Source: Promethearchaeota archaeon (GTDB lineage: Archaea; Asgardarchaeota; Lokiarchaeia; Sigyniarchaeales; SOKP01). Taken from it: a DNA stretch of 64,000 nt. How positions within the stretch are numbered: position 1 is the stretch's first letter; every line of letters starts with the position of its first letter. The notes below the pieces were generated by a model, which was not told where the DNA came from, did no database searches, and saw nothing but the letters and a program-made list of their open reading frames with translations. Position numbers and translations under genes: made by a program. The stretch covers positions 1-64,000 of the forward strand of contig JAUVNS010000013.1 in assembly GCA_030599585.1 (NCBI GenBank), read 5' to 3'. Positions 1 through 64,000 of this stretch are shown here, piece after piece.

Positions 1-3000
1 TTAGTTTTCCGTTCTCAACATATGACAACACAATACCCAGATCCGAGTTAAAAATCGTGCAATTTCTTATCACAAAATACGCGGTAGAATGCATAACCAA
101 GATGCCATATCCGGAAGGATTGGAAATTACGAAATCTTCCACTACATACGGATCAGAATAAGTTCCCAAACCCGTACATATCTTAAAATTTAAAGCCCAA
201 GTCCAATTATGAGCGCCAACTCCAGTTGCGTCTCCGTCAATGAAAATCGGTAAATTCACGGGATCCATGTAATTTAACGGATCAGAGTATAGATTCAAGA
301 CTTCATCTCCATCAGTTAATCCATCACCATCGGTGTCAGGAATAAGAGGATCGGTTCCATAAGTGTTGACTTCTTCCCCATCACTAAGTCCATCACCGTC
401 AGAATCCCAATTATTGGGATCAGTCCCATAATTGTTGATTTCAGCGCCATCCAATAATCCATCACCATCGGTATCAGGAAGAAGAGGATCGGTACCAAAA
501 ACCGTTTCTTCATATAGATCCAATAATCCATCATTGTCAGAATCAATTAATAGCCAACCATCTATATCAATAAAAGGATAATAGTCGCTATACCAAGGTA
601 TATTGTTGTCTCCAATACCATCGCCAGCAATTGCATGTTTTCCAATACCACTACCATCATCTTGACCTATATAGTCAGACCAGTAGTTTCCTTCCATCAG
701 ATCAAAATAATACCAATGGTTATTGGCACCAGATTCATATGCTTGAGCGTTATAATTATTTATGAAATTATTATGATAAATTAAATTATTATTCGAATAG
801 GCCATTAACTTGATTCCGTAGGCATTTTCGTTTGCCGTGTTTCCCGTGATAAGATTACTGCTCGAGTGATCAGCCAAATAGATCCCGTAGTTATTATCGT
901 TTACGGTATTTCCCGTGATATCATTATCATCGCAATCACTGTATAAAGAGATCCCATAAAAATGGTTATTGTTTACAGTATTTCCCGTTATGGTATTCTC
1001 ATTGCAATAATCTGATAAACGGATCCCGAAGGCATTTTCGTTTACAGTGTTTCCCGAGAGGATGTTAAAGTAGCAGTAATTTTCTAAATATATCCCGATA
1101 TTTTGCTTGGGTGTACCGATGTTACTTGCGTCGTTTCCCATAATGTAATTATAATTGCAGAAAGAGGCTAAGTAGATCCCATAATGGTTTTCATTTGCGG
1201 TGTTTCCCGTAATGGTATTATTATCGCAGTGATCCTCTAAATAGATCCCATAATCATTGTTATTGTTTGCGTCGTTTCCCGTAATGGTATCCGTAATTGT
1301 ATTATTATTGCAGTAATAAGTTAAATAGATTCCAATCGAATTTTCGTTTGCGGTGTTTCCCGTGATATCGTTATAATCGCAGTGAGATATTAAATAGATT
1401 CCATAATCATTGTTACTGTTTGCGATGCTTCCTGAGATATAGTTAAAATCGCAATCCTCCTCCAAATAAATCCCGTTATCTTGGTTGGAGGTACCGATAT
1501 TACTGGCGGTGTTTCCCACGATATAGTTATCATTGCAGGATAAGACTAAGTAGATCCCAGAATTATAGTTATTGTTTGCGGTGTTACTCGTGATATCATT
1601 ATTATTGCAATAACGGTTTAAATAGATTCCAATTATATTTTCGTTTGCGGTGTTTCCCTCAATGATATTATCATTGCAGTGATTTTCCAAAAAGATCCCA
1701 TAATTATAGTTATCACTTGCGGTGTTGTCAGTAACGGTGTTGCTATCGCTGTAATTTAAACATATCCCAATATTGTTGTATTGGGCAATATTGTCAAAAA
1801 TGGTGTTGTTATTGCTGTAATCTAAATATATTCCGTTATTGTTGTTATTGTTTACAGTGTTTCCTAAAATAGTGTTATTACTACTAGTCCATAAATAAAT
1901 TCCATTCTGAATGTTGTTATTTACGATGTTTCCCGAAATTGTGTTATTACTACTAGTCCATAAATAAATTCCATTCTTAGCTGTGTTATTTACGGTGTTT
2001 TCCGATATAGTGTTATTACCACTATACATTAGATATATCCCAAACCAAACCGTGTTATTTACAATGTTTCCCAAGATGGTGTTATTACTACTACGCCACA
2101 AACCTATCCCAATATTATTGGTATATAACATGTTTCCCGAGATAATGTTATTACCACCATACATTAAATATATCCCGTATCGCGTATTATTAATTAGAGT
2201 ATTTCCTGAGATTACATTATTGTAGCAATTAGAATAAAACCATATCCCGTACCCAAGATATGTGTCACCAAAATTATTATTGGCGGTATTTCCCGAAATT
2301 GTGTTATTACTAACATCATTTAAATAAATCCCACATCTTTCGTTATTTGAAGCAATGTTATTAATTAAGAGACCGTTATTCACATGCTCCAATTTAATTC
2401 CCGCTTCATGACCTACACTACCTGCGTTGTAAACTTTACAATTTTTGATAATAAAATACACATCTGAATTCCTGATTTCAATACCACTTACTGATCCACC
2501 CGCGTTAATTTCGAAACCTTCAATGACATACGGATCAGAATAAGTTCCCGAACCCGTACATACCTTATAGGTAACCGCCCAAGTCCAATTATGAGCGCCA
2601 ACTCCAGTTGTTTCTCCGTCAATGATAAACGGTAAATTCACGGGATCCATGTAATTTAACGGATCAGAGTATAGATTCAAGACTTCATCTCCATCAGTTA
2701 ATCCATCACCATCAGTATCGGGGACCAGAGGATTAGTTCCTAGAAGCTCTTCTATTCTATCAAATAGACTATCACCATCCGAGTCAAAATCAGGACCATC
2801 GTCCCAAATCGGGTAATTATCTTGACTTCCAGCAGAACCACTAATAAGATAGGGAGAATCACCGATCCCATCATCATTAAGATCCATTCCAGGATAATCA
2901 TCCCAGTAATTTCCAAGAGATCCATTATCCCATTGATTATTAATTCCAGAATCAAGAGCATTTGCTAAATTATTCGTCATATTATTACTGTATATAATAT

Positions 3001-6000
3001 TATCACTCGAATCCAGATAGATCCCATAATAATTGTTATTGCTTACAGTGTTTCCCGAGATGGTGTTAAACTCGCAGTAATATTCTAGATGTATCCCATA
3101 GTCGTTGTTGGTTGCAGTGTTTCCCGAGAGGGTATTATTATCGCAACCATAGTCTAAAATGATCCCATAATAATTGTTATTGTTTACGATGTTTCCCGAA
3201 ATGTTGTTAAAATCGCACATCTCTTCTAAATATATCCCGTTATCTTGGTTTGATGTACCAATATTACTTGCGTTGTTTCCCGTAATGGTATTATCATCGC
3301 AGTTAAATGTTAAAGATATCCCATAATCATAGTTATTGTCTGCAGTGTTTTCCGTAATTGTATTATTATCGCAAGCACCAGATAAGTAGATTCCTTGTTC
3401 GTTGTTGTTTGCGGTGTTTCCATTTATGGTGTTATAATCGCAGTTAGTGCTTAAATATATCCCATAATAATTGTTATTATTTACGGTGTTTCCCATAATG
3501 GCATTACCAATGCAGTTATTGACTAAAAAGATCCCATGATCCCTGTTATCGTTTACAGTGTTTTCCGAGATGGTATTATAACTACATTTATAGTATAAAG
3601 AGATCCCATAGTAATTATCACTTATGTAGTTTCCCGTAATGGTATTATAATCGCAACCAGAGCGTAAACGGATCCCATAATCATAGTTATTGTTTACGGT
3701 GTTTTCCGTAATGGTATTATCATTGCAGCGAATTTGTAAGTAAATCCCATAGTCGTTGTTAGTTGCGGAGTTTCCATTTATGTTGTTATAATTGCAATCA
3801 GTGCTTAAATATATCCCATAAAATTCGTTATTGCTTACTGTGTTTCCCGAAATAGTGTTAAAATCGCACATCTCTTCTAAATATATCCCACTATCTTGGT
3901 TTGATGTACCTATATTACTTGCGTTGTTTCTTCTTATGTAGTTACCATAGCATTGATTAATTAAATAGATTCCATAATTAAAGTTGTTGTTTACAGTGTT
4001 TCCCGTGATATCATTATCATTGCAGTAATCTTCTAAATAAATCCCACATTCAAGGTTATTGTTTACGATGTTCCCCGAAATGTTGTTAAAATCGCAATCC
4101 TCCTCTAAATAGATCCCGATATATTGGTTTGATGTACCGATATTGCTTGCAGTGTTTCCCGTAATAGTATTATCATTGCAATAAGAGGTTAAATAGATCC
4201 CTGAATCAAAGTTATTGTTTGCTATGTTTCCCGTTATTGTATTATTATCGCAGTAAAGACCTAATCGGATCCCAAAATTGTTACTGTTTGCGGTGTTTCC
4301 TATAATATTGTTACCATTGCAATAATAGTCTAACATGATACCTTGGAAATCGTTACTGCATGCGGTGTTTCCTATGATATCGTTACCATTACAATAACGG
4401 TGTAAAAAGATCCCAGAATTAATGTTATCTCTTGCGGTGTTTCCCGTTATGGTATTATTATCACAATAATCTAATAAATAGATCCCATCATAATTTCCGT
4501 ATGCATCGTTTCCCATAATCTTATTATCATTGCAGCTCGTTGTTAAATAGATCCCATAATGGTTAGAGTCTGCATTGTTTTCCACAATAGTGTTATTATT
4601 GCAGTGACTGATTAAATAGATCCCAGCATGGTTGCTATTTACAATATTTCCCGAGATGGTGTTAAAGTCGCAGTACTCTTCTAAATAGATCCCATTCCCA
4701 CCACCAGAATGCCCATTATTATATACTGTGTTTCCTATAATGTTATTATCATTACAATAGGAGAATAAATAGATTCCATGCCAAAGATTATTATTTACGG
4801 TGTTTCCTATAATATCGTTACCATCACAGTAGTTGTTTAAAAATATCCCATAGTCCATTCTGTTTGCGGTGTTTCCCGTAATGGTATTATAATCGCAATT
4901 ATATAAAAAGATTCCATAATCATTGTTATCGTTTACAGTGTTTCCCGAGATGGTGTTAAAGTCGCAGTAATATTCTAAATATATCCCGTACCCGTGCCTA
5001 TCCCCATACCACCCATTATTCCATGCGGTGTTTCCTATGATATCATTATCATTACAATAGGAGAATAAATAGATTCCTGATCCTAGGTTATTATTTACGG
5101 TGTTTCCCGTAATAGTATTATTATTGCAGTTATAGTTTAAAGATATCCCAACGGCATTTCCATTAGCGGTGTTTCCCGTGATGTTATTATAATCACAGTA
5201 ATCTTGTAAATAGATCCCATCATGGTTATTGTATGCGGTGTTTCCCACAATAGTGTTATTATTGCAGTGACTGATTAAATATATCCCATAATCAAAGTTA
5301 TAGGGTACGGTGTTTTCCGAGATGGTGTTAAAGTCGCAGTACTCTTCTAAATAGATCCCATGCCCACCCCCAGGATGCCCATTATTATCTGCTATGTTTC
5401 CTATGATGTCATTATCATTACAATAGGAGAATAAATAGATTCCTGATCTTAGGTTATTATTTACGGTGTTTCCCGTAATAGTATTATTATTGCAGGAAGC
5501 GGTTAAACAAATCCCATATTTTTCGTTATTGCTTGCGATATTTTGGGTAATATTATTATCCTGACTAAAAAGGTCTAATTGGATTCCACGGACATTTTCG
5601 TTTGCGATGTTTCCTGTAAGTGTATTTGCAAAACTACCTAATAGAAGGAAACCAAATCCATTTCTTAATGCTGTATTATTTGAGAGAGTGTTACTCCAAC
5701 TTTCGGTTACAAGAAAACCCGCTTGTGCATCAATAATGGAGTTATTAATTAGCTCATTTTGGAAACTGGAATCCACCATAAAACCATAATAGCTTTCCCT
5801 AACAGTATTATCCGAGATTATATTACTTGAACTATATTCAAGACATAATCCGTCCCACCCATTAGTGATATCGTTTCTCGAAATGTTATTATTAGAACTC
5901 CCTTCGAGATAAATACCATATGTCCAAAACTCTGGCATAAAACTCTTTATCGTATTGTTTAAAATGGTATTTTGTGAACTTCCTTCTAAATGAATGCCAT

Positions 6001-9000
6001 TCTGGGAAATATCAATTTCATTTTCGATTATATTACCATTTTGAACATTCAATAGGTATATACCCGTGCTCGAGTTAAAAATCATGCAATTTTTAATCAC
6101 AAAATACACGTTAGAATCTCGAATCGTAATGCAGTTCCCACCATTAGCATCTATGATGAGATTTTCGATAACATAAGGATCCAACTCCGTACCAGAACCG
6201 CTACACCATGGCTCCAAGGCCGCTTCCGCCCAAGTGTAATCACCCCCTCCGTTACTTACGTCATCATCTATGACAAATGACACAGGAGTATCCCCATCAT
6301 CCCAGATTGGATTATTATCCTGACTCCCTGCGTAACCGGGGATAAAATATGGAGTGTCTCCGATACCGTCATCGTTTACATCTACACCAGGATAATCATC
6401 CCAGTAATTATTACCCCAATGATTAATAATTCCATCATCCCAAGCATTTACTCCATTATCTAAAAATATGTTTCTTGAGAAACTATTTTTATGTTCATAT
6501 GGTGCATTCCATTCTGCTAAATAGATCCCATAATCATCGTTATTGCTTATTAAATTTCCAGCAATGTTATTATAAATGCAGCCAGTGTAATAAAATCCCC
6601 CTACTAAAATTCCTATACTATTTTCGTTTACAGTGTTGTTGATAATGGCATTTAAATAGCCATCCTCATTTAAACATATCCCAATTAGATTATTGTTTGC
6701 GGTGTTTCCCGTAATGGTATTTTCAGTATTTAAAAAGTGTAAATTTATTCCATATTGAGAGTTATTGTTTGCGGTGTTTCCCGTAATTGTATTACGATAG
6801 CACCAATAGGATAAACGAATTCCTTCATAAGTGTTGTTATTTGCGATATTTCCCGTAATTCTATTACTTTCACACGAGTACAAAGAGATCCCAATACCGT
6901 TATTCGAGCAATTATTATCAGTTATATTTCCGTTATTAACAGTTGACAACACTATACCCGCGCTCGAGTTGAAAATCGTGCAATTTCTAATCGTAAAATG
7001 CGCAGTAGAATCTCGAATCATAATACCGCTCCCACCACCACCATTTATGGCGAGATTCTCGATAACATAAGGATTCGATCCTATTCCTGCACCACTACAC
7101 CAAGACTCTAGAACTGCTTCTGCCCATGTATAATCTCCCGCACCATTGCTTACATCATCATCGATAACAAATGGCAGGAGTGGAGAATAATGTGCGATAC
7201 CAAACCAAGAAAAAGAGGAAACGTTGCCATAAATGATATTATTTATTGTGTCAATATTCGTTGTTGCATCCACCCAAGTTGTGCCGTTCCAATGTAAGAG
7301 CTGGAGTGCATTTTCTTCCTCAAACGTCATACCCGTACCATCATACGCAATACTAACAGTCACCGCTCCTGTATAAGTTGCGGAGGTTGTGATATCGTAA
7401 TAATTACCTAAGAATTGGAAGCCAGGCATCTCAGAGCCAGGGTTTTCGGTGTTCACAATAACTTGTGTATACCCTACATCAGTAACTTCCGAGAAGGTTA
7501 AGGAAACTTCAGGTGAAGCAATAATTTTGATACCGACTCCCGTGGGGGTATTTTTGAATGCCAACTTTGCAACGAAAGCATCACGACCTCCTGAGCTCGT
7601 CTGACCTGGGAGGGTACCACTCGTGTATCCGGTTACATAAGCTCCAGTAGAGTCAACTGCAACTCCAAAGGCTTCTTCTGCGGCCTCAGTCCCAAATTGA
7701 TGAGTCCAGATCTCGTTGCCGCTTTGGTCATACTTCCGAACAAATCCATCTACACTACCTGCACTAGTTTGACTTGGTAAGGAACCATAGGTCTGTCCTG
7801 CTACATACACCTCGCTTGCAAAGGTAAATACTTCGGAAATCCGATCATATTCTGAAGTTCCGAATTGATGAGTCCAGACTTCGTTGCCATTGTGGTCGTA
7901 TTTACGGATATAGGCATCATCATCTCCTGCATTTGTTTGGCCAGGTAGAGTGCCTTCTGTATGTCCAACGATGTATACGCCCGTAGAGTCAGTTTCGACA
8001 TCAATAGGTCTCTCTAATTCTGGGGTTCCAAACTGCCGGGTCCAGATCTCACTACCAGTATCGATGTCGTACTTTCGAACAAAATTGTCCGTACCACCTT
8101 CATTTATTTGGCCAGGTAGAGCGCCTTCTGTAAATCCAGCTATGTATACGCCAGTAGATTCAACGGAGATTGCTCGACCCCGGTCAGCGTTATTTAATAA
8201 AGTCCCGAACTGGAGATTCCAGAGCTCATTACCGTTGTGATCGAATTTGCGGACAAAAACATCCTCATTACCTTCTATTATGGTGCTTCCAACCACATAA
8301 ACACCGGAAAAATCAACAGAAATTTCAAAGGCAACTGGGGGAAAATATTGGGTCCAGATCGTATTACCATCATAGGGATTGTATTTACGGACAAAACCCA
8401 AACTACCTAAGATACCGGTCAAGTAGAGGCCAGTAGAGTCAATAGAGCTTCCCAGTATAAAGTCGTTAGCCGTAGTCCCGAATTGCTGGATCCAGAGCTG
8501 ATTTCCATTGTGATCGTACTTGCAAACAAAAGCGTCCTCGAAACCTACATTGCTCTGTAAGGGCAGAGCACCGTTAGTATGTCCCGCTACATAGACGCCA
8601 GTGGAGTCGACTGAAGTTACCCAAGCCTCGTCTATACCGTCAGTACCAAATTGACGAATCCATAACATTTCAGGTGGTAAATTGCTGGGGTCGAACCAGA
8701 ATGTTGTCACAGAGATGTCATTGGTGCTGGCGCCGTTGTCCACGTAAGCCACCTGGTTTCCGAACACACAATTCAATTTCTGGTCCCCGGCTCTGGTGGT
8801 TACTGCTAGGGTCTCCCCGGTGGATATGCGGTAGGCGAAGATGTCGTAATTGAGGTCGTTCAATCCATAATAGACCAGGGCCTCGTACGCGATGATGTCA
8901 CCATCGATGGTTGGTCCGTGGTTGTATCCTCCGTCGTCGATCACGACAATCGGCTCATCGCCGGAGTCGACATCGACCGCACATATTCTCGACACAGTAC

Positions 9001-11056
9001 CACTTACTTGCTCTTCCCATGTCACCCACGTTCCACTTGTTGAGGGATATCGCTCGCGCAGTGTCGAATTGTTTGCTACCCAAATGAGTTGACTGGTGCG
9101 GAGGTCATATGCAACGATATCGTAGCCCACCTCCCACACGACAAATGTATCACCGATCTGCAGGCTTCTTGCCGGTTGGGTATCTTCGGTACTGATGACT
9201 ATCGGTGAGGCCATAGAGCTCACGTTCCTGAGTATGACGCGCGATATGCCCGAGTAGAATTCAATCCACGCGACCAGGTCGCCGCAGATGCGCGCTTCAC
9301 GGACCATACCCGGGTTAGAGATTATATGGGGGGTGGCGACATCGTTAAGGTCGATGAGGTGGATTTGTCCTTGGGACGAAGCAGCATCAGTAAAGGCTGT
9401 GTATACCACGAGATTACCGCTGATATCGTTGAGCTGGTTATCGGTGCTACCCGCGGCTACGCTTATGAGTGGGGGGATTATATTAACACCATCAAGACGT
9501 TGTGCATAGATGATACCAGGCTCCCACACTCCATTAAGAGGGTCAAATGACTGACTTGTGTATACGACAATACGACTGACATCATCGGCACCCAACATAG
9601 GCGTCGTCTCTATGACGTCGGGAGTATTAGTAACCTCAATCACGGTGAATGGATTAGTAGATATTTCGGGTACTGAGAGTCGTTTGTAAAATATATCCAT
9701 ATCTGATCCCGAATTATCGTAATCCGTTAAATCTTCCCACGTAATGTGCACATTTCCAGCATAGTCAACTGTAATTGTGGGATACCTAGAATAACTTGTG
9801 CTCTCGGTGGAGACTACCTCGGTCGCGGTCCACGTACTGCTAACAGCATCCCATCTCTTATAAAATATATCCAAATCCGGTCCCGAATTAGCGTAATTCG
9901 TAAAATCATACCACACCACATGCACATTTTCGGCACCGTCCACAATAATCGCGGGAGGATAGGAATTACCTGTACTCTCGGTGGAGACCACCTCGGTCGT
10001 GGTCCACGTACTGCTAGCAGCATCCCGTCGCTTATAAAATATGTCCTCATCCGTTCCCGAATTGTCGTAATTCGTTAGATCACGCCACGCCATGTGCACA
10101 TTTCCTGTATAATCCACCACAATTGTGGGAGTAAAGGAATTATCTGTGCTCTCCGTGGAGACCACCTCGGTTGTGGTCCACGTACTGCTAACAACATCCC
10201 ATCGCTTATAAAATACGTCCCAATCCGCTCCCGAATTGTCGTAATTCGTTAGGTCACGCCACGCCACATGCACATATCCGACACCTTCCACTGCAATTGT
10301 GGAAAAACCAGAATCTAATGTGCTTTCGGTTGAAACTACCTCGGTCGCGGTCCACGTACTGCTAACAACATCCCATCGCTTATAAAATATGTCCCCATCC
10401 GTTCCCGAATTGCCGTAATTCGTGGAGTCCTCCCACGCCATGTGCACATTTCCTACACCGTCCACAGTAATCGTGGGATACTGAGAATCTAATGTGCTCT
10501 CGGTGGAGACCACCTCGGTTGTGGTCCACATACTGCTAGCAACATCCCATCTCTTATAAAATATATCCATATCCGTTCCCGAATTGGCGTAATTTGTGTA
10601 ATCGTACCATGCAATATGTACATTTCCGATATCGTCCACAGCAATCGTGGGAGACCGAGAATCTAATGTACTCTCGGTGGAGACCACCTCGGTCGTGGTC
10701 CACATACTGCTAACAACATCCCATCGTTTATAAAATATATCTTGATCCACTCCTGAATTGTCGTAATTTGTGTAATCATTCCACGCTATATGTACACTTC
10801 CGGCACTGTCCACTACAATCGTGGGATAACCAGAAGTACTTATGCTCTCGGTGGAAACCACCTCTGTCATTCCAAATTCTAAAGCAGAGTTTTTTAAATC
10901 CCTTGAAAATTTATCTGAATCATCAATAATTTCATCCTCTAATATTCCTCCGCTAATATTATTACCTGCAGACAAGGAAAATAGTAGAATACTTCCAAAT
11001 ATAAATAAGAATAGCAGTAATGAACCGATTTTTTTGATGGGTTTTTTATTTTTCAT
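1..11056 (-). CDS. Giant secreted/surface protein (>3685 aa, 3' end outside window): signal peptide, three beta-propeller modules, multiple NosD/CASH parallel beta-helix modules and TSP3-like Ca-binding repeats
   Basis: ATG at 11056 (MKNKKPIKKIGSLLLFLFIFGSILLFS...). The same frame is still open at position 1 (...TIFNSDLGIVLSYVENGKL). The ORF track lists no stop-terminated piece in this frame. Motifs: TEVVSTES..VHxAWxD..DIFYKRWD, WIxQFGT (SBBP), GNTxNxNxxGIYL, DTDGDGLxDGxE. Confidence 0.9.
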   Translation of the reverse strand, partial: MKNKKPIKKIGSLLLFLFIFGSILLFSLSAGNNISGGILEDEIIDDSDKFSRDLKNSALEFGMTEVVSTESISTSGYPTIVVDSAGSVHIAWNDYTNYDNSGVDQDIFYKRWDVVSSMWTTTEVVSTESTLDSRSPTIAVDDIGNVHIAWYDYTNYANSGTDMDIFYKRWDVASSMWTTTEVVSTESTLDSQYPTITVDGVGNVHMAWEDSTNYGNSGTDGDIFYKRWDVVSSTWTATEVVSTESTLDSGFSTIAVEGVGYVHVAWRDLTNYDNSGADWDVFYKRWDVVSSTWTTTEVVSTESTDNSFTPTIVVDYTGNVHMAWRDLTNYDNSGTDEDIFYKRRDAASSTWTTTEVVSTESTGNSYPPAIIVDGAENVHVVWYDFTNYANSGPDLDIFYKRWDAVSSTWTATEVVSTESTSYSRYPTITVDYAGNVHITWEDLTDYDNSGSDMDIFYKRLSVPEISTNPFTVIEVTNTPDVIETTPMLGADDVSRIVVYTSQSFDPLNGVWEPGIIYAQRLDGVNIIPPLISVAAGSTDNQLNDISGNLVVYTAFTDAASSQGQIHLIDLNDVATPHIISNPGMVREARICGDLVAWIEFYSGISRVILRNVSSMASPIVISTEDTQPARSLQIGDTFVVWEVGYDIVAYDLRTSQLIWVANNSTLRERYPSTSGTWVTWEEQVSGTVSRICAVDVDSGDEPIVVIDDGGYNHGPTIDGDIIAYEALVYYGLNDLNYDIFAYRISTGETLAVTTRAGDQKLNCVFGNQVAYVDNGASTNDISVTTFWFDPSNLPPEMLWIRQFGTDGIDEAWVTSVDSTGVYVAGHTNGALPLQSNVGFEDAFVCKYDHNGNQLWIQQFGTTANDFILGSSIDSTGLYLTGILGSLGFVRKYNPYDGNTIWTQYFPPVAFEISVDFSGVYVVGSTIIEGNEDVFVRKFDHNGNELWNLQFGTLLNNADRGRAISVESTGVYIAGFTEGALPGQINEGGTDNFVRKYDIDTGSEIWTRQFGTPELERPIDVETDSTGVYIVGHTEGTLPGQTNAGDDDAYIRKYDHNGNEVWTHQFGTSEYDRISEVFTFASEVYVAGQTYGSLPSQTSAGSVDGFVRKYDQSGNEIWTHQFGTEAAEEAFGVAVDSTGAYVTGYTSGTLPGQTSSGGRDAFVAKLAFKNTPTGVGIKIIASPEVSLTFSEVTDVGYTQVIVNTENPGSEMPGFQFLGNYYDITTSATYTGAVTVSIAYDGTGMTFEEENALQLLHWNGTTWVDATTNIDTINNIIYGNVSSFSWFGIAHYSPLLPFVIDDDVSNGAGDYTWAEAVLESWCSGAGIGSNPYVIENLAINGGGGSGIMIRDSTAHFTIRNCTIFNSSAGIVLSTVNNGNITDNNCSNNGIGISLYSCESNRITGNIANNNTYEGIRLSYWCYRNTITGNTANNNSQYGINLHFLNTENTITGNTANNNLIGICLNEDGYLNAIINNTVNENSIGILVGGFYYTGCIYNNIAGNLISNNDDYGIYLAEWNAPYEHKNSFSRNIFLDNGVNAWDDGIINHWGNNYWDDYPGVDVNDDGIGDTPYFIPGYAGSQDNNPIWDDGDTPVSFVIDDDVSNGGGDYTWAEAALEPWCSGSGTELDPYVIENLIIDANGGNCITIRDSNVYFVIKNCMIFNSSTGIYLLNVQNGNIIENEIDISQNGIHLEGSSQNTILNNTIKSFMPEFWTYGIYLEGSSNNNISRNDITNGWDGLCLEYSSSNIISDNTVRESYYGFMVDSSFQNELINNSIIDAQAGFLVTESWSNTLSNNTALRNGFGFLLLGSFANTLTGNIANENVRGIQLDLFSQDNNITQNIASNNEKYGICLTASCNNNTITGNTVNNNLRSGIYLFSYCNDNDIIGNIADNNGHPGGGHGIYLEEYCDFNTISENTVPYNFDYGIYLISHCNNNTIVGNTAYNNHDGIYLQDYCDYNNITGNTANGNAVGISLNYNCNNNTITGNTVNNNLGSGIYLFSYCNDNDIIGNTAWNNGWYGDRHGYGIYLEYYCDFNTISGNTVNDNNDYGIFLYNCDYNTITGNTANRMDYGIFLNNYCDGNDIIGNTVNNNLWHGIYLFSYCNDNNIIGNTVYNNGHSGGGNGIYLEEYCDFNTISGNIVNSNHAGIYLISHCNNNTIVENNADSNHYGIYLTTSCNDNKIMGNDAYGNYDGIYLLDYCDNNTITGNTARDNINSGIFLHRYCNGNDIIGNTACSNDFQGIMLDYYCNGNNIIGNTANSNNFGIRLGLYCDNNTITGNIANNNFDSGIYLTSYCNDNTITGNTASNIGTSNQYIGIYLEEDCDFNNISGNIVNNNLECGIYLEDYCNDNDITGNTVNNNFNYGIYLINQCYGNYIRRNNASNIGTSNQDSGIYLEEMCDFNTISGNTVSNNEFYGIYLSTDCNYNNINGNSATNNDYGIYLQIRCNDNTITENTVNNNYDYGIRLRSGCDYNTITGNYISDNYYGISLYYKCSYNTISENTVNDNRDHGIFLVNNCIGNAIMGNTVNNNNYYGIYLSTNCDYNTINGNTANNNEQGIYLSGACDNNTITENTADNNYDYGISLTFNCDDNTITGNNASNIGTSNQDNGIYLEEMCDFNNISGNIVNNNNYYGIILDYGCDNNTLSGNTATNNDYGIHLEYYCEFNTISGNTVSNNNYYGIYLDSSDNIIYSNNMTNNLANALDSGINNQWDNGSLGNYWDDYPGMDLNDDGIGDSPYLISGSAGSQDNYPIWDDGPDFDSDGDSLFDRIEELLGTNPLVPDTDGDGLTDGDEVLNLYSDPLNYMDPVNLPFIIDGETTGVGAHNWTWAVTYKVCTGSGTYSDPYVIEGFEINAGGSVSGIEIRNSDVYFIIKNCKVYNAGSVGHEAGIKLEHVNNGLLINNIASNNERCGIYLNDVSNNTISGNTANNNFGDTYLGYGIWFYSNCYNNVISGNTLINNTRYGIYLMYGGNNIISGNMLYTNNIGIGLWRSSNNTILGNIVNNTVWFGIYLMYSGNNTISENTVNNTAKNGIYLWTSSNNTISGNIVNNNIQNGIYLWTSSNNTILGNTVNNNNNNGIYLDYSNNNTIFDNIAQYNNIGICLNYSDSNTVTDNTASDNYNYGIFLENHCNDNIIEGNTANENIIGIYLNRYCNNNDITSNTANNNYNSGIYLVLSCNDNYIVGNTASNIGTSNQDNGIYLEEDCDFNYISGSIANSNNDYGIYLISHCDYNDITGNTANENSIGIYLTYYCNNNTITDTITGNDANNNNDYGIYLEDHCDNNTITGNTANENHYGIYLASFCNYNYIMGNDASNIGTPKQNIGIYLENYCYFNILSGNTVNENAFGIRLSDYCNENTITGNTVNNNHFYGISLYSDCDDNDITGNTVNDNNYGIYLADHSSSNLITGNTANENAYGIKLMAYSNNNLIYHNNFINNYNAQAYESGANNHWYYFDLMEGNYWSDYIGQDDGSGIGKHAIAGDGIGDNNIPWYSDYYPFIDIDGWLLIDSDNDGLLDLYEETVFGTDPLLPDTDGDGLLDGAEINNYGTDPNNWDSDGDGLSDGEEVNTYGTDPLIPDTDGDGLTDGDEVLNLYSDPLNYMDPVNLPIFIDGDATGVGAHNWTWALNFKICTGLGTYSDPYVVEDFVISNPSGYGILVMHSTAYFVIRNCTIFNSDLGIVLSYVENGKL
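9680..10870 (-). repeat. Seven tandem 174-nt (58-aa) coding repeats, probable 7-bladed beta-propeller
   Basis: Anchor (c/t)acctc recurs at 10859, 10685, 10511, 10337, 10163, 9989 and 9815, exactly 174 nt apart. Confidence 0.9.
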
Positions 11057-11575
11057 TTTTTTAATTCACTCAATTTTTTGATAATCTCATTTTCTGGTCA
11101 AAAATTTTATAAAAATGGAATTTTTTTTACAAATATGTGAGCCTTAATTTTTTACTTGGATTTACATTAATGTATAATAATGGTCTTATCGTATATAAAA
11201 TTATAATTTTTTTTTTGTCAATATTGTATAGATTACTAATTACAGTTTTTGGTAAAAAAATTATTTTGATTTTTATTATGTAGTTTAGTATGGAGATGAA
11301 ACAATGCCATATTAGATAGTCAATGGGACAGACCCATATTTAAATATTTTTATATCTATTTACAAAAAAGATGTTCTTAGCTGAGGCGAGTATTAATCAT
11401 CTGCTTGTAAGAGAAGAAGATTTTTAAATTTTCAATAAAAGCTTAGATAACCTCTAATTCGTTAAGGAATAGGTATTAAAATGGAGCTAATAAAAATGAA
11501 AAAAAAGAGAAAATTGTTCTTCTTTTGTGAACTTCTTCGCCAATACTAACTCTATACATCATCTTCCGGAGTTAT

Positions 11576-14266
11576 TTATTTTTCTAATTTTATTGGAAAA
11601 AATAGTTGATTTTTGTAGGCTTCATAGACCATGAAATTAGCTTCTTGATCTGAAATATTCATTTCTCGTATGAGGGTAGAAGTGAGTTCTGCAGGATAAA
11701 ACCCATCAGATCTTGAATTAAGATCGTTTAAGAGGGTTAAAAATGCTTCTGTAGCATCGTATTTATTCATTTGTTTTATGTTAATTTGGCATTTTTTATT
11801 CAAATTCAAATCAAGTCCCGTTTCAATCGCATCCTCAAAATCGTTGAAAACTTGGATTTCACCGTCAAAGTTTTTTAAATCATTAATATGTCTAATTTCA
11901 TAAGCCCTTAAAACCTGTCCACACTGTTCTTTTACTAGATCTCCAAGACTGTTATGAGAAACTAAACCTAATCTAAGATATTCACCATCCATGAGGGTTA
12001 TTGTAAATTCATTATACTCAATAACATTATCTCTACCTCCACCTCCATCCCCAACTGGTAAACCCATTTGTTTAGCCAGTTCATCTTTAAAATTTCCCAT
12101 AGCAGATATAAAGCCAGTGAATAAATTTTCATCCAACCCAATACCGCCATGAATGGCAATTTTAGAGAGACATAAGCCTGAGTCATTATGTATGGCTAAA
12201 ATTGTAAGAATACTCGTGACATCTTGAAAGTATTGTGCTTTTGATAACTGTTCTTCGCTTAGTTTTCGTGATGTTTTTATTTTATCTTTTTTTGGCAACT
12301 TTCTCATTACAATTCCAGCAATTATAATTGCCGCTATTACAATACTACTAATAATAATGATAAAAACTATGTCGAGGGAGGATTGTTCTGGAGGGAGTTC
12401 CTTTATGAGAGTTACTTCAGCATAATTGACATTACCAACAGTATCATTTACATAGATTTTAACTAGAAAATGGCCTTCAGGTAATAAATTCCATATTGAA
12501 AAGGGCAAGTCAATTACTACATTATTACCGGGGCTCGCGATAAATCCATATTCGATATTTGAATAATTAATGGTGACCCAAAGCTTATCGAAATTAACAT
12601 CAGAAAAATTAATTATAAACTCGAACGGTAATGCCCATATTAAGCCATTTGTAGGGTAAATTATGGCAATTTCTGGAATTAAGTCATCCTTGATAACGAT
12701 GACGCTTTCGAAATCTATATTCCATGCAATATCTCGAGCATAAAAGGTAATATTTACAATACCGTCATTTAACACATCCCATGCGTCTTGGTCGATTGTA
12801 TCGTTTTCTGTAATGTAGTATTTTATACCGCCATTATTTATTGTATACCACATGGAATAGATATAAGTTTCATTGACAAATATATTAAATTCAGGAGCAG
12901 TAGCACCATACCCACTTGAGGTAGGAATATTAATTGTAATACTGGGAGGTCCGTGGTCCACAATTGGAAGATCATCTATTGAATTTGCTCCACCAGGAAT
13001 ATTAAACGGAATATCACCAATATTATCGTTATTTAAATCGAAACCGGTGTAATTATCCCAATAATTCCCAACTATTGTATTATTCCAAAAATTTGCCGTC
13101 CCGTTATCAAAAACATGAAGTCCATTTGAAATAAAGGAATTTCTATAGAATACATTATTATCGTTCAATTGAGTGTGAAGTTGAAGCCCGAAACCATTAT
13201 TATCTTTAATAATATTATCGCGAAACTCGTTGTCGTCGCAATTAGTGTACATTCTTATCCCATAATTTGTTGTATCACTTATAAAATTACCAATTATATT
13301 GCTCTCATAACAAGCGCTCATTGAAATTGCAATAGAACCACCTGAAATTGTATTGCGAATAATATCACTTTGATCGGATAATAAAAGATACACTCCATTA
13401 TTATTGATTATTTGATTATTTGATATTGAAGTGTTATCAGATGTGATCACCCTTATTCCATCATTATTAAGATCCTCAATTATATTTTGTGAGATAATAT
13501 TATGATCACTACTACTTTCAACTCTTATTCCAAAATCTTGCTGAGTTGTAATTGTATTTTTAATGGTATTATTATATACCAAGTTTTTTTTACAGTTATC
13601 ATAAAAAACTATTCCATTATCATTATTATCAATTATAATATTTTCCAGAATATCGTTATCATCGCAAAAGTCTTCAAGATATATTCCAGTATTTTGGAGA
13701 GCTGTACCATCATTTTTTATTGTATTTCCAAGGATTCTGTTGTTTATACAATTTAAAGATAAATACATTCCCTGCATACCATTATTAATTAATTGATTTC
13801 TCGAAATTGTATTATTGACACAACTAACCATGTAAAGTCCGTTATCTATGTTGTTTGATAGAACATTATTAACTAAGGTTCCCTTATTCGTATTTTCTAA
13901 CTTAATTCCATTAGTAGTATCAAAAACAGTAACATTTCTAATTGTAAAATAAACATTAACAGAATTTTCAATAAAAATACCACAACCTATTGGAGAAGCA
14001 CTTGCATTAATTATCATGTTTTCAATTAAATAGGGGTTATCCCAAGTACCTGATCCAGAACACCATTCCGTATTATTCGCAACGGTCCAATTTAAATTAG
14101 TTATATGGATAAATGTAAAGTTATTCCAAAATCCTGCGGATTTTAAATTAAATTCTCTAATTTCTAAATCCTCTTGAGCAGTTTCATGATAATTATTCAT
14201 ATTATTTTGAATAGAAATTGAAAACATTATCAGAAATAGTATTAAAAAAGCAAAAATATGTTTCAT
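11576..14266 (-). CDS. Single-pass membrane protein: NosD-type beta-helix and Ig-like ectodomain, TM helix, cytoplasmic longin-like domain
   Basis: N-terminal signal; WCSGSGTWDNPYLIEN beta-helix cap; GNYWDNY end motif; TM IVFIIIISSIVIAAIIIAGIVM followed by RKLPKK; C-terminal ILAIHNDSGLCL...LFTGFISAMGNF longin-like pattern. Confidence 0.8.
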   Translation of the reverse strand: MKHIFAFLILFLIMFSISIQNNMNNYHETAQEDLEIREFNLKSAGFWNNFTFIHITNLNWTVANNTEWCSGSGTWDNPYLIENMIINASASPIGCGIFIENSVNVYFTIRNVTVFDTTNGIKLENTNKGTLVNNVLSNNIDNGLYMVSCVNNTISRNQLINNGMQGMYLSLNCINNRILGNTIKNDGTALQNTGIYLEDFCDDNDILENIIIDNNDNGIVFYDNCKKNLVYNNTIKNTITTQQDFGIRVESSSDHNIISQNIIEDLNNDGIRVITSDNTSISNNQIINNNGVYLLLSDQSDIIRNTISGGSIAISMSACYESNIIGNFISDTTNYGIRMYTNCDDNEFRDNIIKDNNGFGLQLHTQLNDNNVFYRNSFISNGLHVFDNGTANFWNNTIVGNYWDNYTGFDLNNDNIGDIPFNIPGGANSIDDLPIVDHGPPSITINIPTSSGYGATAPEFNIFVNETYIYSMWYTINNGGIKYYITENDTIDQDAWDVLNDGIVNITFYARDIAWNIDFESVIVIKDDLIPEIAIIYPTNGLIWALPFEFIINFSDVNFDKLWVTINYSNIEYGFIASPGNNVVIDLPFSIWNLLPEGHFLVKIYVNDTVGNVNYAEVTLIKELPPEQSSLDIVFIIIISSIVIAAIIIAGIVMRKLPKKDKIKTSRKLSEEQLSKAQYFQDVTSILTILAIHNDSGLCLSKIAIHGGIGLDENLFTGFISAMGNFKDELAKQMGLPVGDGGGGRDNVIEYNEFTITLMDGEYLRLGLVSHNSLGDLVKEQCGQVLRAYEIRHINDLKNFDGEIQVFNDFEDAIETGLDLNLNKKCQINIKQMNKYDATEAFLTLLNDLNSRSDGFYPAELTSTLIREMNISDQEANFMVYEAYKNQLFFPIKLEK

Positions 14267-14455
14267 TTTTATTTTTATTATAAAAATCCCCTTTTATACC
14301 TTACGTATTATAATTTTCCTATAACAGCTGGTCTTTCATATAGTCCTACACACTAATAATTAAAGTAGGGCTATAAAAAATTATTTATTTGCCAAAAAAT
14401 GAAAAGATAAATAAAAAAAATAATTTAAAACTATAACAAAGTAGATGTTAATTAT

Positions 14456-15337
14456 ATGGTAGTTCAAAAAGTATACCATTGTAATAACGAAATATTAGAA
14501 TGGAAATGGTCTTCAGATAACGAATTAATGCCACAGCACATGTGGACTTCGACATTTCTAATTGACGGGTTGTTAATTGACGCAGGTGCTCCAGGAGGGG
14601 TAGATGATTTACGAGATTTTATCAACTCTCTTAACTCCAAGAACATGGTGGAAAAGTGTGTAATTACGCATAACCACGAAGATCATTGCGGGGGAGGGCG
14701 TATGCTTCAAAAAGAATTTAAGATTCCCGTATTTGCAAATAAATTGGCTATTTCGTTATTGAGGGAAAAAAAAAATTATCCCGATTATCGTCAAATGGTT
14801 TGGGGTGTTGATTATCGCCCTTTTGAAGCTGAAGTATTAAAAGATCCAATTAAATCTAAATCAAGTAAATATATTTTTGATATAGTAGATACACCTGGAC
14901 ACGCTCCTGAATTAATTAGTTTAGTTGAACGAAAACAACAGTGGGCATTTATCACCGACGCAGTAATGCCAAAATATAAAATGATATTTGGTAAACATAC
15001 AGATATTCCCGAAGATATCTCCCTTATATTTCAATCAATCAAAAAATTATATGATTTCACAAAAGGAATGGACAATTTGCTTCTCTTCACTTCCGGGAAA
15101 GGAGTTTTTAAAGGCAGATCGTTCTTAAAAGATAGAATGGATGAGATTAATTCATTACATTTGAATGCTCATAGATTTCAAAACGAAGCTAATCAAAAAG
15201 GACTACTGAATAAGCAACTTTTAAGATACGTCTTAAAAAAGATGTTCGAACGAGAAAATTTTGTAGGCATACTTACTCGTGGAGGATTATCTAATAAAAA
15301 TTTGATAGTATCGCTACTCGAATGGCCTATGGAGTAA
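14456..15337 (+). CDS. MBL-fold metallo-hydrolase
   Basis: THNHEDH, TPGH and TD metal-binding motifs. Confidence 0.85.
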   Translation: MVVQKVYHCNNEILEWKWSSDNELMPQHMWTSTFLIDGLLIDAGAPGGVDDLRDFINSLNSKNMVEKCVITHNHEDHCGGGRMLQKEFKIPVFANKLAISLLREKKNYPDYRQMVWGVDYRPFEAEVLKDPIKSKSSKYIFDIVDTPGHAPELISLVERKQQWAFITDAVMPKYKMIFGKHTDIPEDISLIFQSIKKLYDFTKGMDNLLLFTSGKGVFKGRSFLKDRMDEINSLHLNAHRFQNEANQKGLLNKQLLRYVLKKMFERENFVGILTRGGLSNKNLIVSLLEWPME

Positions 15338-15384
15338 AACAGAGATTAAAGAAGATTAATGATATTAACCAATCTTTCACTGTA

Positions 15385-15588
15385 CTATGATTTTTTTATC
15401 TCATCAATTGAATGGGATAATAATGTTAATCTTCCCATGATATGAGTGAAAAAATTTGACATTATGTCTTCAATTTTATTGCTTCTCATTAATATTGCTA
15501 CTGCTTCGCTGTAGGTCTTACATCCATATACTTCTTTAATCTTTTTAAGATCATCTTTTATTTTTTCATTCAAATCTATTGTTGGCAT
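15385..15588 (-). CDS. Small ribbon-helix-helix/antitoxin-like DNA-binding protein
   Basis: 67 aa; TIDLNEKIKDDLKKIK...TYSEAVAILM pattern of archaeal RHH-like proteins. Confidence 0.55.
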   Translation of the reverse strand: MPTIDLNEKIKDDLKKIKEVYGCKTYSEAVAILMRSNKIEDIMSNFFTHIMGRLTLLSHSIDEIKKS

Positions 15589-15734
15589 AATACTCTAGAA
15601 GAATGTTGTATATATAAATTTTGTCATTAGAATGTTAAATTATAATATTTTAAAAACATTTATATGCTAATGATACTATAAAAATGTGTAAATATATTTG
15701 TTAAAGCAAAATTATATCAAAAAAAAATTGAATC

Positions 15735-16616
15735 ATGTCAATTGATTGGAGTAAAGCGGAAGAAAAACTTGAAAAGAAGCAAGCAGTAGAGGGTAGAATT
15801 TTACTTGAATTAAGAGGTAAAGGTGATTATTTGAGAGAAAAGCTAGAAGAAGCAAATGAAAACCTATTTCAAAGTAAAGAAGAGTTTTATTTATTATCAA
15901 AAGATCATGAAAATTCAAAAGCTGCTAATAGAAGAGATATCAAAGAAAAAGAAGAAACAATTAATAATTTGAAAATAGAGATTGATGATGTAAAGAGAGA
16001 ATTAGAGAAACATAGTTCTAAAGTAAGTGAACTTGAATTCTTATTGAAAGAAAAAGAGCAAAAATTCTTACAAATAACAAATTCCTCAGGAAGCGAGATT
16101 TCGAAAATAACCTCTGAATTAGAAGCAGCAAGGGATAAAAGTTCAGAATTAGAAAATAATTTAAATAGGGCAATTAGTAATAGCTATGCCAAAGACGAAG
16201 AAATAGGACGGCTAACTGGCAAGGTCGAAGAATTAAGTCGATTAAATAGTATGATCGAAGAATTAGATGCTGAAAAAAATAATTTAGAAGCGCAGTTAAA
16301 GAATTTAAGTGAACAAAAAGAATCAGAAATCCAAAACTTAGAACGTGCCTTAGTCGAGAAAAATAAATTATTAGAGGAACAAGCTATGCGTTACGAAGAA
16401 GTAGAAAAAGAATTAGAAGCCTTAAAGCCTACAGAAATAGAGGAATCGGTTTATTCCCCTTCCTATGAAACACGAATTATTTGTCCTATGTGTGATGCAA
16501 GAGGAAAAAATATTAGAACAGTTGACGACAAAAAAACAGTTCTTTCATATATTGGAAATATCCCGATGTATGCTAAGAAATATGTCTGTATAAATTGTAA
16601 CTACGATTGGAAATAA
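15735..16616 (+). CDS. Coiled-coil protein with C-terminal Zn ribbon
   Basis: Long E/K/L heptad region; CPMC...CINC at the C-terminus. Confidence 0.8.
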   Translation: MSIDWSKAEEKLEKKQAVEGRILLELRGKGDYLREKLEEANENLFQSKEEFYLLSKDHENSKAANRRDIKEKEETINNLKIEIDDVKRELEKHSSKVSELEFLLKEKEQKFLQITNSSGSEISKITSELEAARDKSSELENNLNRAISNSYAKDEEIGRLTGKVEELSRLNSMIEELDAEKNNLEAQLKNLSEQKESEIQNLERALVEKNKLLEEQAMRYEEVEKELEALKPTEIEESVYSPSYETRIICPMCDARGKNIRTVDDKKTVLSYIGNIPMYAKKYVCINCNYDWK

Positions 16617-16655
16617 TTAAGAAAATACTAAAAAATCAATAATCTTTGAGTATAA

Positions 16656-18146
16656 GTGATATTACCCTTGATTCAGTATATCAATATCCTCACCCGTGAA
16701 GGCAAATCATTGTTATTCCGAAATTACGGAGCTTCGGATGTCGATAGAGATTTGTTGGTCGGATTTTTAAATATTTTCTCGGATGTTGTGAAGGAAGGAA
16801 GTCAGAGTGACATCAAATCTACAGCTACAGATGAGTACAAATATTTTTACACGATGATTGATGAGATTATAATCGTAGTTTGTACTGATCTTGAAGACGA
16901 GGACTCAATATTAATATCTAAAATTACTACTATAAGGGAAAAATTTATTGAAGAGTATGGAGAAAAATTAACGAGTGGCGAATGGTCAGGAAATCGCAGT
17001 CTGTTTTCTGGATTTGAAAGAGAACTCGACGATATGTTCCTTGGTCCAATAAAAGTAGCGATAATCGGGATGGGGGGATGTGGCAAAAATGACCTCGTAC
17101 GCTTAATCTGTGGCAAAGGTATTAATTTAGAATATATGCCAACCATAAATGTTGATATGTCGAATTTTGATGGAGCGGAGATTGGAATTAACCGTTCCAT
17201 AACGCTGTGGGATTTTGCGGGGCAATCTAACTTTAGGTCTCTCTGGAAAAGTTTACTTGAAAGTACTGATATAGCTCTATTAGTTCTTGATTCAACCTTT
17301 GAGAATGTAAATAAAAGTAAAGATATCATTCAGAAAATTTTAGATAAACATTATCGGGATGTATTAGTTATCGGTATAGCGAACAAACAAGACATGCCTG
17401 GTAGATTAACACCGCAATTTTGCGAAAGAATCCTCTCCCAAGCGGAAAGAGAACCTCCGATCAAAGTCCATGGAATGGTTGCAACTAACCATGCATATCG
17501 AGAGAAAATCCTCGCGATCTTAAGAGATGCGATAAATAAAATTTCCAATGGTTTTAAACCTAGTTCTGAAATCAAATTGCAAACACAATTTAATGATAAA
17601 GCGAGCCAAGAATTCGAACAGTTTAAGATTGAAAAATCCAATAAAGAAGCAATAGAAAGGGCTGAGAGTTATTTTAAAACAAATGAAACTAATAGGATTA
17701 AGAAAGTAATTGATAATATACTTTCAAAGATTATAAAATCCGATAGTGGTATTAAAAAAGTAATAGTAGTTGACAGAACAGGACTAACGATTGCAAGCGT
17801 TTCTAAATTTTCATACTTTCCAGCGGATGTCGATGGTATCGGTGCGATTGCAAGCGCTGTATTTTGTGCGAGTGAGCAACAAGGAAAAAATCTAGATCTT
17901 AACGATTTAGAAATTGTTATTAGTGAATTCTCAGGAGGAAAGATTTTTACCTCAAGTTTTGGTCCAAAGGGTATATTCACCCTCATTTCTGATCCAGATA
18001 TTAATATTGGATTGATTAGATTAATATTAAAGCGTTCAGGAGACGAATTGAAAAAGATTCTTGACAAATTCTTATCAAATATTCATAATAATTTAGATCC
18101 TGGAGACCCTGGCTCTGCAAGTGAAGCTGCATTAGTAGACTTTTGA
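16656..18146 (+). CDS. Longin-like domain, Ras-superfamily (Arf/Rag-like) small GTPase and C-terminal Roadblock/LC7 fusion
   Basis: N-terminal INILTREGKSL...LLVGFLNIF (longin-like); G1 GMGGCGKN, G2 YMPTI, G3 WDFAGQ, G4 NKQD; C-terminal VIVVDRTGLTIAS...GAIASAVF...NIGLIRLIL (Roadblock). Start may be TTG at 16668. Confidence 0.85.
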   Translation: MILPLIQYINILTREGKSLLFRNYGASDVDRDLLVGFLNIFSDVVKEGSQSDIKSTATDEYKYFYTMIDEIIIVVCTDLEDEDSILISKITTIREKFIEEYGEKLTSGEWSGNRSLFSGFERELDDMFLGPIKVAIIGMGGCGKNDLVRLICGKGINLEYMPTINVDMSNFDGAEIGINRSITLWDFAGQSNFRSLWKSLLESTDIALLVLDSTFENVNKSKDIIQKILDKHYRDVLVIGIANKQDMPGRLTPQFCERILSQAEREPPIKVHGMVATNHAYREKILAILRDAINKISNGFKPSSEIKLQTQFNDKASQEFEQFKIEKSNKEAIERAESYFKTNETNRIKKVIDNILSKIIKSDSGIKKVIVVDRTGLTIASVSKFSYFPADVDGIGAIASAVFCASEQQGKNLDLNDLEIVISEFSGGKIFTSSFGPKGIFTLISDPDINIGLIRLILKRSGDELKKILDKFLSNIHNNLDPGDPGSASEAALVDF

Positions 18147-18320
18147 TAAGGGAAAAGTGTTAAATATGTCACTAAGAAGGTTGTTCTTGTTTCTTACCTT
18201 TGCTCATAGATTTTGTCTATGAGGACTAACCTTATTAATGAAATTTGGCTACCCTTTAAATGGAATATTATACTATATTACAGAAATTCCAAAAAAAAAA
18301 ACATATAAAAGTGATTTAAG

Positions 18321-18635
18321 ATGCCAAAGTGCCCATATTGTAAAGAGAAGCTCGAAATAAAACTCGAGATTAGCCCAGGACCAATCAATGACAAGTTTAA
18401 AGATGATCTTATAAAAACTTACGAGAATTTCATAGATATTCAAGCTGAGGTCGTCCCATTTGGGGGAAAGATGATAAAACGAATGGCACAATATAGTTTA
18501 AAATTCATTAAACGATATTTAGATAAAATTGGAGCCATACCGCTAATATTCCACTCGTGTTCAAAATGCGATTCTGTAATATCATCCCAAACCATAGTTG
18601 ATTTAATGTCTTCAGGAAGTTCAGGTTCCTCATAA
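18321..18635 (+). CDS. Small Zn-binding hypothetical protein
   Basis: 104 aa with CPYC at the N-terminus and CSKC near the C-terminus; followed by a T-tract. Confidence 0.7.
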   Translation: MPKCPYCKEKLEIKLEISPGPINDKFKDDLIKTYENFIDIQAEVVPFGGKMIKRMAQYSLKFIKRYLDKIGAIPLIFHSCSKCDSVISSQTIVDLMSSGSSGSS

Positions 18636-18824
18636 TACCTTTTTTTTTTTAATTCTTTTCTAAAGATATATCTAGAATGAGCTTTTTTTCTATTACTTCA
18701 TTAGTTTCTAAAAGTTTTCTTTAACTTCGAAGAGGAGAAAAAAAAGAATAATATCTCATATACCCTTTTTTTTTGTTTAAATACATTCGAGGACTTTGAA
18801 TATAAATTATGAGGTGAACCTAAT

Positions 18825-18962
18825 ATCGTTGTCACAAAAGAAGAGATATTAATCATAGATTCTTCAGAAGAACCTTTCGATTACGCCCGGATTTTAGATT
18901 ACACGCGATTTGAACCACCTGCGGAACTGAGTTTACCCGCTTACGCGTTCGAACGAGATTAA
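18825..18962 (+). CDS. Possible 45-aa small protein with non-canonical ATC start
   Basis: GAGGTGA at 18811-18817, then an open frame IVVTKEEILIIDSSEEPFDYARILDYTRFEPPAELSLPAYAFERD*; no in-frame ATG/GTG/TTG. Confidence 0.3.
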   Translation: MVVTKEEILIIDSSEEPFDYARILDYTRFEPPAELSLPAYAFERD

Positions 18963-19019
18963 GGTTGATAATAAATTAAGATTAAGCCTCTCAAAATGAA
19001 GAGAGTTTAGAGATATCTT

Positions 19020-19595
19020 TTATTCAGGCTTTTTTTTACAGGAATGAGTTAATCGCTCTTCTTTATTAAGCTTAATTCCGCAATATTCGCAATGTATTTC
19101 TTCTTCGGGGTCTTTTTTTTTTAGGGGGGTACGAAGTTGTACTTGAGGGGCCATTGCGAAGTCGTCTGGTGGTTTTGGAGGGTTTAAAATATAAGGATAT
19201 GGAGGATTATCCTCACCATCATCATCATAGTGACCAGATCGCCAAATTTTTCCCAAATGCTTCCCTAAATCAGGGAGGATTAATCTAAGTCTAACATCTT
19301 TCGTAGTAGACACTGTCAAAACCGCGTTTGGACCCGCCTGCATTACCAAGATATATCCCTCGCTTCCTTTTATGTACAACTGATCGAAATCTCCTTTTCT
19401 CATTTCTATAATTGCCTTTTCAGATAAAGAGAGTAAAGCTGCAGTCATTGCAGCGATCTTCGTTTCATCGACACCTTGCGGGAGTGCAGAAGCAATAGGA
19501 AGACCTTCAGCAGACACAATAGCGGCAGATTTTACTTCTGGAATTGCTCCGAGTAATTTTTTCAAAAGATCATTTAAATTGTCAACAGAATCCAT
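19020..19595 (-). CDS. Roadblock/LC7 protein with Pro-rich linker and C-terminal Zn-binding tail
   Basis: AAIVSAEGLPIASALPQGVDETKIAAMTAALLSLSE Roadblock core; PPYPYILNPPKPPDD; CEYC...HSC. Confidence 0.85.
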   Translation of the reverse strand: MDSVDNLNDLLKKLLGAIPEVKSAAIVSAEGLPIASALPQGVDETKIAAMTAALLSLSEKAIIEMRKGDFDQLYIKGSEGYILVMQAGPNAVLTVSTTKDVRLRLILPDLGKHLGKIWRSGHYDDDGEDNPPYPYILNPPKPPDDFAMAPQVQLRTPLKKKDPEEEIHCEYCGIKLNKEERLTHSCKKKPE

Positions 19596-19731
19596 TAGTA
19601 ATACTTTCTCCTTCGCACTAAATACCTATTTTTATTAGATAAAAATAGTTTAATAGAAGATTATTAAGAATATATTTTCGCTAATAGATTAAATTAATTT
19701 ATAAAATTTTAAAAAAAATTAAAAAAAAATT

Positions 19732-20916
19732 TTAATCTCGTAGACCTAATATGGTTGTTGCACAAACGCTAAACGCACCGCCAAGATTATGACACAAACC
19801 GATCTTGGCATCAGGCACTTGTCTTCCTTCAGCACGGCCTTGAACTTGCTTGCTAATCTCTGTAAGCATCCGGCAACCGGTACTTCCAATGGGATGACCA
19901 AAACTTTTCAGCCCTCCAGATGGATTTACGGCAGTTTCTCCGTCCCAATTGAATGTGCCATTCTTGAGTTCTTCAGCTGCTTGACCTCTATCACAGAATT
20001 GTAAATCTTGACAATTTATGAGTTCTGTGATCGTAAAACAGTCATGAACTTCTGCGGCGTCAATTTGTTTTCGTGGATCGGTGATTCCCGCTTCTTTATA
20101 AGCATACTTCGCTGCTTTTACGGTCGATGGAAATGCAGTAAAGTCTGCTCCAGGTCCGTTGGGAGGTACGTACCAAGGAAAATTGGTGTGGGCAGAAATC
20201 GCATTGGCTTTCACCACTACGTAGTCATCCGCATGAGCGTAAGATTCTGCGAGTTCTGGTCTCGTAAGGATCAACGCAGCTGCTCCATCTGACATAGCGC
20301 AACAGTCAAATCTACCTAGAGGGTCCGCAATCATGGGGGCACTCATCGCCGCATCAATGGTAATAGGTCTTCTGAAATGTGCTTTTGGGTGATGAGAACC
20401 ATTATCATGATTTTTTACAGCAACTCGAGCTAAATCTTCCTTTGTCCAACCGAATTCGTGGAAACATCTGGTTGCAGCCATTGAAAACATTGCGGGTGCG
20501 GAAGGTGTTGGATATAGGGGATGTCCAAATTGTTTAAATCCAGGCAAGCCACTGCCACCTTCATCCATTAGCTTCTCTACTCCACAAGCGAGAACAATAT
20601 CATATGCTCCAGAAGCAACAGCGAAACATGCATTACGGAATGCATCCATACCAGAAGCGCAGTAATTTTCCACGCGAGTAGAAGGTTTTCCATCCAATCT
20701 TAGGATATCTTCTACCATAGCACCGGAAAGTCCAGTAAAATAGTAAAAAATTCCAACCCAGCTTGCATCAACTTCATCTTTTTTTATTCCAGCGTCTTTA
20801 ATGGCACTCTGGAACGCTTCGAAAAGCAGATCGTATTGCGACTTATCCCACCGTTCTCCATATTTTGTCATATCGCATCCGATAATTGCTACTTTATCTT
20901 TTATACCATGTCTCAT
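19732..20916 (-). CDS. Thiolase (SCP2-type acetyl-CoA acetyltransferase)
   Basis: ENYCASG catalytic Cys, HDCF and GHPIG motifs. Start moved to ATG 20916, downstream of an AGGAGGT RBS. Confidence 0.9.
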   Translation of the reverse strand: MRHGIKDKVAIIGCDMTKYGERWDKSQYDLLFEAFQSAIKDAGIKKDEVDASWVGIFYYFTGLSGAMVEDILRLDGKPSTRVENYCASGMDAFRNACFAVASGAYDIVLACGVEKLMDEGGSGLPGFKQFGHPLYPTPSAPAMFSMAATRCFHEFGWTKEDLARVAVKNHDNGSHHPKAHFRRPITIDAAMSAPMIADPLGRFDCCAMSDGAAALILTRPELAESYAHADDYVVVKANAISAHTNFPWYVPPNGPGADFTAFPSTVKAAKYAYKEAGITDPRKQIDAAEVHDCFTITELINCQDLQFCDRGQAAEELKNGTFNWDGETAVNPSGGLKSFGHPIGSTGCRMLTEISKQVQGRAEGRQVPDAKIGLCHNLGGAFSVCATTILGLRD

Positions 20917-20930
20917 AGTTATTACCTCCT

Positions 20931-22376
20931 TTAAGGTCTCCCCCTCACGGGTCGACATTTCCAATAATAATTTTTAAATTCAGCACCTTCGTGTTCTTTT
21001 CTGAAGGTCATCTCGACTCTCATCCCAATTTTGACATTTTCTTCGGGTTTTTCAATTTCAGTCATATTTACGAGCACTCTACCACCACCATCAAGGTCTA
21101 CCACGCATCGAGGGACGGGTGTGTTGAGATATGCTCCACCAACCAAGTGATCAAGTGTAAACGTGAAGAGTTCTCCTTTCTTTGCGAGTTTTATGCTTTC
21201 AAGTTGATCATCAGCTCTACAGACGGAACAAGCTCGTGACATGTTTGGATATTGCACAGCTCCACAATTCTTGCATTTTACACCATACCATTTATAAACT
21301 GAGGCAGTATCACGCCAGATTAAGACAGCTGAGCTTTTACGTATATATCTATCTTTATCGATCAATTCTTTGAACTCAATAAAATTGTTGTAATTCTTTA
21401 GGAGGGTCATCGATTTTTGGTGACCGACAAAGCCCATCCTTCCTTTGCTAATAGCTTTAACACCATCTTTATCTCGAACTTGCATTAGAATTGCATCTGC
21501 TCCATCTCCATAACCAGCCATGATGATCTTGGCATCTGGTTTGGGTCTTCGTAAGCTAGCAATGAGGAGCATGAAGGGCATTGGTGTCCCCGTGTCACCT
21601 ACTTGAAAGAATAATCCATTCTGAGCGACTCCTTGGCCAAATTTCATTATTTTAGAGATTCTACTGTGCATTCGGGGGTTACTATAGTAATAAGCTGCAA
21701 TTGCGATGTCTTCAGTAGGATTTAAATTATTGCGTTTCAAGATTTCGGACATAACCTTCGTAATGCTTTCCACATAAAACTTCGCGTCCATTTTAGGTTC
21801 AAAAGTCCTGATAAATTTATCTTTTTCCGCTCTTTTCCACGGACCAGTCACATTTGCTGAGACAGAATAATAATCATCAATCGAAATTGGGATATTTTCT
21901 TCATCCGCAACGAGTATAGCTGCTGCGCCATCAGCAAATCCGTATTCCCACATGGTTGAGGGCTCAGGTTTTCTAGTATCAGCTGCAATTACCAGGATGC
22001 TGTTGATGTCTTTGTTAGCCTTGACTGTATCAACAGCCCTAGTTAAGGCAGTTGTACCTGCTTTAGTAGAATCCGTGAAATCTGCGGTAATGATGTCCTC
22101 TCTCATATCGAGTACTGTAGCGATTAATGACGCTGAATCTTTTTCGGTGTACACTTGTGTTGTTGAAGCAAAGAATATTCCATCAACCGTCTTTGGGTCA
22201 ATTCCCGCCAAGCAATCAAGTCCTGCTTCTACGGACATTGTCAAGCTGTCCTCATCTACCATTGCTACTGCTTTAGTCCCGGGAACTACGGGAAAATCCC
22301 ATGCTTTCGCAATAAGTTCTCTGGGCAGCATATATTTAGGTAAATAAGCACCATAACTTTTAATACCAATTGGCAT
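20931..22376 (-). CDS. HMG-CoA-synthase-like domain fused to DUF35 Zn-ribbon/OB-fold (thiolase partner)
   Basis: GIKSYGAYLP, DEDSLTM and GYGDGADA (HMGS fold); CKNCG...CSVC and YYWKC (DUF35). Confidence 0.85.
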   Translation of the reverse strand: MPIGIKSYGAYLPKYMLPRELIAKAWDFPVVPGTKAVAMVDEDSLTMSVEAGLDCLAGIDPKTVDGIFFASTTQVYTEKDSASLIATVLDMREDIITADFTDSTKAGTTALTRAVDTVKANKDINSILVIAADTRKPEPSTMWEYGFADGAAAILVADEENIPISIDDYYSVSANVTGPWKRAEKDKFIRTFEPKMDAKFYVESITKVMSEILKRNNLNPTEDIAIAAYYYSNPRMHSRISKIMKFGQGVAQNGLFFQVGDTGTPMPFMLLIASLRRPKPDAKIIMAGYGDGADAILMQVRDKDGVKAISKGRMGFVGHQKSMTLLKNYNNFIEFKELIDKDRYIRKSSAVLIWRDTASVYKWYGVKCKNCGAVQYPNMSRACSVCRADDQLESIKLAKKGELFTFTLDHLVGGAYLNTPVPRCVVDLDGGGRVLVNMTEIEKPEENVKIGMRVEMTFRKEHEGAEFKNYYWKCRPVRGRP

Positions 22377-22560
22377 ATTAATTTTTTACCTCTATTATCT
22401 CTTATTTTTGTTATTTGGATATATTTAATTAATTATATGATTCTCAATTTTTTAAATTAAATATATTTTGGTTTTTAATTCTGACTGAAGATGTTTTTCA
22501 AAAACCAATTTTTTTAAGAATAAGATGGATGCTAATCAATACGAGCTTTTTTTGGGAAAT

Positions 22561-23055
22561 TCAATCGTTTTCAAATTTTTTTTCTAAAACGGTTATTATA
22601 GGCTTGAATCCGACTTTACCGAAAACATCTATTAATTTTTGTAATTTTTTGCCTCCCCCATAAGCCATATTGATCCTTACAGCTTCGCATCCCCACGATT
22701 TGAGTATCTGTGTAGCCCGATCTGCGAGAATTTGACCTACACCTTTTCCAATGAATTCTTTTTTCGTCGCCCAATTATTTAAGTATCCAATATACTGTCC
22801 TAAGTTGTTTTTAACTCCTTCCAGCATTCCCAATGAAACAACTTGTCCTGTTGATTTTAATTCAGCTATCAATGTAATTCGTTTTAAGTTTGGTTTGAAT
22901 TGCCTTAGACCAGATGTTTCCCGCCATTTTGACTCTACGAATCCGATATTGAACTTACTTTGAAGTTCTAATAATATCTTTAAAGTAGCTTGGTAATCAG
23001 ATGTTCTATAATTTCTAATGATAATATCTTCTTCTTTAATTAAATCGTCGGACAT
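22561..23055 (-). CDS. GNAT-family N-acetyltransferase
   Basis: IIRNY start, FIGKGVGQ acetyl-CoA motif A, F.K.GF motif B. Confidence 0.75.
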   Translation of the reverse strand: MSDDLIKEEDIIIRNYRTSDYQATLKILLELQSKFNIGFVESKWRETSGLRQFKPNLKRITLIAELKSTGQVVSLGMLEGVKNNLGQYIGYLNNWATKKEFIGKGVGQILADRATQILKSWGCEAVRINMAYGGGKKLQKLIDVFGKVGFKPIITVLEKKFEND

Positions 23056-23079
23056 ATTTTTCTACCCATTATTTGTATT

Positions 23080-24111
23080 TTATGTAGTTTTTAAAAGGTT
23101 TAAATCAATTCTTTTTGACAACAACTTCTCGTTGCTAACTTCGTCAATGATAAAGAATATATACTCGTCAATATGAGGTATGATAGGTGATATAAAAACT
23201 AGTTCTTCTTGTGGGAACCAGTTTTCGATGGTTTCAATCATAATCTCTTTTTCAAAATACTCTTTAAGATGATTAATTTTCACGATTATCCCCTTAGCTT
23301 CTTCTAGGGTGTTGTTTTGAACCAATATTTCCAATTCTTGGCTATCTTCTATAATATTTATTTTAAGTAGCATAAATTGTTTTTTGTCGGCAAAGGTCAC
23401 TTCTCCCTTCTTGTTAGGGTCAAATAATTGAATGCTTGAGAAAGAGCCTTTATAATCCTTACTTTCTATATGCGATACATCTAACCCCTTAAACGCTAAA
23501 TATGCTATAGCTTTTTGCATTCGTATTGATGTAGCGTCTGAATTTTTTATCACATCAGAAAAGAAAGTATTCGTTGTTATTTCGATTGAATCTCTAAGGT
23601 TTTTTTTGATTACCTGGCCAATTTCTATGCGTTTTTTAATTTTAGGAGATTTAATTACTTCATCTTGTAATATTTCAGAGTCAATTATTTCAAACAACTT
23701 GTCTTCATATCTATCTTTTATTTCTTGAGTCAAAATTCTTATTAGCTCGTCCCCAAAAAGCTCAATATTGTTTGGCAGTGATACTATTATCACAATTGTT
23801 TCAGGGGTATCGTCATGAAGTCCAGATCGTCGTTTTTCTCTTTTTGATTGAGTGAGAAATTTCTTACCGAAGAATGTGTATCCTTTGTATTCAAGATCTA
23901 TATGATCTAACGCGTCGGATTCGTCTAAACTCAAAAACCAAATTGGATGATATTTAATCGGACGCATAAAGGCTTTGTCGTTCTTATACTTTTCAACGGG
24001 ATATATTAACAAAGGCATATGTCCTTGAGCTTCGTCAAAATATAGGACATAAACTACTGCTAATTCCTCAAAAGGATTTTTTTCCGATGTTGATTCAAAT
24101 AATTCAGCCAA
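23080..24111 (-). CDS. Hypothetical protein with N-terminal uDENN/longin-like domain
   Basis: VYVLYFDEAQGHMPLLIYP matches the FDxxxGxxxxxxYP start of uDENN/longin domains. Confidence 0.6.
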   Translation of the reverse strand: MAELFESTSEKNPFEELAVVYVLYFDEAQGHMPLLIYPVEKYKNDKAFMRPIKYHPIWFLSLDESDALDHIDLEYKGYTFFGKKFLTQSKREKRRSGLHDDTPETIVIIVSLPNNIELFGDELIRILTQEIKDRYEDKLFEIIDSEILQDEVIKSPKIKKRIEIGQVIKKNLRDSIEITTNTFFSDVIKNSDATSIRMQKAIAYLAFKGLDVSHIESKDYKGSFSSIQLFDPNKKGEVTFADKKQFMLLKINIIEDSQELEILVQNNTLEEAKGIIVKINHLKEYFEKEIMIETIENWFPQEELVFISPIIPHIDEYIFFIIDEVSNEKLLSKRIDLNLLKTT

Positions 24112-24227
24112 GAACGTACCCTTATAGTCGTTTTTTTTGAACTGCTATGGAAAGAAATAATTCTTTGTCTAAAAGTTTAATTAAAAAATATGTATTATTA
24201 ATAATAACAGTTTTAAAGTGAGTATTT

Positions 24228-25319
24228 ATGCAAATAACTGATGTTAAGACCTATATTTTACAATTGGATTTTAAAATTAAAATAGGAAGTATGCCAAGAC
24301 TTCAAGCTAGTGGGCTTTATACTAATCTTAAAACAGACGAAGGAATTGATGGATGGGCTTTGTCGCATTGGAACTTAAGTAATTTAGCTCAAAAACATTT
24401 CATTGATGATGCACTAAAGAAGATGGTTTTAAAGAAAGATCCATTTATGATTGAAGAAATCTTTCACGAACTATACCAAAATAGCAATAGAATTATGTTT
24501 GGAATCCCTCAAGCTACTTCTGCTATTCAAATTGCATGCTGGGATATAATCGGCAAAGCTACGAAACAACCCATATATAAACTTCTCGGAGGTAGAAAAA
24601 GAGAAGTAAAATGTTATGCGTCAATGCCTCGAGGTTATAAACCAAAAGCAGCTGTAGGCGCAGTTGGATCCGCATTAAAACCGGAACTGGGTGGTTTTAA
24701 AGCTGTTAAGCTCCGTATCGGCAATGGCGTAAAGAAGGACGAAGAATTGATTAAAGAAGTAAGGAATGCATTTCCAGATATCGCTATCATGGTGGATGCA
24801 AATTCAGCTTATGATTCTGTTAACGAAGCTTTAAAGGTTGCTGAAGTGTGTCATAAATACGGAGTTGAATGGCTAGAAGAACCCATACCTACTGATAATC
24901 TCGCGGGACTAGCAAAAATACGAGAAAAATCTCCTGTACAGATCGCAGGTGGAGAAAATGACATGGGGATTTTTCGGTTTGAAGACATTCTCTCGAAGGA
25001 ATGTTTTGATATTGTCCAACCTGATGTTACTCGTAGCGGAGGGTTTTTACAACTAAAGAAAATCGATGCGATGGCAGAGGTCAAAGGAGTGCAATGTATT
25101 CCCCATATATTTGGCTTTGGGCATATACTTGCTGCTAACCTTCATTTTGTAATGGCTTCTCGTTGCGAATGGTGTGAATTTCCGTTTATTCCAGACGAGT
25201 ATCAATTACTTGAGGAACCTATAAAATGCGTTAAAGGGAAAGTAAAAGCGCTAGATGAGCCTGGGTTGGGAGTAAAAATTAACAAGCAGATGTTTGAAGA
25301 AAATATTTTGAAAATATAG
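24228..25319 (+). CDS. Mandelate racemase/muconate lactonizing enzyme family (enolase superfamily), probable acid-sugar dehydratase
   Basis: WDIIGK, KxR (VKLRIG), MVDAN, WLEEP, GGEN, QPD and PH motifs. Confidence 0.85.
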   Translation: MQITDVKTYILQLDFKIKIGSMPRLQASGLYTNLKTDEGIDGWALSHWNLSNLAQKHFIDDALKKMVLKKDPFMIEEIFHELYQNSNRIMFGIPQATSAIQIACWDIIGKATKQPIYKLLGGRKREVKCYASMPRGYKPKAAVGAVGSALKPELGGFKAVKLRIGNGVKKDEELIKEVRNAFPDIAIMVDANSAYDSVNEALKVAEVCHKYGVEWLEEPIPTDNLAGLAKIREKSPVQIAGGENDMGIFRFEDILSKECFDIVQPDVTRSGGFLQLKKIDAMAEVKGVQCIPHIFGFGHILAANLHFVMASRCEWCEFPFIPDEYQLLEEPIKCVKGKVKALDEPGLGVKINKQMFEENILKI

Positions 25320-25484
25320 TTTTTTTTCTCTATATTTAATTTTTTCTGTTTAAAATAAATTTTAATCTAATTTTACATTACATACATCGAGGTTTAAATT
25401 ATACAAGCATTAAATATTGGAAAATCTTTAAACAAAAAATTATTATTTATGTTGTTAATCTTTGATTTGGAGCCCTATTGATTC

Positions 25485-28400
25485 ATGAAACTTGTTAATA
25501 AACTCGAATTAATTTATATTCCAGCATCTTATTGGAATGAACCTTTAAGTGGGTTTGAATTAATTTCTAAAGGAAAACAACTTCCTAAAAATTCTAGTTT
25601 TTTTCTATTATGGAATCCAACAAATCCATCAGAAAAAGAGCTTACTGAGCGAATTAAGATCAGGTTCCCAACTATTCCCGCAAATAAGCTATTAACTTGT
25701 AAGATCAACTTTGCGATTCCGGTACATTCATTAAGAGCTGATAGTGATGTGACATCTACCACGAAATTTTTTGATGTATCGTCATTCACAGGAAAAATCA
25801 TGCCTATTGCACCTACTGTAAAATTACTATTTCAACTGGAAATAATTGGTAGTCAAGATCGAGGTGCGAAGCGTATTAGTAATTCTATTAAGACGTGGGC
25901 GTTTTTAACAAAATTAATATTTGAACTATTAAACAACGGAAAATTTATTCCTATTTTAGAACCAGCTACAAAGGAAAGATACACTGGCCAATGGCGCTTA
26001 TTACCAAAGTCTCAAATAGATAAAGATCGGTTTAAAACGATCTTAACTAATAGTTCTTGGCCTGCTTTTTGTCTTCCTATAAATTTCATTCGAGTAAATG
26101 GAGCAATTAAAACAGATGGTCTTTGGCACCCTTCCTATGTTTTTTCCATCTTTATGGATAATATAGGAGATTATTTGATACGTTCGACGCTTAATAAAAG
26201 TGATTTTCAAACGTTTAAAGAATTTTATAGTACAGAAATTAAAAAGGAAACAGATCCAGACTATAAATTGGGTTGGGATTACAAATTTCTTAAAGCTCTC
26301 ATCAGAAAGGATCCAAGTTTCAAAGTAGAAGAATTTTATGAAACTATTTTACCTACATTAATTACGAATTGGACTCAGTCTGCTCAAGGGCTTACGCTAA
26401 CGCAAGGTTTTACGTTCAATTTAGAATTGAAATACCCTCAAAACCCAGAAGATGATTGGCCATTATTGTTTTACCTTTCTTCACAAGATGGCACAAATTC
26501 TATCCCTTTAAATAAGGTCTGGGAAGTTAGTAATTCCAAAAAAGAAGAATTTCAAAAATTTTTTGAAACCGATGGACAATTTTTGGAAATAATTTTAAGA
26601 GCCTTGGGTGCGGCATCAAAGATATTCCCACCAATTAAAAGAGCTCTGTTAGAAAACATAAAAGGCGAGATTAAGCTTACTTCCGGAGAAGTAATGGATT
26701 TTTTAAGATATCCAAAAGATTTATTGATTCAAAGTGGATTCAATATTATTCTTCCTGCTGTATTCAATAGGGGAGGAAAACAACGGTTATCAGCAAAGCT
26801 AATTATTCGTTCAACAAAAGACGATAAAAAGGAAAAAAAAGGGATATACTCCGTTTTACCATCAATGTTTGATATTGATTCAATGTTAGAATCTAAATGG
26901 GAGGTCTCTCTTGAAGGAAAACTAATTTCTGATGAAAAATTTAACAGTTTGATTAACTCAAGCGACCCGCTAATCAATTTAAGTGGAAAATGGATATTAG
27001 TTGATCAGCAAGATATTGAAGATTTAAAGAGCATTAAAGATTCTGAAATCAAAAATTACATGGATGCTCTTAAACTTGGATTAACGGGAAAGACTCAACT
27101 ACATGAAAACGGTATTAAGTACGATGTAATTGTCGAAGGAGAATTAAGCGAGATTATTGAAAAATTACAATCCATAGAATCGTTTGAAGAAATTCCTTCT
27201 TCTTCATCGTTTACCGGAAAACTGCGCCATTATCAGCAGGAGGGGCTGACATGGATGGCAAATATGGCAAGATTCAACTTTGGATTATGTTTAGCTGACG
27301 ACATGGGGCTTGGAAAGACAATTGAAGTCATAGCTTTTTTAAGTTATCTTAAAGATCAATTTCCTAATAATCTGGGAAGTGTTTTAATTATATGTCCTAC
27401 TTCAATATTATTTAATTGGCAACGTGAGTTAATGAAATTTGCTCCGGATTTAGATGTTGTGCTTCACCATGGAGCTAAGCGAATTACAGAAGCGTCAGGT
27501 ATTCCTGAGTTTTTAAAACCGCATAGAATTTTTCTTACGTCTTATGGAACTATTAGAAATGATATTGACTTTTTAGAAACAATTGATTTTAGCGGAATCA
27601 TCGTTGACGAGAGTCAAAACATGAAAAATTACGCTTCAAAACAAACTAAAGCAATAAATAAGTTAAAAAGCCAATTTAGAATTTGTTTAAGCGGTACTCC
27701 AATAGAGAATCGTTTACTTGAGCTTTGGACGCTTTTCAATTTCTTAAATCCCGGTTTGTTAGGAAGTAGGGTGGAATTCCAAAAGAAGTATGTCTTACCA
27801 ATAGAACGATTTCAAAATCAAGAAATAATTAATAATTTAAAGCTAATTATTGCTCCCTTTATCATGCGCCGCGTCAAATCAGATAAATCTGTTATTAGTG
27901 ATTTACCTGAAAAAAATGAAATGAAAATCATTATCGAATTGACCGAGGAACAAGTTAAACTTTACCAAGAACTTGTAGAAAATACATTGAAAGAGATTGA
28001 AACTTTGTCAACAGATAAGAGAAAGAAGAAAGGGTTAATATTAACCTTATTAGTAAAATTGAAGCAGATTTGTAATCATCCTTCTCAATATCTTAAAATC
28101 GATATAGCATCGTTAGATCTGGATGCAAAATTGGAGGAAATTGTCTCCCAATCACAAAAATTAGAGAGATTATTAGACATGACTGATGAAGTCATTTCAA
28201 ACGGAGAGAAAATCTTGATTTTCACTCAGTTCACGCAAATGGGGAATATTTTACAAAAAATTCTTGAACACAAGTATAAATTCAAGATTCTTTATTTTCA
28301 TGGGGGCGTGCCAGAAAAGAAAAGAAAAGAAATTGTTGATGAATTTCAATCAGAAAATGTTGATAGCCCTCCAATATTAATTCTATCTCTAAAAGCGGGT

Positions 28401-28685
28401 GGAACGGGCTTAAACTTGACTCAAGGAACTACAGTTGTCCATTTCGATAGGTGGTGGAATCCCGCAGTTGAGGACCAAGCAACGGATAGGGCTTATCGAA
28501 TTGGTCAAAAATCTGTAGTAAATGTTTATAAATTCATTTCTAAAGGAACGATTGAAGAAAAAATCGACTTATTATTGGAAGAAAAACGATATCTAGCAGA
28601 TAAAATCGTTACATCCACAGGAGAATCGTGGATTTCAAATTTGGATGATGAAAAATTAAAAAAATTGTTATTATTAAGTAATTAA
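25485..28685 (+). CDS. SNF2-family (SWI2/SNF2) ATPase
   Basis: ADDMGLGKT, VDESQ, SGTPIEN, SLKAGGTGLNL, DRWWNPAVEDQATDRAYRIGQ. Confidence 0.95.
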   Translation: MKLVNKLELIYIPASYWNEPLSGFELISKGKQLPKNSSFFLLWNPTNPSEKELTERIKIRFPTIPANKLLTCKINFAIPVHSLRADSDVTSTTKFFDVSSFTGKIMPIAPTVKLLFQLEIIGSQDRGAKRISNSIKTWAFLTKLIFELLNNGKFIPILEPATKERYTGQWRLLPKSQIDKDRFKTILTNSSWPAFCLPINFIRVNGAIKTDGLWHPSYVFSIFMDNIGDYLIRSTLNKSDFQTFKEFYSTEIKKETDPDYKLGWDYKFLKALIRKDPSFKVEEFYETILPTLITNWTQSAQGLTLTQGFTFNLELKYPQNPEDDWPLLFYLSSQDGTNSIPLNKVWEVSNSKKEEFQKFFETDGQFLEIILRALGAASKIFPPIKRALLENIKGEIKLTSGEVMDFLRYPKDLLIQSGFNIILPAVFNRGGKQRLSAKLIIRSTKDDKKEKKGIYSVLPSMFDIDSMLESKWEVSLEGKLISDEKFNSLINSSDPLINLSGKWILVDQQDIEDLKSIKDSEIKNYMDALKLGLTGKTQLHENGIKYDVIVEGELSEIIEKLQSIESFEEIPSSSSFTGKLRHYQQEGLTWMANMARFNFGLCLADDMGLGKTIEVIAFLSYLKDQFPNNLGSVLIICPTSILFNWQRELMKFAPDLDVVLHHGAKRITEASGIPEFLKPHRIFLTSYGTIRNDIDFLETIDFSGIIVDESQNMKNYASKQTKAINKLKSQFRICLSGTPIENRLLELWTLFNFLNPGLLGSRVEFQKKYVLPIERFQNQEIINNLKLIIAPFIMRRVKSDKSVISDLPEKNEMKIIIELTEEQVKLYQELVENTLKEIETLSTDKRKKKGLILTLLVKLKQICNHPSQYLKIDIASLDLDAKLEEIVSQSQKLERLLDMTDEVISNGEKILIFTQFTQMGNILQKILEHKYKFKILYFHGGVPEKKRKEIVDEFQSENVDSPPILILSLKAGGTGLNLTQGTTVVHFDRWWNPAVEDQATDRAYRIGQKSVVNVYKFISKGTIEEKIDLLLEEKRYLADKIVTSTGESWISNLDDEKLKKLLLLSN

Positions 28686-28694
28686 AAACCCTAA

Positions 28695-29648
28695 GTGATA
28701 AAAATAGACAATCGTAAAAAAGAATTTATGGAAAATCGTCGTAATAAACGTAAAGGACCAATTCAACCCCAAAGAAAGAGTGAATACGAGAAAGAACGTA
28801 CTCGTGAAGAAGTTGAACAAATTAAAAAAAATCTCATAAATTTTGCCAAAACTTCATGGGGGAAACAATGGATTCAATCTAATTTACAAATAGGACGGCC
28901 ATTTAGAATGCAAAGGGGAATTCAATATGTGAAAGACGAAAGACGAATCGAGAATCTTTCAATTAGTGCAGGCCAAATTTTTGCAACCGTACAAGGTACC
29001 GCTCCAACCCCATATAGGGTGAAGATAAATTTTGAACCCATTCTCGAAGAAGGATGGAAAATCATACTTAAAGAACTCACAAAAAAAACCATCAATCTCA
29101 TAGAATTATTAGAAGGCTTATTACCAGAAGACATCATTACTATTTTTGACGAGAATGGATATTCGCTATTTCCAAACGCTTCGGAAGGCTTAAACGCAAC
29201 CTGTTCCTGTCCCGACACAGCAATTCCATGCAAGCACATTGCTGCTGTAATTTTATACATCGCCCGTGTTTTGGATTATAATCCATTTTTATTGTTAGAA
29301 TTACAAGGAAAATCAAAAAGCGAAATTCTCAACGAATTAAGTTTAGGGCAAGGAGCAAAAAGTAAAAAAGAAGCTGAAAAAATGCCTACTACAAGTAATG
29401 TTGAGTTTAAATTTAATGTTCCAAAAATTTCTATCGTAGAATTATCAAGTGAACAAAAGAAATCAAACCAGGATACGCATGATTATAATATTGGATTTAC
29501 GTTTAGAAAACCGGGAAAACTTATAGAAACTTTAGAAAATCTAGGCGTTCCTCAAACTATAGAAAATAAGGCTTTTGAGATCGTATTAAGATCAATTTAT
29601 CGTAAAATTACCGCAAAAATACATGACACATCTTTAGAACTAAGATAA
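28695..29648 (+). CDS. SWIM zinc-finger protein (SNF2 partner)
   Basis: CSCPD..PCKH SWIM motif; AxVQG..PY; 9 nt downstream of the SNF2 gene. Confidence 0.9.
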   Translation: MIKIDNRKKEFMENRRNKRKGPIQPQRKSEYEKERTREEVEQIKKNLINFAKTSWGKQWIQSNLQIGRPFRMQRGIQYVKDERRIENLSISAGQIFATVQGTAPTPYRVKINFEPILEEGWKIILKELTKKTINLIELLEGLLPEDIITIFDENGYSLFPNASEGLNATCSCPDTAIPCKHIAAVILYIARVLDYNPFLLLELQGKSKSEILNELSLGQGAKSKKEAEKMPTTSNVEFKFNVPKISIVELSSEQKKSNQDTHDYNIGFTFRKPGKLIETLENLGVPQTIENKAFEIVLRSIYRKITAKIHDTSLELR

Positions 29649-29703
29649 TGTAAAGAATCTGGTAATTAATAAGTTTTAAATTAATGTTCTAATTATAGCC
29701 TTT

Positions 29704-30504
29704 ATGTCTAGTTCAGAAGACTGGTATGAAGTATTAGAGCATAAAGATTATTTATATGTTATAAAAGAAAGGCTTGATGAGATTGATCCTCGCTTTTATA
29801 CTACTTTTGTAAATATATATTTATTACTCGGTGATGAAAAAGCTTTTTTGATTGATACGGGATGTGGTCTCTTTCCTTTAAAACCAATTGTTGATAAAAT
29901 AATCGGAACAAGACAGCTTTTAGTAGTTAATTCTCATTTTCACTTTGACCATAGAGGGGCAAATGATGAATTTCCGGAAATATATATACATGAAAGTGAG
30001 AAAAACGGGGTTTCTTTGCCGTTAGATATGTCTTATATAAAAGATTCCTCAAAGGAGTTAGTAAATGAATATAGCAAAAAGGATTTCATTTTTAAACCTT
30101 CACCAATCGCAAATTCATTAAAAGAAGGAGATGAGTTTGATTTAGGAGGTATAAAAGTTAAGGTTTTTCATACTCCCGGCCATTCTATGGGCTCAATATC
30201 TCTTTTAACTGATAGGGGTGATCTATTTACGGGAGATACTGCTCATTATGGAGCGATGTACTTACCAAAAAAGCGACACTTTTCAGTAATTTTAGATAGC
30301 ATTTCAAAATTACTGGGACTTTTTGATAAATCGAATGTACAAGAAATTTATCCTTCACATGAAGAATATCCTGTAGGAAAGGAATTATTAGAAAAACTTT
30401 ATGAAGGTATAACTAACATTGAAAATATTTGGGATACCAAAACTAAAGATAGGTTTTTGGGTGCTTGGATTTTAGAGGACGAGAATTTTAAATATATTGT
30501 GTAA
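29704..30504 (+). CDS. MBL-fold metallo-hydrolase
   Basis: SHFHFDH, TPGHS, TGD and PSH motifs. Confidence 0.85.
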
Positions 30505-30514
30505 GTCGTTGATA

Positions 30515-33142
30515 ATGGAAAAAGTAGAGAAGATTATTTTATCGGAAAACTGGACATTACTACACAAAGAAAAAGGCTTAAATATTCCTACAGAGGTTCC
30601 TGGGTCTGTTTTTGAAACATTAATAGATAATGAAATAATAGAGGATCCCTTTTATGGTTTAAATGAGCATAAGATGAGTTGGGTATACAATTCAGAGTGG
30701 GATTATGAAACCGAATTTGATTTAGAACCAAGTTTTTTAGAGCACAAAGTAATACTACTCCGATTTTACGGACTGGATACCGTATCAGAAGTTGTGTTAA
30801 ATGGGGAAAGTCTTGGATTTACAGATAACATGTTCATTAGATACGATTTTAATGTAAAAACTAAAATTAAAAGTAAAAAAAATAAGTTAGTTGTTAAATT
30901 TAAGAGTCCAACTTTAAGAGCCCGGACAGAGAAAGAAAAAGAAGGAACAAATTTAAACACGGGTTATAATGCGATTCCTGGTGTACCTTATCTCCGTAAG
31001 GCTCAGTATTCATTTGGCTGGGATTGGGGGCCTAAGCTACCCGACATAGGGATATGGCAACCAGTTGAACTAATTGGTTACGATAATCTTAAAATTGATT
31101 CTATTTACATAAGTCAGACTCTACATTATAATAAAAATGTTAACGATTTAACTGAATTTGAAGAATTAACTGATATTGGAGTTATGTCAGCAGATTTATC
31201 AATCAAAATAAATTTAGAATCTATTTTACCAACAAGTGAGCTTAACCGTTACAGTTTAAAAGTGGATTTGAAAGCTCCTGATGGTAAGATATTTACTTCT
31301 GAGTTAGATATCAACAGTGTATCCCCTAAAGTTGAATTTACTCTTGAATATCCTTATCTATGGTGGACTCATGATCTAGGAGCTCCTAATCTATACGATC
31401 TCTCAATTACAATTAGTAAAAATGGTACAATAGATTCCTTCCAACAGAAAGTAGGCATAAAAGAGATTCGATTAATACAAAATACTGATGAATGGGGAGA
31501 ATCTTTTTTTTTTATGTTAAACGGAGTTCCAATATTTGCTAAAGGGGCTAATTGGATTCCAATCGATAGTTTTATTCCCAGAGGGAAAAAAAGAGGCTTA
31601 TACCACTCAAATTTGGGTGATGCTAAAGAAGCCAATATGAATATGATTCGCGTTTGGGGTGGTGGAATCTATGAAGATGATTTGTTTTACGATTTATGCG
31701 ATGAGTTAGGTATTTTGGTGTGGCAAGACTTCCCCTTTGCGTGTGCTGTTTATCCCTATAATGAAGAATTTATTGAGAGTTTTAAAATAGAAGCTACTCA
31801 AAACATTCAAAGATTGAGGAATCATCCAAGTTTGGCTTTATGGTGTGGTAATAATGAAATTGAATGGTTATGGAAATGGGAATTACATAATTCTGAGATT
31901 ACTCAAAATGATAAACTAAATGAATTCAAATTGGGATATTTAACAGTTTTTGAGAATATATTACCTGAATTAATAAATACCTACGACCCTAATCATTCCT
32001 ATTGGCCTAGCTCTCCTTCTAACGGCTTTGTGGGGAGTAGCCTTGGAACTAAAAATTCAAATTCACCAGATACTGGCGATTCACACTTTTGGGACGTTTG
32101 GCATAGAAATAAACCGTTTAGAGCCTATCGAAAATTTTATTCGCGTTTTATGTCAGAATTCGGTTATGAATCCTTCCCTTCCATCAAAACAATTGAAGAC
32201 GTCTGCCCTACTGATCAATTTGATTTCTTCTCGCCTATAATGGAAAGCCACCAAAAAAATTCTGCGGGGAATAAGAAAATATTAAATTATATGAAAAAAC
32301 GATTTGAAATTCCTCCTGAGTTTGAAAATCAAGTTATTTTATCTCAAATAACGCAAGCAGAAGCGATTGAATATGGAGTTGAACATTGGCGCCGAAATCG
32401 AAACCAAAATCACTGTATGGGTACTCTTTACTGGCAATTAAATGATTGTTGGCCAGTAGCTAGTTGGTCATCATTGGATTATTACGGTCGTTGGAAAGCG
32501 TTACATTATTATGCGAAAAGATTTTACCATCCTATTTTTCCGAGCGTTAAAGAAGATAAGAAATCTGTAGAGTTTTGGGTGTCAAATGATCTTCAAATAG
32601 CTAAGAATTTACAGTTTGAATGGAAAATACTTAAGTCAGACGGAAGAGTCGTAAAAAATGGCTTGTATGAATTAAATATTCGTCCTTGTTCGTCAAAAAA
32701 ACTAGGTATTATCGATGTTTCAAATTTAAATCGAATTAACGATAATTTAACGGATTTTATAATCTTTTATACCTTGAAGTTTACCAGCCTTGAAGGTGAA
32801 CGGGAATTTCATGGATTTAGGTTGTTTTCAGCTCCAAAGAAATTTCCGTTAGAAAATCCTAATATATCGTGGGAACTCAACGAATACTTCTGCGAAGAAT
32901 CCGATGAAAACAAATATGAACTCAAACTATCGACAACTCATATTGCGTTGTACGTCCACATAGATTCTAATAAATTCGATTTTATAGCGTCGGATAATTT
33001 CTTCTCCTTAGCACCAGGTGAGACGAGAGTTATTACTATAAAAGACTTAGGTTTAATATACTCCTCGGAACCTGCTTATCGAGATGTTAAGAAAGAAGAC
33101 TTTTCAGTGAAATCATTGTACGATTTGTTGGAGAATTCATAA
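30515..33142 (+). CDS. GH2 beta-mannosidase
   Basis: [32 protein letters not shown] (acid/base), RFMSEFG (nucleophile), YWQLND. ATG 30515 preferred to TTG 30497. Confidence 0.9.
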
Positions 33143-33203
33143 GCTTTTTACTTTCTAATTAAATATATTACTTAATTTAATTAGGCAATCAAGGATTGAG
33201 ATT

Positions 33204-34508
33204 TTGACAAAAAAGGAGAAAATAGTTATAATAGGGGCGGGCTCTTTACAATTTGGATTGGGTTCAGTTGGTAGTATAATGAATAGCGACGTTTTACAAG
33301 GTTCTACAATAAGTTTACACGATATTAATCAAACTAATTTAGATTTAGTAACCCAAGCTTGTCGAGCAGCTATTGAAAAAAAAAATTTCGACATAGAATT
33401 AGAAGCAACCACAGACAGGATAAAAGCGCTAAAAAATGCTACTTTTATAATTAATTCTATTGAAGTTGGGCCTAGATTTGAATGGTTTGATCTAGACTAC
33501 GAAACTCCTCGTAAATATGGTAATAAACAGGTAATGGGCGAAAATGGAGGACCTGGCGGTCTTTTTCACTCATTAAGAGTTATTCCCCCAATCCTTGAAA
33601 TATGTGATGATATTCAGAAAATCTGTCCAGATGCCTTCCTCATTAACTTTTCAAACCCTATGAGCAGAATTTGTTTAGCAATAAAAAGAAAGTATCCAAC
33701 TTTAAGATTTGTTGGACTCTGTCATGAGTTATTTGGGTTTCAAATGCACTATAGTAGAATACTTGAAACTCCTCTTAATAATCTCAAGATCATTGCTGGA
33801 GGATTAAACCATTTTGGAGTAGTATTATCTATAAAATATATTGACACCGGCAAAGATGCTTATCCAGATATTAGAAAAAAAGGTCCAGCTTATCTCAGCG
33901 AACTTAAAGGATTCGGGAATGATGTGGATTTAGTGAGATATATTCTTGAGAAGTTTGGATATATTGCTTACACCCCAGATTCTCATTATGGGGAATATAT
34001 AGGATGGGCATGGGAGAAGGCAAATTTAGAAGGTGTGAGATTATTTTATAACGGATATAAATTATATACAATTAAAGCAGGGGATCGATTGGTAAAGCGA
34101 ATAAAAAGAGGTAGTGGAGCAAATTTAGTAAAACCCGATAGCGAAAGAGCAATTCCTATTATTGAAGGGATTTTAACTGATTCGGGTCATGAAGAAATAT
34201 CTGTTAATTTGCCAAACGACGGAGTAATTACTAATTTACCTCAAGATTTGGTAGTAGAATGTCCGGCTATTGTTAATAAACATGGTATGGAGGCAATAAA
34301 ACTCGGAGAATATCCAAAAGGGTTAGCGGGGTTATTGAGAAATCAAGCCTCAGTTCAAGATTTAGTGGTAGAAGCCATTCTTAAAAAGTCAAAGGAAATC
34401 GCATTTCAAGCCTTACTTTTGGACCCAACCATAGAAAACACGTCAAAAGCCGAGGAGATGTTTGAAGAAATGATAAAGATAAATCAGGATTATATTGATT
34501 TACAATGA
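33204..34508 (+). CDS. GH4 NAD+/Mn2+-dependent alpha-galactosidase/alpha-glucosidase
   Basis: IIGAGS, GPGG, NFSNP, GLCH and GLNH motifs. Confidence 0.9.
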   Translation: MTKKEKIVIIGAGSLQFGLGSVGSIMNSDVLQGSTISLHDINQTNLDLVTQACRAAIEKKNFDIELEATTDRIKALKNATFIINSIEVGPRFEWFDLDYETPRKYGNKQVMGENGGPGGLFHSLRVIPPILEICDDIQKICPDAFLINFSNPMSRICLAIKRKYPTLRFVGLCHELFGFQMHYSRILETPLNNLKIIAGGLNHFGVVLSIKYIDTGKDAYPDIRKKGPAYLSELKGFGNDVDLVRYILEKFGYIAYTPDSHYGEYIGWAWEKANLEGVRLFYNGYKLYTIKAGDRLVKRIKRGSGANLVKPDSERAIPIIEGILTDSGHEEISVNLPNDGVITNLPQDLVVECPAIVNKHGMEAIKLGEYPKGLAGLLRNQASVQDLVVEAILKKSKEIAFQALLLDPTIENTSKAEEMFEEMIKINQDYIDLQ

Positions 34509-34525
34509 GTTATAAAAATATTATT

Positions 34526-36496
34526 CTACTTTTTTTTGATCAATTGCTCTTTTTCAAGATGATTTACTAAGATTTGTATCTTCTTAGGTTGAATTATTGT
34601 CTCGTATTCCAGCGACAGGAAAGCTGATATCATTAAAGTATTGTATCCTTTCCCGAGTAAATTAAATAACTCGTTAATAGGACCTAAAAATTCATATTTT
34701 AATTCTGCTATAAATTTTTCGAATTCTTGATATTTTACCAGTTTAAAAAGATTTCTAGCATATAATGGTCCTTGATAGGTGAGCTCGTAGATATTATTGA
34801 ATATCTGCTCTTCTTTTTTGAACTCGTCCTCATTGAAATCAAATTTTTCATTCCATCTTCTATTCTGAGAATCTTCTAGTTCTCCTATTTCTTTCTTCGC
34901 CATTTCAATTAGTTGGAGAGTTTCTGAAGAATTTTCAATTGATTTTATTCTTTCTAATAACTCAATTTCATATAGAAAAGAAGCCTTTATTAGAGCTTTA
35001 CCTAATAAGAATAAATCTATTCGAAATTCTGTTTTCTCTGTATTTTCTGAAGAATTAGTAGCTATTGATAATTCTTCTAGAAGTCTAACTAGTGTTCCGA
35101 TTCTTTTAAATAATCCTTGACGAATTACAGGCCAAAAGTTTTTTATGAGAGCTTTATCAAATATAGAAAAAACATAGGAAATACTTAGGGCGATCGCGAT
35201 TACTCTCTTTAATTCAGTGGAATCACAATACTCTACAGTATCGACGTTGGAATGCCAATTAGGATCATTGTGACCTAGCATTAGGGAGGGGATTCCAAAA
35301 TAGGAATCTATAAAAAGAAAATGATCACTACCACCGTCATAACTTCTCAAACGATAAGACATTGGATTTTTAGTTCCATTGATGGCAATTCCTTTAGGGT
35401 GGTCAGCGATTTTTTTCACAAAAGTGGTTGTGATATCGTTCAAAATTGAAGGTGTGGACCGAGGAGTAAAGTTCACCTCAAAGGGCTGTCCTATCTTTAA
35501 GGGATGTTCTCCAATCATATCTAAATTTATACAAGCTAATACATTTTTCATCTTATCTTCGTGAAACTTCATCCATGGAACAGTGCCGTTGAATTCTGGA
35601 ACCCACACAAATCTTAATGTCCGCTTGGGATTATCAATTATTTTGTTTTTAATCAAATATTTGAATGCTCTCGCTAACTCAAGTAAACCCGCAGCACCAC
35701 TAGCATTATCATTTGCACTCGGGAGAGGGTGGCACAAGTGAGCAATAATAATTATTTCTTGCTCTGGAAATTCCATTCCTTGAATAGAACTAGATAACAC
35801 TTCAAAGTTACCATTTAAAAATTCTGCTTTAATACGGGCGTGTACCTTAACAGGTCCTTTTTTCAACAATTCCTTTAGATGCATTGCTTGATTATACGAT
35901 ATGCTGAAACCAAATTTTGCATTATCCATTCTTTCCTTTGTGGTAAAGAAGCCATTATATATGCGACGATCGAGATTGTTCCTCGTTCTTCTCAAGTCAG
36001 GATAATATATCACACCTATAGCCTTGCTTTCTTCAATATAAGGACGATTCAAATAGATCGGTCCTGACATCAAAATAATTTTTCCTTCAATGTCATTTTT
36101 CTCATAATCTTCCTTATTATCACCTGTACCGATATCAACAATTTCTACAGTAATATCACATGGTTTTGAATGGGTTATGATAGAAACGGGGATGTCATTG
36201 AAATCACATAGTTTAATTTTTTCGGGTTCTTCAATCCATAATTCACCAGTTTCGATCTCCCATTGATATGACGCGGGATATCCCCAGACGGTTGTTTCCC
36301 CATCAGCGGGAGATTTAAAATGCTCTATATCGTCAAATCCTAAAGAAACTAGTTCTTTTTTTACTGTTTCAAGACTATCGTGATATCCATTAGATGCTTG
36401 AATCCGATTATATTGGGAAATCTTAGCAACCCAATCCCACGCTCTTTGACCATTTATTACATTAAGAATGTCAATGAGGAACTTTTCAATGTCCAT
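34526..36496 (-). CDS. M28-family peptidase (DUF4910-like)
   Basis: AHLCH, ANDNASG, WVPE, NLDMIG, GSDH. Confidence 0.85.
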   Translation of the reverse strand: MDIEKFLIDILNVINGQRAWDWVAKISQYNRIQASNGYHDSLETVKKELVSLGFDDIEHFKSPADGETTVWGYPASYQWEIETGELWIEEPEKIKLCDFNDIPVSIITHSKPCDITVEIVDIGTGDNKEDYEKNDIEGKIILMSGPIYLNRPYIEESKAIGVIYYPDLRRTRNNLDRRIYNGFFTTKERMDNAKFGFSISYNQAMHLKELLKKGPVKVHARIKAEFLNGNFEVLSSSIQGMEFPEQEIIIIAHLCHPLPSANDNASGAAGLLELARAFKYLIKNKIIDNPKRTLRFVWVPEFNGTVPWMKFHEDKMKNVLACINLDMIGEHPLKIGQPFEVNFTPRSTPSILNDITTTFVKKIADHPKGIAINGTKNPMSYRLRSYDGGSDHFLFIDSYFGIPSLMLGHNDPNWHSNVDTVEYCDSTELKRVIAIALSISYVFSIFDKALIKNFWPVIRQGLFKRIGTLVRLLEELSIATNSSENTEKTEFRIDLFLLGKALIKASFLYEIELLERIKSIENSSETLQLIEMAKKEIGELEDSQNRRWNEKFDFNEDEFKKEEQIFNNIYELTYQGPLYARNLFKLVKYQEFEKFIAELKYEFLGPINELFNLLGKGYNTLMISAFLSLEYETIIQPKKIQILVNHLEKEQLIKKK

Positions 36497-36599
36497 ACTA
36501 TATAATTCACTTATTTATGAATTTAAAATACATTTAATATCAATAATGACTTTTTTCAAATAAATTTAATATAAAATTAAAATAAAGTAGAACTAAATT

Positions 36600-37268
36600 A
36601 TGAAATATTTCTTAGATAGTGCCAAAATAGACGAAATTAAATATGCTTTAGAAAATTGGGGAATTGATGGCGTAACATCCAATCCGAAACATATCAAAAG
36701 TTCGGGCAAATCTTTCTATAGCGTAATAAAAGAATTTGCTGAAGAGTTCAAAGACATTAATTTTCCAATTTCCGTTGAGATTAACCCGCACATAGTTAAT
36801 TCAAAAGAAATGGTAGCTTCAGCGAAAGATATTGCTAAATTATCATCTAATTTTGTCATTAAAATCCCTTGTACAGAGCAAGGATTAATTGCTACTAAAA
36901 AATTAGTGGAAGCAAAGATAAAAGTAAATGTTACCTTAGTTTTCACAACTTCGCAAGCGTTACAGGTAGGGAGAATTGGAGCAGCTTATTGCTCTCCTTT
37001 CATTGGGTGGCAAGAAAACTCTGGCGTCGATTGCGAGCTTTTAATCTCGGATATAATGCTACTCTATAATAATTATGATTTCGCCACAGAAGTTATAGTA
37101 GCTGCTGTACGAAACGCCAAGCAAATAGTTGAAGCAGGTCGTTTTGGAGCAAATATTGTTACTGCGGGATTCCAAGTTTATAAAGATAGTTTTGAGCATC
37201 CCTTTACTGATAAAGGCTTAAAAATTTTTCAAGATGCATGGGATGATACGGAACTCGGAACATTATAA
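36600..37268 (+). CDS. sqvA: 6-deoxy-6-sulfofructose transaldolase-like protein (SqvA/SftT)
   Basis: Transaldolase fold (FLDSA, NP, Schiff-base VIKIP, NVTLVF). Subfamily-specific stretches MKYFLDSA..EI.YA.ENW.IDGVT.NP.HI, FPISVEINPH, SPF.GW.ENSG and SF.H.FTD.GL..F..AWD match my recollection of Bacillus SF-transaldolase. Confidence 0.8.
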   Translation: MKYFLDSAKIDEIKYALENWGIDGVTSNPKHIKSSGKSFYSVIKEFAEEFKDINFPISVEINPHIVNSKEMVASAKDIAKLSSNFVIKIPCTEQGLIATKKLVEAKIKVNVTLVFTTSQALQVGRIGAAYCSPFIGWQENSGVDCELLISDIMLLYNNYDFATEVIVAAVRNAKQIVEAGRFGANIVTAGFQVYKDSFEHPFTDKGLKIFQDAWDDTELGTL

Positions 37269-37277
37269 AACTAATCA

Positions 37278-38609
37278 GTGAGGATATGTAAATTGAAACA
37301 AAAAATTTGCGTTGGTATCGTTTGTTTAGCTCGAAAAACCTTCGATTATAAAGCAGCTGAAGAAATTTACAGCAAAATTAACGAGGATTTAAAGAATAAA
37401 GAACAAGTTCAATGGGAAATCATCCCGGATTTGCTTATCGAAGTAGAAGACGCTCAAGACGCGGCTCACACATTAGTTTCCAAAGAAATTGATGCTTTAG
37501 TATGTATTAGTGGGACTTTCGCATTAGGACATTTAATTTTAGAACTAAATAAAGTTATCAAAAAACCAATTTTATTATGGGGATTAGAAGAATTACCTTA
37601 TGACGGTGGAAAAATTCGGCTTAATTCTGTGTGTGGGATTAACTTAAATGCAAGTAATCTGTATAAAGCGGGTGTTAAGAATTACCAAGTTGTAATTGGC
37701 AACCAAATTGATGATGATTGGTTGAATGCAATTCGTATCGTTAAAGCTTTTTCTACAAATCGCATAGGAATTATTGGCTATAGAGCTAAAGGATTTTTTA
37801 ACTTAGATGTAGATGAATTGGATTTGTATAAGCAGGTGGGAGTTCTCGTTGATCATTTCGAGTTAAATGAGATTTACAACTATGAAGTTAACCAAGATAA
37901 AATAGAAGAAAGGGTACAGCAAATTAATTCGATTTTTGATGTATCTGACGTATCGGAACAACAAATACTTAAAGTTGCCGAGCTCACTACAAAATTTAAA
38001 GGGTTTATGAATAAACATCGATTAGATGCTCTCGCTATAAGATGTTGGCCAGAGTTCGCCGGAAATTTTGGCATTTCGCCATGTGCTGCGATGTCAATTT
38101 TACAATCAGAGGATAGAATTTTGACATGCGAAGGCGATTTGTTAGGATCTCTTTCAATGTTAGCTCATCAAGCGATAGGTGGTGAAACTCCTTTCTTAGC
38201 TGATTTTTCGCAAGTAGATATAAAAGAAAACTTCGGACTTCTGTGGCATTGCGGCGTTGCAGCATGTAATTTGTGGGATGGAAAGTGCATAAGATCGTTA
38301 GATACTTATTTTGCAGGGGGAAAAGGGGTAACAGCTGATTTTGTAATGAAATCTGGAGAGATTTCAATGCTTAGAATTGATTATACACCCGGAGAATATA
38401 GAATATTTTTACAGAGAGCGAGGGGTATCCCAATGGATAAGGATCTAAAGGGAACCTATGTTAAAGTAAGATTTGAAGATAATGTAAAGGATGTTCTGGA
38501 TAAAATTATTCAGAATGGAATAGCTCATCATGTATCTATTGTTTACGGAGAATATATAAAACCTTTAGAGATTTTTGCAAAGTTAAAAGGATGGAATATA
38601 ATAAAATAA
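37278..38609 (+). CDS. sqvD: L-fucose/arabinose-isomerase-family protein, SQ isomerase-like (SqvD/SftI)
   Basis: RKTFD, RLNS, RCWPEF, CEGD, WHCG and HH motifs; lies between the SF-transaldolase and SQase genes. Start possibly TTG 37293. Confidence 0.72.
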   Translation: MRICKLKQKICVGIVCLARKTFDYKAAEEIYSKINEDLKNKEQVQWEIIPDLLIEVEDAQDAAHTLVSKEIDALVCISGTFALGHLILELNKVIKKPILLWGLEELPYDGGKIRLNSVCGINLNASNLYKAGVKNYQVVIGNQIDDDWLNAIRIVKAFSTNRIGIIGYRAKGFFNLDVDELDLYKQVGVLVDHFELNEIYNYEVNQDKIEERVQQINSIFDVSDVSEQQILKVAELTTKFKGFMNKHRLDALAIRCWPEFAGNFGISPCAAMSILQSEDRILTCEGDLLGSLSMLAHQAIGGETPFLADFSQVDIKENFGLLWHCGVAACNLWDGKCIRSLDTYFAGGKGVTADFVMKSGEISMLRIDYTPGEYRIFLQRARGIPMDKDLKGTYVKVRFEDNVKDVLDKIIQNGIAHHVSIVYGEYIKPLEIFAKLKGWNIIK

Positions 38610-38626
38610 CAAACTAAGGGCTATTT

Positions 38627-40600
38627 ATGTTAGAATTTAAAGAATTAGATAATGGTTTTAAGTTACTGTTTAAGAATTATTTATTCTTAACGCATAGTCA
38701 AGATAATCCTTGTTTCAAAATAGGAAAAGGGAAAGCAAGTTATAAAATACATCATGGTCATTTTAAAATTAGGGAAAAAGAATTAACTGAAATTCCTTTA
38801 AAAAACTTCAATATTTGTTCTAAGGATGAAAGCAAAGTAATTATAGAGTTCATTTCTGGAGAGGAAAAATTAAAAGTCACCTTTTTTGTGGAAAAAGATC
38901 ACTTTAAGATGCACTTTGATTGTCCAAATTCAGAAATTAATCGGTTTTGGATGAAATTGCAAGCTAAAACAGATGAAGCGATTCATGGTTGTGGAGAACA
39001 ATTTTCAGAAGTTAATTTAAGGGGTAAAGAAGTTCCTTTATGGGTTGAGGAGCAAGGAGTAGGACGAGGAGATCCACCAATTACTGGAGATTGGTATACT
39101 ACGTATCATCCACAACCTACTTTTGTGTCTTCTCAGAACTATTTCTGTCACTGTGCAAGCACAAGTTATGCGAAGTTCAATTTCATTGAAAAGAATTACC
39201 ATGAATTATATATTTGGAGCGTACCTAAAGAAATCACATTTGGTAAATTTGATTCAGCTCTTGAAACTGTAAGTAACCTTTCAAAGTTGTTAGGATTACA
39301 ACCCATATTACCCGATTGGGTGTACGATGGGGTTTGGTTAGGAATTCAAGGCGGAAAAGACATTGTAGAACAAAAAGTACAGAAATGCTTAGAAAAAAAA
39401 GTTAAAATTGCGGCAGTGTGGTGCCAAGATTGGCAAGGAATACACATGCAAGGCGCCCAGAAGAGGTTGATTTGGAACTGGGAATACGACGAGGATTTAT
39501 ACCCCGATTTACCGTCCTATATAAAAAGCTTAAATGGTAGAGGTATAAAATATCTTGGATATAATAATTCTATGCTAGCAAAAGGAGGTGAACAGTACAA
39601 CGACGCCCTCAACAAAGATTTATGTGTTAAAGATAAAAACGGAAACCAATACAAGATAATCACTGACACTGGGGAAAAATCTATGCTTGATCTTAGCAAT
39701 CCAAATGCACTCCTATGGTTTAAAGAAATTATAAAAGAAAATATGATAAAGATTGGATTGTCAGGATGGATGGCTGATTATGGAGAATATCTACCTATTG
39801 ATGCAGTACTATATTCTGGTGAAAGTCCCGAAACTTTTCACAATAAATACCCTGTAATATTTGCTAAAGTTAATTTAGAAGCAATACAAGAAACGAGAAA
39901 AGAAGGAGAAATTGTATTTTTCACTAGAGCCGGTTATTCAAATATATCAAGATACACAACTTCAGTTTGGGCAGGCGATCAGTTAATAGATTGGAGTTTG
40001 GGTGATGGTTTAGGAACTGTTATTCCAGCAGGTATTTCTATTGGAATCTGTGGGATAGGGTATTACCATTTTGATATTGGCGGATTTCACAGTCTCGAAA
40101 ATTATATTCGAACTAAAGAAATGTTTATGCGTTGGACAGAGGCAAGCGTTTTTACGATGGTTATGCGTACTCATGAAAGTATAAAACCATTTGATAATTT
40201 ACAATTTGATTACGATGAAGAAACGCTTGAGCATTTCGCTAAAATGATAGACATACACGTTCAGCTTAAACCATATTTAAAACATCTCTCTGACGAATAC
40301 CAGAAAAAGGGGATATCGCCATTCAGAGGGTGTTTTTTACATTATGAAAACGATCATGAATTGCATAATCTCAAATACCAGTACTTACTTGGTTCTGAAT
40401 TACTGATAGCTCCCGTAATTAAGCAAGATAAAAAAAAATGGGAAATATATTTTCCTGACGATGTTTGGATTCATATTTGGACAGGAAAAGAGTACCTTAA
40501 AGGATGGAACAATGTAGATGCCCCTATTGGGCAACCACCCGTTTTTTACAGAAAAAATTCCAGCTTCAAAAATCTTTTCCAGACTTTTAGGGAGTACTAA
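38627..40600 (+). CDS. yihQ: GH31 sulfoquinovosidase (YihQ-like)
   Basis: GCGEQFS, EQGVGR, PQPTFVS, LGIQGG, QDW.G, KRLIWNW (sulfonate Arg/Trp), GWMADYGEYLP (nucleophile), WAGDQ (acid/base), MRTHE. Confidence 0.85.
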   Translation: MLEFKELDNGFKLLFKNYLFLTHSQDNPCFKIGKGKASYKIHHGHFKIREKELTEIPLKNFNICSKDESKVIIEFISGEEKLKVTFFVEKDHFKMHFDCPNSEINRFWMKLQAKTDEAIHGCGEQFSEVNLRGKEVPLWVEEQGVGRGDPPITGDWYTTYHPQPTFVSSQNYFCHCASTSYAKFNFIEKNYHELYIWSVPKEITFGKFDSALETVSNLSKLLGLQPILPDWVYDGVWLGIQGGKDIVEQKVQKCLEKKVKIAAVWCQDWQGIHMQGAQKRLIWNWEYDEDLYPDLPSYIKSLNGRGIKYLGYNNSMLAKGGEQYNDALNKDLCVKDKNGNQYKIITDTGEKSMLDLSNPNALLWFKEIIKENMIKIGLSGWMADYGEYLPIDAVLYSGESPETFHNKYPVIFAKVNLEAIQETRKEGEIVFFTRAGYSNISRYTTSVWAGDQLIDWSLGDGLGTVIPAGISIGICGIGYYHFDIGGFHSLENYIRTKEMFMRWTEASVFTMVMRTHESIKPFDNLQFDYDEETLEHFAKMIDIHVQLKPYLKHLSDEYQKKGISPFRGCFLHYENDHELHNLKYQYLLGSELLIAPVIKQDKKKWEIYFPDDVWIHIWTGKEYLKGWNNVDAPIGQPPVFYRKNSSFKNLFQTFREY

Positions 40601-40633
40601 TTTTTTTTAATACTATACAATGGTATAGTATTA
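40601..40633. terminator. T8 tract plus perfect 11-bp inverted repeat between convergent genes
   Basis: TAATACTATAC-AATG-GTATAGTATTA at 40608-40633, directly after the SQase stop. Confidence 0.5.
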
Positions 40634-40695
40634 CATCCCATATCACTCATTTACTCTTTACTTATAAGATTTTATTTAAATAAAAAAAAAAAGGT

Positions 40696-43600
40696 TTAAT
40701 TATTTAATTTTAGGTTTTTTCTTTTCAGAAGGATTATCGAAATTCCAACTGAAAATAGAATTAGCAGTAGTGGGCTATAACCAGGTATTTCTGTTGTTGG
40801 ATCAGTCAAGTTAAAGATTTCAAAATATTCACTATCATCAAAAGTTCCAGGATATTCCGCATCACTTATTCTTATTTGATATAAATCAGAACTTTCTAAA
40901 AGAAGAGATATCTCCCAGCTAAACTCACCATCATTAGGGGTGCTAGGATCGATTATTGCTACGAATGTCCCATTCTTATAAAGATCAATTCTTACGCCTG
41001 CAATATTTCCCTCTGAATTCCAATAGACATCTTTAGATAATCCAGCTAGCCAAATGCTAGAATTATCAGGTGTAGTAACATTAATGGATGCGATGTAGAA
41101 AGTAGGATCGTAAAGTATTAAGTTTTCTAGTAATCTAGTATAGTTTTTATTATGGTTCCATTCCAGTGGTTGATTAGTTGCTATGAAAAAGCCATTTCCG
41201 AATTCAAATTCAACGAGCACAGGATTCAATGTATTTCCATCGAGTAATATTTCTTTTGCCCCTACAGGATAAGTATTATAGTATCCATGTGACGAATACA
41301 ACCAATTATCCAATTCGTCGTCTTCAATTAACGAAGGAGCCAGTAATACGGGGTGGTGTTGCAGATTTATAGAAACATTCTGAATAGTGGTAAAAGTTTT
41401 ATTTAATCCCCCTGGCAACAAGTATGTTTCATTCCAATAGCCCAAAGCAGAACCTCCATCAGCAGTTGAAAGCATTATTATGCCTCCATTAGCAACATAA
41501 GATTCAAACCAAGCAGTGTTAGTAACCAACCTATCATAGAACAATTGACTCTGATCTGAAGAAATTACTACTTTTTGATAAGAGGATAAATCTACCACGC
41601 CCATATCTGACGAGTTATACATCATATACGAAAGATCATTATCAACCAGTATTGGTTCAGTTACATTTAGACCCCAAGGAGCTCCATCCTGAAAAATAGC
41701 TACAGGACCAGTGATAGGTTCGAATGTTATATCAAGGTAAAAATACAGATAGTCGTCGTCTCCACGCCAGTTTATATAATCAACTTGAGAATCCATTACA
41801 AATGTAGGATGGGATACATTTACAGTCCACCACCCTATTAGCAATCCAGTTATGTTATAGAACCCAGAGCTATCAGTAAATCCCTCATCAACTAATTCTC
41901 CACTTGTAGTATTAAAGCACCTAACATAAGCGTCTGGAATAGGATTGTAGTTATATGCATCATACACTCTTACTTCGATCCATCCAGGAGGTTTAAGTTC
42001 CAGGTAAAATGTGATGTAGTCGTCGTCCCCGTTCCAATTGATGTAATTATCTTTAGAATCGCCACCGTAATCCGAATGGGAAACCTCTATGGTATACCAA
42101 CCAATGTATAATCCTGTTACATTAAATATCCCAGAATTGTCAGTATATCCACTCGTAAAGTATGTTCCATTCAAGTAGTTACAAACAACGAGCACATTCT
42201 CAATGGGGAGTAGCGTATCGTCATCTTTCACTGTAACTTCGATATAACCACTATCAGGTGGCATCTCGTCTAAATAGTAAGTCAAGTAATCGTCATCTCC
42301 AGCCCAATTAATATAGGTTTGTTTAGTTTGTCCATGATATCCGTTTCTTGTGACTTCAACAGAGTACCAACCTATTGTTAAGCCGGTAACTTTATAGAAT
42401 CCTGAACTATCCGTATATCCTGTATCGATGACTAAACTCGATGTTACATTAGTAACTTCTACATATGCACTTGAAATTCCTAAATATGAAACCGAATCAA
42501 ATACATTTACATCAATATATCCACTATCTGGAGGTAAGACATCAAGATAAAACGTAAGATAGTCGTCGTCACCTCTCCAATTTATATAATTTGACCTAGA
42601 TTGTTCAGCATACCCTACATGAGAGACATTAACAACATACCACCCAATAACCAGTCCAGTTACGTTATAAAATCCTGAACTGTCAGTGAATCCGAAACCA
42701 TGGAAAGTTCCATTATCGTGCCAAACATCCACACGAACGCTCGGTTTTGGTCCTCCTGTTTCATTGTATACCCTTACTTCTATGTAGCCACTATCAACAG
42801 GTTTTTGAACTAAGAAAAAGGTCAGATAATCGTCATCGTAATTCCAGTTAATATAATTTTGCTTCGTTTGTGTAGCATACCCTACTTTTGATACAGTCAC
42901 CTCATACCATCCAATCCACAGCCCTGTAGCATTATAGAACCCCGCACCATTAGTATATCCCGTTTGGATCACCAGACCCGAGGACATATTAACAACTTGG
43001 ACATAAGCACTAACGATGGGATTAGATGTAGAACTATCCTTAACATTCACTTCGATCCAACTTGAATCAGGTGCTTGAGGAACTAAGTAAAAGTAAAGGT
43101 AGTCGTCATCATAGCCTTTAGCAAGATTGTGAATGGTGTTGAATTTAGTTTGAGGCACATAACCATTTTTAGTCACTTTTACATCGTAACTTCCAACAGC
43201 TAAGTTGGTAATGTTGTAAAATCCGTTACTATCAGTATATCCCGAATCAACAAGAGTCGTAGTTCCAGCTTCGTAGCATTTAACATAAGCGCTTGAAAGG
43301 TAAACGGATGTATCACTATCTCTTACTCGTACTTCTATATAACTAATGTCGGGATTTAGTCCAGTTACAGTGACTGGTGTGCTATGATGACCCTTGTTAT
43401 TCCCTTCGTCGAATTCGTCCACGTTATCGTTTTTATCAATAATCCAACCAATGTAATAAGATCCACCTGGAATATCTGGAAAGGTTCCAACCCAAGTCGC
43501 AGCGTCTGTTCCGAAAGCGGGAGTTGATTCTGCTGAACTTGTTCCAATATAGTAATCCGATGTTGAAATGTAATCGTTTGTTGAGGCATAGTAATGAACA

Positions 43601-44895
43601 TAATAAGTACCAGAAGAAGCTGTTCCAACATTTCGAATATTACTATCTATATCAATACTGTCAACTCCGGCTGTAACCGTATAATCGTTAACAGCTGAAC
43701 CACCGTTGTCTATTAAATCGGCTTTATCTGTAGGAGCAGAATCCGCAGCTAACCAAGTAAAAATTCTATCATACTTATCAGTATTTAGTCTAGTCCCATA
43801 GTTTGCATCTGGATTTCCAGGACCATATGCATGCGTAGTCATTATGTATCGAGATCCACTTTCATATCTCCATACTGGTCCTCCACTCTCTCCAGGCCCA
43901 GTATCGGCCCAGTAAAAGTGATTATTGGTGGTAGCACCATCTCCATTATTGTCGTCCCATACTAAACGGTTACCACTCGCAAAATCACCCGGATAACCCG
44001 CGACATTCATAAGTTGGTCATATATTGCGCTTCCCGAACCAGCAGTCATTCGTCCCATCCAACCTGTAAAACTGCCAATATTTCGATCAAGAGTAAGAAC
44101 GGCCCAATCGTGTTGTGCGCTTCCACTTACTGTCCATCCCGTATAGGATCGCATATTTGTAACCCATGCAGAGCCATATGGATCAGAGGGTGTATCCGAA
44201 GTGTCCATTGCAGCAACTACCTCTATATTTGTGGCCCATCCTTCATTGGGACCATCACGTAAATAAGCACAGTGGCCCGCCGTTAAAATGTGAAAATTAT
44301 CGATCACTGCTCCTGAACCAGAATAAGTGCCACCCCAAGGAGCTGACATGTATAATTTAACTATGGTTCTCCATGGAAATACGTTTTGATTTGTGATGAC
44401 TGATCGTTGATCTCCAGGTGGGTTATCCGTAACTGCTTCAGCCCCACCTCCAGCCAGAAGTCCAGCATATGGTTCAACTTTCATAATTTCTGCAGAAGAT
44501 TCAGGTTTAGGAGTGAATTGTGGAGTAGTTATAGTCTCTATTCCAGTTAAAGCGTTATATGAGGCAGTTTCAATGCCGCCTACGCCTGATTCACTATCGT
44601 ATGGATTATATATCAATGTTTCACCAACAGGCTTCCATTCAAAGACGTTCCTATCGTAAGTTGATTCAGGGTTTTCTTCACCATAAAAATCTAGTTCATT
44701 ATATTGTTCATTTATTACAAATTCCTCGTCAATCGAGGATTGATCTGAATCAAAATTACCATCTAACTCTATAATATCCTCACTTTGTTCATCAAAAGGA
44801 TTGAAAGTTATAGCACTCGAAAAGAAAGATATAATCAGAAGTCCTAAGAAAATCAAAGATATAGCTTGTGTTGATTTGTTTTTTTTAATTAACAT
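40696..44895 (-). CDS. Cell-anchored S1 (V8/glutamyl-endopeptidase-like) serine protease with CARDB-like domain, six carboxypeptidase-regulatory-like repeats, Ig-like domain and Loki-CTERM-type anchor
   Basis: Signal peptide; triad ILTAGHC / HDWAVL / DTGPGESGGP; six ~90-aa repeats ending DDDY(L/I)xFxL; IPGY + hydrophobic helix + KRK at the C-terminus. Confidence 0.88.
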   Translation of the reverse strand: MLIKKNKSTQAISLIFLGLLIISFFSSAITFNPFDEQSEDIIELDGNFDSDQSSIDEEFVINEQYNELDFYGEENPESTYDRNVFEWKPVGETLIYNPYDSESGVGGIETASYNALTGIETITTPQFTPKPESSAEIMKVEPYAGLLAGGGAEAVTDNPPGDQRSVITNQNVFPWRTIVKLYMSAPWGGTYSGSGAVIDNFHILTAGHCAYLRDGPNEGWATNIEVVAAMDTSDTPSDPYGSAWVTNMRSYTGWTVSGSAQHDWAVLTLDRNIGSFTGWMGRMTAGSGSAIYDQLMNVAGYPGDFASGNRLVWDDNNGDGATTNNHFYWADTGPGESGGPVWRYESGSRYIMTTHAYGPGNPDANYGTRLNTDKYDRIFTWLAADSAPTDKADLIDNGGSAVNDYTVTAGVDSIDIDSNIRNVGTASSGTYYVHYYASTNDYISTSDYYIGTSSAESTPAFGTDAATWVGTFPDIPGGSYYIGWIIDKNDNVDEFDEGNNKGHHSTPVTVTGLNPDISYIEVRVRDSDTSVYLSSAYVKCYEAGTTTLVDSGYTDSNGFYNITNLAVGSYDVKVTKNGYVPQTKFNTIHNLAKGYDDDYLYFYLVPQAPDSSWIEVNVKDSSTSNPIVSAYVQVVNMSSGLVIQTGYTNGAGFYNATGLWIGWYEVTVSKVGYATQTKQNYINWNYDDDYLTFFLVQKPVDSGYIEVRVYNETGGPKPSVRVDVWHDNGTFHGFGFTDSSGFYNVTGLVIGWYVVNVSHVGYAEQSRSNYINWRGDDDYLTFYLDVLPPDSGYIDVNVFDSVSYLGISSAYVEVTNVTSSLVIDTGYTDSSGFYKVTGLTIGWYSVEVTRNGYHGQTKQTYINWAGDDDYLTYYLDEMPPDSGYIEVTVKDDDTLLPIENVLVVCNYLNGTYFTSGYTDNSGIFNVTGLYIGWYTIEVSHSDYGGDSKDNYINWNGDDDYITFYLELKPPGWIEVRVYDAYNYNPIPDAYVRCFNTTSGELVDEGFTDSSGFYNITGLLIGWWTVNVSHPTFVMDSQVDYINWRGDDDYLYFYLDITFEPITGPVAIFQDGAPWGLNVTEPILVDNDLSYMMYNSSDMGVVDLSSYQKVVISSDQSQLFYDRLVTNTAWFESYVANGGIIMLSTADGGSALGYWNETYLLPGGLNKTFTTIQNVSINLQHHPVLLAPSLIEDDELDNWLYSSHGYYNTYPVGAKEILLDGNTLNPVLVEFEFGNGFFIATNQPLEWNHNKNYTRLLENLILYDPTFYIASINVTTPDNSSIWLAGLSKDVYWNSEGNIAGVRIDLYKNGTFVAIIDPSTPNDGEFSWEISLLLESSDLYQIRISDAEYPGTFDDSEYFEIFNLTDPTTEIPGYSPLLLILFSVGISIILLKRKNLKLNN

Positions 44896-44922
44896 TTTTT
44901 TTAACCCTTTTTTGTAGATTAG

Positions 44923-44948
44923 ATTTCGTATTATGAAAAATACGAAAT
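44923..44948. promoter_or_regulatory. 10-bp inverted repeat, candidate operator upstream of the protease gene
   Basis: ATTTCGTATT-ATGAAA-AATACGAAAT, 27 nt upstream of the ATG. Confidence 0.35.
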
Positions 44949-45252
44949 TAAAATATACATAGAATTTGAGAATTTAAATATTTGCGATAATAGATGAGAA
45001 TTTGAACACTTATTGATAATTTTTGTACACTAAATGCTTTTAAATTACATTTTTGGCTCTTTTATGAATACCTATTCGATAATTATAATATTTAAGAACA
45101 AAAATTAGTCAACTTTGTCGTTGGATTATCTTAGAAATTACAACTCACATTCAAAATTGAATCTAGATAATTTTTTTATTCGAAAGTTGATTAACATAGT
45201 ATTATAAAAAGATAAATTTAACACCATAGCAATAAGATAAATATTATTTAAT

Positions 45253-45486
45253 ATGAGACCGCCAATTTGTTGTATTTGCGATAAAAAGTTAGACTACCCT
45301 AATGATGGTGGACTAATATATTTTAAGAAAAGAGCATCAGATATAGAATGGGGAAATATGATGGAAAGAGAGGGAATGGTAGGTCATCCCCCTTTTGCAG
45401 AGTGGTTTTGTGGAGACCATTATAAAAAAGCGTTTGAACTAAAAGATTTAACAATAGATAAGGCTATGAAACATTTACAACCCTAA
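45253..45486 (+). CDS. Small Cys/His Zn-binding hypothetical protein
   Basis: MRPPICCIC ... GHP...WFCGDH; 77 aa. Confidence 0.7.
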   Translation: MRPPICCICDKKLDYPNDGGLIYFKKRASDIEWGNMMEREGMVGHPPFAEWFCGDHYKKAFELKDLTIDKAMKHLQP

Positions 45487-46629
45487 TTCCAATATTACAT
45501 CTTTCGGCTCATCGCGTAGTGTTGCTTGCGCAGAAAAAGGACTACCTCCACCTTTGCCCCCAAATTTTTTCAATAGCTTTTGTAATACTTCGTTGGCTCT
45601 CGCTTTTTCGGTATTTGAAAGAATTCGAATTTTGTTATTTTCTTCTAAAATAAGTAGTAGGTAATCTTTTGGAAAATCTTTAAAGGATTTTTGGATATTC
45701 TTATAGTCAAAATCCATCCTTATGCATCCAATTTTCACGTCATTTAGTATTTTTTTAGGATTCTGCGAGACAAGTTGCAATACTGTATTAGCTAGTATTT
45801 CGTAATTCTGTTGAACTACTAACTTTTTATCTAATTGTTTCTGGAAGTTTTCTACAATATCTATGGCGGGTAGGTTTAAGTTTCGACCGTAATTTAAAAT
45901 GCGATAGTTATCAGTTGTAAGTTGATTTAACGCTTTCGAGCCAACTATGAATTTGAAATTAGTTCCTTTGTTGAATTCATAAACAAAAATAGGTCCAATT
46001 TCTGAAGTATTTTTCACATGTGTCCCACCGCAACAAATTAAATCGTAATTTTTAAGCTCTACTAATCTGACTTTACCTTGCTCTGGAATCTTTCCGCGAA
46101 TTTGCTTTTCTTCATTATCGATTTCATCTCTATGAACAACCTTAGTTTGAAATTCATGGTTTTCAATAGTACATATTCGATTAAATTCCTTTAATACTTC
46201 TATAAATTGATCGTCACTTATGCTATGTGCGATTTGAAGTGAAACATCTTCAAATGAAATAGTCGCATGGGTTGTATCAATATCAAATTTGTTTTTGATA
46301 AGAGCTGATATGATGTGCTGTGACGAATGTGCTCGCATTACTCCGTATCTATAATTCCAGTCGATTTCTCCAGTGATAAGATCCCCAATTTTTATTTTAT
46401 TCTCGACATTAGAGGAGATATGATGTATGATCTCATTTTCCTCTTTAGAGACCGTTTCGACTTTTAAGATCAACCCTTCTTTATCTAACATTCCTTTATC
46501 GCTTACCTGTCCCCCACCTTGAGGATAAAAGAGAGTCCTGTCTAAAATTATTCCTTCTCTTTTCACACCAATAACTTTTGCTTTAAACGATGTTTCGTAA
46601 GGAGTTTTCCAGTATAATTTTTCAGTCAT
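45475..46629 (-). CDS. alaX: Alanyl-tRNA editing protein (AlaX with C-terminal DHHA1/C-Ala domain)
   Basis: LDRTLFYPQGGGQVSDKG, HSSQH, CGGTH, GGKGGG. Confidence 0.88.
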   Translation of the reverse strand: MTEKLYWKTPYETSFKAKVIGVKREGIILDRTLFYPQGGGQVSDKGMLDKEGLILKVETVSKEENEIIHHISSNVENKIKIGDLITGEIDWNYRYGVMRAHSSQHIISALIKNKFDIDTTHATISFEDVSLQIAHSISDDQFIEVLKEFNRICTIENHEFQTKVVHRDEIDNEEKQIRGKIPEQGKVRLVELKNYDLICCGGTHVKNTSEIGPIFVYEFNKGTNFKFIVGSKALNQLTTDNYRILNYGRNLNLPAIDIVENFQKQLDKKLVVQQNYEILANTVLQLVSQNPKKILNDVKIGCIRMDFDYKNIQKSFKDFPKDYLLLILEENNKIRILSNTEKARANEVLQKLLKKFGGKGGGSPFSAQATLRDEPKDVILELGL

Positions 46630-46814
46630 TTTTTTTCACTTCGTGAAACGTTTCTTTTACGATCGATTCGATATATGTCTATATTATCTAAATGCATATT
46701 GCCATATTATTTAACAAGAATTTAATGTTAATTTTTTAAGAAAATTTATATACAAAAAAGACAAAATTATAATGATCCAATTTTAAAGAAAATTACAAAA
46801 AGTGAAAAAGGAAC

Positions 46815-47222
46815 ATGTTAGATAATATTGATCTTAAATTAAAGTTAAAAATAATGTATATCCTAACTATCGTTTTAGCAGGAGGCATTGGACTAATGAT
46901 GCTTATATCGCCAAGTTTTACAATGGCTCTGTTTTCACAACCAGCTCAAGATTTATACATTTATGGGGTTGCAGCAGCTATATGGACTGCATTTGGATTA
47001 TTAGCAATTTTAGGATTGCGTGACCCCATCAAATATATTCCTATACTTCTATTTCAGTTGATTTATAAGTTAATTTGGGTATTTGCTGTCTTTTTACCTA
47101 ATGTAATAGTTGGTGGAGTACGTTTTGATACTATTACATCATTGCTAGTTTTCATACTTTTTATTGTCGGAGATTTTCTTACAATACCGTTCAAAGATTT
47201 TTTTGGAAAGAAACCGGATTAG
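46815..47222 (+). CDS. Small 4-TM membrane protein
   Basis: Four hydrophobic segments; QLIYKLIW. Confidence 0.75.
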   Translation: MLDNIDLKLKLKIMYILTIVLAGGIGLMMLISPSFTMALFSQPAQDLYIYGVAAAIWTAFGLLAILGLRDPIKYIPILLFQLIYKLIWVFAVFLPNVIVGGVRFDTITSLLVFILFIVGDFLTIPFKDFFGKKPD

Positions 47223-47270
47223 GAATTTCTGCTAAAATACAAATTTAAATTATTATTATCTTTTTTTATA

Positions 47271-48566
47271 TTATAATTTGCTGGAAATTAGTCGTTCATC
47301 TTTTATTTTACCATTTAAAAGTGGGTCGTTAGTTTCTTTCATCCAATCTAGGAGTTTTTGCCTTAATACGAATAGGGTATTTTCATAGGTGGGATTATTG
47401 ACAAGATTATTAACCTCGTTTGGATCTTTCTCCAAGTCGTAAAGTTCTTCTTCAGCTCTCTTCATCTTTATTTTATCCTTTAGTTCTTGCCCAGATAACC
47501 CCCTCTCAATATCTAATGGTATTTGATACAGATATTCGCATGGCTCAAAATTGCGAATATATTTAAACGCTCTAGTTCTGACGCTCCTCAGAGGATCATA
47601 CATATCGTGATAATTTTTTTCTGTAAAGATTTCACTTCTAAAAGGGAGCGTAGTATCTTTTAGAACAGGTAGAAAGCTTTTCCCCTCAATTTTTTCAGGA
47701 ATTTGTGCTCCAATAAAATCTAACAATGTCGGCAAAAGATCAATATTGCTTATCATTTGTTTAAAGACTTGTCCACCATTAAATAATTTTTGATTAGGAC
47801 AGTTCATTACGAGTAGAATTTTTATTCCCGGATCATATAGCGTACATTTAGCTCTTGGGAAAGGGCTTCCATGATCGGTAGTATATATAAATAGCGTATT
47901 CTCTCTTAAACCAGTCCTTTCTAAAATTTCAATAATTTTTCCTATTATTTCATCTACAGGATTGATAATTCCATAATACAAACTAAGATCTTTACGAACC
48001 TTATCGTTGTCAGGTAGAAATGGAGGGACTTTTACGGAGTACGTATCGTTAGCTTGGCTCCATATAACAAAAGGTCTGTGTATTTCTATTGTACCGATAT
48101 TGAGAAAAAAGGGCTTTTCGTCATTTCTATGATTTTCTAGGAAACTTTCGTATTCACTAAACATTCTATTCGTATCGTATCTGTAATCTTTCATTCTTTT
48201 GCTAACAGTATCGTATCCTAATGTCTTGACATCTATCGCTTCATGTTGTAAACCAATTAAATGGGTTGAATAACCAGCCTCTCTGAGGTACATAGGAATA
48301 GTTCTATTTCTGGAGGGTAGAGACCAACCGCGATTCACCAACCCCATTAAACCATTTTGATGCGGATAAAGAGATGTTTGGATACTTCCTCGACTTGGTG
48401 AACATTGCGGTGCTGTACAAAAATAATTCGTAAATCGTATTCCGTCTTTAGCAAGTTTATCCAGATTAGGTGTTTTTAGGGAATTTGGTGTTGCAGGTGT
48501 ATTGTAACATTTAAGAAATTGACCTTGATCGTGCGTTATAAATAGTATTATGTTCGGTTTTTTCAA
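47271..48566 (-). CDS. Formylglycine-dependent sulfatase (sulfamidase-like)
   Basis: KPNIILFITHD, CSPSR (CxPxR), PHQNG, TTDHG, EELYDL. Confidence 0.9.
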   Translation of the reverse strand: MKKPNIILFITHDQGQFLKCYNTPATPNSLKTPNLDKLAKDGIRFTNYFCTAPQCSPSRGSIQTSLYPHQNGLMGLVNRGWSLPSRNRTIPMYLREAGYSTHLIGLQHEAIDVKTLGYDTVSKRMKDYRYDTNRMFSEYESFLENHRNDEKPFFLNIGTIEIHRPFVIWSQANDTYSVKVPPFLPDNDKVRKDLSLYYGIINPVDEIIGKIIEILERTGLRENTLFIYTTDHGSPFPRAKCTLYDPGIKILLVMNCPNQKLFNGGQVFKQMISNIDLLPTLLDFIGAQIPEKIEGKSFLPVLKDTTLPFRSEIFTEKNYHDMYDPLRSVRTRAFKYIRNFEPCEYLYQIPLDIERGLSGQELKDKIKMKRAEEELYDLEKDPNEVNNLVNNPTYENTLFVLRQKLLDWMKETNDPLLNGKIKDERLISSKL

Positions 48567-48724
48567 ATATATTCACTTTTAAAAATAACGCTATATCAGA
48601 AATAAAATTACTTTCGATGCTAGAAAAAATAAAAAATAAGCTAATTAATTTATTAAAAATGAAAATTATAAAAAGATGGTCATCTAATATTTAAAAATAC
48701 ATAATAAATTATTTAACAAAAAAA

Positions 48725-50149
48725 TTGGCTAATATTATGGAAAAAGATGTTTTAGATATTAAACATAGTAAGTTGGGTATGGCGTCTTACGGTTTCAACT
48801 CCTTTTCTAGAGAAATGCTTAGAATTGCCTTTACAACTTTTGGGTTCTTTTTTTATGAGTCTGAACTAGGGTTAAATGTGTGGTTGATATTTTTAGCATA
48901 TTTAATTTTTGCGATTTATAATATGTTTAACGACCCGCTTGTTGGATACTTAACAAATAAGCCCTTCAAGTTTACTAAAAAATGGGGCAGAAGATTTCCC
49001 TGGATTTTACTTGGTGGGCTGCCTTGGGGTTTTACATATATGCTTATATTTACGCCACCAACTTATGATGCTGTAGGAGGTGCGTGGATTTTATTCGCTT
49101 GGCTTCTCTTTACTACGTGTTTGTTTGATACATTTCACTCAATCTTATTTGTTAACTTTCAGTCGTTATTCGTTGATAAATATCGATCAGTTCAGGAGCG
49201 TAGAACTGCCAGTGGTATATATATTATGATAGGCGTTATAGGGGTTGCTTTAGGCTCTATTCTACCACCTTTATTATTTCAAACTACAGAAGGTACAGTT
49301 ACAAACTACCCCTCTTTTGCTTTTCAAGGTCTGATAGTAGCTATTATTTCGTTTGTTGGTTTTGCGTTAGCTATACCAGGTTCACGCGAAGATCAAGTTA
49401 CAATTGATCTTTATTTGGCTTCACAAACGGGAGAACGAGAAAAAACTCCTTTTTTTAAAACCCTATGGACCGCATTAAAGCAGACGCCATTCGTTGCATT
49501 CATGATATTTTACCTACTCTACCAGACTTTAGTAGAAATGATGCAAGCTTCCGTCCTATACACGGTTAAATATTCCCTGAAAATGGACGACTCAGCCACG
49601 ACTCTAATATTTGCGGCATTTCTTATTGGAGTACTAGTTTCAACCCCCTTTTGGATTTATTATTCAAAGAAAGTCAAAAATAATAAAAAAGTAATGTTGA
49701 TTTCTGGTTTACTTCTGGCTGCTTTTACAATACCAATAACATTTTATAGAGACTACTGGTTAATAGTTTTTGAGATGTTATTATGGGGATTAGCTATGGG
49801 AGGTTTCTGGATAATGATATTCCCAGTATCTGCAGATGTAATCGATAACGCAGTAGTGGCAACAAAAAAACGCGAAGAAGGAGTTTATACGGGATTTCAA
49901 CAATTTTTTGGTAGGATGGGAATAATAATTCAAGCTCTCACATTTGCATTAATTCATGAGCTCACAGGTTTCGACGAAGCTTTAGGAACAGCTCAACCAG
50001 AATCGGCAATTTGGGGTATTCACTTTCATCAAGCTCTCATACCCGCGATCTTAGTTATTATAGGTGCTCTTGTCTTTTGGAAGTGGTATAAGTTAACTCC
50101 AGAAAAAGTGCTAGAAAATCAGGAAAAAATTAAAGAAATGGGGATATAA
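48725..50149 (+). CDS. GPH-family (MelB/YihO-like) glycoside:cation symporter, MFS
   Basis: FNDPLVGYL, WGRRFPWI, ADVID...RExGVY; about 12 TM helices. Confidence 0.85.
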   Translation: MANIMEKDVLDIKHSKLGMASYGFNSFSREMLRIAFTTFGFFFYESELGLNVWLIFLAYLIFAIYNMFNDPLVGYLTNKPFKFTKKWGRRFPWILLGGLPWGFTYMLIFTPPTYDAVGGAWILFAWLLFTTCLFDTFHSILFVNFQSLFVDKYRSVQERRTASGIYIMIGVIGVALGSILPPLLFQTTEGTVTNYPSFAFQGLIVAIISFVGFALAIPGSREDQVTIDLYLASQTGEREKTPFFKTLWTALKQTPFVAFMIFYLLYQTLVEMMQASVLYTVKYSLKMDDSATTLIFAAFLIGVLVSTPFWIYYSKKVKNNKKVMLISGLLLAAFTIPITFYRDYWLIVFEMLLWGLAMGGFWIMIFPVSADVIDNAVVATKKREEGVYTGFQQFFGRMGIIIQALTFALIHELTGFDEALGTAQPESAIWGIHFHQALIPAILVIIGALVFWKWYKLTPEKVLENQEKIKEMGI

Positions 50150-50211
50150 TAGCTTTCACCCATCTAAAACTTTTTTTTTATTCTATTAATTTTTAATGTT
50201 ATAAGGAAACT

Positions 50212-51477
50212 TTATTTTAAAGCAGTAAGTTTTTTGTCAACTATATTAACAAATTTAAGTGAAACATCAAGAAAATTACGCAAAATCTTTTTATCAATGT
50301 TTTCTGGAGCATCCTTTACAGAATGCCAGTTAACCGCTTTGTTTTTTTCATGTTCCATACCCATTAAAGCTGCTGCTTTGAATCCTTCGTGAATATAACG
50401 GCAAGCATCACATGCTCCAATTTTCAGACTTCCCGTTCGTATGTTTAATAAGTCGGGATTTTCAACTTTTGTCTCCGCATGGGCTTGTAATAGAAGGTTA
50501 TTGATATCTGTATCATAGACTGCCTGGTGCATATCTTTTTCAATTAAGAACATATCCTCTGCTGCTCCACAACATTCTAACACCACGGTATAAGAATTAT
50601 CAAGAACCCCTAACTTCCCATATTTTTCAACGAAAGCCTGAGCCCCTCGATCACCTACTTCTTCGCTTCCTTGTGATCCAATCCATACTTCCACGTTCTT
50701 CGGTCTATTTTCGCTCAGGTGTTTTCCTATTGCGACAGCAACGGCAGTGGCAGATAAATTATCGTTTGCTCCTAAAACTACTGTTTTACCCAAGAACCCC
50801 TTTAACAATAAGATGAAAAAGGGATAAATTATAATAAGCGGAATAAAATAAATAAGATCTAACACTGTTATAGAAACTACTCCCCAATTCAAAATTTCAA
50901 TTGAAGATCCAGAAACCAATTGAGCAATAAATTTCCAGAGCGAAAAAATAATGGTGTGAAGTAAGAAGTAAAGCCCTACTCTCCCTATTATTTTGCGCGC
51001 TCGGAGCTTATAGCTCGCAATATTCATTTCTTTTGCACTGTCGGTGTGACCTTCAAATACTATACGAAATTTAACTTCCTCTGTAGGTTTTATTATTCCG
51101 AATACATTACTAGATTTTTTAGTCTTAAATAGAAATCCAATCCATCCTTTCATCAAAAATAACTCGCTATAGAGCACAGTAATGCCGAGGATTACAAGGA
51201 TTAAAGATACAATAGGAAAAGGAAATATTAAAGGCATAAATAATGGAGAAATGCCTCCCAAGATTCCCGCTACTTTAGTAAAGCCTTGAGGATACATCGC
51301 AGGGCGCGTTTCAAACTCGTCGATGAAGGTTTCGTCGCAAAATTGGTCAAGTTCTTTCTTAATCCAAATATTTGCGTTTTTTTCAGCTTCGCTACATGAA
51401 TATCTCGGTCCAAACTTCTTACAGATTGTATCTATGAAATTAAACATGTAATCAGAATAAGACTCATCTGTTTTCAT
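50212..51477 (-). CDS. Membrane-embedded M28-family peptidase
   Basis: GHTDS, GANDNLS, GSEE; internal TM helices. Confidence 0.8.
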   Translation of the reverse strand: MKTDESYSDYMFNFIDTICKKFGPRYSCSEAEKNANIWIKKELDQFCDETFIDEFETRPAMYPQGFTKVAGILGGISPLFMPLIFPFPIVSLILVILGITVLYSELFLMKGWIGFLFKTKKSSNVFGIIKPTEEVKFRIVFEGHTDSAKEMNIASYKLRARKIIGRVGLYFLLHTIIFSLWKFIAQLVSGSSIEILNWGVVSITVLDLIYFIPLIIIYPFFILLLKGFLGKTVVLGANDNLSATAVAVAIGKHLSENRPKNVEVWIGSQGSEEVGDRGAQAFVEKYGKLGVLDNSYTVVLECCGAAEDMFLIEKDMHQAVYDTDINNLLLQAHAETKVENPDLLNIRTGSLKIGACDACRYIHEGFKAAALMGMEHEKNKAVNWHSVKDAPENIDKKILRNFLDVSLKFVNIVDKKLTALK

Positions 51478-51755
51478 ACCAAATTCTCAACTTACACTTA
51501 GTAAAATTAATTACGATTAAGAATTCAACATAAATTTTATTTGTATCGCATTTTATTCGAGTTTTCTAAGAAGATATTTTCAAAGGAGGAGTAATTTTTA
51601 CCCTTTTTTTTTTTTTTTTTCTTAAATAATTATTGAGATTCTAAAATAGTTTATCCGTTAATAAAACTAGGAGACAGATTTTTATTCCAAATTAACCTAA
51701 TTTAAACACAATAACATCTAACCAAAACAATTGAAAACTTAAAAAAGGTGTAGAC

Positions 51756-52430
51756 ATGGTAAAAATGAGTCGTCTTTTGAAAAAAAAAACCGCGTACATC
51801 ATAATAGGTATAAGTATAGCGTGTTTGATACTTGGTCCAGTAATGGGATTATTATTAGATAAAATGACAATTTACGACAAAGATTCTGAACTCATACTAG
51901 AAGATAGTAGTTCAGGTCTGACGAAAGCATTCTATAAACCGGTGTCTTTAAGTAAAGATCAAAAACTCATAGTAGAGATTTCAGAATTTTACCCGAATAC
52001 AAGTATTACCATAAAAATTATTGCTAAGAGCGTTTTCGATCGAGCGTTTAGTTTGAATAGCACTCCAAGCGGAATTTCAGGGTTAAATTTTGTATATTCT
52101 GAATTTGGATGGGGGGCATCGCCTGCTGGCAGTACAAACGGAGCTACAGCACTATCCTTACCGAGTACCGGAATGTATTTCTATATCGAATTTATGGGAG
52201 ATAGAACAGGAGATTCGTTAATCTCGTGGCCAGGTGATTATTTCGTTATAGTTTACGGAACTAACTCAGGTCCAGCTTCAGTAAGAGATGTATATTTTGA
52301 TATTACCATAAAAGTTGATGGCCCGGGAGAGACTTTGAACAATTTTCTAATAATTATAGGAGCACTCATTCTAGTTGCTTACGCTATGTTAGCTTTAGTA
52401 TCAATATTAAAAGCAAATTATCTAAGGTGA
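51756..52430 (+). CDS. Hypothetical membrane protein (N- and C-terminal TM, soluble middle)
   Basis: AGGTG RBS; hydrophobic termini. Confidence 0.7.
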   Translation: MVKMSRLLKKKTAYIIIGISIACLILGPVMGLLLDKMTIYDKDSELILEDSSSGLTKAFYKPVSLSKDQKLIVEISEFYPNTSITIKIIAKSVFDRAFSLNSTPSGISGLNFVYSEFGWGASPAGSTNGATALSLPSTGMYFYIEFMGDRTGDSLISWPGDYFVIVYGTNSGPASVRDVYFDITIKVDGPGETLNNFLIIIGALILVAYAMLALVSILKANYLR

Positions 52431-52436
52431 TTAAAA

Positions 52437-52910
52437 ATGGGGACAGAAGAAAGAAAAGTAAGCTTATATGATATGTTACCAGTAATGAATAAAGAAAAAG
52501 CTACTAAATTCCTCATCTATGGATTATTAGTAGCAATCATTTTTGGTACTATACTCATGATTAGTAAATCAATTGCAGATAATGCTTCCATATGGCTATC
52601 ATTAGAAAACCAACAAAACGAAATGAACTATATGCAAGGATTATACGGGTATAACGATTACATCGTAAAGATTGAAAGAGCGCTTTTAATCAGATATTGG
52701 ATGGAATATCAAGTAATCATCGTTGGAAATATAGCTAGAATAGGTGTAAATGTTGGTTTATTCTTCATTGTTGTAGGATTTCTGAGTTTTGCTTTAAATG
52801 ACAAATTTGACGAAAAATCACGAAGAATATATCTTATTCTAGCCGGTGCTATTCTGTTTGTAATCATGGTGACCACATTTTTCTCTCAAATTGCGATAAT
52901 TGTATCTTAA
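52437..52910 (+). CDS. Hypothetical 3-TM membrane protein
   Basis: AGGTGA RBS overlapping the upstream stop; three hydrophobic segments. Confidence 0.7.
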   Translation: MGTEERKVSLYDMLPVMNKEKATKFLIYGLLVAIIFGTILMISKSIADNASIWLSLENQQNEMNYMQGLYGYNDYIVKIERALLIRYWMEYQVIIVGNIARIGVNVGLFFIVVGFLSFALNDKFDEKSRRIYLILAGAILFVIMVTTFFSQIAIIVS

Positions 52911-53016
52911 ATCTAAATAATTTTTTTCTTTTTTTTATATCTTTAACTAAGAAAGAATATATATCATACATCAATTAACTATAAATTACTCCTAATTTCA
53001 GTAGGTAAATCTCACT

Positions 53017-54231
53017 ATGAACTCTGAACAGGATGATACAAAAAGACAGGAACTAGTTAAGGGTTCGTTCTTGGTGGAATTTATTATATATTTGCTTTTT
53101 GCACTAGGTCCTTTAACGGGTAATGTCATTCTTGTCTTATTTGGAGTACTGTCTGCTGATTTTTCTGTTTTACCAAGTGATTTGTTAATAACCATCCCCT
53201 CGTTTATGTTCCCATTTGCCTTCGTGCAATTATTTTCAGGGGCAATTTCAGATGTAAAGGGCAGATACACGGTAATTTTATTAGGTCTGTCAATTTTTGG
53301 AATGGGAATGATTCTAGCGTCTTTATCGTTCTCCCTAATAATCTTTGTTTTAGCTAATGTATTAGGTGGAATTGGTTTTGGTTTTGTAAACCCAGTTTTA
53401 ATAGCGTTAATCACAGATATAACCCCCGGACCGAAAATCTCGAAAAAAATGGGATTACTAGGCGCTGTTGCTAATTTAGCAGTTGGGTTTGGTCCTTTAT
53501 TAGCTGGACAAATATTAATAGTAGGGTGGAGGTATCTTTATGTAATTTTTGTTGTTATCACTGTTGTAGGTTTCATAATAATCTTTAGTCTAAAAAGAAG
53601 CCAACCAAAAACTTCATCAGAAATGGAAATCCGAGAATTTTTCTCCCACTTGAAGATAGAAATTCGAAGACCTGTAGTACTACTGTTGATTTTGTCAGCT
53701 TTTTTAGTTTCCCACACTTCTATCGCAGCGATTATTTGGACTTCGCGATCGTTTACGCATATAATTCCTGAGAATATTTCAGGTGTGGTTCTATTACTTT
53801 ATGGGATCATGGGTTTCGTATCTGCAAATATTGCGGGGATAACGATTAAGAAGAGAGGAATTAGGTTTACGCTGTCTATTGCATTGATTTCACTTATTAT
53901 AGGTGACATAATTTTAGTTGTATTCGGTGATAATAGTTTGGAAGCCCTAGTTTTAACCACTACAGGTTTGATTTTTATGGGCTTCGCGGGCGGATTATTA
54001 TTTACTTCTCTCATGTACTACAGTCAAACGTTATCTAAAGAAAGGAGAGGTGCTCTAGCTGGTTTAACTACAGCAGGGCAATTTATTGGAATTGCTTTTG
54101 TTACGATAACTCTTGAACCTTTTTTTAATTCTGGTGGAATTTCCTTAGTTTACCTGATAATTCTAATGATTTCTATAATACTTTGTGTTATTTTACTATT
54201 GTTAGATAAATTCGCAAAAAAGACAAAATAA
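53017..54231 (+). CDS. MFS transporter (efflux-type)
   Basis: GAISDVKGR motif A; about 12 TM helices. Confidence 0.85.
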   Translation: MNSEQDDTKRQELVKGSFLVEFIIYLLFALGPLTGNVILVLFGVLSADFSVLPSDLLITIPSFMFPFAFVQLFSGAISDVKGRYTVILLGLSIFGMGMILASLSFSLIIFVLANVLGGIGFGFVNPVLIALITDITPGPKISKKMGLLGAVANLAVGFGPLLAGQILIVGWRYLYVIFVVITVVGFIIIFSLKRSQPKTSSEMEIREFFSHLKIEIRRPVVLLLILSAFLVSHTSIAAIIWTSRSFTHIIPENISGVVLLLYGIMGFVSANIAGITIKKRGIRFTLSIALISLIIGDIILVVFGDNSLEALVLTTTGLIFMGFAGGLLFTSLMYYSQTLSKERRGALAGLTTAGQFIGIAFVTITLEPFFNSGGISLVYLIILMISIILCVILLLLDKFAKKTK

Positions 54232-54260
54232 CTAGTTATCATTTGTAAAATAAATCTATA

Positions 54261-57023
54261 TTAATTTAGAACGGTAACTTCTTCTTTATCGCTCATTTTT
54301 TCCTCGGTTTTCACTTTATCTAAGAAGTATGGATCCATTATAGTGGAAATTTGCTTAAAATCGTAATGCGTGGCCTCAATTGCTTTTAAGTGACAAGTTG
54401 CAGAACATTTTCCACATCCTTTGCATAATGATGAATTAATAACAGCTTTTTTAACTGGTATACTCACATCTTCAAAGGTTTGTTTCATATCTACAAGTGA
54501 AATTGCTTTAAAGGCACACACTTCCGTGCAATTGCCACATCCATTACACTTTTCAATAGTTATTTTCATATCTTTAAAGTAGCATTCTATAGATAATAGA
54601 AACGATAGAAATTCTAATTTGGATGTTGATATTTCCTTTATACTTAAAAATCTACTTGCACGACCTGCGGCCCCATTTGACTCCAACATAGAATCTTGAA
54701 CATTTTTTGGCCATAGAGCACAGCCACATACAAAAATCCCTTGCCCTGCAAAATCTAAAGGTCGTAATTTCGTATGAGCTTCAATAAAAAACCCATTTTC
54801 ATCCAAGGGTATATTCAAGATATTTGACAAAGACTTAATATCAGCAGGAGGAACCATAGGCGTAGAGAGTATAACAAGATCAGTGTTGAAGTTAAGAATA
54901 TTATTATTGTTAAGATCATCATGTAAGGTTATTTCATATTTTTCTGGATCACTATTCAGTTTTGCTATCTCAGGAATATTATCTATGTCGTATCTTAAAT
55001 ATTTAGCTAACGATTTTCTTTCACTGAAAATCTCTTCGAATTCTTTTTTAGCCATATGAAGATCGCGAAACAACACTAGAATGTTGAGATTAGGTTTAAG
55101 TTCTTTTAGAATTTCAATGTTTTTTATGGCGTTACTACAACAGACATTTGAACAATAAGTAAATCCATTTACTTGTCTTGATTTTACACAAAGTATTACT
55201 GTAACATGTTTAATCTTCCTTAACCAAGATTTATCTACAGTTTTTAATTTCTGTTCCAACTCTAAGAGTGTCACGACATTTTCATTTTTTTCACTATACT
55301 GAAATTGTCCGTGTGGTTTAAACTCCTGACTCCCTGTTGCAACAATAATAACACCAACTTTAATCTCGTGAACATCGTTAGCCTCATCTACGAATACAAT
55401 TTCATAATTCCCAATTGAACCCTTTACCTCCTTAATTATAGAATTTAAATATACTTTAATCCTCGAATTCTTCTTGATTTTATCTTCGATATTATCCAGA
55501 AATTCTAAAGAATCTTGTTTCGCCGGATATAAAAGGTTTATAAATTTTAAATTTCCTCCTAATTGGTCCTCTTTTTCAATAATAATCGTATCGTATCCTT
55601 GTTTACTTATATTTAATGCCGCTCCCATCCCTGAAACTCCACCACCTATTATTAAAGCTCTTGGTGTTATGGTAACAGTTTTATCTTTTGATTGATGGTC
55701 TTTTACACTTGCTTTTACCTGGGAATATCTTGCAGAATTTAATAAAGTTGCTACATGTCCTGCTACTCCACTAGCATCAGCAGCAGTTTCTGTTATATTC
55801 ATCGGACCCTGACAGAAGCCACATAAAAAGATTCCTTCCTTCATAGATAGAGATTTATTGAAGTAGGATTTAGATTTAAAAAACCCGTAATTATCTAATT
55901 CAATTCCTAGTTTTTCAGCTAATAGATTTGTTCCTTCGGAAGAAGTTGTTGGAGCAGCTAAAACTACCATATTTGCTCTAAAAGTCTTATCCTCTTCGGT
56001 TTTTAAATCCCTATAATGTATAAGTAAATCTTTTGTATCCGGTTCTTCTTCAATTTTATAGATCTTTGTGTGAAAATATTCTATGCCAAAGTTTTCTTGG
56101 GAACTTCTAGTATATTCGTAAAAGTTTTTACCAAAAACTCTAATATTATGCCTGAAGATTGAAACTTGTGTGTTTTCCGAATAGGTTTTAGTTAAAATTG
56201 CATTTTTTACAGTATACATGCAGCACACACGTGAACAATATGGAATATCTCCTTTTGAATTATTAGAACTAACACAATTGATAAAAACTATTTTTTGAGG
56301 TTCTTTTTCATCGCTAGGTCGTAAGATATTTCTACCGAAAGGTCCAGTAGGACTAATGAATCGTTCATATTCTAAACCAGTGACAACATTTTTATATTGA
56401 TAACCCCACTTTTCCGGTAAATTGTCACCAGAAATATCAAAACCAGTTGCAACCACAATAGCTCCGACTTTGAATTGAATTTCCTGTGTTTTTTGGTTAA
56501 AATCTATCGCACCCACCTTGCAAACTTTACTACAAACTCCACACACATCTCTATTTAGATATAAACACATCTTTGGATCAATTAGATATACTGGTGGGGT
56601 TGCCTGTAGAAAAGGTATATAGACCGATTTTCTTTTTCCCAAATTCAAGTCAAATTTATTAGGAGCTTCAATCTTTGGACATTTTGCAGCACATTCGCCA
56701 CAACCTCTGCATTTTGTTTCATCAATAAATCGGGGTTCCTTTTTAATGGTTACGTTGAAATCTCCCAGAGTTCCTGTAATTTCTTGAACCTCTGAAAGAG
56801 TGTATAACTCGATATCAGGATTTTTATATACCGAAACCATTTTAGGAGCCAATACACATAAACTACAATCATTATTTGGAAAAAGCTTGTCAAATTGTGC
56901 CATTCGGCCTCCGATGGATGGTTCCCTTTCAACTAAATAAACTTTAAATCCAAGTTCGGTTAAATCTAGGGAGGTTTGAATTCCTGCGATGCCTCCCCCA
57001 ATAACTAACACAGACCCTTCCAT
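54261..57023 (-). CDS. hdrA: HdrA-like tandem flavoprotein, second divergent paralog
   Basis: Two GGGxxG FAD modules, DCSLC, YCSRVCC, ferredoxin CxxCxxCxxxC motifs. Start at ATG 57023 (MEGSVLVIG, same as the paralog); GTG 57035 lies within the AGGTG RBS. Confidence 0.85.
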   Translation of the reverse strand: MEGSVLVIGGGIAGIQTSLDLTELGFKVYLVEREPSIGGRMAQFDKLFPNNDCSLCVLAPKMVSVYKNPDIELYTLSEVQEITGTLGDFNVTIKKEPRFIDETKCRGCGECAAKCPKIEAPNKFDLNLGKRKSVYIPFLQATPPVYLIDPKMCLYLNRDVCGVCSKVCKVGAIDFNQKTQEIQFKVGAIVVATGFDISGDNLPEKWGYQYKNVVTGLEYERFISPTGPFGRNILRPSDEKEPQKIVFINCVSSNNSKGDIPYCSRVCCMYTVKNAILTKTYSENTQVSIFRHNIRVFGKNFYEYTRSSQENFGIEYFHTKIYKIEEEPDTKDLLIHYRDLKTEEDKTFRANMVVLAAPTTSSEGTNLLAEKLGIELDNYGFFKSKSYFNKSLSMKEGIFLCGFCQGPMNITETAADASGVAGHVATLLNSARYSQVKASVKDHQSKDKTVTITPRALIIGGGVSGMGAALNISKQGYDTIIIEKEDQLGGNLKFINLLYPAKQDSLEFLDNIEDKIKKNSRIKVYLNSIIKEVKGSIGNYEIVFVDEANDVHEIKVGVIIVATGSQEFKPHGQFQYSEKNENVVTLLELEQKLKTVDKSWLRKIKHVTVILCVKSRQVNGFTYCSNVCCSNAIKNIEILKELKPNLNILVLFRDLHMAKKEFEEIFSERKSLAKYLRYDIDNIPEIAKLNSDPEKYEITLHDDLNNNNILNFNTDLVILSTPMVPPADIKSLSNILNIPLDENGFFIEAHTKLRPLDFAGQGIFVCGCALWPKNVQDSMLESNGAAGRASRFLSIKEISTSKLEFLSFLLSIECYFKDMKITIEKCNGCGNCTEVCAFKAISLVDMKQTFEDVSIPVKKAVINSSLCKGCGKCSATCHLKAIEATHYDFKQISTIMDPYFLDKVKTEEKMSDKEEVTVLN

Positions 57024-57046
57024 AATTTTAAACACCTTTTTAAAAA

Positions 57047-57082
57047 ACAGAGTTTGTAATTGAAAATCTTTAACAACTCTGT
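57047..57082 (-). promoter_or_regulatory. Hairpin followed by a U6 run in the putative 5' leader of the second hdrA
   Basis: Minus strand ACAGAGTTGT...ACAAACTCTGT-TTTTT, directly before the AGGTG RBS. Confidence 0.4.
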
Positions 57083-57122
57083 CATGAATCTTTTTTAATT
57101 AAGTAATGGAGAGTTAAAATTA

Positions 57123-57153
57123 TTATATAAATATTATCGTGATAAATTATCAC
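57123..57153 (-). promoter_or_regulatory. TATA box with upstream palindromic operator
   Basis: TTTATATAA on the minus strand at 57123-57131; perfect GTGATAA-A-TTATCAC palindrome at 57139-57153. Confidence 0.45.
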
Positions 57154-57368
57154 AAAACGACAAAACAAATGAAATATTTTTTGTTTTATGACATGATTTC
57201 GATTTTTTTGATCAATTATAAACATTTATAGAATAAAAAGTGATTTAAAGTGACATTTTAAAATTAATAAATTCTTTTAAGTTTAAAATTGAAACTCTAT
57301 TCATAAAAAATTGAATTTTAAATAATTAGATTCGAAGATTCCACTAGACTTGGAAGGAAAATAATGTT

Positions 57369-57806
57369 TTAAAAAAACTTAAGAGGCCCTAATCCTTTAA
57401 TTTCGTTAGTAAACTCTGTGATTAAATCAGCAAATCTCCTACCCTCAGATGCGCTAACCCATTCTAGTCGTACTCGCTTCTCATTGATTCCTAATTGTTT
57501 TATTATAATTCTATGTAATTTTTCAAAGCGGTCTTTTGCGTATTCGTTTCCAGTTATATAATGACAATCACCTATATGACACCCTGTTATTAAAACTCCA
57601 TCAGCTCCTTCCTTTAAAGCTTTTAAAACAAACGAAGGATCAACTCTCCCTGAACACATGACTCTCACAATTCTCATATTAGGAGGATATTGAAATCTTG
57701 AGACTCCTGCTAGATCAGCTCCAGCGTACGAGCACCAATTACAGCAAAATACTAGGATTTCAGGTTCAAAATCTTGTTTTACTGCTTTATTTTTTGCTTC
57801 GGGCAT
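57369..57806 (-). CDS. mvhD: MvhD/FlpD [2Fe-2S] subunit
   Basis: FCCNWCSYAGAD, RVMCSGRV, GCHIGDCHY, WVSASEG. Confidence 0.95.
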   Translation of the reverse strand: MPEAKNKAVKQDFEPEILVFCCNWCSYAGADLAGVSRFQYPPNMRIVRVMCSGRVDPSFVLKALKEGADGVLITGCHIGDCHYITGNEYAKDRFEKLHRIIIKQLGINEKRVRLEWVSASEGRRFADLITEFTNEIKGLGPLKFF

Positions 57807-57826
57807 AATTTTTTATTGCTTTTTTT

Positions 57827-60800
57827 TTATTCTAATAGATAAGATTCAATCATTGCATAAATCTGGTCAAAATCATAATGTTTCACAGATATAGCACCAT
57901 TTTGGCAGGTTGCAGCACAAGTACCACATCCTTTACATAAGGCTGAATTTATAAAAGATTTTGAAACTTTTAAGCTGACTTCTTCAAAGTCCAGCATTGC
58001 ATCTATAAGTTCAATCGCATTATATGGGCAAACGGATTCACATTTCCCACAGCCAATACATCTCTCTTGATTTACTTCCGCTATAAGCCCTGACGTTTTA
58101 ATTGTTTTAGCACTTAAAAATCGACTAGCGCGACCTGCAGCACCATTTGCTTGAGATATTGAATCTTGGATATTTTTTGGCCATTGCGCACATCCACATA
58201 GAAAGATACCCTCTGTTGCAAAATCCAAAGGACGTAATTTAACATGTGCTTCTAAAAAGAATCTGTTTTTATCTAATGGTACTTTTAGCATTTTCGCTAG
58301 TTCCTGTAGGTTTTCTGGAGGGACCATGGGAGTTGATAATACAACCAAATCCGTTTCAAATTGAAGTTGATCTTGTAAATTTGTCTCAAATACGGATACT
58401 TGATATTTTTCAGGTTTTTCGTTTATTTTCACAATCTCTGGTTGTCCTTCTAAGTCATATCTTAGGAGCATACTCTCCTTTCTCCTATCACGATAATATT
58501 CTTCGAACTCTTTTTTAGCCATCTGAAAATCGCGGTATAACGCAACTATTTCAAGCTCGGGCTTTAATTCTTTTAAAATGCTTATATTTTTTAAACTCAC
58601 GCCACAACATACATTTGAGCAATAAGTAATACCTTCTTTCTGTCTGGCATTAACGCAGAGGATTACTGTTATGCGATTGATTCCATCGAGCCAAGATTTA
58701 TCATCACCTTTCAATTTTTTTTCTAATTCTAATTGAGTAATGACATTTTTATTTTTCTCACTATATTGAAATAAACCTTCTGGTTTTAACTCAAGGGCGC
58801 CAGTTGCAACTATTATTGTGCCGACTTTTACATCTTGAATGTTTTCTTCCTTGGAATCAATAATTGAGACATTATAATTACCAATAAACCCCTTAATCTC
58901 TTTAAATTTTGAACTTAAGAAAACCTGGATGTTTTTACTTTTCTCAACTTTATTCTTTATCTCGTTTAAAAATTTTGTTGCGTCTTCATGTATAGGATAT
59001 AAAATATTAAGATCGTTGAGATTTCCTCCTAGTTTGTTTTCTTTTTCAACAATATAAGTTTGAAATCCTTGACTAGCAAGATTGAGAGCAGCAGTCATTC
59101 CAGATATACCACCACCTATAATTAATGCATTTGGGGTAATATCTAATAACGCTTCGGTTAGCGGTTTCAACAACCGAGCTTTAGCCACGGCCATTCGTAT
59201 TAAATCTTTAGATTTTTCGGTAGCAAATTCATATTCATTCATATGTACCCAAGAACATTGATCTCTTATATTTACCATTTCAAATAGGTATTTATTTAAG
59301 CCAACTTCTACACAAGTTTCTTGAAATAAAGATTCGTGAGTTCTTGGAGTACACGAAGCTATTATAAATCTATTAAGATTATGTTCTTTAATTATCTCTT
59401 TTATTCTTATTTGTGAATCGCTGGAACATGAATACATGTTATCTTCTACGTGGACGACGTAAGGTAGAGTTTTGACATATTCAACTGCACTTGAAACATC
59501 TACATATTTACCTATGTTGATTCCACAGTGACAGATAAGAACCCCTATCCGTGGTTCATCCGTTATTTTTATTTCTCTTTCAGGCTCAATACCTTCTTTT
59601 TCTCTAATTTCGTTGAATTTCACCGAGTTTAGTATCATTGCGACTTGAGATGCTACTCCGCTCGCGTCAGCAACAGTTTCAGGTATATCCATTGGCCCTT
59701 GACAAAAACCACATAGAAAAATTCCTTCTTTTGATGATAAAGATTTATTAAAATATGATTGTTCTTTGTAGAAATTATATTTATCTAGCTCTACATCTAA
59801 AATTTCAGCCATTTCATTTGTTCCCTTTGTAGGAACTAAGGGTGTTGCTAAAACAACTAGGTTAGCTCTAAAATCAGAAAATTTGCCAGTTTTTAGATCC
59901 TCATAACGAATAAGTAAGTCGTTATTTTCCTTATCCTCTTCGATTGTACTTATTTTCGTCTGAAAGTATTTTACTCCGTATTCGTCTTGAGCTCTTTGGG
60001 TAAATTCATAAAAGTTTTTACCATAGGCTCTAATATCATGCCTAAAGACATAACAATCGGAATTATCTGAGTGTTCTTTTGTAATAATAGCTTCTTTTGC
60101 AGTATACATACAACACACACTTGAACAATAAGGCACATTCTCATGGAGATCTCTTGATCCTGCGCACTGAACGAAAGCAATTTTCTGAGGTTCTTTCTGA
60201 TCACTTGGCCGCAAGACATGCCCTTCAAATGGTCCGGAAGCGCATAGTATCCTTTCGTATTCTAGTGCGCTCACTACATTTTGGTATTTATATCCCCATC
60301 TTGAAGATAACTGTTCAGCTGGCATGTCAAATCCAGTTGCTACTACGATTGCTCCGACATTGATTTCTATATCTTGAGGTTTTTGTTCATAATCAATCGC
60401 TTCCACTGTACATACTTTTGCGCAAACTCCGCATACGCCTTTTGTCATCTTCAGGCAGAGTTCTGGGTCAATTAAATATACTGGTGGAACTGCTTGAGGG
60501 AAAGGAATGTATATGGACTTTCTTTTACCTAGGCTCATATCGAACAAATTAGGAACTTCAATCTTTGGGCATTTTGTTGCACAATCTCCACATCCTTTAC
60601 ACGTTGTCTCGTCTACATATCGAGGTTTTTTCAAAACTGTTACAGCAAAATTACCAACTTCTCCACTAATCTTTTTAACTTCATGAAAAGTCATAAGTTC
60701 GATATTAGGATTTCTAAATACTTCGACCATTTTTGGTGCTAGGATACATAGCGAACAGTCATTTGTTGGAAAGGTCTTATCCAACTGCGCCATTCTTCCT

Positions 60801-60913
60801 CCGATTGAAGGTGTTCTTTCCACAAGATATACTTTAAATCCAAGCTCCGTTAAATCTAATGAAGTTTGGATCCCAGCAATTCCCGCTCCAATTACTAGTA
60901 CTGAACCTTCCAT
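57827..60913 (-). CDS. hdrA: HdrA-family tandem flavoprotein (two FAD modules, internal HdrA N-terminal-type domain, ferredoxin domains)
   Basis: LDKTFPTNDCSLC, CAGSRD, YCSSVCCMY, ICHCGINI, NIRDQCSWVH, HVKLRP, C-terminal 2x[4Fe-4S]. Confidence 0.93.
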   Translation of the reverse strand: MEGSVLVIGAGIAGIQTSLDLTELGFKVYLVERTPSIGGRMAQLDKTFPTNDCSLCILAPKMVEVFRNPNIELMTFHEVKKISGEVGNFAVTVLKKPRYVDETTCKGCGDCATKCPKIEVPNLFDMSLGKRKSIYIPFPQAVPPVYLIDPELCLKMTKGVCGVCAKVCTVEAIDYEQKPQDIEINVGAIVVATGFDMPAEQLSSRWGYKYQNVVSALEYERILCASGPFEGHVLRPSDQKEPQKIAFVQCAGSRDLHENVPYCSSVCCMYTAKEAIITKEHSDNSDCYVFRHDIRAYGKNFYEFTQRAQDEYGVKYFQTKISTIEEDKENNDLLIRYEDLKTGKFSDFRANLVVLATPLVPTKGTNEMAEILDVELDKYNFYKEQSYFNKSLSSKEGIFLCGFCQGPMDIPETVADASGVASQVAMILNSVKFNEIREKEGIEPEREIKITDEPRIGVLICHCGINIGKYVDVSSAVEYVKTLPYVVHVEDNMYSCSSDSQIRIKEIIKEHNLNRFIIASCTPRTHESLFQETCVEVGLNKYLFEMVNIRDQCSWVHMNEYEFATEKSKDLIRMAVAKARLLKPLTEALLDITPNALIIGGGISGMTAALNLASQGFQTYIVEKENKLGGNLNDLNILYPIHEDATKFLNEIKNKVEKSKNIQVFLSSKFKEIKGFIGNYNVSIIDSKEENIQDVKVGTIIVATGALELKPEGLFQYSEKNKNVITQLELEKKLKGDDKSWLDGINRITVILCVNARQKEGITYCSNVCCGVSLKNISILKELKPELEIVALYRDFQMAKKEFEEYYRDRRKESMLLRYDLEGQPEIVKINEKPEKYQVSVFETNLQDQLQFETDLVVLSTPMVPPENLQELAKMLKVPLDKNRFFLEAHVKLRPLDFATEGIFLCGCAQWPKNIQDSISQANGAAGRASRFLSAKTIKTSGLIAEVNQERCIGCGKCESVCPYNAIELIDAMLDFEEVSLKVSKSFINSALCKGCGTCAATCQNGAISVKHYDFDQIYAMIESYLLE

Positions 60914-62184
60914 TACTTACTCTCCTCCTTCATATTGTTGGTATCACTAATCCTAATATGTTTAATTAAAAATTCAGAGAAATCTACAATTTCAATTGAG
61001 GAAATATTTTCATAATCTTTTTGGAGACATGAGAGGTGAATTCTACACTTTGGGCAAGAGGTTACCATTACTGTTCCAGCGTCTTTAGCTTCTAACATCC
61101 TTTTGTACCTAAGAGCTTTTGATTTCTCGTTACAATTCATCCAAGAATTTACACCACAACATAAAGAATTTGATTTGTTATGTTCCATTTCATTAAAGCT
61201 GTAGTTCAACTTTTCGAATTCTTTGAAAATTTCCCTAACCTTTTCAGTGATATTATTTTCTTTAGGTAGAAACCTGCTCAATCTACATGGGTCGTGATAG
61301 GTAAACGATATTTCTTCGTTGAGCTCGCTACTACTTATAAATTCAATTTTACCTTCTTTCCACATTTCATAAATATACTCGATAATATGCTTTACTTCAA
61401 ATTTATCGTTAAAATCTTCAAAGATTTCTGGATAATCAATTTTAAGAGTTCTATAACATTCAGCACAAGCTGTAACAATAGTGGAGACTCCGGCATTCTC
61501 AAACATCTCGATATTTTTCTTTGCTAGTTTAATAAAGGTTTTCAATTTTCCTTGACCCCAGTAAAGATCGTGCCCGCAACAAACTTCATCTTTAAAAACA
61601 ACTATAGGTTCTTTTTCGATTTTACTTAAAATCTGTAATGTACTTATAGCAATAGAGTCTAAATTATCGTGTTCGTAATTAAAAAAAGGTAAGCAACCAA
61701 CATAATATAAAGTATTACCTTTATCTGATATAAGGCAGTCCTTAGGAACCCAATCGAGCGATCTATCGGGATTTATATATGGTCTACTCATTATCTCTGA
61801 AATCGTTGTATAAACTCCTTTGTGTGCTATTAACTCATCAACATTTTTATTTGTTGTATGCCTCATTTTGTATCTAGCCATTCTCGCTAAATCGGCAAAA
61901 TTAATATCTTCGGGACAATCTTTGAGACATTGATTACAGGTTAAACAATCCCATAATACCTCGCTCTCCAATACCTTTTTTTCAAAACCCTCTAAAATTA
62001 ATTGAATTATTTTACTTGGAGTATATATCTGCACTTTACTTAATTGACAAACCCCGCTACAACGACCACATTGATAGCACCTCTTTAAAAGATTTCTTAA
62101 ATTGGGTTCGTAAATTTTATCTAAATATTCTAAAGTATCTCCAAATAACTTCTTTCTTTCAGCTTCTTTTTTTGTTTCTGTTAT
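60913..62184 (-). CDS. HdrC/HdrD-GlpC-type Fe-S oxidoreductase (2x[4Fe-4S] and CCG domains), probable ATA start
   Basis: The frame extends 50 codons upstream of the track start and includes CYQCGRCSGVC. Downstream motifs: CLTCNQCLKDCP, YYVGC, CCG, YHDPC, CCG, SCPKC. Confidence 0.85.
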   Translation of the reverse strand: MTETKKEAERKKLFGDTLEYLDKIYEPNLRNLLKRCYQCGRCSGVCQLSKVQIYTPSKIIQLILEGFEKKVLESEVLWDCLTCNQCLKDCPEDINFADLARMARYKMRHTTNKNVDELIAHKGVYTTISEIMSRPYINPDRSLDWVPKDCLISDKGNTLYYVGCLPFFNYEHDNLDSIAISTLQILSKIEKEPIVVFKDEVCCGHDLYWGQGKLKTFIKLAKKNIEMFENAGVSTIVTACAECYRTLKIDYPEIFEDFNDKFEVKHIIEYIYEMWKEGKIEFISSSELNEEISFTYHDPCRLSRFLPKENNITEKVREIFKEFEKLNYSFNEMEHNKSNSLCCGVNSWMNCNEKSKALRYKRMLEAKDAGTVMVTSCPKCRIHLSCLQKDYENISSIEIVDFSEFLIKHIRISDTNNMKEESK

Positions 62185-62197
62185 TGTACACTCCTCA

Positions 62198-63310
62198 CTA
62201 GATTAAATTATTCATAAAGTCTTCCTTACGCTTGATTTTAGATTGAGAAAACTGAGATATCAACTCAATCATCTTATGTTTTTTGTTCGCATCTAAATCT
62301 GCACAACTGATAATTCCACTTTCAAGAACTTGAGAAAATATCCTACTACCTTTTTCTGTTCGTGGAATAACAGTAGTGTATTTATCAGACGATCCTAAAC
62401 CCCCAAATGATATATCCGCATAAATATTAGTAAAATCATCACAAGCGTTACAAGCTGGACGCATATATTTCTTCAAATGATTAAATGGAATATGGATAAT
62501 TTTTTCCCCATTTCCATCGTCTTTTAATTTTAAAATAACGTCTTCTTTAATATTAATTTTTTTAATATCAGAAAATTTGATGTTAAAATCCTTCTCAAAC
62601 CTTTCTAACTGTGATTTTTCAAAAAAAAAGTTTTCGTAGCAAAATAATCCAAGACAAATTTCTACATTTTCAGACGGAGTAACCCCAAGGTCTTGCATAC
62701 ATCTAATTGTATAAAGTTGACAAGGAGTGCCTACTACAGCTAACTTTTTGAATTTATAATAATTTAATTCAGAAATTGAACTTGTATATGTAGAAAACTT
62801 CTGGATTTCATCTAACTGTGGTGTAATATCTAACATAGTTCCAGAGGCCTTTAATAAATCATATTTACTATCAGCAAAAGTTGCTTCCCTTACAAAAGGG
62901 GCATCTGTCTTAGAAACAATTGCACCATCAATCATTTTTTTTTCAATCATAAAATTAATTATTGAATTAACCACGCCACCATCAGTGCCATTTTCTAAAA
63001 AATTTTTATCTATAGCTTGGCAGGAATATATATCTTCATAATGCCCTATTGGCAAGGAAGAAAAATTAGTAAATTGGTATGTTTTATTGAGATCATCATC
63101 TAAAACATGGGTTTGTGGGCATATATAATAACAGATACCGCATTCAAGACACTTATCCTTATGAATGTATTCCGGAGGCAAGTAAGGGTCTATAAATCCT
63201 ATAACTTCGTATTCTGCTGCATTACAAAAAGACACACATCCTCCACATTCCTCACAAATGCCTCGATTGTGGACTTCCTCAATTAAATCCTGAAATGTTT
63301 TTAAACTCAT
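62198..63310 (-). CDS. FrhB/FdhB-family coenzyme F420-binding subunit with N-terminal ferredoxin
   Basis: CEECGGCVSFC, CLECGICYYICP, DGGVV, VGTPCQ, GLFCYENF, CNACDDF, ADISFGG. Confidence 0.88.
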   Translation of the reverse strand: MSLKTFQDLIEEVHNRGICEECGGCVSFCNAAEYEVIGFIDPYLPPEYIHKDKCLECGICYYICPQTHVLDDDLNKTYQFTNFSSLPIGHYEDIYSCQAIDKNFLENGTDGGVVNSIINFMIEKKMIDGAIVSKTDAPFVREATFADSKYDLLKASGTMLDITPQLDEIQKFSTYTSSISELNYYKFKKLAVVGTPCQLYTIRCMQDLGVTPSENVEICLGLFCYENFFFEKSQLERFEKDFNIKFSDIKKINIKEDVILKLKDDGNGEKIIHIPFNHLKKYMRPACNACDDFTNIYADISFGGLGSSDKYTTVIPRTEKGSRIFSQVLESGIISCADLDANKKHKMIELISQFSQSKIKRKEDFMNNLI

Positions 63311-63319
63311 AAGTTTAAA

Positions 63320-64000
63320 TTAACTCTCCATCTTGTTTTGTTTTAAATTAATTGGTTTACATTTTTTTCTTTTTATTCCTGCAATTCTTTCGAGCAATCC
63401 CTGACCTGGTTTAACTTCTTTTAAACTTTTTGTTTCTATTAACCCAGCTCCAACAACATCATTAAATAACTTTTCGCCTTCTTTTGTTCGAGTTATAACG
63501 GAAGAAAATCCTGCTTGCGAACCAATTGACCCAACAGATATATCAGCATAATCAGAAGTTAAATCTTCACAAAAATGACAATTATCTCGGGCATAGGATT
63601 GGATTTCTTTCAGATCAACTTTTAATTCTTCTCCTGATGTTAAATTAATTATAAATTTACCTTTATCTATGTTCATTTTTGTTAATTCGTCAATCTCTTT
63701 ATCAAATTTATCTTTTATCAGCTCTATTATGTCTGAATAAGGGAATGACTCCATACAGAAAAGCCCTATTTTATATTTTATATTATCAAAAAATGGCAAC
63801 CCACTTGGAAATAAGGTGCCTTTCTCAATTGCTTTCATCATACAAGGAACACCCACAAAGGCTAAATTCTTATAATTTTTTGCTTTGTCAATAATATTCA
63901 AGGAAGGAGAATTTGCGTATTTAGTTCCTCCTGTTTTGTAAAGATCTTTAACATCATCTACAATAATAGGTTCAGGTCTCCATATATCTTTCGAATGTTG
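63320..64000 (-). CDS. FrhB/FdhB-family F420-binding subunit (5' part outside window)
   Basis: Frame open to the window edge (QHSKDIWRPEP...GGTKY); VGVPC, IGLFCMESF, CHFCEDL, ADISVGSIG. Confidence 0.88.
   Translation of the reverse strand, partial: QHSKDIWRPEPIIVDDVKDLYKTGGTKYANSPSLNIIDKAKNYKNLAFVGVPCMMKAIEKGTLFPSGLPFFDNIKYKIGLFCMESFPYSDIIELIKDKFDKEIDELTKMNIDKGKFIINLTSGEELKVDLKEIQSYARDNCHFCEDLTSDYADISVGSIGSQAGFSSVITRTKEGEKLFNDVVGAGLIETKSLKEVKPGQGLLERIAGIKRKKCKPINLKQNKMES

Follow-up and report, generated by a model that had tools for sequence, protein, structure and literature searches.

Does a compact operon in a Lokiarchaeia archaeon encode the enzymes that split sulfoquinovose (SQ), a sulfur sugar that is plentiful in the membranes of plants and algae? 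The route in question is so far characterized in bacteria only; its chemistry is known, and the domain is new. The original prediction, made from a window of 64,000 nt of one contig, knew of no characterized archaeal SFT pathway. Our literature check agrees, and according to a 2026 review no archaeal pathway has been characterized. Based on genes, residues, synteny, and co-occurrence, we consider it quite probable that the operon encodes the central enzymes of a sulfo-transaldolase (sulfo-TAL/SFT) pathway.

Layout of the locus

Three co-oriented ORFs occupy the + strand at positions 36600–37268 (222 aa), 37278–38609 (443 aa, from a GTG), and 38627–40600 (657 aa), with the Pfam assignments TAL_FSA, Fucose_iso_C, and GH31 in gene order. 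This agrees with the tight spacing and the families named in the prediction, and the motifs that it quoted are present and common to B. megaterium SF transaldolase, YihQ, and P. megaterium SqvD (RKTFD and RLNS). For the second intergenic gap, the predicted 17 nt stood, but the first is 24 nt rather than 9 nt when the isomerase starts, as is more probable, at TTG 37293 (438 aa) and not at GTG 37278. A GAGG ribosome-binding-like motif precedes this TTG, and nearly all isomerase homologs have 438 aa; gene callers were divided between the two starts.

The AT-rich divergent region predicted upstream of the transaldolase gene is a presumed promoter of 103 bp and 11.7% GC (36497..36599), with a divergently oriented M28 peptidase gene on its other side. 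It is near-identical in one 97% relative and similar in L002/L003, and it includes a TATA-like stretch at about 36565–36576 that looks no different from the AT-rich background. Downstream on the + strand (40601..40633), a T8 run (40601–40608) and a hairpin with an 11-bp perfect stem (40608–40633, z -3.96) had been taken as a terminator. Both elements are real, and such repeats number only 18 in the 4.85-Mb genome, but they are located within a 4.7-kb segment (40561–45244) that is missing from four 97%-identical contigs, and the T8 sits ahead of the hairpin. They are thus not a conserved operon terminator, and may act as a terminator in this strain only. A sigma-70 promoter/terminator scan, uninformative for an archaeal host, returned 15 sites compared to 21 expected and did not call the hairpin at 40608, and an Rfam search of the window gave no match. 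By Pfam, a sulfatase (47271–48566, - strand) and a GPH-family MFS sugar transporter, a candidate importer (48725–50149, + strand), are encoded nearby; we do not claim their membership in the operon. Among 33 archaeal loci, a GPH transporter lies within 8 kb in 10 and a sulfatase within 8 kb in 8.

Predicted functions of the three enzymes

The product of the first gene (36600..37268) was predicted to be an SqvA/SftT-type 6-deoxy-6-sulfofructose transaldolase rather than an ordinary TalC, and our comparisons uphold this. It scored 302 bits against BmSF-TAL (8BC3) compared to 156 bits against the best TalC, fell under the TalC equivalog cut-off, and is 64% identical to Priestia megaterium SqvA. 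In a tree it is placed inside a 75-row SqvA clade (support 100), with TalC separated by a long branch. For BmSF-TAL, the literature describes catalytic D6/E61/K89, sugar-orienting N111/S133, and a sulfonate-orienting WAR motif in which W138 replaces an Arg (PMC11659671); the motif and W138 are named there, and the A and R at positions 170 and 172 were read from our alignment. All eight of these residues are kept (D6, E60, K88, N110, S132, and W137-A169-R171); Loki TalC copies have R/S/R at the last three positions. Apart from a conservative R30K, which is common to Bacillus and clostridial clusters, the pocket is that of BmSF-TAL. Housekeeping TalC, which is found in other members of this genus, has the same fold, 40% identity, and the same Schiff-base lysine, but has GR in place of GW, and it is linked to transketolase and not to the isomerase or YihQ. 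Because all published residues are kept, we strongly infer that this enzyme would cleave sulfofructose via a Lys88 Schiff base and transfer its C3 unit to glyceraldehyde-3-phosphate, yielding fructose-6-phosphate (F6P) and sulfolactaldehyde (SLA).

The GH31 protein (38627..40600, 657 aa) is a YihQ/SftG-type sulfoquinovosidase (SQase, family GH31_13) candidate. It exceeded the cut-off of the YihQ equivalog model NF007746 (793 vs 553 bits) and scored 639 bits against 8R56 and 630 bits against EcYihQ, compared to 143 bits against other GH31 proteins. The catalytic Asp pair is kept as D384 and D451 (corresponding to D405 and D472), and so is Q241. In YihQ, the sulfonate motif Q/E-R-W-Y comprises Q288, R301, W304, and Y508, and the contact of Y508 with the sulfonate is water-mediated, according to two studies (PMC12780224, PMC8006165). 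The first three correspond to Q267, R280, and W283 here, and F487 replaces E. coli Y508. The predicted SQase type is borne out by the model score and the Asp pair; of the sulfonate motif, Q/R/W are kept and the Tyr is not. The protein also lacks an 11-residue N-terminal loop. Arg301 is swapped in many other Asgard YihQ copies including that of Ca. Lokiarchaeum ossiferum (R301Q in many). Family membership and residues suggest that this cytoplasmic enzyme would free SQ from SQ-glycerol or related glycosides.

For the isomerase (37293..38609, + strand), the SqvD-type motifs stood, but orthology to SqvD/SftI did not. Identity to characterized SqvD is about 30%, and the NF048012 score of 241 bits is below the cut-off of 700 bits. 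P. megaterium reaches 829 bits, and isomerases from other bacterial SQ clusters also fail (176–402 bits), so that the model is narrow. Based on Pfam (PF02952), a structural model, a tree, and an alignment, we assign the protein to the FucI/AraA-fold aldose-ketose isomerases, as a member of a putative sister subfamily to SqvD/SftI that is recognized here by gene context alone. Its AlphaFold model (pLDDT 92) gave TM scores of 0.86 to L-arabinose isomerases (AraA) and 0.77–0.81 to FucI. Invariant residues are E280, D304, H319, and H413; E280, D304, and H413 are invariant in both SqvD-like subfamilies, and we take these to correspond to the FucI metal ligands. Our searches found no characterized member, and a Lachnospiraceae query matched only uncharacterized gut MAGs. 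This second subfamily fills the SqvD slot in bacterial sft clusters, namely, of Caloramator and Lachnospiraceae (beside sqvA, sftR, sqvB, and yihQ) and of Spirochaetes (beside sqvA). Gene context and fold suggest a metal-dependent enzyme that would convert SQ to sulfofructose.

Related clusters and the possible fate of sulfolactaldehyde

The closest known systems are the sulfo-TAL/SFT pathways of Priestia (Bacillus) megaterium DSM 1804 and P. aryabhattai SOS1, comprising SqvA/SftT, SqvD/SftI, SftG, SlaB/SftD, and SqvB/SftX (PMC7491151, PMC12890257). The Loki locus likewise clusters an SqvA-type transaldolase, a YihQ-type SQase (43% identity), and a PF02952 isomerase, and the predicted products are the same. 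It differs by its archaeal host, the other isomerase subfamily, the Y508F replacement, and the absence of SlaB, SqvB, and a regulator from the cluster. By sequence, the nearest clusters are uncharacterized ones of Caloramator and Spirochaetes (isomerase 55% and 60%, transaldolase 64–69%). An anaerobic variant with the SLA reductase SftR is found in Eubacterium rectale and Clostridium symbiosum; Asgard relatives including L. ossiferum resemble it in having SftR and an exporter, and the genome studied here has no SftR ortholog.

We detected the SqvA-type transaldolase in 17 of 60 relatives, accompanied by the isomerase in all 17 and by YihQ in 16. P. syntrophicum MK-D1 (G050, a presumed identity) seems to have none of the three genes. 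Three complete relatives (G023, G035, and G036) have the isomerase and YihQ without an SqvA-type transaldolase, and one Asgard genome (G252) has the transaldolase without the other two genes. The 620-aa genes adjoining the isomerase in G023 and G035 were rejected as transketolases, being Glu/Leu/Phe/Val-dehydrogenase-CBS proteins. An SftR-type reductase gene is inserted after the transaldolase gene in 7 of the 33 archaeal loci (L. ossiferum and six others), with the L. ossiferum protein 40–49% identical to SftRs of bacterial clusters, and an AEC-family exporter of the same kind as in bacterial clusters is present in 9. Some Asgard relatives have an aldehyde:ferredoxin oxidoreductase (AOR) and a ferredoxin within the cluster instead of SftR, and a distinct AOR clade is located in or near the SQ cluster of four relatives. 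The SQ pathway is testable, since the set is also encoded by the cultured relative L. ossiferum B35 (UYP45182.1, UYP45183.1, UYP45188.1, and UYP46230.1); the cluster of L. ossiferum also carries the reductase and an exporter.

In the 100%-complete genome studied here, we found no orthologs of SftR, SlaB, SqvB, an SSS importer, or TauE. The best matches were 29–32% for SftR (with a generic DAPVSGG motif) and 27% for SlaB. For SqvB (DUF4867), there was no match by tblastn with P. megaterium SqvB or in a family search, the latter run without a positive control, and SqvB is encoded in 0 of the 33 archaeal loci. As neither the cluster nor the genome has an ortholog of an SLA enzyme, unlinked enzymes would have to take SLA. 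The likeliest candidate is one of nine AOR homologs, which might oxidize SLA to sulfolactate, an undescribed role for an AOR; alternatively, a generic dehydrogenase might convert SLA to DHPS. F6P would enter glycolysis, and genes for PFK and for aldolases of the class I and DeoC families are present. Other candidates were rejected: a sulfo-TK pathway (no SqwG/H/I), five glycyl radical enzymes as HpsG/HpfG (<=555 bits vs a cut-off of 1000), and a Gfo/Idh/MocA gene on C9 as GH188 (no match).

An unlinked SuyAB-like pair on contig C24 of G000, divergent to an AOR gene, is split into 96 + 395 aa, which fits SuyAB architecture. Its sole family match is to galactarate dehydratase, below cut-off, and its nearest records (<=45%) bear the annotation UxaA family hydrolase or galactonate dehydratase. 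The pair is present in 32 of 36 genus members, was not found in L. ossiferum, and does not follow the SQ genes, so that it provides no evidence for the operon. It is rather unlikely that these archaea split and desulfonate SQ anaerobically in one cell, with an AOR oxidizing SLA and the SuyAB-like pair, aided by two ComC-like dehydrogenases, cleaving sulfolactate to pyruvate and sulfite.

Alternative explanations and implications

Instead of plant or algal sulfolipid head groups, the same chemistry could target a related 6-modified sugar or glycoside of another kind, such as a further sulfosugar or the SQ borne by archaeal N-glycans. The altered SQase pocket, the distinct isomerase subfamily, the absence of SqvB from the archaeal loci, and the presence of SQ in Sulfolobales N-glycans (PMC11284389) are in line with this. 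We nevertheless regard it as unlikely, given a transaldolase pocket so close to that of BmSF-TAL and the occurrence of the same isomerase subfamily with a canonical YihQ in bacterial clusters (Caloramator). It is quite improbable that the cluster is partial or decaying, with enzymes acting on SQ in a strain that lost the aldehyde step and importer and cannot run the pathway. Such a loss would fit the missing SLA-enzyme ortholog and the finding of an SftR-type reductase in no more than 1 of the 36 genomes that represent this genus, but all three ORFs are intact, the three-gene form is kept across many contigs at 75–97% identity, and the genome encodes many generic aldehyde-handling enzymes.

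It is highly improbable that the trio is an ordinary sugar module, in which an alpha-glucosidase would work with a neutral-sugar isomerase and a housekeeping transaldolase. The SqvA-type enzyme is the only transaldolase of this genome, none of 26 relatives with a transaldolase match carries both the SqvA and TalC types, and S7P and F6P are further substrates of bacterial SftT and SftI (PMC7491151). Against such a module stand the replacement of the phosphate-binding Arg by Trp, the strong preference of the GH31 protein for YihQ in similarity scores, and the absence of a transketolase from this genome, which leaves no non-oxidative pentose phosphate pathway for the transaldolase to serve. A transketolase is encoded on the same contig in 8 of 9 TalC genomes, and any transketolase in 2 of 17 SqvA genomes; that TalC travels with an enzyme missing here argues against a housekeeping role. 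A mis-assembled or contaminating bacterial segment deserves practically no weight, despite an estimated genome contamination of 8.9%. It is refuted by independent JGI, ENA, NCBI, and Logan assemblies that share gene order and flanks, which recur in three other species. GC and GC3 match those of neighboring genes, and the nearest relatives are all Asgard. The host is a Lokiarchaeia genome, in agreement with the predicted Lokiarchaeia-like archaeon.

The proposed transfer from anaerobic bacteria is plausible. In a C20 tree of the transaldolase, archaea are nested within bacterial SqvA, but an LG tree has no such nesting and places bacteria on one side (support 51); for the isomerases, bacterial monophyly is not rejected (p-AU 0.134). 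Bacterial sampling is also biased to top matches. These trees do not establish a direction.

A sulfo-TAL pathway in Lokiarchaeia is a moderate surprise, since the reactions themselves are known and metabolic genes of bacterial type are numerous in Asgard genomes. It points to an SQ-isomerase subfamily without a characterized member and possibly to a ferredoxin-linked aldehyde step, and, if active, it suggests that sulfite-respiring partners are cross-fed with C3 sulfonates. Were single-cell desulfonation true, Asgard archaea would, as primary degraders, break SQ down completely in anoxic sediment. If the pathway is active, Lokiarchaeia would join the degraders of a sulfosugar of about 10 billion tonnes per year, and a defined, selective carbon substrate would be named for a very hard-to-grow group.

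Assignment of the three enzymes

The transaldolase (36600-37268, + strand, 222 aa) scores 302 bits against the sulfofructose (SF) transaldolase of B. megaterium (8BC3) and 156 bits against the best TalC, and shares 64% identity with P. megaterium SqvA. As listed in PMC11659671 after Snow et al., SF transaldolases carry D6, E61, K89, N111 and S133, with a sulfonate-orienting WAR motif including W138 as a further hallmark. Based on an alignment, every defining residue is kept (D6, E60, K88, N110, S132, W137, A169 and R171). Close to the site, R30K is the one substitution of note, and it is likewise seen in Bacillus and clostridial clusters. These data bear out the predicted SqvA-type identity.

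For GH31 (38627-40600, + strand), the sulfoquinovosidase (SQase) prediction held in large part. The protein reaches 793 bits on the YihQ equivalog, above the cut-off of 553, and 604-639 bits against the three closest solved SQases compared to at most 143 against other GH31 proteins. Both catalytic aspartates and the equivalents of Q288, R301 and W304 are conserved, but an 11-residue N-terminal loop is absent, and Phe occupies the position of Y508, which contacts the sulfonate through water in SQases (PMC12780224, PMC8006165). Within the aligned sample, this Phe is confined to archaeal proteins. The window's GH31 nevertheless ranks among the more canonical Asgard copies, because many others, like several gut Firmicute cluster copies, have Gln in place of R301.

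The isomerase is the weakest link of the trio. With P. megaterium SqvD it shares about 30% identity, and its NF048012 score of 241 falls below the cut-off of 700, so that the curated test speaks against the SqvD-type assignment whereas cluster context favors it. The NF048012 model is narrow, since isomerases from other bacterial SQ clusters score just 176-402, and an SQ-induced Faecalicatena isomerase shares 32% identity with SOS1 SftI (PMC11659671). In the tree, the Asgard proteins fall with Caloramator, Spirochaete, Planctomycete and Lachnospiraceae proteins in a subfamily of their own (support 99), these bacterial members having been picked by position beside a SqvA-type gene. The alignment shows no variation in RLN, RCWP or the probable metal ligands across the two subfamilies; a FucI-like paralog on another contig of the same genome (C8) has RRD in place of RLN. 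The predicted structure has the AraA/FucI fold, and by gene context we predict that the enzyme acts like SqvD.

Operon layout and host genome

All three ORFs lie where the original prediction placed them and match Pfam TAL_FSA, Fucose_iso_C and GH31. The isomerase gene (+ strand, ending at 38609) probably starts at TTG 37293 rather than at 37278, because this yields the 438-aa length seen in almost all homologs; a GAGG motif precedes this TTG. The intergenic gaps are therefore probably 24 and 17 nt, of which only the latter agrees with the 9 and 17 nt proposed earlier. The AT-rich divergent upstream region was confirmed (103 bp, 11.7% GC, opposite an M28 peptidase gene). The analysis confirmed the T8 run and the 11-bp hairpin (z -3.96), but not as a general operon terminator: they are strain-specific, since they fall within a 4.7-kb segment (40561-45244) missing from four 97%-identical contigs. 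This segment, which encodes a secreted trypsin-like protease of 1399 aa with CARDB and carboxypeptidase-regulatory repeats (40696-44895, - strand), replaces the last ~13 codons of GH31 and parts it from a short ORF of ~75 aa that has a CCIC/C-rich pattern (about 45250-45480, + strand; no Pfam match on record). In the four contigs, GH31 leads into the 75-aa ORF and is convergent with an alanyl-tRNA-editing gene. The ORF begins 13 nt after GH31 in near-identical contigs and in archaeal loci L001-L003, where it is a possible fourth operon gene.

Mis-assembly of the trio is excluded. Independent assemblies and three other species show the same gene order and flanks, and the trio's GC (0.34-0.35) and GC3 (0.26-0.28) are in line with neighboring genes. 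An Asgard host is likewise upheld: the window's genome has MAGs of Promethearchaeota (Lokiarchaeia) as its nearest relatives, and belongs to the genus of a genome that corresponds by coordinates to Promethearchaeia ABR11 and to the order of Ca. Lokiarchaeum ossiferum. Among comparison loci, the NCBI labels Hermodarchaeota (L001) and Bathyarchaeota (L036) look wrong, their coordinates matching genomes placed in the genus or order of the window's genome, and the same probably applies to L006 and L015. Elsewhere, the window encodes an Asn-rich secreted protein of over 3685 aa with beta-helix-like repeats (2-11056, - strand, extending past the window edge), with a GC-richer middle at 7-11 kb (GC 0.46-0.48). 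The genome also encodes five glycyl radical enzymes (L174-L178), none reaching any named equivalog.

Distribution and origin

A SqvA-type gene is present in 17 of 60 relatives, accompanied by the isomerase in 17/17 and YihQ in 16/17, although these kin are not independent. Across 300 Asgard genomes drawn from the whole phylum, 16 had the gene, 13 of them belonging to the order of the window's genome; two of the three genomes from other classes carry the full trio on one contig. Within 8 kb of the transaldolase at 33 archaeal loci, we found the isomerase at 27, YihQ at 17, an AEC exporter at 9, an SftR-type reductase at 7 and SqvB at none. Nine of these loci, including L004 (5667-7292), have a NagB-like gene (glucosamine-6-phosphate deaminase fold) upstream of the transaldolase, usually with an amidohydrolase gene; no NagB-like gene was found in the window's genome. 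As the best control, internal to the data set, TalC and transketolase share a contig in 8 of 9 TalC genomes, and transketolase had no match in 15 of 17 SqvA genomes or in the window's genome. The SqvA-type gene travels with SQ genes rather than with the pentose phosphate pathway. Three near-complete genomes (G023, G035 and G036; loci L111, L108 and L109) retain isomerase and YihQ without a SqvA-type transaldolase, and G035 and G036 lack transaldolases of any kind, a pattern explained by decay or by a different cleavage enzyme.

In the transaldolase tree (support 95, with one SAR324 protein among them) and the isomerase tree (support 85), the archaeal sequences cluster with one another, and a branch with support 99 splits off the bacterial GH31 sequences. 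This grouping in all three trees suggests that the genes were acquired long ago and then lost patchily. Transfer from bacteria to archaea is likely on grounds of diversity; the trees did not establish direction. The sulfo-TAL pathway itself is already known. In agreement with the original prediction, no archaeal instance was found in the literature searched, which included few subscription journals; a L. ossiferum reductase is already called 3-sulfolactaldehyde reductase in GenBank by automatic annotation.

Proposed pathway

By analogy to the bacterial sulfo-TAL pathway (PMC7491151), GH31 would release SQ from SQ-glycosides, the isomerase would convert SQ to SF, and the transaldolase would convert SF and GAP to F6P and sulfolactaldehyde. 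F6P would enter glycolysis, for which the genome has PFK and DeoC-family aldolase genes; a class II aldolase was not found in it. A GPH-family transporter, encoded 8 kb from the trio, is a candidate for SQ import, and contig C20 of the same genome encodes an ortholog (51%) of the cluster-linked AEC exporter in a different gene context.

No SftR or SlaB orthologs were found in the window's genome. In several Lokiarchaeia, a ferredoxin and AOR pair lies inside or beside SQ clusters (L006:8769-11079; L023:10402-12724; L111:12119-14367), and is a candidate sulfolactaldehyde:ferredoxin oxidoreductase. This distinct AOR clade (63-73% identity among members) is positioned between transaldolase and isomerase in L006 and L023, just upstream of the isomerase in G023, and about 14 kb from the SQ cluster in G014; it was not found in the other 58 relatives searched. 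None of the nine AOR homologs in the window's genome belongs to it (at most 33%). One AOR on contig C24 (L172:10439-15922) is divergent to a split SAF and UxaA-family (SuyAB-like) pair, which in turn faces LutB-like genes in convergent orientation. Among 36 genomes of the genus, 32 have the SuyAB-like large subunit, and the pair does not track the distribution of SQ genes. This pair and two ComC-like genes, all scoring under curated cut-offs, are leads only for a part in the route.

MBL hydrolase, GH2 (beta-mannosidase-like) and GH4 (alpha-galactosidase-like) genes lie at 29704-34508, and GH4 and GH2 occur near SQ genes at 5 and 7 of the 33 archaeal loci, respectively. Speculatively, this proximity might reflect use of thylakoid galactolipid head groups. 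Overall, we consider it quite probable that Lokiarchaeia possess a real, conserved sulfo-TAL core, variant in its isomerase, its SQase pocket and its missing accessory steps.
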